This document shows positions 1-64,000 of a stretch of 64,000 bases of DNA, one piece after another. Origin of the DNA: Paraspadella gotoi. Lineage: Eukaryota; Animalia; Chaetognatha. How positions within the stretch are numbered: the first letter of the stretch is position 1; the number at the start of each line of letters is the position of its first letter. The position numbers and the translations under genes are program-made. The stretch is from contig CM119268.1 in the NCBI GenBank assembly GCA_051294375.1, positions 3,375,856 to 3,439,855 on the forward strand, given 5' to 3'. A model generated the notes under the pieces. That model did no database searches. It had not been told where the DNA came from and saw only the letters and a program-made list of their open reading frames with translations.

Positions 1-856
1 ATGCAAGGTTCCTTTTTCCAAAACTTCCTCCGGCACCAGATGCCATGGCTGTACATAGCCAATAAAAATAATTAATTATTGACGATTTTTTCTCTGCAGT
101 AGATGATATAAGTTGAGATTATATATATAGTTGACTCGCGTTCTCTTTACGTAATTTCTCTAACGTTCGTGACGATAATTGATTGATAGATAATTGATTG
201 ATTATTACGACGACGGTGATGAATTGATTGACGACGATGCAGACGACGAAGATCATAAAACCAACGTCGTTTCGATTCGATTCGTTTCGATTCACCGTCA
301 ACTTTTATCGGAGAATTTCGTCCAAATCAAGTTGATTCGTAAAATTCGTTGAACCAGAAAACGAAACGAAAGAAAATTTTTAAAAAATATATTTTTTCAC
401 AAATGCGTAAAATAATTCGCCTATTGTTATGAACCCACAACCCAGTCTGCCTTTAAGGATTTACTAAGACCATAAATAATATGTAATATAATCTATATTG
501 ACGATTGTCATACCTAAAGTTTCTCAAAACGATCGACGGCGAGCGAACGAGATTGAAATATCGACCGCGGCGAGCACGATGGCCAAAACTGGCCCAAAAT
601 GGCCAAAAATGGCAAAATGGCAGAATTGGAGAAATCTCTTGGATCGATGTCCGATTCCAGTTTCCTCTCCATTTGTCCATTTGGCTTCTCTGGTTCCCTC
701 GACGCCCTAGCGGAGAAAAAAAAAGACCGAATCAGCTGTTTTCTCTCTTTATTTATATTTCTTTCTTTTCCTAATTCCTTTCTTTTTTATTTTTCTTTAT
801 TTCTATATTTTTATATATCGCTTTTCTTTCTTGCTTTCTTTCTTTCTTTCTTTTTT

Positions 857-943
<87 letters not shown>

Positions 944-973
944 CTTTTTCTTCTTCTCTTTCTTTATTTCTAG

Positions 974-1040
974 TGGTCTGCATTTGCGCGGCAAAAGTTC
1001 GATCTTGACACGAAACGAGATTAAGTCGTTGGCAGAAAGG
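974..1040 (+). CDS. Possible noisy early exon of the LRR gene (…DLTRNEIKSLAER)
   Basis: Follows a polypyrimidine tract and TAG. With one indel it reads KFDLTRNEIKSLAER (LxLxxNxIxxL), which joins naturally to AFINIRV… of the next exon. No canonical GT donor is present (AGG|ATAAAA), so this is tentative. Confidence 0.35.
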
Positions 1041-1049
1041 ATAAAACAT

Positions 1050-1270
1050 TGGCATGGAGATGGCGCTCGGACATGGAGATGTCGCCTTGGCATGGAGATA
1101 GCTCTGGGGCGTAGCAGATCGCGCGCTGGCATGGAGAAGGCGCTCGAGAATGGAGATGGCGCTCTGGCATGGAAATGTTTTTCGATCATCAAGAAGGTCC
1201 TCTGGTATGTCAGATGGCACTCTCGAATGGAGATGACGCTCTGGCAGGGCATGGCTTTGGCATGGCAGAA
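1050..1270 (+). repeat. Degenerate ~20 bp tandem repeat (ggcatggagatggcgctc)
   Basis: About 8-10 diverged units visible. Confidence 0.7.
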
Positions 1271-2339
1271 AAGCAAGGAAGAGAGCATAGAGGCATATGA
1301 CTGTGACGCGAACCTTGGGAGAAAAAAAATGGTTGTTTAAGCTTTTCTCCTTTCTTTTTTTGGACCCATAGTCATAGATTTGATTATTTTCAGATAAAAA
1401 TGTTAACAAAATGAAAAAAGTCAAGAAAGTCAAGAAATTTAATTAAGTTAAGAATGTTAAGAAAGTTATTTCTTTGGACAACCGCAGTTAAATATGAAGA
1501 ATTGATAACTTCATTTAACATGTTAAACTATATATATATAAAAAACCGCTCTATTTCGAAGACTTCTGTTTTCCTCAAAGGCGCTGGCAAGTCAAGTCAT
1601 AACATCAACGAAAGTTAAGAAAGTTAATTTATTATACTAATCACCATTTTAAACTTTTTCCTACTTTTTCTAATTTATCTTTTTCACGATTCTTTGCCCC
1701 TCATTCTCTTCTTTCCATCATTTCATCTGTCAATCATTCCATGATTCCAACAGTCCATCATTCTTATCTTTTCATCATTCCATCATTTCATCTGTCAATC
1801 ATTCTATCAAACCATCATTCCCTCATTCCATCACTCCATCATTCTTATCTTNNNNNNNNNNNNNNNNNNNNNNNNNNNNNNNNNNNNNNNNNNNNNNNNN
1901 NNNNNNNNNNNNNNNNNNNNNNNNNNNNNNNNNNNNNNNNNNNNNNNNNNNNNNNNNNNNNNNNNNNNNNNNNNNNNNNNNNNNNNNNNNNNNNNNNNNN
2001 NNNNNNNNNNNNNNTCTTATCTTTCCATCACTCCATCATTCCATCTGTCAATCAGTCCATCAGTCCATCATTCCCTCATTCCATCACTCCATCATTCTTA
2101 TCTTTCCATCACTCCATCATTCCATCTGTCAATCATTCCATCAGTCCATCATTCCCTCATTCCATCACTACATCATTCTTATCTTTCCATCATTCCATCC
2201 TTCCCTTTTCCTCATTACCCAACCTTCAATCTTCCCCCCTTACATTTTTCATATTTCCCCCCCCTATCCTTTTCCCTTTTGTTTTCCATCCACTCTGACC
2301 ATCCAGGTTTTATCTCTCACTCGTTGCTCTTTTGTTCAG

Positions 2340-2426
2340 GCGTTTATTAACATCCGGGTGAAGGCCATAAAACTCGATGGGAATCCGATAAAAAACGTCA
2401 CGAAAAACGCGTTCATGGGCCTAGAG
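2340..2426 (+). CDS. LRR gene exon (AFINIRVKAIKLDGNPIKNVTKNAFMGLE)
   Basis: tttgttcag acceptor and GAG|gtgaga donor; 87 nt, phase 0/0; fits the LRR consensus IxLxxNxIxxVxxxAFxGL. Confidence 0.8.
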
Positions 2427-2669
2427 GTGAGAAGGAGGACTGGATTACCCAACTCGGTCCGGAGTGTCTCTGTCTCGCGATGTGTCCTTCTTTCGTCTTT
2501 CTTTCTTTCTTTATCTCTCTCTCTGTCTCTCTCTGACTCTCTCTCTCTCTCTCTCTCTCNNNNNNNNNNNNNNNNNNNNNNNNNTGTTCTCGGCGATGTG
2601 TGTCCTTCTTTTCGTTCTTTCTTTCTTGTCTTTATCTAAATCTCTCTGTCTGCTCTCTGGACTCTCTCT

Positions 2670-2709
<40 letters not shown>

Positions 2710-2837
2710 TTATCTTTCCCTCTCTCTCTTCTTTCTCTCTTCCTCTCCTCCTCTCTCTCTCTATTCTCAATCTCATATCTGGGTTGCCACTTTATTTATT
2801 ATATTTACTATTCTCACTCACCCTCTCTCTCTCTCTT

Positions 2838-2868
<31 letters not shown>

Positions 2869-2925
2869 CTCTCTCTCTCTTTCTCTCTCTACTCTCTCTC
2901 TCATCTCTCTCTCTCTCTCTCTCAG

Positions 2926-3054
2926 TGAGGAAATCCTCGAGAACTCCACATTATCAATGGATCGCGTCCCATCCCCTCCCGGCCGACAGCTGGGCGACGC
3001 TGAAGCACGACTCAAAGTCTTAGATTTTGTCCGGGTTCAGACTGGTAGCGACTG
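2926..3054 (+). CDS. LRR gene exon with indels (approx. EILEELHING…PLPADSWATLKRLKVLDLSGFRL…)
   Basis: ctcag acceptor after a CT tract. LRR-like peptides (EEILE, PLPADSWATLK, RLKVLD) are split across frames, consistent with sequencing indels. The 3' boundary is approximate. Confidence 0.6.
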
Positions 3055-3546
3055 AGTAATGTTAATCACGGTTTTGGTGGACGATGAATGAGCAGTGAGA
3101 GAGAGAGGCGAGAGAGAGCGAAGAGAGAGAGACGAAGAGAGGAGAGAGAGAGAGAGAGAGATGAGAGACAGAGCGAGAGAGAGAGAGAGAGAGAGACGAG
3201 AAGAAGGAGAGCAAGACGAGAGGCAGAGAGACGGAGAGAGAGAGGGAGAGAGAAAGACGGATGGAGGAGAGAGAGAGAGAGAGAGGGTGCTTTGAAGATC
3301 CCACTTGAAAGGAAGTGAAAGTCTCTGGTTGAGACAACGAAGAGGAAAAATGACGAAAAAGCCTCTTATTTCATGAAAGAGAAGAAAAAACCCGATACGA
3401 ACGGACGGAGGGACAGACGGACGGACGGAGGGACGGACGGACGGATGGAGGGTCGGGCGGACGGAGGGTGAAATGATAAAGGAGTTTGAAAAAAGATGAG
3501 GGATGGAAGTGAGTGGTGGTGGTAAGAAATGGTTATGAATAAAAAA

Positions 3547-3638
<92 letters not shown>

Positions 3639-4517
3639 AGACAAGGACATAAATCGGATAATAAAGAAGACGGAATCGGCAATTTTGAAAAACATTGTCG
3701 ATGGCCGTCATATCGGGCTGACGAAAAATATTTTAAAAAAATAAAGAGAAAGTAATGTTATTGGTAGGGGTAGCCGCACTCAAGCGGCGTGAGTTCAAAA
3801 ACTTTCGAGTGCAGTAACACTAACTACTTGACCATGCCTTCAAAACGTAATATTTAGAACATTTTTTAAGAATACATTTCAATGGACAAAACATTTTCTA
3901 ATATGGCTCTATACCCGAGTAAGTTTATTTTTTTTTTAATATTTATTTATAATAAGAGAAAGGCCAAAAATATTTTTTTTGAATTTTTAAAATTTTTAAG
4001 ACCAGCATTCAGATAGCTCGATAAAAAAGTTGTCTACACAAAGTATGATTCTTTTTTTAAATATTTTTTTTACGATTAGTTTGTCAAAAATAAGAAAAAC
4101 TATTGAAAAATCATTCATCATCATTCATCCTTTCATGATTTTATCAGTGTTTTTTATATTTTTTTCACCTTACCGGACCAAATAACATAGAGGAATTTTT
4201 ATAAAGCTGTAAATTATATTTCTTGTTTAACTTTTTAATGGCTCTATCAGAATCCATCAAAAAATTTGAGATTTTAAAAAAAAATATTTTTGTCTAATAT
4301 AGTAATATAATATTTTTAATTAGTGCGAGGTACCCTCAGCAAGAAAGCATTTTTGACAAAAAATATTTTAATACCATAATCTATGTCATGATAGGATTAT
4401 TTTAACGCTGTATACATTAGCATTTAAATTTCATCGGCTATGGCTATTATTGGGGAGATAAACCAATCGAGAGAGAGAGAGACAGACTAAGGGGGAGAGA
4501 GAGAGACAGAGAGAGAG

Positions 4518-4650
<133 letters not shown>

Positions 4651-5297
4651 CTTTGTTTACCTTCGAAGAGAAATCGGTTTACTTTTGCAGAAAAAGTTTG
4701 TTTATGCTTTCGGGTGACGGAAGAACAAAATTCCAACTAAAATATTCTGTCAATTTTTTTTCTAATGCGGTTGTCAGATGTTGGCTTTATCCAGTCTGAA
4801 TGTCTGTAAACCATTTCCCGTTTATAAAATTTCCTAAAGGTAACTTTTAAAGTTTCAGGTGAGCTTTGCCTATGCAGTTTCTCCCAAACTAATGTTTTAT
4901 TTGTATAATTTATGAATAAATCAAAATCTCTTGAGAAATAAGAGAAAGAAAAGTGCAACAAAAATAAAGATAAAATATACGAATGTAAGATAGGGATTTC
5001 GAAAAAAACGAAAGTTTTTAACAGATGTTACAATGATTTGTATTAACATCGCTTATCGCTAACAATAAAACAACGAAAAGAATGAATGTAGGATAATAAA
5101 AGAAGAAGAGAACAGAAATGAAAAACAAATATTATTATTGAAACAAATTTCTCTGACAGAAAAAAAAAAGAATTCAATGAATAATAAACATTTTGTCGAG
5201 TTTCTGATAATCACGCATTTCGAAAGAACCCTTTCCGATTTGCCAATTGGTTTTTCGCTTCGCCGACAATGAGTGAAAACGTCCAACGCAATGTATT

Positions 5298-5355
<58 letters not shown>

Positions 5356-6190
5356 TCTCTCTCTCTCTCTCTCTCTCTCTCAATCTCTACGTGGCGCCAG
5401 TTACGGAGAGATACTCTCTCCCTCCCCTCCCCTTCTCTCCCCTCTTCCCCTCACTCCCCGCCCCCAATTCTCACCTCACCAAAGCGTTTCACCTTCTCAA
5501 ACAAGAGATTAATGAATTTCTAGTCTTCACAAGGAACTTGACTTAATCAAGACCTCATTGGATGGCGCTGCTTCCCGCGCTGCGTCCCTTTGCTTCCCCA
5601 TCGCCCATTCATTTCTTCTCCCTTCGGTTCCCTCATTAGTTTTCCTCATCTATTTTTAACATTTATAATTAGTTATATATATATTTTACGTATTTTAATC
5701 GCAGTTTTTTATTTATTATATTTCAACGCATTTAATAATTATTTTACACTATGTAATATTATAATATTCCTAAAAATGATCGATTCAAACAATAATCAAT
5801 TCATTTTTTTAAATTTCAACACATATACACTGTTTTCCCTTCTTTCTCTCATTCAAATTTCCTAAACTTTCTGCAAGCTCTTTTCTCTTTCCCTATTTTC
5901 TTTCTAATTGACTCCTTTTATTCCTTCCTCATTTATTCCTTTCTTCTCAATTTCTCTCTTTTCTATTTCCTAATCAAATCTCATTCTCAATCCCCCTTTC
6001 TTATTCTCTTTCATTTCCGTCTCCCTTCTCATTCCATCTCTCACTTTTTCTAAATCTTTTTCTCATTCTCTTTAATTCTCATGTCCTGTTTATGTTTCTT
6101 AAACGAGCCTCTCATTCTCCTTTCTCATTTTCCTTTCGACTTTCATTTTCTCTCGACGAAAAACTTGGCTCCATTCGCCATTCTCTTTAA

Positions 6191-6222
<32 letters not shown>

Positions 6223-7515
6223 AGCTATCACCACCTTCGTCGCGTCGTCTTCAGTTTCATCCAAATTCACGCCAATCTGTCTTATGATCTTGTGATTGTA
6301 AATGCTTTTTCCAGAAACAAAATAAAATCATGAACATCATGGTCGTTGTCATCGTCGTTGTCATCGTCGTTGTCGTCGTTATCACCGAGCAATCCATTAC
6401 TTTCACTCCCTTCTCACTTCTCACTTCTCACCTCCGAACTCTCTTCCCCCTCTCACCGCCTCCAACTCGTTCACGTTAAACATTTCCTTCACAAGTTTCA
6501 CTCAATCTCGTTCACTGATTCGTTCTTCGGTTTTCACAAAATCTCGAATTCCAGAGAGTCAATCACCTGCGGAACTGAGTTGAGATTCACAATTCACTCG
6601 ACCCAATTTTTTTACGCTTTGTTCAAAGTTCACGTCGTGTTTTACTGGTTAAATTGTTCACAGAATGATCACTTTTACTGGGACGAATCTTAAATGCTAA
6701 TAACGTTCTTTTCGACCATATCGATTCTGTTTACTGACTCTCATAAAATCATCACAATGTTTCACAAAAAGTCTTTTTTTTATATTTTCACCATACTATA
6801 AATGATATTCATTTTTCACCTACGATGAAAACCTTTTTTTTAATTTTCGTCCAATTTCGTAAATTTGGTCGCACGTAAATAATAGCTAATGTGGTCTCAA
6901 CACTAATTATTTTGTTAATTCGATCAAAATATCTTTCATCATATACATTTAGTTGCACTAGTTACCTTAATTTTACTTAATAGTCAGGTTAAATTTGCTT
7001 GAATTACTTTAATTATTCACTCCTTATATTTATAGTTGATTCCATTCTCCCTTTTGTTTTTCAACAGTCACTTCTTCAACCATTGAGCCAATCACCATTC
7101 ACCATTCACCATTCACCATTTACTAATGAACCATTCACAATTCATCGGAGATTCTGCCCATTTCACCTCCCTTTACTCTTTCCACACCGTGCTTTCGTTC
7201 TGGCGGCCCCGGTGGAGGCGGTGGCGGCAGCGGGGGCGGTAGCGGGGACGGCGGCGACGACAGCTCCGGCGGCAGCGGCAGCAGCGGCGGCGGCGGCAGC
7301 GACTTTCCAACGTTTCGCTTCCAATTTGAAAAATTCTCCAGCGATTTGCCGAAGTTGCACTGAGTGTGGCGAGTCGGGAAAAAAATCTTTACAGTACGTT
7401 TTCGGATGATACATTTCTGATAAAATATTAAAATTAAAAATTAAAAAATTAAGTTTTTTGTAGTCGGGTATTGCAATATGTTTACCCGGTTTGTAAGCGT
7501 AATGCCTTCACTTGT

Positions 7516-7740
7516 GACCCTGTGGCTCATTGAGTCATAGCATCAGTTTATAACCATTTGGTACCGGGATCGATCCCTCATGCGTGAAGCGTAAGGACTC
7601 TGCTAAATCGCTTTGGTAGTCTGGAAGCGACCCCTCAAGCCTGATTCCAACCCCACAATCCTTTTTCCGGATGCTAAAGGGGGTTAAAGAACTTTCGGAT
7701 AGCATTCTTTAGCCTACTTAGCGCTTCATCCTCATTTTAA
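7516..7740 (+). mobile_element. tRNA-derived SINE-like element (second noisy copy at ~8719-8935)
   Basis: Pol III A-box-like TGGCTCATTGA (7523-7533) and B-box-like GGGATCGATCC (7566-7576) at tRNA spacing, followed by a non-tRNA body. Confidence 0.5.
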
Positions 7741-7974
7741 CTAGCAACTGTTTTGACAGAGAACTTTACTAAAATCGGTACGTCATGAAAGAATTTTCAA
7801 AAATTAAATAAAATAAACTTGGTTTAAAAACTAAAATAAAGGATATAATTTCAGTTATATTTAAAAAAAATGTAGATTTAACTTTTCCAACAAATGCAAG
7901 AAGAGTGTTGGCGCGAAAGTCTGACGCGACGACGTTTCACTCTGAATCCGTGATTGAATTTCTTAACAAATTTT

Positions 7975-10345
7975 AAATTTCTAATAACGTTTCTTTCGAA
8001 CCAATCGATAGCTGGATTTAATGTGACTCCAATAAAATCATCACAATTTCATCAAAAGTCTTTTTTTTCTATATTTTTCACCCATACATAAAAGATATTC
8101 ATATTTTCACCTACAAAAACCTCTTTTATTCATCCAATTTCTAAATTGTTCCAACTTAAATAATAGCTAAGTTCCACACAATATTGTTAATCCTCTGATC
8201 AAAATATCTCATCTAACATTTATTGCACATACCTAATTATTAAAATTCATTTAAATTGCTTGAATTACCTTAATTATCACTCTTCATCATTAGATTATTC
8301 CATCACCTTTTTTGCAACGGTCACTTCTCAAAGCCATTTGATCATCACCATTCACCCATCACCATTCACCATTTACATAAGAACCCAGTCAAAACAATTC
8401 ATCGGTAATTCGCCCTTCACTCCTTACTCCTTCCACACATCTTCGTTCTTCCCGTCCCCTTGAACGCTTCCTCACTTTCGTACGACGGTCTGTTCGGACA
8501 CACCCTGCGCTATGCCTCAAGCAGCTGCTTTTTCTGGTCAGCTACTTCCAACTTTCGCTTCCAATAGAAAAAACTCCATCTATTTCCCTAAGTCACTATG
8601 GTGCATCTGTAAAAAACATCTTACATAATTCATGATAACATTCTGGATAAAAAAAAACTTAAAAATCAAAAAATTTTGTACGTATTCAATAGTAACCCGT
8701 TAACAAGCCTTCCAACTTGACCTCTGTCTCATGATCATATCACAGTTTATAAACCATTTTACCGGAATCGATCCTCATGCGTAAGGCGTAGGTTATCTGC
8801 CTTAATACGCTTGGTTAGTCTGGAAGCGACCCCTCAAGCCTGATTCCACCCCACAATCCTTTTTGCCGGATGTAAAGTGGTTAAAGTAACTTCGATAGCA
8901 TTCTTTACCTACTTAGCGCTTCATCCCATTTTAACTAGCAACTGTTTTGACAGAGCACTTTACTAAAATCGGTTACGTCATGAAAGAATTTTCAAAAATA
9001 AATAAAAATAAACTTGGTTTAAAAACTAAAATAAAGGATATAATGTCATTATATTATTAAAAAAATGTAGATTTAACTTTCCAACAAATGCAAGAAGTAG
9101 TTCATCGAAATTGTCTGACGCGACGACGTTTCACTCTGAATCCGTGATTGTATTTCTTAGAAATGCCGCTGAGGTGGAAAAGGAGGAGGAGGAGGAGGGG
9201 AGTGGAGGAGGGGATGTAGAAGGGAGATGGTATTAAGAGATTTGGAGGAGGGAAGAGTCAAAATGGAATCAATTTTTAGTACGTTGATGACTATACAAAA
9301 AACGAAAATGTAAAATGTAAAAAAAATAAAATTTAAAAATACTACAAAAACGATGAAAAATTACTTTGTGGGTTTTACACGTTCACTTTTTTTGTTTTTT
9401 TCATTCAAGATAGTCTTGATCAAATCAAAGAATGAAAATAAAAGAGAGAAGAGAGATTAGAGTAAGAGAGAGAAGAGATGAGAAGAGAGAGAGAGAGAGA
9501 AAGAGACGAAAAGAAAATTTCATACATCTAATAGTTCCATGCTGAATATTACAACCAAAAAACGAGATTATTAAATTTTAAGATTTAACCAAAAAAATTT
9601 ATAAAATTATAAACTAAAAAGTTCTTATATTTATATCTTGTAACTTCTTTATAATTGAAAAAGAAAATAAATATTAAAAAAAGTTCTTTTGTTTTCCTTT
9701 TTTTTCCCCCTATTTTATTTTTCTTAATTTCTTTCCTTTACAATATTTTTTTGTTTTGGTTTTCTAGTCTGCTCGGATAACTGAAGGAAAGACAAAGCCC
9801 AACAAACTAAACAAACTGCGTATAAAAACAAAACAAAAAAACAACGTACAACTACGTACCAAAAACAACAGAAACATTTTGAAGGTACCCTTTTCGCTTA
9901 TTACAAATTACGCTGAAGGGACGCAAAGAAGAATAGACAAAGACAATAGGAATAAATAAGTAAAAAAATAACAAGATATTTTATCTACTTTACCTCACTC
10001 ATTACTTCTCTTTTCGTCGTCAGCTTTCTTGTTTTCTCCGTTGGTTTTTTTCAATTTAATTTTGTTGTTAAATCCTCCGAGTTATTGTGATTGTAGTGAC
10101 ATCAGAATGTCTGTTAACAACCTAAACGTTTAGTTTAAAATAAATCTATCAAATCTTCTTCTACGACAAAAAATCAATACGAGACTACAACTATCACCCG
10201 CAGATACCGACTGCTGCCGGAAAAAAATATCGCTCCGAGAGAAAAAATAACAACCACAATTTGCTGAAATAACTAAAGAAGAATTAAAAATTATGAAGTG
10301 ATTTAATGTTTCTTACGTTAGTTTAAGTATTCTCCTAAACCTCTC
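7975..10345 (+). repeat. Error-rich duplicate of 6690-7965 plus 10391-11720 (likely gap-filling artefact)
   Basis: Colinear with both flanks, riddled with small deletions and substitutions, and ends at an N gap. Confidence 0.75.
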
Positions 10346-10716
10346 TCGTCCTCTCTCTCTTCTCTNNNNNNNNNNNNNNNNNNNNNNNNNGAAATGCCGC
10401 TGAGGTGGAGAAAAGGTGGGGAGGAGGAGGAGGAGGAGGGGGAGTGGGGAGGAGGGGGATGTAGAAGGGAGATGGTATGTAAGAGATTTGGAGGAGGGAA
10501 GGAGTCAAAATGGAATCGAATTTGTTAGTACGTTGTATGACTATTTTACAAAAAAAAGTACGAAAAATGTAAAATGTAAAAAAAATTAAAAATTTAAAAA
10601 TACTACAAAAACGATGAAAATTACTTTGTGGGTTTTACACGTTCACTTTTGTGTTTTTTTTTCATTCAAGATAGTCTTGATCGAAAATCAAAGAATGAAA
10701 ATAAAAGAGAGAGAGA

Positions 10717-10779
<63 letters not shown>

Positions 10780-11705
10780 GAAAAGAAAATTTTCATATCA
10801 GCTAATGATGCCTGAATATTACAACCAAAAAACGGGAGATTATTAAATTTTAAGATTTAACCAAAAAAATTTATAAAATTATAAACTAAAAAGTTCTGAT
10901 ATTATTAATCTTGTAACTTTCTTTATAATTGAAAAAGAAAATAAATATTAGAGAAAAGAAGTCTTTTGTTTTCCTTTTTTTTCCCCCTATTTTTTTATGT
11001 TTCTTAATTTCTTTCCTTTACAATATTTTTTGTTTTGGTTTTCTAGTCTGCTCGGATTACTGAAGGCAAAGACAAAGCCGCAACAAGACTAAAAAACTGC
11101 GTATAAAAACAAAACAAAAAAACAACGACAACGACGACCCAAAACAACAGAAACATTTTGGAAGGGGACCCTTTTCGCTTATTGGAACAAATGAGCGCTG
11201 GAGGAGGACGAGGAGAAGGAGAATAGGAGGAGGAAGAGAAGGAGAAGAATAGGAGGAGGAAGAGAAGGAGGAGCAAGAGGAGTTTTTTGACGGACGGTCC
11301 CTCGACGTCAATTGGACTTCGTCGGTTCGGGTGGGGTCCGCTGTCGTTGTTTTCGTCGTTGTCGTTGTTGTTGTTGTTTTCATTGTAATTTTTGTTGGAA
11401 TTCCTCGCGATGTATTTTGTGATTGAGTGCAGCAATATGGGTCTTTGTGACAACCTATCGAACAGTTGGGAGTTTAAAAGTAAATCTAGCAAATCGTCTT
11501 TCGACGGACGATGAAAACGAAGACGATGACGATCACGACGACGTCACCCGCAGATACGACTGGCGCGGCGGAAAAAAAATATCGTCGCGAGAGAAAAAAT
11601 AACAACAACAAATTTGGTCGAAAGACGAAAAGAGAGAATTAAAAATTTATGAAGGGATTTGAATGTTTTGCGACGGTATTTAAGGATTCTCTCTATACTC
11701 TCTTG

Positions 11706-11746
<41 letters not shown>

Positions 11747-11972
11747 CTCTCCTCTCTCCCCTCAACCCACAGACACCCTCTCGCTCTCTATCTGTCTTTC
11801 TTTTATAATGAATTTATCGGACTCTACCATTTTTTCACCAATCAACACATTCGCTGAGGGCAGCTGCGGTTTTTGTTCTCTGTTCCGATGTTTTTTAATT
11901 GTCGATTTTTGTTTTGACAATGATTGTGTCGTAAAAACTTATCATCTTAACTAAATAATTACGGAATATAAG

Positions 11973-14934
11973 CACGTTCCTTTCTACATCGTTTAATTCG
12001 GCATGGAGTGCACAAGAATGAGATGTCCCGGGATCGTTTCGGACCTTTGGGCTACACAAAAAAAGGGTAATTCAAAATTTTCCTAATGACAGTTTTTTAT
12101 TAATTAATATTAAAATTAGCTATATAAAATCATTAAAAGTAGAATAAAAAAAATTTAAAAATGGTTTAAAATTTTTTTAAAATGAAATATCATGATTCAT
12201 CCATAATCTATGAACAATTTTCTTTCGTTTGGAGTCCACTACCATTATTCTATCTTTAATATTTATTTGTAATTAATTTTTTCTTTATTAAAAATATTAT
12301 TTTAATTTTTTTTTCAAATGAATTTAAATTAAAAAAAATTATAACTATTGCCAAATGATTGAAAAAAAAATTTTATATTATAAGGACTTACCTACCTAAT
12401 ATAGGCCTTCAAATACATATATAGTAAGTTTATATTATGATGTTTGTTTTGACATAGAAAATAAATAATTATAAAATTAAATATATTGAAAAAAATTTAA
12501 ACTTTGAATTTTTTTTTAGGGCATAATAAACATAATTATTAATTAATTGTTCAGATGTTTTAATAGCTACTGGTCAGTTGTAACATTCTCAATTATAATA
12601 ATTTTATAAATTTTCTATTTTTAAATAATACTGAGCTGCTATATTTACTTACTTTGACAAAATCAAAAATTACTGGTATTAAAATTATGTATGAAACAGA
12701 CAAAACGTTTTTTAAATCACATGCTATTTAATTGTTTGAACTGATATAATATTATCTTTGGACAAATTTAAAAAGTTTTTAACATCCCAACTAGACATTT
12801 TTAAGGTGTCAAATGTATAAATATTTGATATTCGGACTGCTTTGTAGGTTTTAACTTAATTCAGTAACATCTTTTAAATGACAGAAAAGCAGTATATTTA
12901 ATCAGTTTTTTTATTGGAGGTGGGCATCAAAGTTCTAATACATATTAACATCAGTAATATTTGTTAAGTATAGTAGACTTCCTTATAGATTTTTTAATTT
13001 TGAAAACATTTTACTTTTTTTCTATAATTTTTTTGAACGAAAAACGTTTCTTTGATTACGCGAAGAGAATGTAAAAATTAAAAATAAATAATACCAATAG
13101 TTAGAGTTATGTCTAGAATAGATAAAAAAAAAAACGCTGTTTGAAAAATTTGATCGGAGTGGGGTAACTAAGCTTACCAACGGTATCCTCCATGCTGATT
13201 GTTCTCTCAATTAATTTTTTTAATTTTAATACTTTTGAAAGGGAAAGAAGAGAAATTCAGAATGCAGGTGGCATAAAGGGTAAAGGAAAATCTGTACATA
13301 GTGACATGATAATAATGACCTTTTATGTCTTGCGTAATGGTGCAGTAAAGAAACCTTAAAAATGCAATCATTAAGTCAGTCAATGAACCCTTTTGCGAAT
13401 TTTTTTTCTTAATTAAAATGGATGATAAATAATAGAATTAAATTCCCTTTAATAAAGTTGTTATATTTAAAGAAAATTAGCAATACATTTCAAACAATGA
13501 AGTCTTGTTTGTCAAATATGTCAGCAGTTAAGTAATTTTTTAAAATTTTATTATGATAAACAAGCATTATATCAAGCTTTTCTTTGCAGTTGAAGATAAT
13601 GAAAATGATTATTTTTTTTTTCACAGCAAGAAGGTAGACGTCTAGACTGTTTAGTATCAAGCTGAAAATTTTATTATTTATCATTTTTCATATTTAAAAA
13701 ACATTTTATCAAGCTGACTACGAATTTTTTGCTTGTTTTTTACTTTAACTAAAAATACAAGCAAATTTATAAAGTAGAGAAAATTTAATGATAATTAAAA
13801 TGTATTCAGACTTCCTCTTTCAATTTACTAAAGAAAACAAAAAAATTTCATATGCCTTCATTGAAATTTGTAATGCAAAAAAACAGTTATACTTTTAACT
13901 CGTATTTAATAAAAACTGTGTAAAGATTTATGGATAAAATTTACAAAACTGTTCTAGAAATGTGTCCCATGATTAGGGCTTTAATTTGATACCACACCCA
14001 CCTTGCTCCCTCTCCCTTTTTTCAAAGATATTCAAGAAATAACTTTTTTTATATACTTTTTTGCATCTTGCAGTTTTTTTTAAACAACTAACTTTTGGCC
14101 TTAAAAATGTCTAGTTGGGATTGTTTTAAAACTTTTTAAAATTTTGTCCAAGGATAAATATATATCACTCCACAAAATTAAATAGCATCTGATTTAAAAA
14201 AAAGTTTTCGTCTGTTTCATACATAATTTTTAATATCAGTAATTTTTAGATTTGGTCAAAATTAAGTAAATATAGCAGTCAGTATTACTAAAAATAAAAG
14301 AAGTTATCAAATTATTATAATTGAAAATAATACAACTGACCAGTAGGCTATTCAAAAGCATCATGACAATTAATTAAAAAATTATGTTTATATGCTATAA
14401 AAAAAAATTCAAAGTTATAAATTTTTTCATATATTAATTATTTAAATTATTTATTTTCTATATCAAAACATAATCATAATAAACTTACTATATATGTATT
14501 TGAAAGCCTATATTAGGTAGGTAAGTCCCTATAATATAAAAATTTTTCTTTAATCCTTTGGTATAGTTATATTTTTTTTTAAATTTAAATTATCTGAAAA
14601 AAAATAAAATAATATTTAATAAAGAAAAATTAATTACAAATAAAACTATTAAAGATAGAATAATGGTTATGGACTCAACGAAAGAAAAATTGTTCATAGA
14701 TTATGGATGATGCATGATATTTTCATTTTTAAAAAATTTAAACCATTTTTAAATTTTTTTTATTCTACTTTATGATTTTTATATAGCAAATTTTCAATAT
14801 TAATTTATAAAAAACTGTCATTAGGAAAAATTTGATTACCTTTTTTTGTGTAGCCCAAAGGTCCGGAAACGTATCCCGGGACATCTCATTCTTGTGCACT
14901 CATGCCGATTAAATCGATGTAAAAAGGAACCGTG
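11973..14934. mobile_element. Non-autonomous Chapaev/CMC-like DNA transposon with ~830 bp terminal inverted repeats
   Basis: Termini CACG…CGTG; TAAG duplicated at 11969-11972 and 14935-14938; empty site aata-taag-gacattga at ~21525-21540; arms ~11973-12806 and ~14099-14934 are reverse complements; no transposase ORF. Confidence 0.88.
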
Positions 14935-15265
14935 TAAGGACATTGACCGTTTATAAATGTTTAATTTAGCTGTTATTACTTGAAAAAATTGGTCTTTGTA
15001 TGATATATGTTTAAATATCTAGTTTGAAAAACATTTACTGACTTTTGGACATCAATACAATGAAAACGTTTTTAAGAAGGAACTTGCGAATTGAAATAAA
15101 ATAAAAAGTAACTTTGCATATTTATTAATTTAGGAAAGTTGGCTTTTAGGAATTTTACTTGTTAAAAAAAAAATAGTCTTTTTTGTTCGTACACCCTGTA
15201 GTTGTGAGTTCGTGTTCGTCATAATTCCAGATCGAATCCATAAAAAAGAGTGGAGAAAAATGATG

Positions 15266-15361
<96 letters not shown>

Positions 15362-15461
15362 AATGCGACGGAAAGAAAAAAACGTTTAAAGTTGGGGAGA
15401 TGGATATGAAGGAAAAGAAGATGAAAACTAATAGACGTGAGGAAGAGGAGAGAGAGAGGAG

Positions 15462-15540
<79 letters not shown>

Positions 15541-15823
15541 AAAACGTAGACGTGAAAGGAAATTCATCAGTTGCCAAAAACATTCTTCTGCATCCCGTTG
15601 TTTTTGTCATCGTTGTTGATTTGTGTCCTTGGATTTACCCGCGCTATAATCTCACTTAAAACTTTGTGGTATATTTTTTCCACATCCTTGTTATTTTCGT
15701 CGTTTTTATCGTCCTCGTTTATCGTCGACATCGTCGTCGTCATCTTCATCGTCGTCCGAAAGAAGTAATTCCAAGGAAGAAATGCGTTGACTTTTTTCTC
15801 AGAATAAAGATGCGTTCCAGTTT

Positions 15824-15858
<35 letters not shown>

Positions 15859-16175
15859 CGTCTTCATCGCTTTTTATATTCCAATAATTAAATTTTAATT
15901 ATTGAATTTTATATAAATTACTAAAATATTTAGTCCTCGTTTTTTCCCTTTCCTTTTCCCTTACTTTTCCCTTTCCTTCCAGAATAGTAATGAATAACAA
16001 TAACAACGACAAGACCCTTAGAGCATCAGTCGCTTTGTTCGTCGTCTCGTGACCGAAAAGTCTCGGGTTCGAACCTGAGAAGGAATCTTCGTCTTTCATC
16101 GTCGTCGTTTTCGTCTTTTAATCCAAAGTAACGAGCGACCGACGGTTTCGCCGCTGCGACCGTCATCTTTGCTTC

Positions 16176-16208
<33 letters not shown>

Positions 16209-16371
16209 GGAATCACCTAGGCCCCGCGTCATATTTCGACGCGAAATTTCGTCGTTAGGTTTTTGCCGTTTGGCTCGACCTCGGAAATCGGCCGTCGCCG
16301 GCGCCGTTTTTCGACGCCGGAATGGGTTTCGCGGCGCCGTTTCCCTTAATTTCCGTCTGGCGTCGTTGCGA

Positions 16372-16416
<45 letters not shown>

Positions 16417-16935
16417 GTACCCGAAGTTTCGAACGAAAGATCAATCGTTGACGAAATATTGGTTTTTTCGTTTTTGAGAAAATTTTGAAACAATTTTGAC
16501 GCAATACCAAAAAATAATATAATAATAATATAATTATCCAATTATAAAAAACAATAAATTGACAGACGAAATGTAACTTATTTTAAACGAACGACATTAA
16601 TGAATGATGAATGTTTTTTTTTTTTAAATATTTTACCTTTACGGAAATTTAACCGATACTCAGATACTCCGATGTCAATTTCTTTATCACTGTTTCTGGA
16701 TTCATTGGTTTATCTTTTGTCTACTTCGGTCTCCCTTTCTCTTTTCAAGTTTCCAAAAATTTAACCTTAAAGTCAAAGAGACTATAAACATTTTTTGGGG
16801 GGGGATAGATTATAAAAAAAAAACGGCGAATGAATCGCTCCTGCATCTAACTGGCAAGCGTTTGTTATCGGCGAAAGATCCCAGAAACTCACTCTCAACA
16901 CTCTCTATCTCTGTCTCTGTTCTCTCCTCTCTCCG

Positions 16936-17015
<80 letters not shown>

Positions 17016-17151
17016 GAAAAAATGATTCTTGATTCTCTGCGCCATTTCGGGGCGAGCTTCTTCCACCCCCGCCTCTCGTCACGTCCTAAATGGACGAAGA
17101 AGAGCATGAATTAGATACGGGAGAAAGAGAGAGAGAGAGAGAGATGAGACC

Positions 17152-17214
<63 letters not shown>

Positions 17215-17363
17215 GGAGAGAGAGAGAAAGAGAGCGGAAAGAAAGAACAAGAAAGAAAAGGAGATAGTAAAAGAGTTTAATTCATCGAGATAAAGATAGA
17301 AAAAGAACGACAGAAATTACGAAAAGAAAGATATTAAAAAAACAGAATGAGAGAGAGAGATAA

Positions 17364-17482
<119 letters not shown>

Positions 17483-17592
17483 AGAGAGAGTGATTACAAG
17501 AGAGCGAGGTGCTTATAGCTGTTATGGTGCCCAGGAGTCCAATGGTCGCAGTTTCGACCGGACGGAATCGAAGAACGAAAGCTGAGAAAAGA

Positions 17593-17672
<80 letters not shown>

Positions 17673-17757
17673 ATGTGATAGTATAGGTTTGTGTGTTGAA
17701 AGAAGGGAGAGAGTTTTCCGAAAAAAATTTCAGTTTTTCAATAACTCTGTATATTTG

Positions 17758-17845
<88 letters not shown>

Positions 17846-19660
17846 TTCCCCTCCCCTCTCTCTGTTTTCTTTTCTTTTCGCCTTCGAAATCATTTATTTT
17901 TCCTCCCACCGACAGAGAGAATGGGTCGGGAAGGGGGGGAAGCCAAGGGGTGGTGTGGAGGGGGAGTCGTCTCCGTCGTTTTTCAAGGTTGCGCCGACGC
18001 GAAACTAGGCTAATACGTTATTTTTGTCGAATTGAATGTAAGATGTAACGCAACAACAGCACTAGTTTCTTCTGCCGATTTCACTCGAATTTTAGCGCCA
18101 AAAACAGGAAGATACGTTTTAAAACTTTTTCTCTTTTTTTTCGATTATTATTGTTCCAAGAGATCTGTTGCCAGCTCACCCTTTTGTTATAAGCGAGAAG
18201 AATCATTTACTAAAATGCACAACAGTCGAATCAATTTTAAGATGAAAAATACGATTTGGCTCAGAACTTTTAAATGACAGGGAAGTTGGATTTCTACTCA
18301 AGCCAGAATCTTATTCAAAAAACGTTTCTTCTTTAAAAACTCGAAAGAAAAACAAAGTTAGTTCTCAAAAATGCTCGTTCGGGGCCGCATCTCAACCAAC
18401 GTATAATTTCACCGCCATTTTGATAAGTCATTTAATTTTTTATTTTGGGAAAAAACGATTTTGAATAAGATTAGAAAAAAAACAATTCGGAGCTTTAATT
18501 CTCTTCTTATTAACTTGTAAGTCTCCAATTTTCTATCTATTTGTAAAAATTAATTTTTCAGTTCTTCTCTCTCTCAACCTCCGTTGCCATTTCGACTCTT
18601 GTCCCTTTATGCCATCTCGACTCTTGCCTCTTTATGCCATCTCAACGAATGAAGGATGGATTTTCATCGACCAGAAAAGTCGTCATCAGAAATGCAAATG
18701 CGATTCGTTTATGTCCTCGGGACTCTTAACCCCTTTTCATCCTTTTCATCCCTTTTACTTTCCTCGGGCCGTTCCCTCCCTTTCCATTTTTTACCCTTTT
18801 CATCCCTTTTACTCTCATCGAGCCGTTCCGTCCCTTTCCATTTTTTACCCTTTCATACTTTTTTACTCTCTCGAGCTGTTCCGTCCCTTTCATTTTTTAC
18901 CCTTTTCATCCCTTTCGTCCCTTTTACTTCCCTCAGGCTGAAGAAAATGTTTATTATTTTCTATTATTTCTAAATTTTTAAAACGGGAAATAACAATTCT
19001 GTTTACTATTACTACTATTACTACCAAAAACATTTTTTTCAACGCAAATATTGATTTTCCAAACAAAATTATCTCCACATCAGATCTCCACATCAGATCT
19101 CCACATCAGATCTCCACATGAGATCATCTCTGGATCCTAATCGACTTTTTCACGTCGTTCGTTGACGTCAATCGTCGATAAAACATTTTCTCTTCTTTCA
19201 TGAATCACGTGACTAATAAATCATATTCTCCTTCGCCCCCCCCTTTCCTGCCCCCTTCGCGCCCCCCCCCCCTTCCCTCTCCTCCCTACCTCGTGTTAAA
19301 CCCCCGCGATAGATCATTCCCCCGATATCGCTTCACCATTTCTGGCCCTACAATCTTCGATGGGTGATTTTCACGCGTTCGACTCGTGGATTTATGCCGC
19401 GAGAAAAAATTCCCGATTTCTACTAAAGTCGCTGCGGAACATTTTCGTTCCGGTTGCCGATGGTCGAATCAGAAACCAATATTCTTTGCCTTCGCGCGTT
19501 CTTTGGGATTGAATTAGCCAGCGTATTTGACTCGATTTGAGACTCTGGCCAATGTCTAAGTGGGGCGTTGGTTATTTACTTTGCGCTGTTATTATGTTCT
19601 TATCGAAAACGCGATTTTGAACTAAATATTGCCTTTCTTTCAGTATGTCTTTATTATATT

Positions 19661-20040
19661 CATTTAAGTCTCTTCGGAGGCGTGGGTTCGAATCCCACCG
19701 CTGCCACCACATTTAAGTAAACAGACAGGGATTTCTATATGAAACCAAAGTGGAATTTTATTCTCAGAAAATAGACATGAAGACGGTGTCAATTTTCAGA
19801 CAGAGTGAATCAAAGCAGAAACAGAGGCTATTTATAAAGGGTAAGTAGACGAAGCCAGATTCCTCTTCCGGAATCCTCCTCTTCCTCTTCTGGAACTTCT
19901 TTCCTCTTCCGGAAACTATTGTTCCTTTTCTGGATTTGGCTTCCAAAATCCCATTCGAAATCATTCCAGAATCTTCTTCCTCTTCCGGAATCCTCTTCCT
20001 TATCCTTTCCTCTGTTTCCGGGTTTCATTCCTCTGTGATG
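19661..20040 (-). mobile_element. LTR-like insertion (331 bp LTR, 19710-20040) followed by an extended tRNA-Leu primer copy; 5 bp TSD ATATT
   Basis: Absent from the paralogous sites at ~26075, ~26480 and ~39520. ATATT at 19656-19660 and 20041-20045. The minus strand shows purine-rich repeats, TATAAATAG (19828-19836), AATAAA (19757-19762) and then TGGTGGCAGCGGTGGGAT (PBS-like). Confidence 0.78.
19667..19709 (+). pseudogene. 3' half of mature tRNA-Leu (variable arm, T arm, acceptor strand and CCA)
   Basis: AGTCTCTTCGGAGGCGTGGGTTCGAATCCCACCGCTGCCA+CCA matches the 3' half of metazoan tRNA-Leu(AAG/TAG) as I recall it. The 5' half is missing, and the encoded CCA implies reverse transcription. Confidence 0.88.
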
Positions 20041-20813
20041 ATATTTAAACAAAAATTAATAAACTTTAAAATATTTTTTTTTAAATTTTTCCCAATGAAC
20101 TCTTTTTTTCAATTTATCTTCACACGATACAGCTATCCCCTTAAACTCAAGTTCTTTATTCCCTCCGCGAAGAACGAACCGACGTTAAGGGGACCATCGC
20201 CAACGACTTTCTCTTCTATATTAGATAATTTTCGGCGTCATTTTTGTTTGCGATTCCAGCAGTAAACTTGGAGGAATGCCATTATTGATGATGCTCTCTT
20301 TTGATGAGGCCAGCTTTGATGATGCCATCTTTTAATGACGCCATCTTTAACGATGCCTGATTAATTTCAGGGTCATTATTCATCTTCAGTTTTTGAAGAC
20401 CGATTATCTCTTCAGTTGTCAACGAAGACTTTTTTCGATTTTTCTCCCTGAAAAAAAATAAGAAAATCTTGAATGATTTCCTTTATTTAATTTGACGTAC
20501 TAAAAACCATTTTAAAAAATTATTATATTTCTTTTACTTTTATTTATTTATTTATTTTTAAATAACATTTTTAATAAAGCTCACTTCTCGTTACGAATCT
20601 CCCAGTAAATCTCTGCCTCACCTCCGCCGCCCTCATAGCGCAATCTCCCCCACCCCCCCCCCAACCCCGCCTCTGACCAGCGACGACGCCCCTCATACTT
20701 CACGGCGAAAAAATCTCTCGGAGCGCGTATATTCGGTCTTTCCCTCTGAGCCTTGACTGATTGAGTGATTGATCGCAAACGCCCTTCTCATCCTTTTGCT
20801 TCTCTTCTCGTCT

Positions 20814-20875
<62 letters not shown>

Positions 20876-21035
20876 GTTTTTTCTCTCTTTCTACTTCTTT
20901 TCATTTCTTTTTCTAATACTTTTATTCTCCTTATTTTTCCTCCATTTTCTTCCTCTTTGCTTTTCATCCTCTCTCTCATTTTTCATCTTTCTTTCCTTCT
21001 TCTTCTTCCTCATTCTCCGCTTCCTCCTTTTTTTT

Positions 21036-21071
<36 letters not shown>

Positions 21072-21111
21072 CCCTTTTTTTTTTATTTTTTTTTTTTTTG
21101 TTTCTTTTATT

Positions 21112-21142
<31 letters not shown>

Positions 21143-21280
21143 GTTTTTTTTTTTTTTTTTTTTTTCTATTTTTTTTTTTTTTTCTCCCTTTCTTTCCCAT
21201 TTTCCCTTTCCTTTTTTCCTCTTTCTCCTCTTTTCCGCCCTTGTTTTTTACTCTCTTTCTCTACTTTTTTCCTCCTTCCT

Positions 21281-21319
<39 letters not shown>

Positions 21320-21859
21320 CTCAACCCACAGACACCCTCTCGCTCTCTATCTGTCTTTCTTTTATTAATGAATTTATCGACTCTCCCATTTTTTCACCAA
21401 TCAACACATTCGCTGAGGGCAGCTGCGGTTTTTGTTCTCTGTTCCCGATGTTTTTTTAATTGTCGATTTTTGTTTGACAATGATTGTGTCGTAAAACTTA
21501 TCAATCTTAAACTAAATAATTACGAATATAAGGACATTGACGTTTATAAATGTTTAATTTAGCTGTTATTACTTGAAAAAATTGGTCTTTGTATGTATAT
21601 TGTTTAAATATCTAGTTTGAAAAACATTTACTGACTTTTGACATCAATACAATGAAAACGTTTTTAAAGAAGGAACTTGCGAAATTGAAATAAAATAAAA
21701 AGTAACTTTGCATATTTATTAATTTAGGAAAGTTGGCTTTTAGGAATTTACTTGTTAAAAAAAAAATAAGTCTTTTTTGTTCGTACACCCTGTAGTTGTG
21801 AGTTCGTGTTCGTCATAATTCCAGATCGAATCCATAAAAAAGAGTGGAGAAAAATGATG

Positions 21860-21894
<35 letters not shown>

Positions 21895-22141
21895 NNNNNN
21901 NNNNNNNNNNNNNNNNNNNNNNNNNNNNNNNNNNNNNNNNNNNNNNNNNNNNNNNNNNNNNNNNNNNNNNNNNNNNNNNNNNNNNNNNNNNNNNNNNNNN
22001 NNNNNNNNNNNNNNNNNNNNNNNNNNNNNNNNNNNNNNNNNNNNNNNNNNNNNNNNNNNNNNNNNNNNNNNNNNNNNNNNNNNNNNNNNNNNNNNNNNNN
22101 NNNNNNNNNNNNNNNNNNNNNNNNNNNNNNNNNNNNNNNNN

Positions 22142-22173
<32 letters not shown>

Positions 22174-22454
22174 AAACGTAGACGTGAAAGGAAATTCATC
22201 AGTTGCCAAAAACATTCTTCCGCATCCCGTTGTTTTTGTCATCGTTGTTGTTTGTGTCCTTGTCATTTACCCGCGCTATAATCTCACTTAAACTTTGTGG
22301 TATTTTTTTCCACATCTTTGTTATTTTCGTCGTTTTTATCGTCCTCTTTATCGTCGACATCGTCGTCGTCATCTTCATCGTCGTCCGAAAGAAGTAATTC
22401 CAAGGAAGAAATGCGTTTGACTTTTTTCTCAGAATAAAGATGCGTTCCAAGTTT

Positions 22455-22496
<42 letters not shown>

Positions 22497-22809
22497 TCGG
22501 CTTTTTTATATTCCCAATAAATTAAATTTTAATTATTGAATTATTATAAATTACTAAAATATTTTAGTCCTCGTTTTTTTCCCTTTCCTTTTCCCTTACT
22601 TTCCTTTCCTTCCAGAATAGTAATGAATAACAATAACAACGACAAGACCCTTAGAGCATCAGTCGCTTTGTTCGTCGTCTCGTGACCGAAAAGTCTCGGG
22701 TTCGAACCTGAGAAGGAATCTTCGTCTTTCATCGTCGTCGTTTTCGTCTTTTAATCCAAAGGTAACGAGCGACCGACGGTTTCGCCGCTGCGACCGTCAT
22801 CTTTGCTTC

Positions 22810-22843
<34 letters not shown>

Positions 22844-23001
22844 ATCACCTAGGCCCCGCGTCATATTCGACGCGAAATTTCGTCGTTAGTTTTTGCCGTT
22901 TGGCTTCGACCTCGGAAATCGGCGTCGCCGGCGCCGTTTTCGACGCCGGAAATGGGTTTCGCGGCGCCGTTTCCCTTAATTTCCGTCTGGCGTCGTTGCG
23001 A

Positions 23002-23043
<42 letters not shown>

Positions 23044-24060
23044 GTACCCGAGTTTCGAACGAAAGATCAATCGTTGACGAAATATTGGTTTTTTCGTTTT
23101 TGAGAAATTTTGAAACAATTTTGACGCAATACCAAAAAAATAATATAATAATAATATAATTATCCAATTATAAAAAACAATAAATTGACAGACGAAATGT
23201 AACTTATTTTAAACGAACGACATTAATGAATGAATGTTTTTTTTTTTTAAATATTTTACTTTACGAATTTAACCGATACTCAGATACTCCGATGTCAATT
23301 TCTTTATCACTGTTCTGATTCATTTGTTTATCTTTTGTCTACTTCGGTCTCCNNNNNNNNNNNNNNNNNNNNNNNNNGAGAGAGCGAAGACGAGCGGGGG
23401 GAGGGATGGATGAGAGAGAGCGGAAAGAGAAGAACCAGTAAAAGAAAACGGGACGATAGTAAACAGAGTCGTTAATTCATCGAGATAAGATAGAAACAAG
23501 AATCGACAGAAAAAACTTACAGCGACGATAAATAAAAAATAAAAAACAGGAATGAAAAGAGAGAGAGAGATGGACGATCGACGATCAGAGAGAGACCGGA
23601 TGAGATGATGATCTGATGAGAGACAGAGAGAGAGAGAAGAAGAGCATTTGATTCGAGACGAGAGACGAGATGCAAGATCGATGAAGCATCGAGATGAGAG
23701 AGAGATGAGATAATGAGGAGCGTGACGTGGTGCTCTTAGCCTGTTTATGTTGCCCAGGACCTGTCCAATGGTCGCAGTTTCGACCGGTACGTCGCAGTCG
23801 ACGACGAAAGCGAGAAAGAGAGAGAGAGATGACGGAGCGAAGATGAGAGTGACACGAGAGACGAGCGAGATCGAGAGAGAGACGCAGATGAGAGAGTAGA
23901 TGACGATCGAGAGGACGAGAGAGGAGAGATGAGAGAGAGAGAGAATGCTGAATAGTATAGGTTTGTGTGTTGAAATGAAGGGAGAAGCAGTTTTTCCGAA
24001 AAATTTCCAGTTTCAATCACCTCTGCTATATAATTTGTCTCTCTCTCTTCTACTCGTCTC

Positions 24061-24095
<35 letters not shown>

Positions 24096-25011
24096 TCTCT
24101 CTCTCTTCTTCCCTTTCCCTCTCCCTCTCTCGTTTTCTTTCTTCGCCTTCTAAAATCATTTATTTTTTCCTCCCACCGAACCAGAGAGAATGGGCGTCGC
24201 CGGAAGGGGGGCGAAGCTAGAGCGAGTAGGGGGGTGTGGAGGGGGAGTCGTCTCCGTCGTTTTTCAAGGTTGCGCCGACGCGAAACTAGGCTAATACGTT
24301 ATTTTTGTCGAATTCTGAATGAAGATGTAACGCAACAACAGCACTAGTTTCTTCTGCCGATTTCACTCGAATTTTAGCGCCAAAAACAGGAAGATACGTT
24401 TTAAAACTTTTTCTCTTTTTTTTTCGATTATTATTGTTCCAAGAGATCTGTTGCCAGCTCACCCTTTTGTTATAAGCGAGAAGAATCATTTACTAAAATG
24501 CACAACAGTCGAATCAATTTTAAGATGAAAATACGATTTGGCTCAGAACTTTTAAATGACAGGAAGTTGGATTTCTACTCAAGCCAAGAATCTTATTCAA
24601 AAAACGTTTCTTCTTTAAAAACTCGAAGAAAAACAAAGTTAGTTCTCAAAAATGCTCGTTCGGGGCCGCATCTCAACCAACGTATAATTTTCACCGCCAT
24701 TTTGAAAGGTCATTTAAATTTTTATTTTGGGAAAAAAACGATTTTTGAATAAGATTAGAAAAAAAACAATTCGGAGCTTTAATTCTCTTCTTATTAACTT
24801 GTAAGTCTCCAATTTTCTATCTATTTGTAAAAATTAATTTTCAGTTCTTCTCTCTCTCAACCTCGTTGCCATTTCGACTCTTGTCCCTTTATGCCATCTC
24901 GACTCTTGCCTCTTTATGCCATCTCAACGATGAAGGATGGATTTTCATCGACCAGAAAAGTCGTCATCAGAAATGCAAATGCGATTCGTTTATGTCCTCG
25001 GGACTCTTAAC

Positions 25012-25270
25012 CCCTTTTCATCCTTTTCATCCCTTTTACTTTCCTCGGGCCGTTCCCTCCCTTTCCATTTTTTACCCTTTTCATCCCTTTTACTCTCATC
25101 GAGCCGTTCCGTCCCTTTCCATTTTTTACCCTTTTCATACTTTTTACTCTCCTCGAGCTGTTCCGTCCCTTTCCATTTTTTACCCTTTTCATCCTTTTTA
25201 CTCTCATCGAGCCGTTCCGTCCCTTTCCATTTTTTACCCTTTTCATCCCTTTCGTCCCTTTTACTTCCCT
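25012..25270 (+). repeat. ~54 bp minisatellite (also at 18730-18930 and 38360-38740, with different copy number)
   Basis: Recurrent ttttacccttttcatcc…ttttactctcatcgagccgttccgtccctttccat. Confidence 0.8.
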
Positions 25271-27324
25271 CAGGCTGAAGAAAATGTTTATTATTTTCTA
25301 TTATTTTCTAAATTTTTAAAACGGGAAATAACAATTCTGTTTACTATTACTACTATTACTTACCAAAAACATTTTTTCAACGCAAATTTGATTTTCCAAA
25401 CAAAATTATCTCCACATCAGATCTCCACATCAGATCTCCACATCAGATCTCCACATGAGATCATCTCTGGATCCTAATCGACTTTTTCACGTCGTTCGTT
25501 GACGTCAATCGTCGATAAAACATTTTCTCTTCTTCATGAATCACGTGACTAATAAATCATATTCTCCNNNNNNNNNNNNNNNNNNNNNNNNNACCTTCGC
25601 CCCCCCCCTTTTCCTGTCCCCCTTCGCCCCCCGCCCCCTCCGCCTCTGCCTCTCCTACCTCGTGTTAAACCCCGCTGATTCAGACATTGCCCCCCCGATA
25701 TAGCTTCACCATTCCCTGCCCTACAATCTTCGCAATGAGGTCGACTTATCACGCGTTCGACCTCGTGATTTAATGCCCGCGAGTCAAAACATTCCCGATT
25801 TCTACGTTAAAAGTCGCTGCGCCGAACATTTTACGTTTCAGCCGGATTGCCGATGCGTACGATAATCAAGAAACCTAATATTCTTTGCCACTCGTCGCGT
25901 GCGTTCGTGGAGAGTCTTGAATTAGCCAGTCAGATTTGACGTACGATGAGACTACTTGGCCAATGCTCTAAGTGCGGGCGTTTGGTTAGTTTACTTTACA
26001 GCGCTGCTTATATGATTCTTATTCTGAAAACGGCGATTTTGACTAAATATTGCCTTTCTTCAGTATGTCTTTTATTATATTTAAACAAAACATTAATAAA
26101 CTTTAAAATTTTTTTTTTTTAAATTTTTTCCCCAATGAACTCTTTTTTCAATTATATCTACACGGATACAGCGTACTCTCTTCTTTTCTTCGATGGGTGA
26201 TTTTCACGCGTTCGACTCGTGATTTATGCCGCGAGAAAAATTCCCGATTTCTACTAAAGTCGCTGCGGAACATTTTCGTTCCGGTTGCCGATGGTCGAAT
26301 CAGAAACCAATATTCTTTGCCTTCGCGCGTTCGTGGGATTGAATTAGCCAGCGTATTTGACTCGATTGAGACTCTGGCCAATGTCTAAGTGGGGCGTTGG
26401 TTATTTACTTTGCGCTGTTATTATGTTCTTATCGAAAACGCGATTTTGACTAAATATTGCCTTTCTTCAGTATGTCTTTATTATATTTAAACAAAAATTA
26501 ATAAACTTTAAAATATTTTTTTTTTAAATTTTTCCCCAATGAACTCTTTTTTTCAATTTATCTTCACACGATACAGCTATCCCCTTAAACTCAAGTTCTT
26601 TTATTCCCTCCGCGAAGAACGAACCGACGTTAAGGGGACCATCGCCAACGACTTTTCTCTTCTATATTAGATAATTTTCGGGTCATTTTGTTTGCGATTC
26701 CAGCAGTAACTTGGAGGAATGCCATTATTGATGATGCTCTCTTTTGATGAGGCCAGCTTTGATGATGCCATCTTTTAATGACGCCATCTTTAACGATGCC
26801 TGATTAATTCAGGGTCATTATTCATCTTCAGTTTTGAAGACCGATTCTCTCTTCAGTTTGTCAACGAAGACTTTTTTCGATTTTTCTCCCTGAAAAAAAA
26901 ATAAGAAAATCTTGAATGATTTCCTTTATTTAATTTGACGTACTAAAAACATTTTAAAAAATTATATATTTCTTTTACTTTTATTTATTTATTNNNNNNN
27001 NNNNNNNNNNNNNNNNNNNNNNNNNNNNNNNNNNNNNNNNNNNNNNNNNNNNNNNNNNNNNNNNNNNNNNNNNNNNNNNNNNNNNNNNNNNNNNNNNNNN
27101 NNNNNNNNNNNNNNNNNNNNNNNNNNNNNNNNNNNNNNNNNNNNNNNNNNNNNNNNNNNNNNNNNNNNNNNNNNNNNNNNNNNNNNNCCAGCGACGACGC
27201 CCCTCATACTTCACGGCGAAAAAATCTCTCGGAGCGCGTATATTCGGTCTTTCCCTCTGAGCCTTGACTGATTGAGTGATTGATCGCAAACGCCCTTCTC
27301 ATCCTTTTGCTTCTCTTCTCGTCT

Positions 27325-27382
<58 letters not shown>

Positions 27383-29042
27383 TTCTCTCTTTCTACTTCT
27401 TTTCCTTTCTTTTTCTAATACTTTTATTCTCCTTATTTTTCCTCCATTTTCTTTCCTCTTTGCTTTTCATCCTCTCTCTCATTTTTTCATCTTTCTTTCC
27501 TTCTTCTTCTTCCTCATTCTCNNNNNNNNNNNNNNNNNNNNNNNNNNNNNNNNNNNNNNNNNNNNNNNNNNNNNNNNNNNNNNNNNNNNNNNNNNNNNNN
27601 NNNNNNNNNNNNNNNNNNNNNNNNNNNNNNNNNNNNNNNNNNNNNNNNNNNNNNNNNNNNNNNNNNNNNNNNNNNNNNNNNNNNNNNNNNNNNNNNNNNN
27701 NNNNNNNNNNNNNNNNNNNNNNNNNNNNNNNNNNNNNNNNNNNNNNNNNNNNNNNCCTTCCTTCCTTCCTTCCTTCCTTCCTTCCTTCCTTCTTCTTTCT
27801 TCTTCTTTCTCCATCTCCCTGTTCTTTTTCCTTCTTCTTCCCTCCCTTTTTCTTCTTCCTCCTACTCTTCCTCATTTTCCCCTCTTTTGAAAAGGCCTTT
27901 TTTCGCGAATGCCATAAACATCCAACGCCTTTGGGCGTCCTCGTCGTTGCCATGACAACGAGCCCTTAGCCACGTCGGTTAAATCGCAGCCACTTCATCC
28001 GATACACCGTCACGTTAGTTCTGATCTTTGCGTCGCCATGGTATGATAATAAATAAATACATATATAAATTAAAAANNNNNNNNNNNNNNNNNNNNNNNN
28101 NNNNNNNNNNNNNNNNNNNNNNNNNNNNNNNNNNNNNNNNNNNNNNNNNNNNNNNNNNNNNNNNNNNNNNNNNNNNNNNNNNNNNNNNNNNNNNNNNNNN
28201 NNNNNNNNNNNNNNNNNNNNNNNNNAAAATATATTCATCATGTCACAAATGATACGTATCATGACATCCTACAAACATCATGCGTTTTCAAGAGTTTGTC
28301 TGGAACCAAAAAAAATCATCACCTTACATTTATTCGTCATTAGTAATCTTTTCCCTGTCGTTTCTGTGTTATCATTCCTGATCATTTCCATATCATTTCC
28401 TAATCTTTCACTCATCACTTCCTTATCATTTCCTAATCACTTCCTCTTTTTTTCCTTATCATTTCTTTATCACTTCCTATTTTTTCCCTGTCACTTCCTT
28501 ATCATTTCCTAATCACTTCCTCGTCTATTCCTTATCATTTCCTCATCATTTTCTTCACTGATCCTAATCTCTTTATACCCGCGATGGGCGCTAATTCATC
28601 AGACACCGGATGAAGTCTCTTTAGTCACCGTGACATCGCGCGGCGCGGAAATTGAGGTTAACGCACGTCTGCTTGGGCGCTTGCTGCGCCGTGGCGCGCC
28701 CCGAGCGTTGACGTGGCGGCCGTTTAATCGCCGGAAGAGATCGGACTGGTTGGGTGGGGGGGAAGATGAGCGTCCGGATTTTCCCAAAATTCGTATGGAA
28801 GATCCGGAAGGAGATTAAGCCGGGAATCCGGGCCGTTTCGTCCGAAGCTGTGACCGAATGAGAGAGAGAGAGAGAGATGAGAGAGAGGAGAGAGGAAGCA
28901 GAGAGAGAGAGAGAGAGGAAGAGGAGAGCCGGGAGAGAGAAGAGAGAGAGGCAGGGAAATAGAAAGAGAAGAAGAGCAGAGCAGAGAGACGAGAGGATGA
29001 GATGAGAGAGAGGAGAGATGAGAGAGGAAATGAGCAAAGAGA

Positions 29043-32000
29043 AATTTGAATTTTGAATTTGAAAAAACAAAAAGTGCGAGCTTTAGCTTGTACTTTAAAC
29101 AGCCCTAAAAAGCTACCTTACTTATGATTTTAAGTATTAATAGTTTTTTTGAGTTTTCATGGTACGCAAACAACTGATCAATCATATTCTATTGGTCAAT
29201 AGGCTATGGGCTCTTTTCTAACTCACAATTTAAGCAGAACATTTTTGTGAAACCCGCATCCCACCCCAACAAGCGTTCTATTGCGTGATACATTAGTATA
29301 AACAGTATTAATCGCCAATGTTATGATAATACTATCAAATAAGATGTTTAGTTTTTAATTAATTCGTTTTATTCTTTGTACAGCATATATTTTTTACGTA
29401 TCATTAAGTGGGATCATGCTTGCTGCACTCCAAGGCAATATTTTGATTCTATATGAATAGGGAAACTATGAAAGACTTTAATTGCTCGTAATTGTAATTT
29501 AAAAATCAAATTTTTCCCAGGCATAAGAACCAGCAGATAAAAACATGCGTGCATGATGAATATAAAAAAACAATGAAAACTACTAGTGATGAAAATGTTG
29601 ATGAACTAATTTAAAATTATCTCCGCTAATATAACGAGAAATTCTATTAATTGCCCTAATATTTTCGACTTTGCTTTAAAAAATAAGTCATTATATGGGT
29701 TGTTCCATGTAAGTTTCTGGTCAATTGCTACATCCTAGAAAGTATACTGTGTCACAAACAGGGATTCTCTCATTGAATAAAAAAGTTTCTACATCATAGT
29801 TTTTTAAAGAAGGACATCTTGTAATAAGGATACATTTAGATTTTGCTGGGCATAGCTTCTAAAAACCACGTGTTGCCACCATTCCTTCCAGACGATGAAC
29901 GTGTTGCTGTAGAGATCTACGACGCGCATCTAAGTTTCGTGAGACTGACCATGCCAGAAGAGTTCATCGGCATATTGTGAGCGCTATTATCTATGACCTT
30001 TGCTGTCTATAGCGTCGTTGTTAGTGGTTGGTTGGTGGCATGAAATAATCATTTGTATAGCAAGCTCGTTAGATAGGTTAGATCCTCTTATATAGAACGC
30101 CAAATAGTTCTGGACTTAGGACTGCCTCTGTGTTGCTGCAGCCACACAGAATGTCCAATCAAATCAGAACTTTCCTTCCTCGTGAAACAACACGAAATTT
30201 TCTATTTGTCAAAAATGTAGCGCAAATTATTTTAACATGCCACATTATGGTAGTTTAATATTGATTAATTTGTATATGAGACCTTGTAGCAAATGTTGTC
30301 AAAAGCATTTTGCATGTCTAGCGTGACAAGGATTTGTTCCACCTCTATTTTGAAACCCAAAATGCGCATCTTCAACGAGACGAAGTATGTTTTCAGCGTG
30401 CGGAATCTTCCTTTTTTAAAACCTGATTGTAATTTCCGCGTCTTTTGTTCTATGTTAAGCATCATAATTAAACCTTGGTAAAAACAAGCTCTTTCAAGCA
30501 AGCTACCCGAGCACAGAAAGCAGGCTAATTGGTCTTGCTAATTTCGAGCGATTGGTTGAATCTTTACCCCTGCTTAGGCAATTACACGGATATTGGCCAT
30601 TTCCCAAGTACGCGGGAAGTAGCCAAACTTGAAAGCAAAGAGCAAAATATGGATGAAAGGCATTTTAGATTGTATGAGGAAAATTTTTTAACATTGTTGT
30701 GAGTAATTCCATCATGTCCGGTCTGTGCAGCCATCTTGTTTTCCAAAGATTTTGAATTAGTCTCATGAATATTTAGTGGGCTTTAATGTTGTCTTTAATA
30801 AAGTCATTAAATTCTGGGTCATCAAAAACATTTCCTTCACCCGGTTGCAAGAATGTTTGAATATTCACGATTTTTATCTTCCACAATTTTAACCCACTCG
30901 CTCATTTCCTTGGAGGGACTGGAGTTTGCCCATTATGGATTCAGATTCGCAGCAATCGCAATTTTTCCAATTTGCCCTTTGTGTCTACTGCTTGAGTTAC
31001 CGTCAGGGCCTTTTAAGCATAGCTCAGGTGGAGATCTTTCTTTGAGGTTGGTTTATTTCATTAATAAGTTTTCCACTTTTTTTGCCTGCATCTCTTTCGC
31101 TAAGGATGTCATTTTGCTTTTTACGAGTAGTGATTCACTTAAAAGTCTTTTATTTTATATTATCGAATTTACGACATAAGAATTGAATTCTCCTTTCAGA
31201 GTGGATTTGGAAATAAAACCGAGTTTAGTGGATCTCAAAAATTTTTCTTCCAAGTAACCTTTTTCTTTTTGATTCAAATTTCTTAAATCTGGTGCTTGTG
31301 CACGATATTATTATTAAAGACTTTCTGTTTTTGTTTTTGTTATTTGTTTGGGTATGCATTATTTTATGATACTGGGTGAAACTTCCGCTGATGGTTATAT
31401 CCAATTGATCTTTTGAGAGAGATTTCTTTGAAAGTTTATTAAGTTGTTATCAAGCTGTTTTTTTTCGGAAATCTGACCATGTTGTTTTATTTACATAACA
31501 TTAATTTCTACTTATTGGTAGGGACTTTTGTTGGTGATCAATATAGGTAGATGGTCGCACCGACATCTTCAAGAACATGCAACAAAGGATTTTTCTAAAA
31601 ACTTATTTAAAGTGAGAGCTATAAATCTAAACGTTTGTTACCCCGGTAGACTTACTGATGTTTAGCGTTGGAAAGTTGTTATTTAAGCAGGTTTAGACAA
31701 AATTTGGATTAAAACAGGTTAGGAGTTGTTCTCCCTGGCCGAAGAATCAAATCTGCCCCCCAAGCCTCCTGTATGGGATGATTGAGATCACCTATGAATG
31801 TGCTCCAGGACAACATTTCGTTTAATTCAGATAAGTTTTAAAGTTATAAAAGAAGGCTCATTTAAGTTTTCATTAGGATGATTATATAGAGTGCCCAAAG
31901 CTATAAAACTTTTCTTTATCTTCAATAATTTTCAATTATTAGCTTTCATTTGGTTTGGTTATGGAAAATTTTTATTTCTGCAGCAGGGAGATGCGTCTGG

Positions 32001-32900
32001 AGAGGCGATTAATACACGCCTGCAGGACGTAAGAGATGAATTAATGAAAATGTTATAGTTTTTTTAATGCAAAAAATGGTCTTTTGAACAACATCTCTAT
32101 ATCATTGGCATACCAAGAAATAAAAATATAACTCTTTTAAGATTTTCAATTAATTTAGGAGCATCGATAAGACGTGTTTGCCGTCTGCCATTTGTATTAA
32201 GATGCTAAATTGCAAGTGGCTAAAATTTGAGAGGGCCATTGTATCAATCCTTACGGTGGTCGACCTTGATTTTCCTTTTTCGTGGCATAGCTGTAATCTT
32301 CTTTCATTTTCTGAACTTAGAAGCCACCCATTTCTTGTTCTTTTTGCCCATTGAAGAATTAGTTTTGTGATTGCCAGTCATATCTCCATCCAATGCCCAA
32401 TCGATCTATAACCTCTTGGGTGCGACAGTAGATTTTCAAAATCGTTATCTGCAGTAATTTGTGGAATTTTGTCTGTTTAAAAAAAGAATTCGTTGCCCTT
32501 TTGGAATTGTTTGCCGAAGACAGGTCACAGGCAATTTTGCTATTCTCTTTGCCCTTACAAGTTTTTCAGTATCTTGCATCGATTTTTCTCTTATTTCATC
32601 TATTGACCTTGTTTACTGAAGCTAAAATATTTTCTTTAGATACTGCTCTTCCCACCTCCCATATCATTAAGGACTAAGGATACGCAGTGCACAGATGTCT
32701 TGGCCATGTCATTAATGTGAATCTTTTTTCAGTGTTTCCACTATTTATTTTGTACAACACTGGAATAGCGAGACTTCTGGCTGCAACTCGGGGCATGTGA
32801 GTATTAGAGATAGTACGTTGCTGACGACGTGCTTCTTAAGAAGAGTGGCCGGCAAGATTTTGAATTGGCAGGCATAGGCGGCCACCACAGTTTGACACAG
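29043..32900 (-). mobile_element. Disrupted non-LTR retrotransposon (LINE; APE endonuclease + RT, Cys/His-rich ORF1 remnant; Jockey/I/CR1-like)
   Basis: Minus-strand motifs in the expected order: FIGDLNHP (~31775-31798), CDHLPI (~31542-31559), GHDGIT (~30702-30719), LDMQNAFDNI (~30292-30321), SVLSP-like VLSPELF (~30101-30124), FLG…DQKLTW (~29705-29745). (TTCAAA)n-like 3' tail at ~29043-29063. Absent from the paralogous (GA)n site at ~42130-42380. Confidence 0.85.
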
Positions 32901-32974
32901 CAAGAGAGAGAGAGAGAGACGAGAGAAGAGCAGAGAGAGGGAATAGAAAGAGAGAAGAAAGATGACGAGAGAGA

Positions 32975-33011
<37 letters not shown>

Positions 33012-36000
33012 AGAGAGAATAGAAGGAGAGAGAGAGAGAGAGATGAGAGAGAGAGAGAAAAGAGAAAGAGAGAAAAGAGAGAGAGAGAGAGACAGGAGAG
33101 AGCAGAAGAGAGAGAGAGAGAGAGAGAGAAAGAGACATTGTTTCGAGTTTCGCATAACAGTTTTCTCGAATTGGCCGTTAACCTGTTTCTTTTTTATATT
33201 CAGCCTCAATCGAATCTCATCGCTTAATTCTTTCTCCTCCTTTCGCCCTTCCTTAAATCTTCCTCCTCTTCTTCTCTTTTATTCTTTCTATCCTCCCTTC
33301 CATCTCCTCTTTTTAATCCCACCTTCCACTCTGCTTTTAAGTTTTAACCCCTTTACCACCCTACTTATGTATAATCAACTTCCACCCGTCTCCCACCCTG
33401 ATTTAACCACTCTCTTCACCACCTCACCTCTTCACCCNNNNNNNNNNNNNNNNNNNNNNNNNGCTACTCTCCTCTCACTAACTTTAACAGACTATAATTT
33501 TACATTCTCCGCCGACTCCGCGGTTTTAGGGCGGTCCCTTTTTGAAAAACTATTTTCAAAAATTTTTTTTTTTAAAAATATTCCTCTCAACTACCCTCTC
33601 TGTCTTTACATCACCCAAACTCCTTCTTAACCTCTAACCTACCCTAACCTCTTAAACCACCTCCAAAGGACTAAATCCACAATCTTAACCTCTAAAACCC
33701 TTGTCGTACAGTTTAAAAGTAACGACCCTTTAGCTCGAATCTTGGATTTATTCGTTAAAGTCAATTTTATTTATCCACCTACTGAAATGCTTCTGTTCCT
33801 GCCTGAAATTAGAATTTCGCGCAGCGTGAGCGCCGAAGCTTCTTCCAAAAATCTTCAAATCCCGTGGGCGGACCCTACCAAAGCTGGTCCACATCACTCG
33901 CGTTCTTCCAACCTCTGCTTGACGACACACAAGCCGTCACTGATGGACCCCAAACGCTACTCTCCCGTGTCGCTCCTCGTAAACTGTATTATGCGATCGC
34001 AGAGAGAGAACTCTGAATATGCTGGTTGACGAAAGAGAGGACACAGAACGAGAGGGGCACGAGCAGAGTCGAACCAGTGATGTTTGGTGATGCAAGGAGG
34101 GAGGAGAAGTCACGGAGATAGCGAGTATACGAGACGCTACGAGGAGGATGAGAGAAAGCAGGGGAGAGTGGTTGGTTTCTGATAAGGACGATGCCTCGCG
34201 GGAAATAGACATAACAACTGAACCAGAAAGAAAAGGGTGAAACGTAAAGAGTTATTTCCACGAGTGGCCACAGAAACGTTAACTATATAGATAAGATGAT
34301 GAAATGGAAAGAAGTTTTCGACTTTGTAACTCACTCGGTAAAAAACTCGTCGTTTTGGAAAGGAACGAAAACTCCACTTCGCTCTTATCTGCCGGAAGAA
34401 CGCCTCCGTTCGGAAACAGCGGGTGATTTGGAGGAGGAAAGAGGTGAGGTAAATAACACCGAGAAAGCGTGTCCAGACAAGAAGAATGGAGTAAGAGAGC
34501 AGAGTCCCGACTTAGTTGCAGACGAGCGAGAAGAAAGTCTCAAGCGCGAAAGGGAGATAAGAAAGTAATGAGAGAGAGAGAGAGAGAAGAAGGAGAATAA
34601 GATATCGTTGTTAAATGAATTCTATAACGATTGGCGATTGGTATGCTTTCTAACATGGCTTAATATCTGAATGACGCTATTTAGTATGTGGTAACTCTGA
34701 GAGAAGAGACGAAACTGTTCAGAGGTCTTGTGGCTATATTACGATTTTACTATAGTTATAGGTATGCTCACGTCCAGAGTCCAATGGTCGCAGTTTCGAC
34801 GGACGGAGTGAGACGAAGCCGAAAAGATAGTGTGACGAATGAGAGACAATGTTTTATAGACGGAGAGCACGAAGGATAAAGATATTGGATCGAGAGTACG
34901 AGGAGATAGATGACGAGATATGTACAGTAACACAGATTCAAAAATAATGTTTGGACAGTAGTAGAAGTACGTTTTTTAATAAATTCATTCGGAGAACAAA
35001 ACCTGAATTAGTATTGTGATTTTTAACGCTTATTGCAGTACATAGACACTATTAACTTTATCGGCCACAATAGTACATAAGGGATGTTTATTAACATTGA
35101 AAAACTATTAGGTCACCTTTTGTCCTTATAATTTAGTCATTATCAAACCCACACAACCTAATATCAAATCCGACATTCTTCATCACAATACTATCATACA
35201 AACGATAACAGTTCTCTCGGCTATACATCCATAAATTATCCAGATCCGTCCTCGCGAAATAAGTACTTATTCCAGTCCTCCCCTTTATAATTAAGTATAA
35301 AATGCTAAGCATCAATATCCTGATATTGAAATTGAAGTTCGCCTGCATATCTCCAAATCACAAAAATTTCTTGAAGATACTCCTTAAAACTTGAGGAACA
35401 GTTGCATTCTACGTGCAATCCGCAAAGAAAAAATACTTTAGTCAAATCTTTAGCGAAGTTACACTTGATAACACAATCACGAAATCTTACATGTTAACTT
35501 TTTTCAACGGCGCCTCGTCACAACTTTTCAGCTTAATCAATCGCAAATAAAATGCCAAAATAGTTCATAAAAAAGATAACAAATTAAAGGGCAATTATAA
35601 ACCTGTAAATCATTAAAACGGGTCATGAATGCTTTTTTGCTACGAGCGGCGTGTAAACGCATTTCCATTTTTTGTACGCCACCCTAAAATTATTCCAACT
35701 AAAGTGCGGCGCGTCGTCGTCGTCGTCTTCTTCTTCCTCCCTCTCGCATCCCCGATATGGTTTTCGTTAAGACGCATTTGCTTAAACGATGTACATACCA
35801 TTATTTACACCCCTCTCTCTGTTTATCTCAAAGATATCGCTCTCCTCGGATCGAATGTTGGAGCTATAATCCTGATGTCTTCGAAAACTGTGGCATTGAC
35901 GCCAAGCGCAACCGTTTCCTTATCCATATAAAGCGTGTTCTGCATTCTTCAGCGCTCTCTTGGGATCGCAGGTGTAAACTCGCCATGAACGAGCGTCTTG

Positions 36001-36679
36001 ACGACCGATTTTATGGTATGCTACACAGCCAGATGACTTCCTACGATCAGACTTCTGGTTTAGAGGCTGACGTGGCCTTAGCGAGTTCGCAAAGGTGCTA
36101 TCGCAAAGTTGGAAGACTGACAACGAAATCTCCGAAATGACTGATAGCTTTCGACGGGTCGAAAAATCTTGAAGTGAGCTTCTCCTTGATGTGGTTGGAA
36201 CGTGCTCCAGGCTGAATGACCCATTATCCATCGGGAATCGAAGCCAAAAGACATCCGCAGGAAGCCTGACCTTTCCCTTTGATTTCATTCCGACTTCCGA
36301 ACGAATAAAGCGGATATGCTGGACAGACTGGATCTCTTCCTCGCGTGAAAGCCGACTGAGAACCAATTTCTTTGCATTTTCTTTAGCATGGCTGTGTCAG
36401 TTGCGTTGTACTTGTCGTGACCACCGTGTTTTTTTTAGTTCGTGGTACCAATGTTTCTTGATGATCATGATTTGATCATCCAGACATTTTTTTTTTATAT
36501 AAATTTTGGGATATGTATTTAATTTATTAACAACTAGCAGTTGTCGCTAGTACTCATTACTGGCTTTTTTTTTACATTCGCTCGCCAGGATTTTGCGGTC
36601 GTTATTTGTTTTTTGGCTTCTTATCCCCGAGCGGACATAACATGGTGACCAATTTTACAAGCGCCGGTAGATATACCTG

Positions 36680-37755
36680 TGCTGTCATTTGCAAACCAGT
36701 AAGTTATTCATTGATTTAATATATTGCAGCTTGAGTAGATATACTTATTGAGTCATTTTAGTGTTACTCAATATTTTAATTGATCCATTTAAGATATAGC
36801 CTTGGTCAATTTGAGTGGTAGAAAGTTGGCTTGTAAAGATCGGCCGCTTTTATATTTCTAACTCACAACCTCTCTTATAGATCAATTTTTTTCTTACTTC
36901 AGTAAAGTTTTCTGAAAGATTTAAATAAAATAATATTAATATTATTATCTTTGAAAGCCCTTTCAAATCTAACAAGAGAATAACATACTTGCAAATACTG
37001 TACGTATAAAATTAACACGGCCCAGCTAATAATTCAAATTAGGATAGAACTCAAAAACCAGACAGTATTTCCAAAAATCAATAAGCTACATGCAGGGGGT
37101 AAGATTTAAAGATTTCTTAGGTCAAAATTGTGATTGGCTATCCGCCTAAACTTTAATTCAGGCTCTTTCATGATGACTAAATGTTATATATGATTTTGGA
37201 TGAGTTATAGGGAGAGTTTAATCAAGGAAAGTCATCTAGATGGGGAGAGAGGAGAGGAGTTTGAGAATTTGTTAGATGATGTGGAGAGGGAGCTTTTTTG
37301 GACTCTCCTCTTAGAGTTGAACTCAAGGCTGGGCGCTTAATTTTTTATGTTTATGAGTTTTCACACAGGTTTAGGTAATAGCCCGAGTGTCTCGGATTTA
37401 CAGTTTCTTAATAGGCTTTCTGAAGGATATTAAATATCCGATTATAGTGCATAAATTTATTATTAAATATTTGTTTTGTTTAGGGAGAGATGCTTGAGAA
37501 TGTATGAGACATGATACATTGAATTCATATCGAAAAAAACAAGTGACCGTTAATGCTAAAAAATTGAATACCCCTGATTTTTACAAGCCAACTTCTCCTA
37601 ATGTCAATTGGCAAGGCATATCCTTAAGCAATTTGATCATCTAATATAAAATTTGAATACACAGAATTGAGGACTTTCACATAGTTCTACTATAACTAAT
37701 TCTTCTAAAAATCAATAAAAACATTCACCATTTGGTTCTTCCTTGCAAATGTATC
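36680..37755. mobile_element. Probable degenerate or noisy TIR element
   Basis: Inverted similarity between ~36685-36840 (…ccttggtcaatttgagtggtagaaagttggcttgtaaa) and ~37580-37755 (tttacaagccaacttctcctaatgtcaattggcaagg…). The ends are not resolved. Confidence 0.45.
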
Positions 37756-40347
37756 ATTTTTTTTTCGTTATTAATATGTTCCCAGAGAGATTGTTGCCAG
37801 CTCACACCCCTTTTGTTAATAGCGAGAAAAGAATCATTTACTAAAATGCACAACAGTCGATAAATTTTAAGAATGAAAATTCACGAATTTGGCTCAGAAT
37901 TTTAAAATGACAAGGAAGTTGGTTTTCTACTGCAAGCCAAGAATCTATCAAAAAAAACGTTTTCTTTAAAACTCCAAGAAAAACAAGTTAGTTTCTCAAA
38001 TGCTCGTTCGGGCCGCATCTCAACCCAACGTATAATCACCGCATTGTTGGAAAGGTCATTAAATTTTATTTTGAAAAAAACGATTTTTGAAATAAGATAG
38101 AAAAAACAAACAATTCGGAGCTTTAAATTCTCTTCTTAATTAATGTTAAGTCTCTCAATTTTTCTATCTATTTGTAAAATTATTTTCAGTTTCTTCTCTC
38201 TTCACCGTTGCCATTTCACTCTTGTCCTTTTTGCCACTCTCGTCTGGCCTCTTTATGCCATCTCAACGATGAAGGATGGATTTTCAATCGCCAGAAAAGT
38301 TCATCAGAAATGCAAATGCGATTCGTTTATGTCTCGCGGATTCTTACCATTTTCCCAATCCTTTTCATCCCTTTTACTTTCCTCCGGGCCGTTCCCTCCT
38401 TTCCATTTTTTAAAACCGCTTTTCAATCCTTTCATCCGATTCCCTTTTATACTTCCTCAGTCCTATTCGAGCGTTCTCCGGCCTCCGTATCCGCTCCCGA
38501 CCGGTCTTCCATTTTTTACCCCTTTTTCAATCTTTTTTACATCTCCTCTCCCGAGCCGTTCGTCCTGTTCCATGTTTTTAAAACCTTCTGCATCCTTTTT
38601 ACTACCTCATCCGGCACGTTCTTCCCTCCTCCCTTTCATTTTTTACCAAACCTTTTACTCCTTTTACTCGTCATCGTACGCCGTTCCGCTCCAAATTTCC
38701 ATTATTTTTAAACCCTTTTCATCCCTTTCGTCCCTTTTACTTCCCTCAGGCTGAATGAAAATGTTTATTATTTTCTTATTATTTTCTAAATTTTAAAACG
38801 GGAAATAACAATTCTGTTTACTATTACTTACCAAAAACATTTTTTTCAAGCAATTTGATTTTCCAAACAAAATTCTCCAAAATCAGATCTCCACATCAGA
38901 TTCAATCAGATCTCCCACATGAACATCATCTGGATCCTAAAATGACGAGACTTTTTCAGTCGTTCGTTTGCAGTCAAATCGTGATAAAAAAACATTTTCT
39001 CTTCTTTCATGATCACGAGGTGGCGCGCGCACGTGACTATAAATATATTCTCCCTTGCCCCCCGCAGCCTGCCCCCTGTTCCCCCTTTCGTCCCTCCTTT
39101 TCTCTCCCTGGCCCCCCCCTCCCATTTCGCCCTTCCCTCTGCCTCCTACCTCCGTGCTAAACCGCGATTAGATCATATAACCCCCGATATCGCTTCACCA
39201 TTTCTGCCTACGATCTTCGATGGGTGATTTTCACTGCGTTCGACTCGTGATTTATGCCGAGAGAATAAATTCCGATTTCTACATAAAGTCGCTGCGGAAC
39301 GAATTTTCAGTTCCGGTTCCGATGGTCGAATAGATAAACAATATTCTTTGCCTTTCGCCGTTTCTGGGATTGAATTAGCAGCGTATTTGACCGTCGAATG
39401 AGATCTGGCCAATGTCGAAGTGGGGCGTTTTGGGTTTATTTACTTTGGCGGCTTTATATGTTCTTATCGAAACCCGGCGGCGATTTTGACTAAATATTGC
39501 CCTTTCTTCAGTATGTCTTTATTATATTTTAAAAACAAAATTAATGAAACTTTAATATTTTTTTTTAACTTTTCCACAATGAACTCTTTTTTCAATTTAT
39601 CTTCACCACGATACAGAGCTATCCCTTAAAACTCAAGTTTCTTTTATTCACCCCTCCGCGAAGAACGAACGCCGACGTTAAGGGGACCCTGCGCCAACGA
39701 CTTTTCTCTTCTATATTAGTTATTTTCGGGTCATTTTGTGCGATTCCAGCAGTAACTTGGAGATGCCATTAATTGATTGATGCTCTCTTTGATGAGGCCA
39801 GCTTGATGATGCCAATCTTTTATGACCCATCTTTAACGATGCCTGATTAATTCAGGGTCATGATTCATACTTAGTTTTGAGGAACCGATTCATCCTTAGT
39901 TTGTTCAACGAAGACTTTTTTTCGATTTTTCTCCTGAATAAAAGAAAAAGAAAATCTTGAAATGATTTCCTTTATTTAATTTGACGTACTAACATTTTAA
40001 AAACATTATATATTTTCTTTTACTTTTATTTATTTTTTTTTTTTTAAAATAACATTTTTAATAAAAGCTATTCTCGCTACGAAACTCCCAGTCAAATCCT
40101 GCCTCCACGCTGCCGCTCGCTCAGCGACCCCTACCAACCCGCCTCTGACCACGCGACACGCACCTCATACTTCACGGCGAAACAATCTCTCGCCGAGCCG
40201 CGCGTATCATGCTCGGTCTCTTTCCCTCTGAGCCTTGCGACTGATTGATCGATTGATCGCAGAACGCGCCTTCCTCATCCTTGCTTCTCTTGTCTATGCC
40301 TTCTTCTCCTCCTCGTCTCATCTCTCTCTTTCTCTCTTCTCTTTCTT

Positions 40348-40378
<31 letters not shown>

Positions 40379-42630
40379 CTCTGTTTTTTCTCTTATTCTC
40401 TTCTTTTTCCTTTCTTTTCTACATCACCCTTTTATCTCTCTTATTTTTCCTCCATTTTCTTTCCTCTTTGGCTTTTCCATCCTCGTCTCCCGCTCGATTT
40501 TTTCATCTTTCTGTTCTTTCCTTCTTTCTTCTCTCATTTCCGCCGCTCCTCTCCTTTTCTTTCTGCCCTATCCTTTCCCGTTTTCCCTTTCCTTTTTTTC
40601 CTCTTTCTCTCCTCTTTCCGCCCCGTTGTTTCTTAATCCTTCTTCTCTCTTACTTTCTTTCCTTCCTTCCTTTCCTTCCATCCTTTCTCTTCCCTACCTT
40701 CTTCCTTCTTTCCTCCCGTTCTTTCTTCCTTTTTCTCTCCATCCTCCTACTTTCCTTTCTTTCTTTCTTTTTCTTCTTCTCGCTCTTTATCTTTTCTCTT
40801 TCTTTCTTCTCTCTCTTCTTATCCTATCTTCCCTTCTTTTCCTTCCTTCCCTTCCTCCTCTTCTCCTCTCCTTCCTCTCTCGTTCCTTCTTCTTCTCCTT
40901 CCTTCCTTTTCCTCTCCTCACTTCCTTCTTCCTTCTTCCTTTCTCTTCTTTCCTGACTTCCCTGTTTTTTCCTCTCTTCCCTCCCTTTTTCTTCTTTCTC
41001 CTACTTTTCCATTTTCTCTTTTGAAAGGCTTCTTTTCCGCCAATGCCTAAACATCACGCCTTTGGGCGTCTCGTCGTTTTCGCCATGACAAGTCGAGCCT
41101 TAGCCACGTCGGTTACAATCGCAGCCACTTCATCCGACTACAACCGTCACGTTAGTGCTCTGATCTTGGCGTCGCCAATGGTATGATAATAAATAAATAC
41201 ATAGTAAATTAAAAAATAATAAATAAATAAATTAATAAATAAATAAATACAATAAATAAGTAAATAAATACATAATAATAATTAAATAAATAAGAATAAA
41301 AGTACTAAATAATAATAAATAATAATAATAAATAAATAATACAATAAATAATAAATAAGAAATAGATAAATAAATAATAAAAATGAATGATAATGAATGA
41401 ATGAACGAACGCGGACGATTTTTTTTGTATTAAAAAATATTTCATCGCTGTCAGCAATGATACAGTATCATGACATCCTACATTCTCGTTTTCAAAGAAG
41501 TTTTGTCTGGAACCACTAAAATCATCACTAACATTTATTCGTCATTAGTAAATCTTTTTTCCCTGTCGTTTTCTGTGTTTATCATTCCTGATCCAGTTTC
41601 CATATCAATTTCCCTAATCTTTCACTCATCACTTCCTTATCATTTTCTAATAATCCTTTATCACTTCTCTTTTTCCTTATAATCTTTTTATCACTTCCTA
41701 TTTTTTCCCCTGTCACTTCCCTTATCAATTTCCCTAATCACTCCTGTCTTTTCCTTATCATTTCCTCATCATAATTTTCTTCACTGATCCTAAATTCTTA
41801 TACCCCGGATGGGCCGCTAATCATCAAGACACCGGATAAGTCTTTAGTACGTGACAACTCGCGTGGGCGCGGAAATGAGGTTAACAGACGTCTGCTTTGG
41901 GCGTGGCGCCGTGGCGCGCCGGCGTTGACGGCGCCGGTTTATCAAATCGCCCGGAAGAAGATACCGGTACTGGTTGGCTGGTGGGGGGAAGATGAAGGTC
42001 CGGACTAAAATTTCTAAAATTTCTTTTTATCGGATGGAAGATCCGGAAGAGGAGGTTAGCGGGGGAATCCGGGGCGTCGAAGCGTGCCCCCCGAATTTGG
42101 AGACGAGAAGGCTGGATGACGCCAGAAGAAGGAGGTGAGAGAGAGAGAGAGAATTGAGGAAGGAGAAGGAGAGAGAGACGAGAGAGAAGAGAGAGAAGTG
42201 GAAGGAGAGAGAAAGAGAGAGAAAGAAGAGAGAAGAGAGAGAGAATCGAGAGAGAAAAAGTACAGGGGAGAGAAAGAAGGAAAGTAAGTGGAGAGAGAGA
42301 GAGAGAACGAGAGAGAGAGAGAGAGAGAGAGTAGAGAGAGAGAGAGAGAGAGAGACGAGAGAGAGAGGAGAGAGAGAGACATTGGTCTTTCGAGTTTCAC
42401 GCATCGTGAACAGTTTTCTCCCGAATTTGGCCGTTAATCCTGTTTCTTTTTTTTTATATCAGCCTCAATGAACTCCTCATCGCTTATTCTTCTCTCCTCC
42501 TCTCTTCGCCGCTTAGCTTACAATCTTCCTGCCTCGCACGTTCTTCTCGATAGGATTAATTCTTTCTTTCCTCGCTTCCATCATCCTAATTTTAAATCCT
42601 CACGTGTCCTTTCCACTCTCCTTTATGTAT

Positions 42631-43676
42631 TAGGATGGTTAAAAAATAGACACGAAATAATTAACAAATCATAGTGAGGTACAAGCTATTTTTAGTGTAA
42701 TAAAGTCTGTAGAATTCGATGATGATTAACCCATTTTTTTGTATAGTCCTCATCTCATTGTCGGAAAATGGCGATTTTTGCAGCATTTATAGGTGTCTAT
42801 TAAAAATGGAGCAAACATTGTAGTATAAGATAACTCAAATTATTAAGATTTTATAAAAGCCATACTTTAACTTAGCATAATATGCAAAATAAAGACCCAT
42901 ATAAGTACGTTTGGTAAGTTTTATTTACAAATTTATTTATATTCTTAATTAAAGTTCGTATTAGCTAATATTTATCTAATAAATAATTATTAAGATAAGC
43001 TACAATGGAAAAAATAAAAAGAATAAATTTTAAAAACGGCCATTTGAATTCCTTACCAAGAAGTTTGATATCAAAAAGAATCAATCCATTTTAAAAAAAA
43101 TTCATTTGCATTAAAATAGGTTAAAATCATTAAAAAACTGATTATTTTTGTTAATTTTCAATTTTTGGGCTTAAAATTATAGATTTTTTTGTGAATTTTG
43201 GACCAAACTTAATTGACATGTTTTGATATAAATTAATTAAGTTTCTTATATCAACTGTTTTTCAAGAATGCAAATCCAGTAAAAAAATTTTGAAATTATT
43301 ATTTTGTTAACTGTTAACCTAATTTTTACTCATAATTATTTACAAAATATAGTTGAACTAACTTTTTATAAAACATAGAAATTTAAGAATTAACTTACCA
43401 AAATATTTTTATAAGACTATTTTTTATATTTTAAAAGCTCATCATAATTTTATAAAGATTTTAATAATTTTGATTTATCATAATCTATAATGATTTGTCT
43501 AATTTTATAAACAATTTTTATATACATTAAAACCGTTATTTCCGACAAGGAAGGATAAATATAACAAAAATGGTCATCACACTGAATTCTACTAGAACTA
43601 CAATTATCACTAAATAGTATGTATCTCACATAGATTCGTTATAATTTTTATTTTGTATTTTTTCAATCGCTCTAGA
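42631..43676. mobile_element. ~1 kb non-autonomous TIR element (MULE- or hAT-like MITE)
   Basis: ttatgtat duplicated at 42623-42630 and 43678-43685; imperfect inverted arms (e.g. ttgtcggaaaat / atttccgacaa and agaattc…gatgattaacccattttt / aaaaatggtcatcac…gaattct); empty site cttatgtataatcaacttcc at ~33364-33383. Confidence 0.65.
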
Positions 43677-44300
43677 CTTATGTATAATTCACTTTCGCAC
43701 ACCACCGTCTAACGCCAACCTGATTTTAAATCCACTCGTCTCCGCTCTCAACGATCATGGCTAAAAAAAAATACAAAAAAAAATGGGAAAAAAAGAAAAC
43801 TAGCCACCAAACGACGATGTTATTAAAACAAAGATACACAAAAAAGACACAATAAAAAAAAAAAAAACCCCACTCTCTTCCCACCTATCATCCTCTTTCC
43901 ACCCCTTTCTTTGTCCACTTCTCCCTCCCTTCCTCCCTTCCTCCATCTTCCTCCCCACCTCGCCTTCCTTCCTCCCGCATCTCCCTACCCCCTTCCCTCC
44001 CCACTTTCCTCCCACTCTCCTCTTCCGCTTCCTCCCCTTTCTTTCCCCCGCACTCTCCCTTCCCCTTTCTTCCCCTTTCCTCCCCACTACGATTTACCTG
44101 CTCGCTTTGCCCCGCTTCCTTTACTCCCACACGTTCCTCCCACATCTCCCCTACCGCCTTCCTCCCACTTTCTCCCCACCTCCCTTCCTGCCACGGCCTT
44201 CTATCCCCAACTTTCCTCCCACTCTCTTTCCCCCTTCTAACGCCCATTTTAAAACCTAATTCCGCCCCCTTCCATCCCCCTTTTTCAACACCCCATTCAG

Positions 44301-44425
44301 CTCCCTCCGCCTTCTCCAAACTGACGGAACTCGTCGACCTTCGCGTCGCCAAATCCGCCGTCAGATCTGTGGACCCTCTCGCCTTCGAGGGACTGGAGCG
44401 GAGCCTGAGAAGACTCAGTCTTAAG
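44301..44425 (+). CDS. LRR gene exon (PSAFSKLTELVDLRVAKSAVRSVDPLAFEGLERSLRRLSLK)
   Basis: ccattcag acceptor, AAG|gtgagt donor, open frame, phase 1/0, LRR consensus. Confidence 0.88.
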
Positions 44426-44540
44426 GTGAGTTGGAGCGGTGAGTTAAAGCTATATGAGTTGGAGCCGAAATGTGTTGGATCGAAGAGATTGGGTTAGAGA
44501 GAAGGTCGAGAGGTGACTCTCTGAGTATTTCGTTTAAAGG

Positions 44541-44680
44541 TTGGGCTGCAGGAGTGAGTTGGAGAAGTCGGTTGGAACAAAGATATTGGGCTGCAGGTGT
44601 GAGTTGGAGCAGTCAGTTGGAACAACGTTATTGGGCTGCAGGAGTGAGTTGGAGCAGTCAGTAGGAACAAAGATATTGGG
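44541..44680 (+). repeat. 45 bp tandem repeat x3 just downstream of an exon donor
   Basis: ttgggctgcaggagtgagttggagcagtcagttggaacaaagata starts at 44541, 44586 and 44631. Confidence 0.85.
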
Positions 44681-45337
44681 ATAGATAATGGACTGAAAGG
44701 CCTTTGAAGGTCTCTAGGGACCAGAAGTCCAAACCAACGTTTGAATGATGACGCTATGAGAACTGAGAGGTTTGTTTAATTAAAGAGTAAAAATTCTATA
44801 AAAAAATTGTTTGATAAAGATACAACCAGTTGAAATAAAAAAGCGATTGAAAAAAAAATACTTTGAAATTTACGGCCTTAAAATCAAACTGAGATTTTAT
44901 AAATCCTCTCTCTGCTCTCTCTCTACTCTCTCTTCTCTCTCATCTCTCATCTCTCTCTCTCTCTCCTCTCCTTCTGCTCTTCTTGCTCCTCTGTTCTCTC
45001 TACATCTTCTCATCAAATCTAACATACTTTGGTAATCAATATTTATGCTATAGCAAGTTTTAGTTATATTTTAATATCAACTTACATACTTATTTTTTTT
45101 TGTGTGTGTGTGCTTGGGATTGTTGATTCTTTACAGACACGACACAGATTTCTAATCAACAAAAACAACAACAACAACACAAAATCTGATGTCCCAAAAT
45201 TTTTTACCAAACTTAACTATCGGAAATTGCTATTCGTTGTGAAATTGCTGATGAATATTATTATACCCAATATAGCTATCCAGTTCGATTTTAATTTTTT
45301 TTCCTCCAAGTTTCTTCACACGAGTTTTCGTCCAAAG

Positions 45338-45467
45338 GCTCGACCCACCGCCACTTCGCTGCGAGAGGAGGGATCTGAAGAGGCCTCGAACCTTACCTCC
45401 CCGCGCGTTAAAATGACTCACCCTTCGGAATTCTCCGAGCGGCTTTTCTTCCAATTTCCCCATTTAG
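45338..45467 (+). CDS. Probable noisy LRR exon (…RDLKRL…ERLFFQFPHL)
   Basis: tccaaag acceptor and TTAG|gtaata donor. LRR-like peptides need several frameshifts, and it lies next to a 400 nt gap that could hide the partner exon. Confidence 0.45.
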
Positions 45468-46786
45468 GTAATAGCAGGTAAATGACTTTATTTCTTCCCG
45501 GTTTGCAGCCGAGAAATTAACATAACCAGTTTTCATATCAAGCATTTACTCGTCCTCTCGTGCGGGGAATTCGTGTCGAATCCTGAAATCTTGTCTGTCC
45601 GTCTTCTCTAGTAGTCAGTATCGTCCGCTTCGTTTTAGTGATTATGTAGTTGTATTTTTTATNNNNNNNNNNNNNNNNNNNNNNNNNNNNNNNNNNNNNN
45701 NNNNNNNNNNNNNNNNNNNNNNNNNNNNNNNNNNNNNNNNNNNNNNNNNNNNNNNNNNNNNNNNNNNNNNNNNNNNNNNNNNNNNNNNNNNNNNNNNNNN
45801 NNNNNNNNNNNNNNNNNNNNNNNNNNNNNNNNNNNNNNNNNNNNNNNNNNNNNNNNNNNNNNNNNNNNNNNNNNNNNNNNNNNNNNNNNNNNNNNNNNNN
45901 NNNNNNNNNNNNNNNNNNNNNNNNNNNNNNNNNNNNNNNNNNNNNNNNNNNNNNNNNNNNNNNNNNNNNNNNNNNNNNNNNNNNNNNNNNNNNNNNNNNN
46001 NNNNNNNNNNNNNNNNNNNNNNNNNNNNNNNNNNNNNNNNNNNNNNNNNNNNNNNNNNNNNNNNNNNAGAGAGAGAGAGAGAGAGAGAGCGCTACCCTTG
46101 TTATGGCGCCCAAGAGGCCAACATTGGCAGACATTTTCCGCAATTCAGAATTTAAAAAAAAAATAAAGAGATAATTCGAAAACGGGAATTTAAAAAAAAA
46201 AAGATTTTATTAAAAGCCATTTATTTTGAAACAACTCAGTCATAAAGAAATTTTACTCGTGAGGTTTTAATCAGATTTTTGTTTTTTAATCTTCAGTTTA
46301 TCAGTTAAAATTTCTTCGCTAATCTTCGCTAATCTTCGCTACTCTTCGCGATAATCGTTATTCTTAGAAAAAATAGTTGCGTGAATTTTTTCGGATTAGT
46401 TCCCTATTTTTTTTTCTGCCTCCCTTTTGTTATCTCGAATGAATCTTAAATTTGTGTGCCTATTTAAATACAGTGATTAAAAATAAGTAACCTTGTATTT
46501 ATTTCTTTTCGCCCCTTTTCGAGGCTTATTTTCTATCCTCTTATCTCTTTCCTTTCCTTTTCATTTGTCTTTCTATCTTCCTTTCCTACTTTTTTTCCTT
46601 CACGCTTTATTTCCTTTCCTCCTTTCTTCTCTCTTTCCTTTTTTTTCCTTTCCTTTCGTCGGTTTCTCGCCTGCCCTTTTTCGCTCAACCTCTCGATTTA
46701 GAGGAAAGAAAAAAATGTTTTGGGTTTTGAGTAATAGTAAATACGAGACCAAAATATTCCCCAAATGACTCACCCCATTTTGGCCA

Positions 46787-46832
<46 letters not shown>

Positions 46833-47129
46833 CTCTCTCTCTCTTCCCCAGAAGGGACTTTTTAAAAGTATTTAAAAACAAAAAGTCCTCCCACCCCTAA
46901 AAAATCAACGATATCATAAAAAAAAAAAAAACAACTTAAGTTCACTCGCCAAAGTGAAATCACATTTTTTTCAAGTCACGATCTCGATTTTAACGATTTT
47001 AGAAAAACAAATTCCGTGAATCCCTTTTTGGTCATTCGGCGCGAATCCCGACCGAAAGCGGCCTTCACGCCGATTGACTGACTTTCTCCCCCGTCGCTCT
47101 TTCCCAAATCCGCTTTCCACATCTTTTCT

Positions 47130-47575
47130 TTCCTTCCACCGTCTTCCCTTTCATTTTCCACTTCTCCCTTATCCCTCCCTCCCACCCAGCGTCTTTCCTT
47201 TCCTTTTCACTTCTCGCCTTCCCTACCTTCCACCGTCTTCCCTTTCATTTTCCACTTCTCCCTGCCCTCCCTCCCACTGTCTTTCTTTCATTTTTCCACT
47301 TCTCCCTTTCTCCCCTCCCCCGTCTTTCTTTCATTTTCCACTTCTCCCTTTCCTCCCTTCCCTCCGTCTTCCCATTTCATTTTCCACTTCTCCCTCTCCC
47401 TCCCTTCCACCGTCTTTCCCTTTCATTTTCCCACTTCTCCTCTCCCTCCCCTTCCACCGTCTTTCCTTTCATTTTCACTTCTCCTTTCCCTCCCGTTCCA
47501 TCGTCTTCCCTTTCAATTTTCCACTTTTCTCCCTTTCCCTCCCTTCCACCGTCTTCCCTTTCATTTTTCACTTCT
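47130..47575 (+). repeat. Minisatellite, ~35-40 bp unit
   Basis: Recurrent ccttccaccgtcttccctttcattttccacttctcc. Confidence 0.8.
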
Positions 47576-47758
47576 CGCCGATCTTTGCCTGTGAAACGAT
47601 TATGATCAAGTGGCAAAGTGACGAGGTTTTCGGCCGAAAGAAAGCCACGAGAAAGCGACTCGAACCTACTGAAAATACTGGTCCAAAAAGGTCAACTAAG
47701 ATGACCGAAAAAAAAAGAGCATAGACGAGATAACGAAATATTTGATCCCTTCCACCAG

Positions 47759-47870
47759 GAGAATCTCCTCAACCGCGTCCCGACTTCCGCTTTGTCGAGA
47801 CTCAGTCACCTCGAGAATTTGACCCTCGACACGAATCTCATCATCGAGATCAACAACGAAGCCTTTGCAG
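47759..47870 (+). CDS. LRR gene exon (ENLLNRVPTSALSRLSHLENLTLDTNLIIEINNEAFA)
   Basis: tccaccag acceptor, GCAG|gttgac donor, phase 0/1, LRR consensus. Confidence 0.9.
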
Positions 47871-48199
47871 GTTGACATTCATTGATTGCTTGATTGATTG
47901 ATTGGTTTTGTATGGTTTAATTTGATTTGATTGATTTGATTTGTTTGATTCCATGACCGATGAATTTATTGGATTTTTTTAAATCTGGTTTTGTCAGTTG
48001 ATTGATTGATTGATTGATTGATTAATTTTTTGCCTTTTCTGATATAAAAGTCCCGACAGGAAACAGGATCTCCATCGGGCATTGTTCTAGAATCCTTCGC
48101 TGGTCATCGACCTTGGTGCCTTTCCGCCGTCTCTCCTTTCTTGATGAGGAGGCTCTTCTATTTTCTCCTCATCCATTTTCTTTTCTCCTTTTTCTTTTA

Positions 48200-49150
48200 G
48201 TTTTCTATCTCCTTTTTTTTTTCTTCCTTTTTTCCTAACTCCTTTTAATTTCCTTTCCTCTTTTCTCCTTCTATCTCCTTATCTTTTTCTTCCTTTTTTC
48301 CTATCTCCTTTTAATTTCCTTTCCTCTCTTCTCCTTCTATCTCCTTTTCTTTTTTCTTCCTTTTTTCCCATCTTCTTTTAATTTCCCTTTCCTCTTTTCT
48401 CCTTCTATCTCCTTATCTTTTTTCTTCCTTTTTTCCTATCTCCTTTTAATTTCCTTTCCTCTCTTCTCCTTCTATCTCCTAATCTTTTTTCTTCCTTTTT
48501 TCCTATCTCCTTTTAATTTCCTTTCCTCTCTTCTCCTTCTATCTCCTAATCTTTTTTCTTCCTTTTTTCCTATCTCCTTTTAATTTTCTTTCTTCTCCTT
48601 CGAGCTCCTTATCTTTTTTCTTCCTTTTTTCCCATCTCCTTTTAATTTCCCTTTCCTCTCTTCTCCTTTTATCTCCTTATCTTTTTTCTTCCTTTTATCC
48701 TCTCTCCTTTTAATTTCCCTTTCCTCTCTTCTCCTTCTATCTCCTAATCTTTTTTCTTCCTTTTTTCCTCTCTCCTTTTAATTTCCTTTCCTCTCTTCTC
48801 CTTCTATCTCCTTATCTTTTTTCTTCCTTTTTTCCTCTCTCCTTTTAATTTCCTTTCCTCTCTTCTCCTTCTATCTCCTTATCTTTTTTCTTCCTTTTTT
48901 CCCATCTCCTTTTAATTTCCTTTCCTCTCTTCTCCTTTTATCTCCTAATCTTTTTTCTTCCTTTTTTCCCATCTCCTTTTAATTTCCCTTTCCTCTCTTC
49001 TCCTTCTATCTCCTTATCTTTTTTCTTCCTTTTTTCGTCTCTCCTTTTAATTTCCTTTCCTCTCTTCTCCTTCTATCTCCTTATCTTTTTTCTTCCTTTT
49101 TTCCTCTCTCCTTTTAATTTCCTTTCCTCTCTTCTCCTTCTATCTCCTTC
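48200..49150 (+). repeat. Polypyrimidine minisatellite, ~67 bp unit, ~14 copies
   Basis: Recurrent ctccttttaatttcctttcctctcttctccttctatctccttatcttttttcttccttttttcc. Confidence 0.85.
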
Positions 49151-49424
49151 TCTTTCCTCATTTTAACCTTGTTTTTCATCGCGAGAGAGTGAAAGCCATT
49201 ATGATCGAGCGACCGACCGACCGACTGTTAAGGAACAAGACGTCATTATATCGTCTTGTTGTGGCTCGAATTACCAGTCTTCCCTTTCTCTCTTTTTCTC
49301 TTCCTTCTCTTTTTATTTTTATTATTTTTTGTTTTATTCTCTATTTTTTAACGACCATGAACAATTAATTAGTGAGTATATTTTGTTTTTTATATATTTA
49401 ATAGTTTTTTTTTCATTTAACCAG

Positions 49425-49495
49425 GACTTACGCGGTTGAAGTTCGTTTCCCTTTGGTTCAATCAGATGCAGAGGATCACGGATCGCGCGTTCCAG
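49425..49495 (+). CDS. LRR gene exon (GLTRLKFVSLWFNQMQRITDRAFQ)
   Basis: taaccag acceptor and CAG|gtaaga donor; phase 1/0 matches both neighbours. Confidence 0.9.
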
Positions 49496-50215
49496 GTAAG
49501 AATCAGGCCTTTTCTCACTTTTATCAATGTGTAAAAAGTTAAAGATACATTAAAAAATACATTTCTTATTTAAAATCGCAAAGTGGTTTTTGACACTTTA
49601 ATACATTCGCGAAAAGAGAAACCAGATTGTCGGCTTTTGACGCTTGTAATACATATCAATGAACACTGGAGGGATAACAATGAAGACGACGACGACGACG
49701 ACGACGACGACGACAACGACGACGACGACGTTAAAAACAGCAAGGTTGACATCGAAAAGAACGACTAAGACGAGGTCGACTTAAAAATCGGCGGAAAAAG
49801 AAAACGACAAAAACGACGACGAAAACAACGACAATAAAAAAACGCCGCCGACAATAACGACAACGATTATGACAAAAAAAGACAAGAACAACGACGAAAG
49901 CGACGACGATCACGACGGCAAAGAAAAGGACGAAAGCGGGGACAACGACGATAACAACGACAACGACAAAAGGCGACAACAACAGAGGATTAATACTTTT
50001 CTATAAAAATGTTGATGCATACGATTTGATTGATGACGGTCATAAAAAGCTTCCAGTTTTCAACAAAACATAAACAAGAGAAAAAAAAACAAGAGCGGGG
50101 AAACTGAGAATAAAAAAAAAAAAGTCGCGTCGAAATTTTGTTTCTGTGAATAAATCGATAGAAAAATATGTGACGTGTACAAGGATGTAAACAATGGAGG
50201 GAGGGAGAGAGAGAG

Positions 50216-50289
<74 letters not shown>

Positions 50290-50838
50290 AGAAGGAAGAA
50301 TGGAATTCAACTATTTAGAAACAAACTTTTATTGATATTCACTATTTGTTTATAATAATAATCAAGATAATTCTGTGGAGAAAGATTTAGAGATACGACC
50401 ACCAGTTTAAACTGAAGCCTTACGTTTTATTTATGGCTTTTTTTAATTTATTTTTTTTAAATTAAGTGTGATGAGTGATAACATTTGTTTAATGGCCTTT
50501 AATGACTCTTGGTTTCCTGCCTTAACGAATGACGGCATCCGTGCAGTGGCATCTGTGCTGTAGCATCTGCGCATTGTGCGCAACGGCATCTGTGGTCACG
50601 GCGCGATGGCACGGAACTCGTTTCCATTTTAAACAAATCCTATTTGGCGGGAAGAGAGAGAAAAAAATCGGGAGATGAAAAATCACTGGACTGTGACTCA
50701 TTAAATTCTCTTTCCAACGACGAGACTTTATAGCGAAAATTTGGGGCGCGTCGAATTATCGCCTGCCTGCCTGCCTGCCTGCCTTCCTTCCTTCCTTCCT
50801 TCCTACCTTCCTTCCTTCCTTCCTTCCTTCCTTCCTTC

Positions 50839-50912
<74 letters not shown>

Positions 50913-50980
50913 ATCTTCTGTCTCTCTTTCTTTCCTTTATTTCACATTTCGTCACATTTATTCTCATTTCTCCCACTCAG

Positions 50981-51105
50981 GGTTTGGAATATTCCCTCAT
51001 CCATCTCGGACTCCAATACAACAAATTGCAGAATGACGACGTGTTGGCCATCGGAAAACTTAAACATTTGGAGGAACTCAAATTGGGTTTTAACCAAGTC
51101 TCAAG
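50981..51105 (+). CDS. LRR gene exon (GLEYSLIHLGLQYNKLQNDDVLAIGKLKHLEELKLGFNQVS)
   Basis: cactcag acceptor, AG|gtagac donor, phase 0/2. Confidence 0.92.
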
Positions 51106-51355
51106 GTAGACTTTTAATCTGAGATTAAACAATTTTAAATATAATATTATGAGGTATAATTTGAGATTAATCTTTTTTTTTATTTCACAATATTTCACAT
51201 AAAGTGTGATCCGAGATAAGATAATATACAATGTTTTGATTCGAGATTAATCGTATCTATTTTTTAAACAATATTTCACACATAGATTATTTTCAAATTC
51301 TGTTTTTGAACTTTGCTCTCTCAACTCTTGCCCTTCTCTCTCTCTCCTCGCCAAG

Positions 51356-51568
51356 TTTCCCGTACAACATGTTCAAAAACATGGTTCACCTCAAATACTT
51401 GAACCTTGAGCAAAACCACGTGGAGGTGCTGTCGAACGAGACCTTCCGCGGTCTCGAGGGATCCCTGGAGACCCTCATCATCAGCAAGAACAAACTCTAC
51501 GACATCCAAGGTTCTCCCTTCAAGAGATTCTTCAAACTCAAGCGACTCTTCATCGATCAGAACGACAA
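51356..51568 (+). CDS. LRR gene exon (FPYNMFKNMVHLKYLNLEQNHVEVLSNETFRGLEGSLETLIISKNKLYDIQGSPFKRFFKLKRLFIDQND)
   Basis: ccaag acceptor, AA|gtgggt donor, phase 2/2, three LRR units. Confidence 0.92.
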
Positions 51569-51970
51569 GTGGGTTTATATTGTGTGTGTGTGTGTGTTTG
51601 TGTGTGTGTGCTGGTGTGTTTGTGTGTGTGGTGTGTTTGTGTGTGTATGTGTTATGTGTGTGTGGTTTGTTGTGTGTGTGTTTGTGTGTGTGTGTGTGTA
51701 TTATTTCTTTGATTTAGTCGCAGCTAGATAAGTTCGTCTAACGTTCTGTCTGTCTGTCTGTACGTTTGTCTGTCTCTCCATGGATATTATATTGAAGAAA
51801 GTAAGATAGAAAGAGAAAAAAACTATGTGGGAAACACGTTCCATTGTCTAACTCACGTATTTTAATTCTTCTAGTTCTAGGTGATGTACTACAGTACAGT
51901 TAGTCTCCACGTACTGTATAATTTTAATTTCTATAAAATTTCTTTCTTCCCTCCCCCCTCCCCGTGGCAG

Positions 51971-52190
51971 ACCCAACAAAGCCCCCCCTGGCGCGGAACT
52001 CAGGTTCACCCTCGAAACCATCAAGGGTCTCGAGTTCAACCTTGAGACCCTGAGTCTTCAGGCGATGCGGCTTCAGTCGAGCGACCTCTTGGCCATCGGC
52101 AAGTTGAGGATGTTGAAGGGGCTGCATCTCTGCGAGAATCACATCGGGATCATCCCCTTTGGAGTCTTCAAGGAGTTGAAGCATCTCAAG
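51971..52190 (+). CDS. LRR gene exon (PNKAPPGAELRFTLETIKGLEFNLETLSLQAMRLQSSDLLAIGKLRMLKGLHLCENHIGIIPFGVFKELKHLK)
   Basis: gtggcag acceptor, AAG|gtgggt donor, phase 2/0, open frame. Confidence 0.92.
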
Positions 52191-52502
52191 GTGGGTCTAT
52201 GGAAGGGGGTTAGTTTTGGATAGTGGAAGGGGGATGTCAAGGAGTCGCTGGTTGAGTAGAAAAAGTCCGTAAAATAATAAATAAAAAAATATTATTATTG
52301 GTTTCGGAGTCATGATTTGTTTTTAAAGAATTTAGATTAATTTTAGTCTGGCATTGTTGATAATCATTTGTTTTCATCTTTATATGTCAATCTAGCTCCT
52401 TTCTTCGCACCTTTGATCATTGCTGATTTTAAAAATAAACCATGACACCAAATCTTACTTCCTCCCGTCCTCTCTCTCTCTCTCTCTCTCTTTCCTCTCT
52501 CT

Positions 52503-52579
<77 letters not shown>

Positions 52580-52673
52580 CCTCTTCTATTTATTTCAAAA
52601 CGCTTTACTTCAACCTGACTCTATCTCCCCCAATCGCTTTTCTCACCTCGACCTTACCTCCTTACCTCCTAAG

Positions 52674-52836
52674 GTGCTGGATCTCTGCCACAACAAGATA
52701 CGTAGGGTCAACGCGACGGCGTTTCAAGGCCTCAGAGATTCGCTGGAGAAGCTCGACCTTCAGAGCAACGACATCACCACCTTTCACGAGTGTAGCCTCC
52801 ACGGGTTCCACAGGATCGAGACCATCAACCTCAAAG
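52674..52836 (+). CDS. LRR gene exon (VLDLCHNKIRRVNATAFQGLRDSLEKLDLQSNDITTFHECSLHGFHRIETINLK)
   Basis: cctaag acceptor, AAAG|gtgact donor, phase 0/1. Confidence 0.92.
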
Positions 52837-53249
52837 GTGACTCTGGCTTTTTTCCGTTACTTGACTTTCCAAGTTGTGTTGGTGACATTCCTGGAAAAGA
52901 AGTGGATACGAGACGAGGTCTTTGTACTTTTTTAGGTGGACTCGTTTCTTTTCTGTCATAATTAACGGAGTGACTGACCTTCGAGTCTAAATAATTTCAG
53001 TACAAAAAGAGAGGAATATAAACATTGTAAATATTTTACTAAGTAAATTCAGTTATACATTTAACATTAAATTTCGCTGAACTTGAAGACGGAGTTCTTT
53101 AGCTAACCGAACGATCGCACGTTACCTGCATAAAACATTTCTCCCATTTCACTAGGCAATTAACCATTGCTTCCCGAAACCAACGCCTTCCCTTTTCCTG
53201 TACACAATCGCCCCTTGTTTAGCTAAAGCCAAGTCTCTTCTTTCCCCAG

Positions 53250-53399
53250 ACAATCAACTGAACTGCGACTGTCGACTCGCTTGGCTCCGCGAGAGAATGG
53301 ATTACGGTTCCACGGAATTCCGAATCGCGGCTCGGGAGTGGCAATGTCAGAAGCCGGCAGAGTTCCAGGGCCGTACCCTTTACACCATGACTTATTCGG
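53250..53399 (+). CDS. LRR C-terminal cap exon (DNQLNCDCRLAWLRERM…WQCQKPAEFQGRTLYTMTYS)
   Basis: ccccag acceptor and G|gtaagt donor; classic LRRCT NxxxCDCxLxWL…CxxPxxxxG motif. Confidence 0.93.
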
Positions 53400-53409
53400 G
53401 TAAGTTGAG

Positions 53410-53452
<43 letters not shown>

Positions 53453-53503
53453 TCTCTCCAAAACCAATTTTGGCAAAAAATATAATATCTTAAAATGAGG
53501 AGC

Positions 53504-53608
53504 TCAATTAAATCAATTAAATCAATTAAATCAATTAAATCAATTAAATCAATTAAATCAATTAAATCAATTAAATCAATTAAATCAATTAAATCAATTA
53601 AATCAATT
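53504..53608 (+). repeat. (TCAATTAAA)n 9-mer tandem repeat, ~11 copies
   Basis: Directly visible; source of the SIK/IDL artefact ORFs. Confidence 0.95.
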
Positions 53609-54531
53609 TTGAGTCGCCTCTTCATTCCAAAGTTGAGTAAAGATCGAGCGAGAACTTCTCTTGAATTCCAAAAATGTTAAATAATATTCCCGGCCTAAAA
53701 TTCCATTCCCTTTCATTCTCATAACAAGTAGTTCTTATAAAAGGCAATGTAATTTATTTCTTCACGCATTCATCGGATGTTTTATTTAAAAATAAACTCC
53801 CGGTCATTTCTCTTTTTGGTGTCGAATTCTTATTACTAAAAATTCAGTCCTCCACTTGAATATAGAATGTACTCTATTCACCGTTTTAATTTCAAAATGA
53901 CTACGAAAATAGGGTTAAATTAAAATACGACTTACGAATTATCTCAACTATTTTGATAACAGTTGCAGTCTCTGGTCTCTGACGATAATTTTTAATTGTA
54001 AAGTATAGTATAGTATACGTAAGAACAAGTTTGAGCAAACAATGTCGGATCTGCTCACGATCATTAGCAGTAATTATATAATAAATTAAATTATTTGATC
54101 TGAAATGTTTGTTTTTGGGTCTTTTCGTCACTGACCATGACAAAAGCAACTACGACGATGATGGCGACGACGACAATAACGATTGACTTGATTAATTGAT
54201 TGTTTGATTAATTGATTAATTGATTAATTATTTGATTGATTGATTAAATAATTAATTAATAAATAAATGGATTGATTGAATAATTAATTAATAGATAAAT
54301 AAAGTGATTGCTTAAATAATTAATTGATTGATTAATTGACTAATTAATTGATTGATTAATTAACTAATTGATTACTTAACTAATTAATTATTTGATTAAT
54401 TAATACATCTTGTATTTACATTTACATATAAAAAGAAAAAGAAGCATAATCAAAAATATCAAAAGAGAAAGAAAATCAAAAATCATATTTAAAAATAAAC
54501 GTTTTAAAAATGTCGAACATTCACCTAATTA

Positions 54532-55182
54532 CACGGATTTCAAATGGGAGTGAAATTAAAATACCAAAATAATTTGTTATAGCAACTTCAGATTTTGCAT
54601 TCTGACGTTTTTTTTATTTTTCAACTCCTAGTCATCGAGCTTTTCTTACTTTCTTATTTATGTGTTCATCAATGGCAAGGTCGAATTTCAAAAAAATAAA
54701 TTTGGTTCATATTATAGATATAAACATTGGAGTATGAGCCTGAGAAATCAGAATGTCAAAAGCTTTTTCACAACCACAATGACAGCCTTTTTAATTTATA
54801 ATTTTTTTAGTTAAAACTTATAGAAAATAAAAGTTTCAATATTTTTAAAAAAATGGAAAAGAACAAGGATCTGGCAACAGCCTGTTTGTTGCTTCGCTAA
54901 ACATTGAAATATATTAATAAGAATTTTTTTACATGCTCTCAAGATATTATTTTAAAAGAATATAAAAGAAATTAAAAAATTCGACTCATTTTTTTTCACA
55001 ATCAGTTTAAAATGGAAGGCAAGCGCACTAGTTGCTATGATGTAAAGTATTATCAATTTTGCTATATAGAAACATAAACATCAAGGAATCTTCTAACTAA
55101 TGAGATGAACAAATATGAATCACATTCTGTCAGTTAAGAGTTATTACAATTCTTTTCATTTCACTCCCATTTAAAATCCGTG
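54532..55182. mobile_element. MITE with ~27 bp TIRs and flanking TA
   Basis: ta|CACGGATTTCAAATGGGAGTGAAAT … ATTTCACTCCCATTTAAAATCCGTG|ta, one mismatch; AT-rich non-coding interior. Confidence 0.75.
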
Positions 55183-55360
55183 TATAAAGTAGATAAAAAT
55201 TTTCAATTTACTTTTTTTGTTCTACATATTTTTATTTTCTGCATCCTAGCCGGCACCCGAACTTTTGATTAAATTATTATATAATTTAGAGTCATGATGC
55301 GATAATCCTTTCTTTTTCGTTGTTTATTGGTATTGAATTTTTAACAACGATTTTTAATTA

Positions 55361-55410
55361 ATAGTTGAACATGTTTCGGCTTGTTTACTTCAAGCCTTCA
55401 TCAGCATATG
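55361..55410 (-). ncRNA. Minimal type I hammerhead ribozyme motif (Penelope-like element type)
   Basis: Minus strand reads CTGATGA-A-GGCTTG-aagtaaa-CAAGCC-GAAAC-AT-GTT: intact catalytic core, perfect 6 bp stem II and palindromic ACATGT stem III. Stem I pairing is weak. Confidence 0.75.
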
Positions 55411-55448
55411 ACATTCAATAATAAATTTTGTGTAAAAGAAGAGTGTGT

Positions 55449-55479
<31 letters not shown>

Positions 55480-55587
55480 GGTAAAGGTTTTTCCAACAAA
55501 GTGGTGAGACAGAATAGTGGTCAGATGTGAGGACAGGTTGAAGGTGAGGGCAGATTGAGTGAGTTGTGAAAAGAAGTGAAACTTGTT

Positions 55588-55629
<42 letters not shown>

Positions 55630-55744
55630 AACAACAGAGATAAATAAATAATAAAGATACATTTTTGCAATGTACAACAAAGATAAAGGAGTTTGAAAAA
55701 CTAATATTGGTGAAATTTAACATTTAACTAATAATTAATAATTT

Positions 55745-55812
55745 AGAGTCGAAACATGTCAGTTTTTTCTTTCTTCTGAAATAAAAACAATCGTTGTTGA
55801 AATAAAAATTTT
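55745..55812 (+). repeat. 3' half of the same hammerhead/pLTR motif, ~80 bp past the XK-like stop codon
   Basis: gagtcGAAACATGTCagttttt…aaataaaaacaATCGTTGTTGaaataaaaatt matches the 58361-58410 segment; the CTGANGA half is not recognisable. Confidence 0.5.
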
Positions 55813-55891
55813 CAAACTCTTTCTAAATATTATTTAAGGAAAAACTCATGGATATTCTAATATATTCAATATTTTAATATAAGCTATATGT

Positions 55892-58300
55892 TCAGGCAGA
55901 AAATAAGTAAAACACTGGAACCAAAGTTAAAAGTCTATATATAACGTTCAAAATACCAGTATGACTGTCAGCGACAATTGTTAAACCCTGCAAAAGTTGA
56001 CTAAAGTTCATTTTCCTTATATAATCAAGAGAAACGTATCTGGATTTTGTTTCGGTGCACTGTGTGAAAATTATATCTAAAGCTTTGAAAGGAATTGTTT
56101 CGGGAAATATCAAATGGACGCTTCTTTTATGTCGCAAATTAAATTCGAGCCAAAAAGCCGAAGGGAGAAAGTAAAACCGATGAACTAATTGGGTAGAAAA
56201 TGAAAACTCTTTAAAATTGTATGGATCCTCGTACGATCTAATTGAGAAACAAATGAACACGAGAATGAAGATAAACGAGGAAAATATTTTAAAAATTTCG
56301 AAATTTATGGCACGTTTAATTTTACTCAGAATCCAAAGGATTATAAATAAACTCGGAGAAATTAAGATAAAGATAAAAATTTTAAAATGATCTTTTAAAT
56401 ATAGATATAGAATTATATGACGATGAAAAGAAGACCATAAGTCATAAGAATTGTATTGAGACGTCAAGTGACACGAATTTCTGAATTTTATCAAAAGATA
56501 AATTGAATCGTAATTTTTGTTTTCATTGGCGAAAAAGGCTGTTATTATAAAAGTAGAAAACACAATTGTGATTTTTATAATCTTATTAATGTGTCGTTTA
56601 AAAAATACTAATAACGCAGACAGAATGCAAAAAATGCTAAAATCAGTTATCAATTTCCCGAAATAAAACGTATGATGCTGAATAATCTTCATGGTATCAT
56701 ATTGTTTTTCTGAATAACAATATCGACAGCTATGCATGCTTCCAATTTTTTCCATATTCCGTTCATAAATAAGAGCAAATTCTAAATTTATTAGGAGAAC
56801 TCCAATGCAGGAAATAATTGACATGACGGAAAACAATGGCGTCTTCTGTTTGAAAAATATCTTGATAGCGTACGCTAAGCCTAAAGCTAAGTCGGTTGTC
56901 ACTATGATAAGTAAAGTGGAATATTTCTGCAGAAAAAGAAAATAATTTCCCGTTAAAATAATCGAAACACTTTTGTACGAAGCAAACCCTTTTTTCTCAA
57001 ACGATAAGAGTTTAGCACAGATTTCATTTCCAACCGAATCGAAATACGAAAGATTCTTAAGGTTTAATAACGGCTTCCTCATAAAAACTTTGATCAATTG
57101 TTTATTTCTTCCCGTTATAGCAACGCACTCTTTATAACCTGCAGTTTTCGTTACTTTTCCATCGAGGGTGTAAAGTAAAATGATCGGTGAGTCCAATATT
57201 CCGAATTTAATCACCCTGAAGTCGTGATAAAATTCTCCGTGACTCGGAATCAAATTGTAAAAGTTGAGTTTTTCAAACATGAAAAAAAATGACATCAAAA
57301 AGTAGCTGAGAATCAGAGAGTTAAAGACGCCTTTGTTTGCAAAGCATTTCCTTCTCCTTTCATTTTCTCCTTCGTTTTCATTTCGAAAATCCGACAATAT
57401 CCCCTTAGCTAATTTACCTATTTCTCGGGGCATTAAAACCCTGAACAATAGGGCCAACGAAAAAATGCCGAAATAACTGGATATTTTGATGCTGTACGTA
57501 AAAATGAAATAAAAAGTGGTGGTGAGCCCTATACAACCCTGTATCACGCCCATGATCAGTCGGACTTTGTCCGCACGTCCGGTTATTGTGGAGAGAAGGT
57601 ACTCTCTGTAATTGGCCGCCGCGTGGGCGAGACTCAGCGACGACGTGACGATTGATACAATGATCATATAATCGTCGCTCGGCCAAGAGCAAATCTCCAC
57701 GTTTTCACCCAATAATTTCTTTTCGGCGTAAAAGTGACACGTGCAAGGAATTCCCCTGTCTTCAATGTCGTTGTTTTCAATCACATCGTGAATCGTGTAA
57801 TTGTTGTTGTTGTGCAAGCAAATTCTCGTCGAGAGCGTGAGCAGATTGAAACCCATGGCGAAGGATTGCAACACCAATTGCGGAAAGGATTCCACGAAGC
57901 AATTGATCAGCGACAATTTCATCAGCAGATTCTCCTTGAACACTTTTCTCTCCGCCATCGCTTCTGGAAATCGCAAGTCGTCCAAATGCAAATCGATGGA
58001 AAATGGAATCGGCCCGAGACCGAAAGCGAGGCAGAGGGCGGTGACGATTTTCGCCCATGATTTTGAGGTCAGTCGGTCGTAGTAGCGACCCTTCGACCGG
58101 ACGACGAGAAATCCGTACGTACCGGAAACGATTTGGTGAAGGAGGGAAATTCCGACGATGGCCTTCCCGACGAACCGGACGTAGAGGTCACGTGATTTCA
58201 AGTATTTGATTCCGGTGTTGATGTCCGTGAAAATGTCGAAGAATTGCAAACATATCGTGACTACGAGCGTCAAAGAATGGAGACTGAATTGGGGCTTCAT
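55892..58300 (-). CDS. Intronless XK-related (Xkr/CED-8 family-like) multi-pass membrane protein, 802 aa, nested antisense in an LRR-gene intron
   Basis: Uninterrupted ATG-to-stop ORF. XK-family-like motifs FDIFTDI..G.KY, FVESFPQLVLQ (cf. LESxPQLxLQ) and SIVTSSLSLAHAAANY, with many hydrophobic segments. Family assignment is by motif recognition only. Confidence 0.8.
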   Translation of the reverse strand: MKPQFSLHSLTLVVTICLQFFDIFTDINTGIKYLKSRDLYVRFVGKAIVGISLLHQIVSGTYGFLVVRSKGRYYDRLTSKSWAKIVTALCLAFGLGPIPFSIDLHLDDLRFPEAMAERKVFKENLLMKLSLINCFVESFPQLVLQSFAMGFNLLTLSTRICLHNNNNYTIHDVIENNDIEDRGIPCTCHFYAEKKLLGENVEICSWPSDDYMIIVSIVTSSLSLAHAAANYREYLLSTITGRADKVRLIMGVIQGCIGLTTTFYFIFTYSIKISSYFGIFSLALLFRVLMPREIGKLAKGILSDFRNENEGENERRRKCFANKGVFNSLILSYFLMSFFFMFEKLNFYNLIPSHGEFYHDFRVIKFGILDSPIILLYTLDGKVTKTAGYKECVAITGRNKQLIKVFMRKPLLNLKNLSYFDSVGNEICAKLLSFEKKGFASYKSVSIILTGNYFLFLQKYSTLLIIVTTDLALGLAYAIKIFFKQKTPLFSVMSIISCIGVLLINLEFALIYERNMEKIGSMHSCRYCYSEKQYDTMKIIQHHTFYFGKLITDFSIFCILSALLVFFKRHINKIIKITIVFSTFIITAFFANENKNYDSIYLLIKFRNSCHLTSQYNSYDLWSSFHRHIILYLYLKDHFKIFIFILISPSLFIILWILSKIKRAINFEIFKIFSSFIFILVFICFSIRSYEDPYNFKEFSFSTQLVHRFYFLPSAFWLEFNLRHKRSVHLIFPETIPFKALDIIFTQCTETKSRYVSLDYIRKMNFSQLLQGLTIVADSHTGILNVIYRLLTLVPVFYLFSA

Positions 58301-58329
58301 TTTACTACAATTTTTAGTTTTAAGTTTTT

Positions 58330-58400
58330 ACAAGCGCGGATGAAGGCTCGAATCAAAGCCGAAACATGTCCCGTCCTTGTAAATAAATCGTTGTTGTAAT
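58330..58400 (+). ncRNA. Degenerate hammerhead/pLTR motif 30 bp upstream of the XK-like ATG
   Basis: acaagcgcgGATGAAGGCT-cgaatcaa-AGCCGAAACATGTC-ccgtccttgt-aaataaatcgttgttg. Same stem II/III and downstream ATCGTTGTT tail as the 55361 copy, but the CTG of the core is altered. Confidence 0.6.
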
Positions 58401-59381
58401 AAATTATTTTCGCATTAAAAGCAAATGTTAAATTGTGAATTGTTTTTCACGTATCTGCGTCTTCTGATATTTTTGCGATGTTCCTTACCTTTTTCTCACT
58501 AATTCGTTATTAATTTTGTACAAATAAATGTCGCCCGTTGCTCTTTTGTTCGCCACCAAGGAAACCTCACGTCTGGACTTTGGATATGACGAACAAAAGA
58601 GGACAGAGAAGATTCGTCAGACGATGAGGGAAACAGAAATGGTGATTCGAATTGGACGAAGGTAGACGATGAAAGATATTGAGTATTGTTCGAATATTGA
58701 GCTATTTTTAGAATTAAAAACAGACTAAGATGCGCAAAAAAATTGGTAGACTACTGAAACCTGGGAAATAAACACGTTCAAACAAACAGATCAAACAAAC
58801 ATACTTTTAAGAGTCATTTTACGAAAAAAAAAGGGAATCACGCAAACTACGTCGCCTGCCGTAATCTAAATCTCGACGTCGCTTAGCAACGGGCACCGAA
58901 GAAGAAATCAACAAGGACGGCCGAAGATGATTGCGAAATTGATTACGATAACTTTATGCGGCTGATTTGACAAATACGAAATTGCCAATCTGATCGGCGA
59001 GGATGATGATGATGATGGGATCGAAGATTGTCGCGCGCGATTAAAAATGGCGACGACGAAGATCCAGTCCATCGCATTTTCGAGATGTTCATTCTCTTTA
59101 ATTTATATGTTTTGAGCCGATTTGCGGAAACAATTTACTCGTTGTTATTTTAATGTCAGCCGATCGACGGGAATAGGCTCTCGATGTGGTTCGACTGCAT
59201 TTTATTTGTAAATTTCTGTCAATATATACACTAATAATACAATTATTGACGTTAAATTCTCGATAGATTAATGGTGCTTGAAAAAACTTAAATTACTCTC
59301 AAATTGGTGAACTCTACTCGGAAAAAAATGATCAAGAAAAATGGATGCGGGATACCAGATTGAAATCGCTCAATCCTCTTT

Positions 59382-59418
<37 letters not shown>

Positions 59419-60613
59419 ACCGCGATTAGGGTTGTATCTTGTTGAGTTTCAGGCGATTAAAATAAAATAAAATAAAAATAAAAATTCAAACAAGCCAACA
59501 TTTGTATACTTTGTATAAAAAAAGTGCTAAAAGGTAAAAAAAATAATTGAATTTAAAAACAGTGACTTTGAAAATGAAACTCCATTTTAAAATCCAACTT
59601 TCTCCACTTATTGTCAAGGCATATCTTGACTTGTTCAATATCAAATTTGAACACATAAACGATTTTGGTATTTTCTACTCAACTAACTTTTTAAAAATCA
59701 ATAGAAATACCACTGGTTAGCAACAGCGTACCGGCGGGAAAGCACCATGATATTAATATACCAATTACATACCATATTGTTATATACCTCTCCTTCTCTT
59801 GTCGTTCGGCTTTCAACGACGTATAACCAAGCCTCCTTCTTTTTAAAAGTCAAGAGAAATAGTACGGTTTACTGTTCTCTTAGCGATGAGACGCGAATTG
59901 ATGTAGACACCCCTGCTTCGTTGTTCACGAAGAGATTCCGATGCAATAGTGAGAACGTGGGTGAGTTGAACAGATCTCTGAGCTCGAGTCTTCATTGATC
60001 CTCTTCTGAGACTTTCTCTCTATCTGCTCCTCTTCCGACTCTGCGCCGTTCTTCTGACTCTCTCTCTTTCTTTCTCTCTCTTTCTCTCCCCTTCCGTCTC
60101 GTCTCTCTTCTGCATACTCTATTTCTTCTCTCTCTCTGCAGTCTGAGCATCCTGAGTGCGTCTCTAGCTCTATTCTCTCTCCTCTCGTCGTCTGCTACTC
60201 TTCTCCTCTGCGCAGTTGGACTCCGAGAAGAGGCGTTTGAGATGTTTCTCTTTTGATCTGTTTTCTGTTCTTCTGTCCCAACCCCAACCCGAGCTACCCG
60301 ACTATTTCCAACCCGACTATTTCCTTGAGCGTTTTAAACCAAATTATGAGTGGACTGAATCATCCGACTACTTTATTCATGGCATCTTTCACCCTCGTTT
60401 CTCGCTCTGTCTCCGGCCTCTTCGGCCCCCTTTCAATCTCCCTCCTTGGCCACCTCCTGTCCCTCACCTTTCCACCCTCCTCTCTCCTCCTCCCTTCTCT
60501 CTCCCCCTGCCCTCTTCTCTCCCTCTCTCCCTCCTCCCCTTACCTCCCTCTCTCCCTCCTCTCCCTCCCCTCTCTCTTCCTCCTTCCCTCCCTCTCTCCC
60601 TTCCCCACCCCAG

Positions 60614-60854
60614 ACTTCGTGTGCACGGATCCGTCGTGAAACACGACTGCACCGAATTTACGTGGCTCCACTCAGCGGCGCTTCGACGACGACGACGAGG
60701 GACGACGGGCGACGACGACGACGGACGACGATTCCGGCGTCACTTGGCGCCGGGAGACGGGAGGAGACGGCCGCGCCGGGGACACGGCGACGGTGACGGT
60801 GCCGACGTCGTTGACGACGTCCCGACGGCCAACGACCCGACGTTTCACATTAAG
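60614..60854 (+). CDS. Exon completing LRRCT (DFVCTDP…C) plus Thr-rich stalk; contains indels
   Basis: acccccag-type acceptor; phase 1 supplies the last LRRCT Cys (DFVC). Downstream peptides KHDCTEFTWL, TTTT… and DDVPTANDPTFHIK lie in shifted frames. Donor AAG|gtccga is approximate. Confidence 0.7.
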
Positions 60855-61249
60855 GTCCGAAGCGTAGGAGAGAGGGGCGGGGCTGTGAGGGTGAGGTGAA
60901 GGGAGAGCGGGCAGGTGGGAGTGAAATGTTAAATGTTAAAGTGTATGTAATGTGAAAAGTGGAAAAGAGAATAAGTCTAAAGTCTAAAATATTTAGTCTC
61001 AGGCTGAAATCTGAAATCTAAACCAAAGGAAAATTTAAAATTAAAGTAAAAAGTATAAAACCGCAAATTGGTAAATGTATAACAAAATGTGCTTAAAAAT
61101 TATTTATACATTGTGGAAACGCTTTCCATTTACGAGAAACACTAACGATTTTAAACTCTCAACTTCTCCCTGCTTCCCGCACGCTTATCCTGCCCGGCCC
61201 CCCCCTTCCCCACTCTTTTTCCCACACCCCCTCCCCACATCACACCCAG

Positions 61250-61382
61250 ATGACGGGACGTGACGCCCAGACGCGTGACGGTCCAATGGGTCGTCGGTTC
61301 CGACGAAGACGTCGACTCTTTCGCGAGTCCAACATCGACTCTTCAAAAACGACACCTACATGACGAGTCCGAAGCTTCACAA
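61250..61382 (+). CDS. FN3 domain exon 1 (…DVTPRRVTVQWVVGSDEDVDSF/RVQHRLFKNDTYMTSPKLH)
   Basis: cacccag acceptor and AA|gtgagc donor; FN3 pattern VTxxxxxVxW…FxVQxR recovered with one indel. Confidence 0.78.
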
Positions 61383-61401
61383 GTGAGCGTCTGCGTCCTC
61401 T

Positions 61402-61493
<92 letters not shown>

Positions 61494-61588
61494 TGTGGTC
61501 AACTTCCTACGTGAAAAAAAGGGGGCGTTGCCAACTTATTTTGGCTTTGCTATTTTTTTTTCATTAATCAATTCAACGTATGTGTTAT

Positions 61589-61628
<40 letters not shown>

Positions 61629-61645
61629 TATCTATCTATCATATC

Positions 61646-61688
<43 letters not shown>

Positions 61689-61839
61689 AAGGATTTTTTT
61701 AATCCCTCTATCCATCCATCCATTAAACCCTCCATCCATCTATCCATCCATCCCTTTATCCATCCATCTATCCATCCATCCATTCATCCTTCCATCCCTC
61801 CATCCTTCCATCCATCCCTCTCCCATTTCCTTCCTCCAG

Positions 61840-62005
61840 TCGCATTCGAAAGTACCACATTCAGCCGCTCAAAGAGGACAGCGACTACATCGTCTGCGTG
61901 GTTCTGCGCCAAGTCTCCACGCGACACGAGAAGAAGAGGTGCACCGACGTGTCGACCACATCCATCACCAGCACCCACACTGGACCCACGGATCAGGAGA
62001 CCACG
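61840..62005 (+). CDS. FN3 domain exon 2 ([55 protein letters not shown])
   Basis: cctccag acceptor, ACG|gtgaga donor, phase 2/0. LxxxxxYxVCV…C is typical of the FN3 domains of LRR-FN3 surface proteins (FLRT/LRFN-like). Confidence 0.88.
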
Positions 62006-62251
62006 GTGAGAGGGACTGTGGGGATTTTTTTTAAAAAAAAGTGCGATAGAAAAGAACTGTGTCAAGCCTCTAGTGGCTTGGTGAACCTGGACAATGCGCG
62101 CAATAGGTTTAATTGAATTAAAAAATTTGAGCAAACAATGTCGGATCTGCCCACGATCATTAGCAGTAATTAATTGATTAATTAAGAAGAGAAACAGAAA
62201 GAGATAGAGAGAAAGAGTGTGAGAGAAGAGAGAGAAAGAGAGAGAGAGAGA

Positions 62252-62304
<53 letters not shown>

Positions 62305-62989
62305 CGACTGACTATGACTCACTCTTTTTTTTTTGGCATAATTTATCATAATTCTATGTTCTGACATGATTTAAGTGAATGACCGACAATATTGAGGGGG
62401 CGGACCGATGGACCGACGAAATGGATTATAGAGTCGGGATCTGCTGATAAAATTCATTTGAATATACTAGATATAGAAATGAATGAGATTTTAAGTTGAC
62501 GGTTCTAGGGATTCTTCAAAATTTAAAATCAAAACTAACCTAATTGAGGTATGAGGGAAGGAGAGGAGTGGTAAGAATTGGAGTGAGTGAGTGAGTGAGT
62601 GAGTGAGTGAGTGAGTGAGTGAGTGAGTGAGTGAGTGAGCGAGTGAGCGAGTGAGAACTTACTAGTGAATTCATGGAGTAAATAGTTGAGGTGTGACGCA
62701 TTCCGAGTGACGGGAAAAGCGTGATAGTTTTTTGCAGTGAACAAAGTCAAGAACAAAAAAAAAAGAGAAATACGACATCGACTGAAGCCGCGTTAAAATC
62801 GCGTGAACGAAAAGTTTAGTAGCAATAAGAAGAACAAGATAATTGATGGAGCGAATAATAATAATAATAATTAGAGCAAGATAATTGATGGAGCGAATTG
62901 TTCAGGAGAGACGAGAAATGGAGCGAGAGAAAAAGATTTCAGTCGCCGCTAATGATAAAAGAAAATTCGGTTTTAATCCGTCGGGAGTT

Positions 62990-63028
<39 letters not shown>

Positions 63029-64000
63029 CTTGGAGGCCGAACTCGGAGTAATTAGGAACAGACCCGTGGACGACGTCGTCGTCGTCGTCGTCGTCGTCGT
63101 CGTTCGTGTTCTACTTGTCTCTGTTTTGTCTCGCGTCTCCTTTGACAGGTTTTCTGGATGTGGGCCTTTTGCCAAATTAGGAGAAATTCGGTTCCATTTC
63201 GGAGGCTGAATATTTTATTCAATTCTCGAGATTTTTCTAAAGGTGCTTGGTCCGTCTCTCACTCTCACCCCTTCTTTGACTTAATCGCGAGTTCTCTCTG
63301 AGATACTCCTCTATCTATCTATCTGTCTATCATCCGGTTTGTCTGTCTGTCATTCAGTCTGTCTGCCATTTTCTCTCTCTTTTTTTTTTCTTTCTTTCTT
63401 TCTTTCTTTCTAAGAAAGGAAAGAAAGAAAGCGGAGGAAAGATTTTAAATTGGGCAGGGAAGTTAGAGAAGGAAAAGAGAAAAAAGACGAAAAATTAATT
63501 CAAAGGATTAAAGGGGGAAAAGGGGAGAGGGGCAAAAAAGGAAAAATGAAGAAAAAGGGAACAGAAAAACGGAACAGGAAAGATTTGATAAAAATGAGGA
63601 AAAAACGAAAAAAACGATGAAGAGAAAAAGAAGCAGAGAGAGAGAGAGAAGAATTTCCCAATGAGAAGCAGAGGATAGTGACGAAGCGAGGGACGAGAAA
63701 GAATCCCGAAAGTTGAGAAAATCTGAGGAGAGAGGGCGAGAGAAAACGGGCGAGGGAGAGTTAAGAGCGAAACACTTAGTTTTAAAACTGACTGCGTCGC
63801 GCGGAATTTGTTCCTTTTTTGGGAAGTCCGGTGACGACCGGACACGAGTGAGAAAAGCAGAGAGAGAGAGAGAGAGAGAGAGATGAGGAGAGAGGAGAGA
63901 GAGAGAGCGGGAGAAGAGAGACGAAGAAAGAGCGAGACGAGAGAGGAGAGAGCTTTTTAAGTTCTTTTATTTGCCAGCAGAAGTAGAAATTCAGCAGGGA

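What the first reader, a model, noticed from the sequence alone, without database searches (positions are those of the whole stretch)
55340..58410. Intronless XK-related gene bracketed by Penelope-type hammerhead ribozyme repeats: candidate ribozyme-bounded mobile cargo gene
Seen: the 802 aa intronless ORF (58300-55892, -) sits between two co-oriented + strand copies of a motif GAAACATGTC…AATAAA…ATCGTTGTTG. One starts ~30 bp upstream of the ATG (58330-58400, with GATGAAGGCT…AGCC stem II) and the other ~80 bp beyond the stop (55745-55812). A third copy in inverted orientation, with an intact core, lies at 55410-55340. I saw no other copy of this exact motif in the window. Known: minimal hammerheads with a palindromic stem III mark the pseudo-LTRs of Penelope-like elements (PLEs) and retrozymes, PLE insertions often show direct plus inverted pLTR copies, and PLE machinery can move pLTR-flanked sequence in trans. 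Inference: a host-derived Xkr-like gene was captured and retro-mobilised as a non-autonomous PLE unit into this intron. That would explain the lack of introns in a genome whose neighbouring gene has many small exons.
Basis: partly seen in the sequence, partly recalled or inferred. Interest (0 to 1): 0.82.

Follow-up and report, generated by a model that had tools for sequence, protein, structure and literature searches.

The report
XK gene between dead Penelope hammerheads
An intact, intron-free membrane-protein gene of the XK (lipid scramblase) type lies in one copy inside another gene's intron between two broken leftovers of a common self-cutting RNA motif, which are likely the worn ends of an old jumping-gene event that brought it there; the third motif belongs to a separate, likely later insertion, and nothing seen suggests the gene still moves.

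Summary
The ORF (802 aa, 58300-55892, minus strand) and the three motifs are real and not chance. XK kinship is indirect: no Pfam hit, but its only credible homologues are Pfam XK proteins and its N-terminal model ranks XKR8/9/4 first. It lies antisense in an intron of an LRR gene. Copy C sits in its own 444-bp high-copy element with a perfect 13-bp target duplication, inserted against copy B. A has a core change (U4G), B lacks the 5' half of the ribozyme. The motif family is abundant (order 100-1000 times unique depth), while the ORF is single-copy, present in all four runs laid, and less polymorphic than its flank. No target duplication was found round B..A. A and B still bracket the ORF tightly, co-oriented, which uniform chance rarely gives. 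Best reading (0.45): fossil of an old Penelope-type gene capture, as described in Adineta vaga; independent remnants 0.35. No genome was held, so parent gene, helper element and empty site are untested. The scan has noted hammerhead-bracketed cargo and intronless XK genes on other DNA, never together in my look-ups.

The parts
55892..58300 (-). Intronless 802-aa ORF, divergent XK-related membrane protein; 15 hydrophobic segments; XK-like N-terminal ~160 aa, C-terminal part unassigned
58327..58411 (+). Copy A: minimal-hammerhead remnant; core word at 58337-58343 with U4G, 4-bp stem II, GAAAC at 58361, bulged stem I, family block 58386-58411; member of an abundant family
55751..55839 (+). Copy B: 3' half of the motif only (GAAAC, palindrome, family block 55789-55813); few close relatives; right end approximate
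55294..55737 (-). Separate ~444-bp high-copy non-coding element with GA/CT microsatellites, carrying copy C
55343..55404 (-). Copy C: hammerhead with CUGAUGA core and 6-bp stem II, changed cleavage-site base and weak stem I
55281..55293 (+). Left 13-bp target-site duplication of element C
55738..55750 (+). Right 13-bp target-site duplication of element C, abutting the GAAAC of copy B
53250..53400 (+). Host gene exon with an LRR C-terminal cap-like peptide (read by eye; no Pfam hit); donor at 53401 opens the intron that holds the XK gene
47705..52220 (+). Upstream small exons of the host gene with LRR_8 hits (3 of 11 window frames scanned hit LRR families)
60615..62008 (+). Likely downstream host exons (end of the cap, FN3-like peptides), read by eye; no Pfam hit; frames not clean

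Best explanation
This is a single-copy XK-type membrane-protein gene sitting antisense in an intron of an LRR gene, and the two broken hammerhead remnants that bracket it (B and A) are likely the decayed terminal repeats of an old Penelope-type event that would have copied the gene into this intron; copy C lies in a separate, likely younger insertion. Steps: (1) shown: ORF intact, unique depth, less variable than its flank; A and B co-oriented at 26 and 78 nt from the ORF ends; C in its own element with a 13-bp duplication. (2) inferred: an RNA of the form repeat-gene-repeat was reverse-transcribed in trans by a Penelope-type RT/endonuclease, as for the Adineta NRPS gene. (3) inferred: the gene became a fixed resident, probably transcribed from the CpG-rich DNA at or beyond A; the repeats decayed and neither is predicted to cut. 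(4) inferred: a younger family member later inserted at B's stem II/core junction. The protein likely works like an XKR lipid scramblase or a scramblase-like scaffold (untested).
For: Only three family motifs in 64 kb, all within 3.1 kb. Under uniform densities of 1 per 20, 50 or 100 kb the chance that a given gene is bracketed this tightly and co-oriented is 1.9e-5, 3e-6, 7.5e-7, i.e. 0.4, 0.06, 0.015 cases per 20,000 genes (densities assumed, not measured). A aligns better with B (score 42.5, 48 of 77 columns; a 26-nt block at 88%) than with C (35.5), B-C 25.5. Three independent homologue clusters all stop resembling each other after QCFPS, each followed by K or E, which fits a GT(A/G)AG donor; the window ORF reads through there (inferred from protein only). 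Precedent of trans-mobilisation between pLTRs (PMC3846280). Residence and constraint: one unbranched 2,656-nt contig at depth 89.6 across the ORF in X2 against 85-104 downstream; 13 differences in 2,324 nt of ORF-covering pieces against 14 in 643 nt of flank in X5, p 0.0005.
Against: No target duplication round B..A: only AT-rich 7-9-mers that do not abut the ends, none with one mismatch left of 55264. A and B differ strongly (62% of columns, a 12-nt length difference), unlike sibling repeats unless very old; B's spacer looks more like C's relatives than like A. C landed exactly on B, so this family can cluster on its own, which weakens the uniform-chance figure. The family is abundant: summed depth about 125-240 times unique at A and 950-1,800 times at C (not copy numbers). 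The precedent kept its introns. GC3 falls from 0.67 to 0.27-0.31 along the ORF in step with the flanks, which fits long residence by any route. No helper element or parent gene could be looked for.
Confidence: 0.45

Rival explanations
1. The gene is an ordinary old nested single-exon XK gene (for example a LINE-made retrocopy), and A, B and C are three independent remnants of a very abundant Penelope-type family that landed in the AT-rich DNA next to it.
For: C is shown to be independent. Family abundance. A and B only 62% alike, no shared target duplication. Most min-HHRs occur as single scattered remnants (PMC4209133). A purified PLE prefers AT-rich DNA (PMC11167929). Notes on other genomes report intronless XK genes without hammerheads (unchecked).
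Against: Tight, co-oriented bracket at both ends and no other family copy in the remaining 61 kb; A-B is the best-scoring pair.
Confidence: 0.35
2. Only A came with the gene: a Penelope-type protein primed on both target strands, copying the spliced XK mRNA on one and a short repeat RNA (A) on the other, giving a head-to-head fusion; B was an older remnant that served as the landing site, as it did again for C.
For: The geometry fits: the XK 3' end points left, A's 3' end points right, and their 5' ends meet 26 nt from the ATG. It explains antisense orientation, likely intron loss and the A-B difference together. A purified PLE cleaves and extends both strands (PMC11167929). C's insertion on B shows B can be a target.
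Against: No poly(A) remnant or target duplication recognisable; use of a host mRNA as second template was not found in the passages read; entirely inferred.
Confidence: 0.13
3. C, B, the ORF and A form one recently mobile, ribozyme-bounded cargo element with copies elsewhere.
For: The inverted-direct-gene-direct layout matches the Adineta case on its face.
Against: C has its own 13-bp duplication and sharp high-copy borders (0 of 1000 simulations reach 13 nt). ORF at unique depth at 80% likeness; present in 4 of 4 runs laid, patchily in the low-depth X9. A has U4G, B has no 5' half.
Confidence: 0.04

Closest known systems
pLTR-mediated capture of an NRPS gene by Pen3a in Adineta vaga (Arkhipova et al. 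2013, PMC3846280; parts 2 and 3 of 5 and passages read)
   Same: A host protein gene between two co-oriented Penelope-type terminal repeats, no transposon ORF inside, an inverted repeat nearby.
   Different: There: 8-bp duplication round the whole unit, empty allele found, gene kept all introns, member of a 50-copy family. Here: no duplication round the unit, no empty allele seen, inverted copy is a separate insertion, gene intronless, single-copy, antisense to the repeats, repeats decayed.
Minimal hammerheads of metazoan Penelope-like elements (Cervera and de la Pena 2014, PMC4209133; parts 1 and 2 of 4 read)
   Same: Extra base between positions 9 and 10.1, G10.1-C11.1 pair, palindromic stem III, short or weak stem I, large scattered families, pairs in opposite strands within 100-700 bp.
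   Different: A has U4G, B is half a motif, C has a changed cleavage base; no link to an RT ORF could be tested.
XKR8, XKR9, XKR4 / Pfam PF09815 (PDB 8xej, 7p16, 9boj)
   Same: N-terminal ~155 residues fold alike (Z 10.4, 10.2, 9.9; rmsd 3.8-4.1 A over 130-147 residues); homologues carry PF09815.
   Different: 802 aa with 15 hydrophobic segments, 12-16% identity, no direct Pfam hit, residues 340-802 without a usable hit.
Metazoan non-LTR retrozymes (Li, Clavereau, Pollet 2026, 10.64898/2026.07.22.740005; part 1 of 5 read)
   Same: Element C is a short non-coding high-copy repeat with a type I hammerhead; one X2 contig shows a head-to-tail return within it (55403 to 55294).
   Different: Here a single unit with a target duplication; no tandem of complete hammerheads; retrozymes carry no protein gene.

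Membership tests
XK-related (PF09815) | Direct match to the Pfam profile at gathering score | tested here: not met
   0 families at E<=1
XK-related (PF09815) | Sequence homology to PF09815 proteins | tested here: met
   3 of 4 phmmer hits (E 6.5e-8 to 3.7e-4) are PF09815 above cut-off; the fourth is a tandem-repeat artefact; hhalign 98.1%, E 6.9e-14 over 170 columns; Atlas top hit 0.90 XK-related 16% of members, recognition low
XK-related (PF09815) | N-terminal XKR helical fold | tested here: met
   XKR8, XKR9, XKR4 are ranks 1-3 of 48,161 chains, Z 10.4-9.9, next 8.3; caveat: Z under 13 for helical bundles, model pLDDT 59, Foldseek E only 0.47
XK-related (PF09815) | Second half of the XK fold in the C-terminal part | tested here: inconclusive
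   Full-length model pLDDT 37; Atlas blank for 340-802
XK-related (PF09815) | Lipid scrambling activity | not testable with these tools
   needs expression and assay
Penelope-type minimal hammerhead | Core CUGANGA ... GAAA round a stem II | tested here: met
   Met by copy C only; A has U4G; B lacks the 5' half
Penelope-type minimal hammerhead | Extra base 9/10.1, G10.1-C11.1 pair, palindromic stem III | tested here: met
   A and C show all three; B shows the palindrome (features from PMC4209133)
Penelope-type minimal hammerhead | Stem I closing on the cleavage site | tested here: inconclusive
   A: 8-bp distal stem with bulges, z -3.0; C: weak, z -1.0; B: z 0.25
Penelope-type minimal hammerhead | Self-cleavage (dimer or protein-assisted) | not testable with these tools
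   bench test
Penelope-like element pLTR | Same repeat flanks an RT + GIY-YIG ORF elsewhere in the genome | not testable with these tools
   no genome held; pattern scans of viral and metagenome contigs blank
pLTR-captured gene (Adineta type) | Two co-oriented repeats of one family round the gene | tested here: inconclusive
   Co-oriented and related, but only 48 of 77 columns identical
pLTR-captured gene (Adineta type) | Inverted repeat as part of the same insertion | tested here: not met
   C has its own borders and 13-bp duplication
pLTR-captured gene (Adineta type) | Target-site duplication round the whole unit | tested here: not met
   none abutting the ends; may have decayed
pLTR-captured gene (Adineta type) | Empty allele or empty orthologous site | tested here: inconclusive
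   No such joint among 15 of 66 joints shown or the 6 listed; low-depth runs have holes
Non-LTR retrozyme | Two or more consecutive tandem units with complete hammerheads | tested here: not met
   one complete core in the window

The most novel reading that the evidence does not exclude
A functional, conserved animal gene made by Penelope-type machinery from a spliced RNA: the cargo lies antisense between the two repeats and has lost an intron that its relatives keep, so the template would have been the strand opposite to the hammerhead. That would make Penelope elements a source of true retrogenes and would bear on the open question of which strand they copy.
Probability: 0.15. Interest if true: 0.62.

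Novelty: new member of a known kind. Interest (0 to 1): 0.32.

Why it matters
If the capture reading holds, this is a second animal case of a whole protein gene moved between Penelope terminal repeats, and one that stayed intact and constrained. Penelope elements are said to keep introns, and an antisense template was proposed to explain this (PMC3846280), while a purified element copied an RNA that carries the hammerhead (PMC11167929). An antisense, intron-lost cargo would test that directly. If the remnants are independent, the finding is an ordinary nested gene in a transposon-rich intron, with a mildly unusual double-length XK protein.

Tried and rejected
Whole-genome search: no genome held. 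Word-index protein searches found nothing three times; one search missed proteins known to be in the collection, so these blanks carry no weight. Best phmmer hit P0001 is a tandem-repeat translation and was dropped. PDB by sequence: 0 hits for A1, 3 unrelated hits at E 0.5-1.3 for A3. Foldseek: no match at E<=0.001; XKR8 at rank 35, E 0.47, probability 0.89. Single-sequence fold useless. Related loci in metagenomes: 202 pattern matches, none confirmed. Hammerhead pattern: 0 in viral and metagenome contigs. No RNA holder listed; X9 is only guessed RNA and patchy, not used for expression. The idea that B's 5' half lies left of element C: no core word found. The idea that B begins with a Penelope-type 5' palindrome: a hairpin forms across the in-silico empty site, but 60 of 1000 shuffles do as well; dropped. 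pN/pS 0.21 (4 synonymous, 3 non-synonymous, p 0.045) rests on 7 coding differences from a cut table (8 of 13 differences in those two X5 pieces were listed), so it is a hint only. The other ATCGTTGTT hits (15609, 22241, 34604) belong to other repeats. No data on U4G itself: the two hits in PMC7151607 are core numbering; PMC3088659 says most core changes cut activity sharply and that U4C keeps some in vivo. Literature: (listings only) showed no paper joining XK genes with Penelope or hammerheads; 'xk-related' scored 0 in all 25 listed of 45, in all 20 listed of 783. Supplements were not opened; those of PMC4209133 may hold this hammerhead family.
Full report
Observation. The window holds one long real-looking ORF, 802 aa at 58300-55892 on the minus strand. 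Three copies of a motif family lie at 58361 (+, copy A), 55751 (+, copy B) and 55377 (-, copy C). No other copy occurs in the window even with one mismatch per block, and 40 simulated windows gave 0 exact matches. A descriptor scan gave 3 hammerhead-like hits in the window: C (CUGAUGA, 6-bp stem II), A (CGGAUGA, 4-bp stem II) and one unrelated purine-rich hit at 1729. B has only the 3' half. Rfam listed no hammerhead among 26 matches in the window; on a short stretch C scored 15 bits to Hammerhead_3 against a cut-off of 48.5, A nothing. A and C do show the marks given for Penelope-type minimal hammerheads: an extra base after A9, a G10.1-C11.1 pair and a palindromic stem III (PMC4209133, parts 1-2 read).

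The protein. Pfam gives no hit and three word-index searches were blank. HMMER over 1.84 billion representatives gave 4 hits: one tandem-repeat artefact and three unnamed proteins matching residues 9-119, all PF09815 XK-related above the cut-off. Their profile matches residues 11-180 at 98.1%, E 6.9e-14. A model of residues 1-267 (pLDDT 59) ranks XKR8, XKR9 and XKR4 first among 48,161 chains (Z 10.4, 10.2, 9.9; next 8.3), with the tool's caveat on helical bundles. The Atlas agrees weakly. Residues 340-802 stay unassigned. The protein has 15 hydrophobic segments. The three homologue clusters diverge right after QCFPS, each followed by K or E, which fits read-through into an intron at a GT(A/G)AG donor; this is inferred from protein alone. 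The window ORF runs through that point.

Setting. Small plus-strand exons upstream hit LRR families (3 of 11 window frames scanned). A cap-like exon ends at a donor at 53401, and likely downstream exons start near 60615 (read by eye). The XK gene is therefore nested antisense in an intron of about 7 kb. That the host is an animal is inferred from this gene structure and the XK family.

Copy number. No genome is held, so I laid public contigs (9 runs listed; 6 laid). At 80% likeness the ORF has depth 218-274 in X1 and 89.6 on one unbranched 2,656-nt contig in X2, like the unique DNA downstream (122-263; 85-104). The motifs are repeats: summed depth about 125-240 times unique at A's core and 950-1,800 times at C's. 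These sums are not copy numbers but set the order of magnitude. B reaches only 3-7 times; being half a motif, it is harder to lay on. In X5, from another study, ORF-covering pieces differ at 13 of 2,324 nt and the flank at 14 of 643 nt (p 0.0005). GC3 falls from 0.67 to about 0.3 along the ORF in step with its surroundings. This is the picture of a fixed, constrained resident gene.

Copy C is a separate insertion. In X2, depth is 100-380 up to 55293, 42,014 from 55294, and falls to about 300 after 55735; X5, X6 and X7 show the same left step. The borders are flanked by a perfect 13-bp direct repeat at 55281-55293 and 55738-55750; 0 of 1000 simulations reached 13 nt. The right repeat abuts B's GAAAC. 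C differs from nearly all relatives at the cleavage-site base and has a weak stem I. So the inverted-plus-direct triad is two events, not one.

Do A and B belong to the gene? [quoted passage not shown] Against: no duplication round B..A; A and B share only 48 of 77 columns; C's landing on B shows the family clusters; no empty site appeared among the joints shown (15 of 66, 6). I put an old capture between B and A at 0.45, independent remnants at 0.35, an A-only two-template event at 0.13, and a still-mobile unit at 0.04.

Introns and strand. The Adineta cargo kept its introns, so Penelope transport does not by itself explain an intronless gene. Here the hammerhead strand is antisense to the XK mRNA. 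Arkhipova et al. proposed an antisense template to explain intron retention; under that model an antisense cargo would be spliced. A purified element copied an RNA spanning the pLTR-ORF junction that carries the hammerhead, and extended both target strands (PMC11167929, section 3 part 1 and passages). This is the only point of real novelty, and it depends on two unproven steps: capture, and intron loss at that time.

Other reading: PMC8557442 (passages), PMC6431247 (passages), the 2026 retrozyme preprint (part 1 of 5), PMC3088659 and PMC7151607 (passages). Earlier notes of this scan: none on this place or sequence; several hammerhead-bracketed candidates in other genomes that broke up into separate insertions and intronless XK genes elsewhere; these are unchecked and were not used as support.

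Verdict. Observation partly confirmed; interpretation partly supported. At best a new, decayed member of a known kind (pLTR-assisted gene capture); otherwise an ordinary nested gene. Interest 0.32.

Noticed in passing
window 54530-55184: A 655-bp high-copy element with 32-bp terminal inverted repeats (94% alike) and TA at both ends, MITE-like; relatives show many internal deletions.
   Followed up: partly
window 55294-55737: Element C family: very high depth (up to about 5,000 times unique in one bin), GA microsatellites inside, and one contig returning from 55403 to 55294, which suggests head-to-tail partial tandems elsewhere.
   Followed up: partly
window 55343-55404, 55751-55839, 58327-58411: The two copies on the host pre-mRNA strand are crippled (A, B); the one with an intact core word (C) is antisense to the host and sense to the XK gene, about 490 nt past its stop. 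Three cases only.
   Followed up: no
window 55892-57280: The C-terminal 460 residues of the XK protein, with a soluble stretch near 345-460 and about eight more hydrophobic segments, match nothing; the protein is about twice the length of the solved XKR chains.
   Followed up: partly
window 60615-60860 and 61245-61382: Likely host exons do not stay in one frame; possible assembly indels or a decaying gene.
   Followed up: no
window about 15450-16550 and 22140-23200; 18465-18970 and 24990-25480: Long duplicated non-coding blocks, seen as near-identical translations and flanks.
   Followed up: no
window 54024-54089 and 62120-62185: A 66-nt direct repeat (89%) 8.1 kb apart.
   Followed up: no
window 56000-60000: CpG observed/expected is 1.1-2.2 over the XK gene and its upstream DNA, against 0.6-0.9 over 54400-56000.
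   Followed up: no
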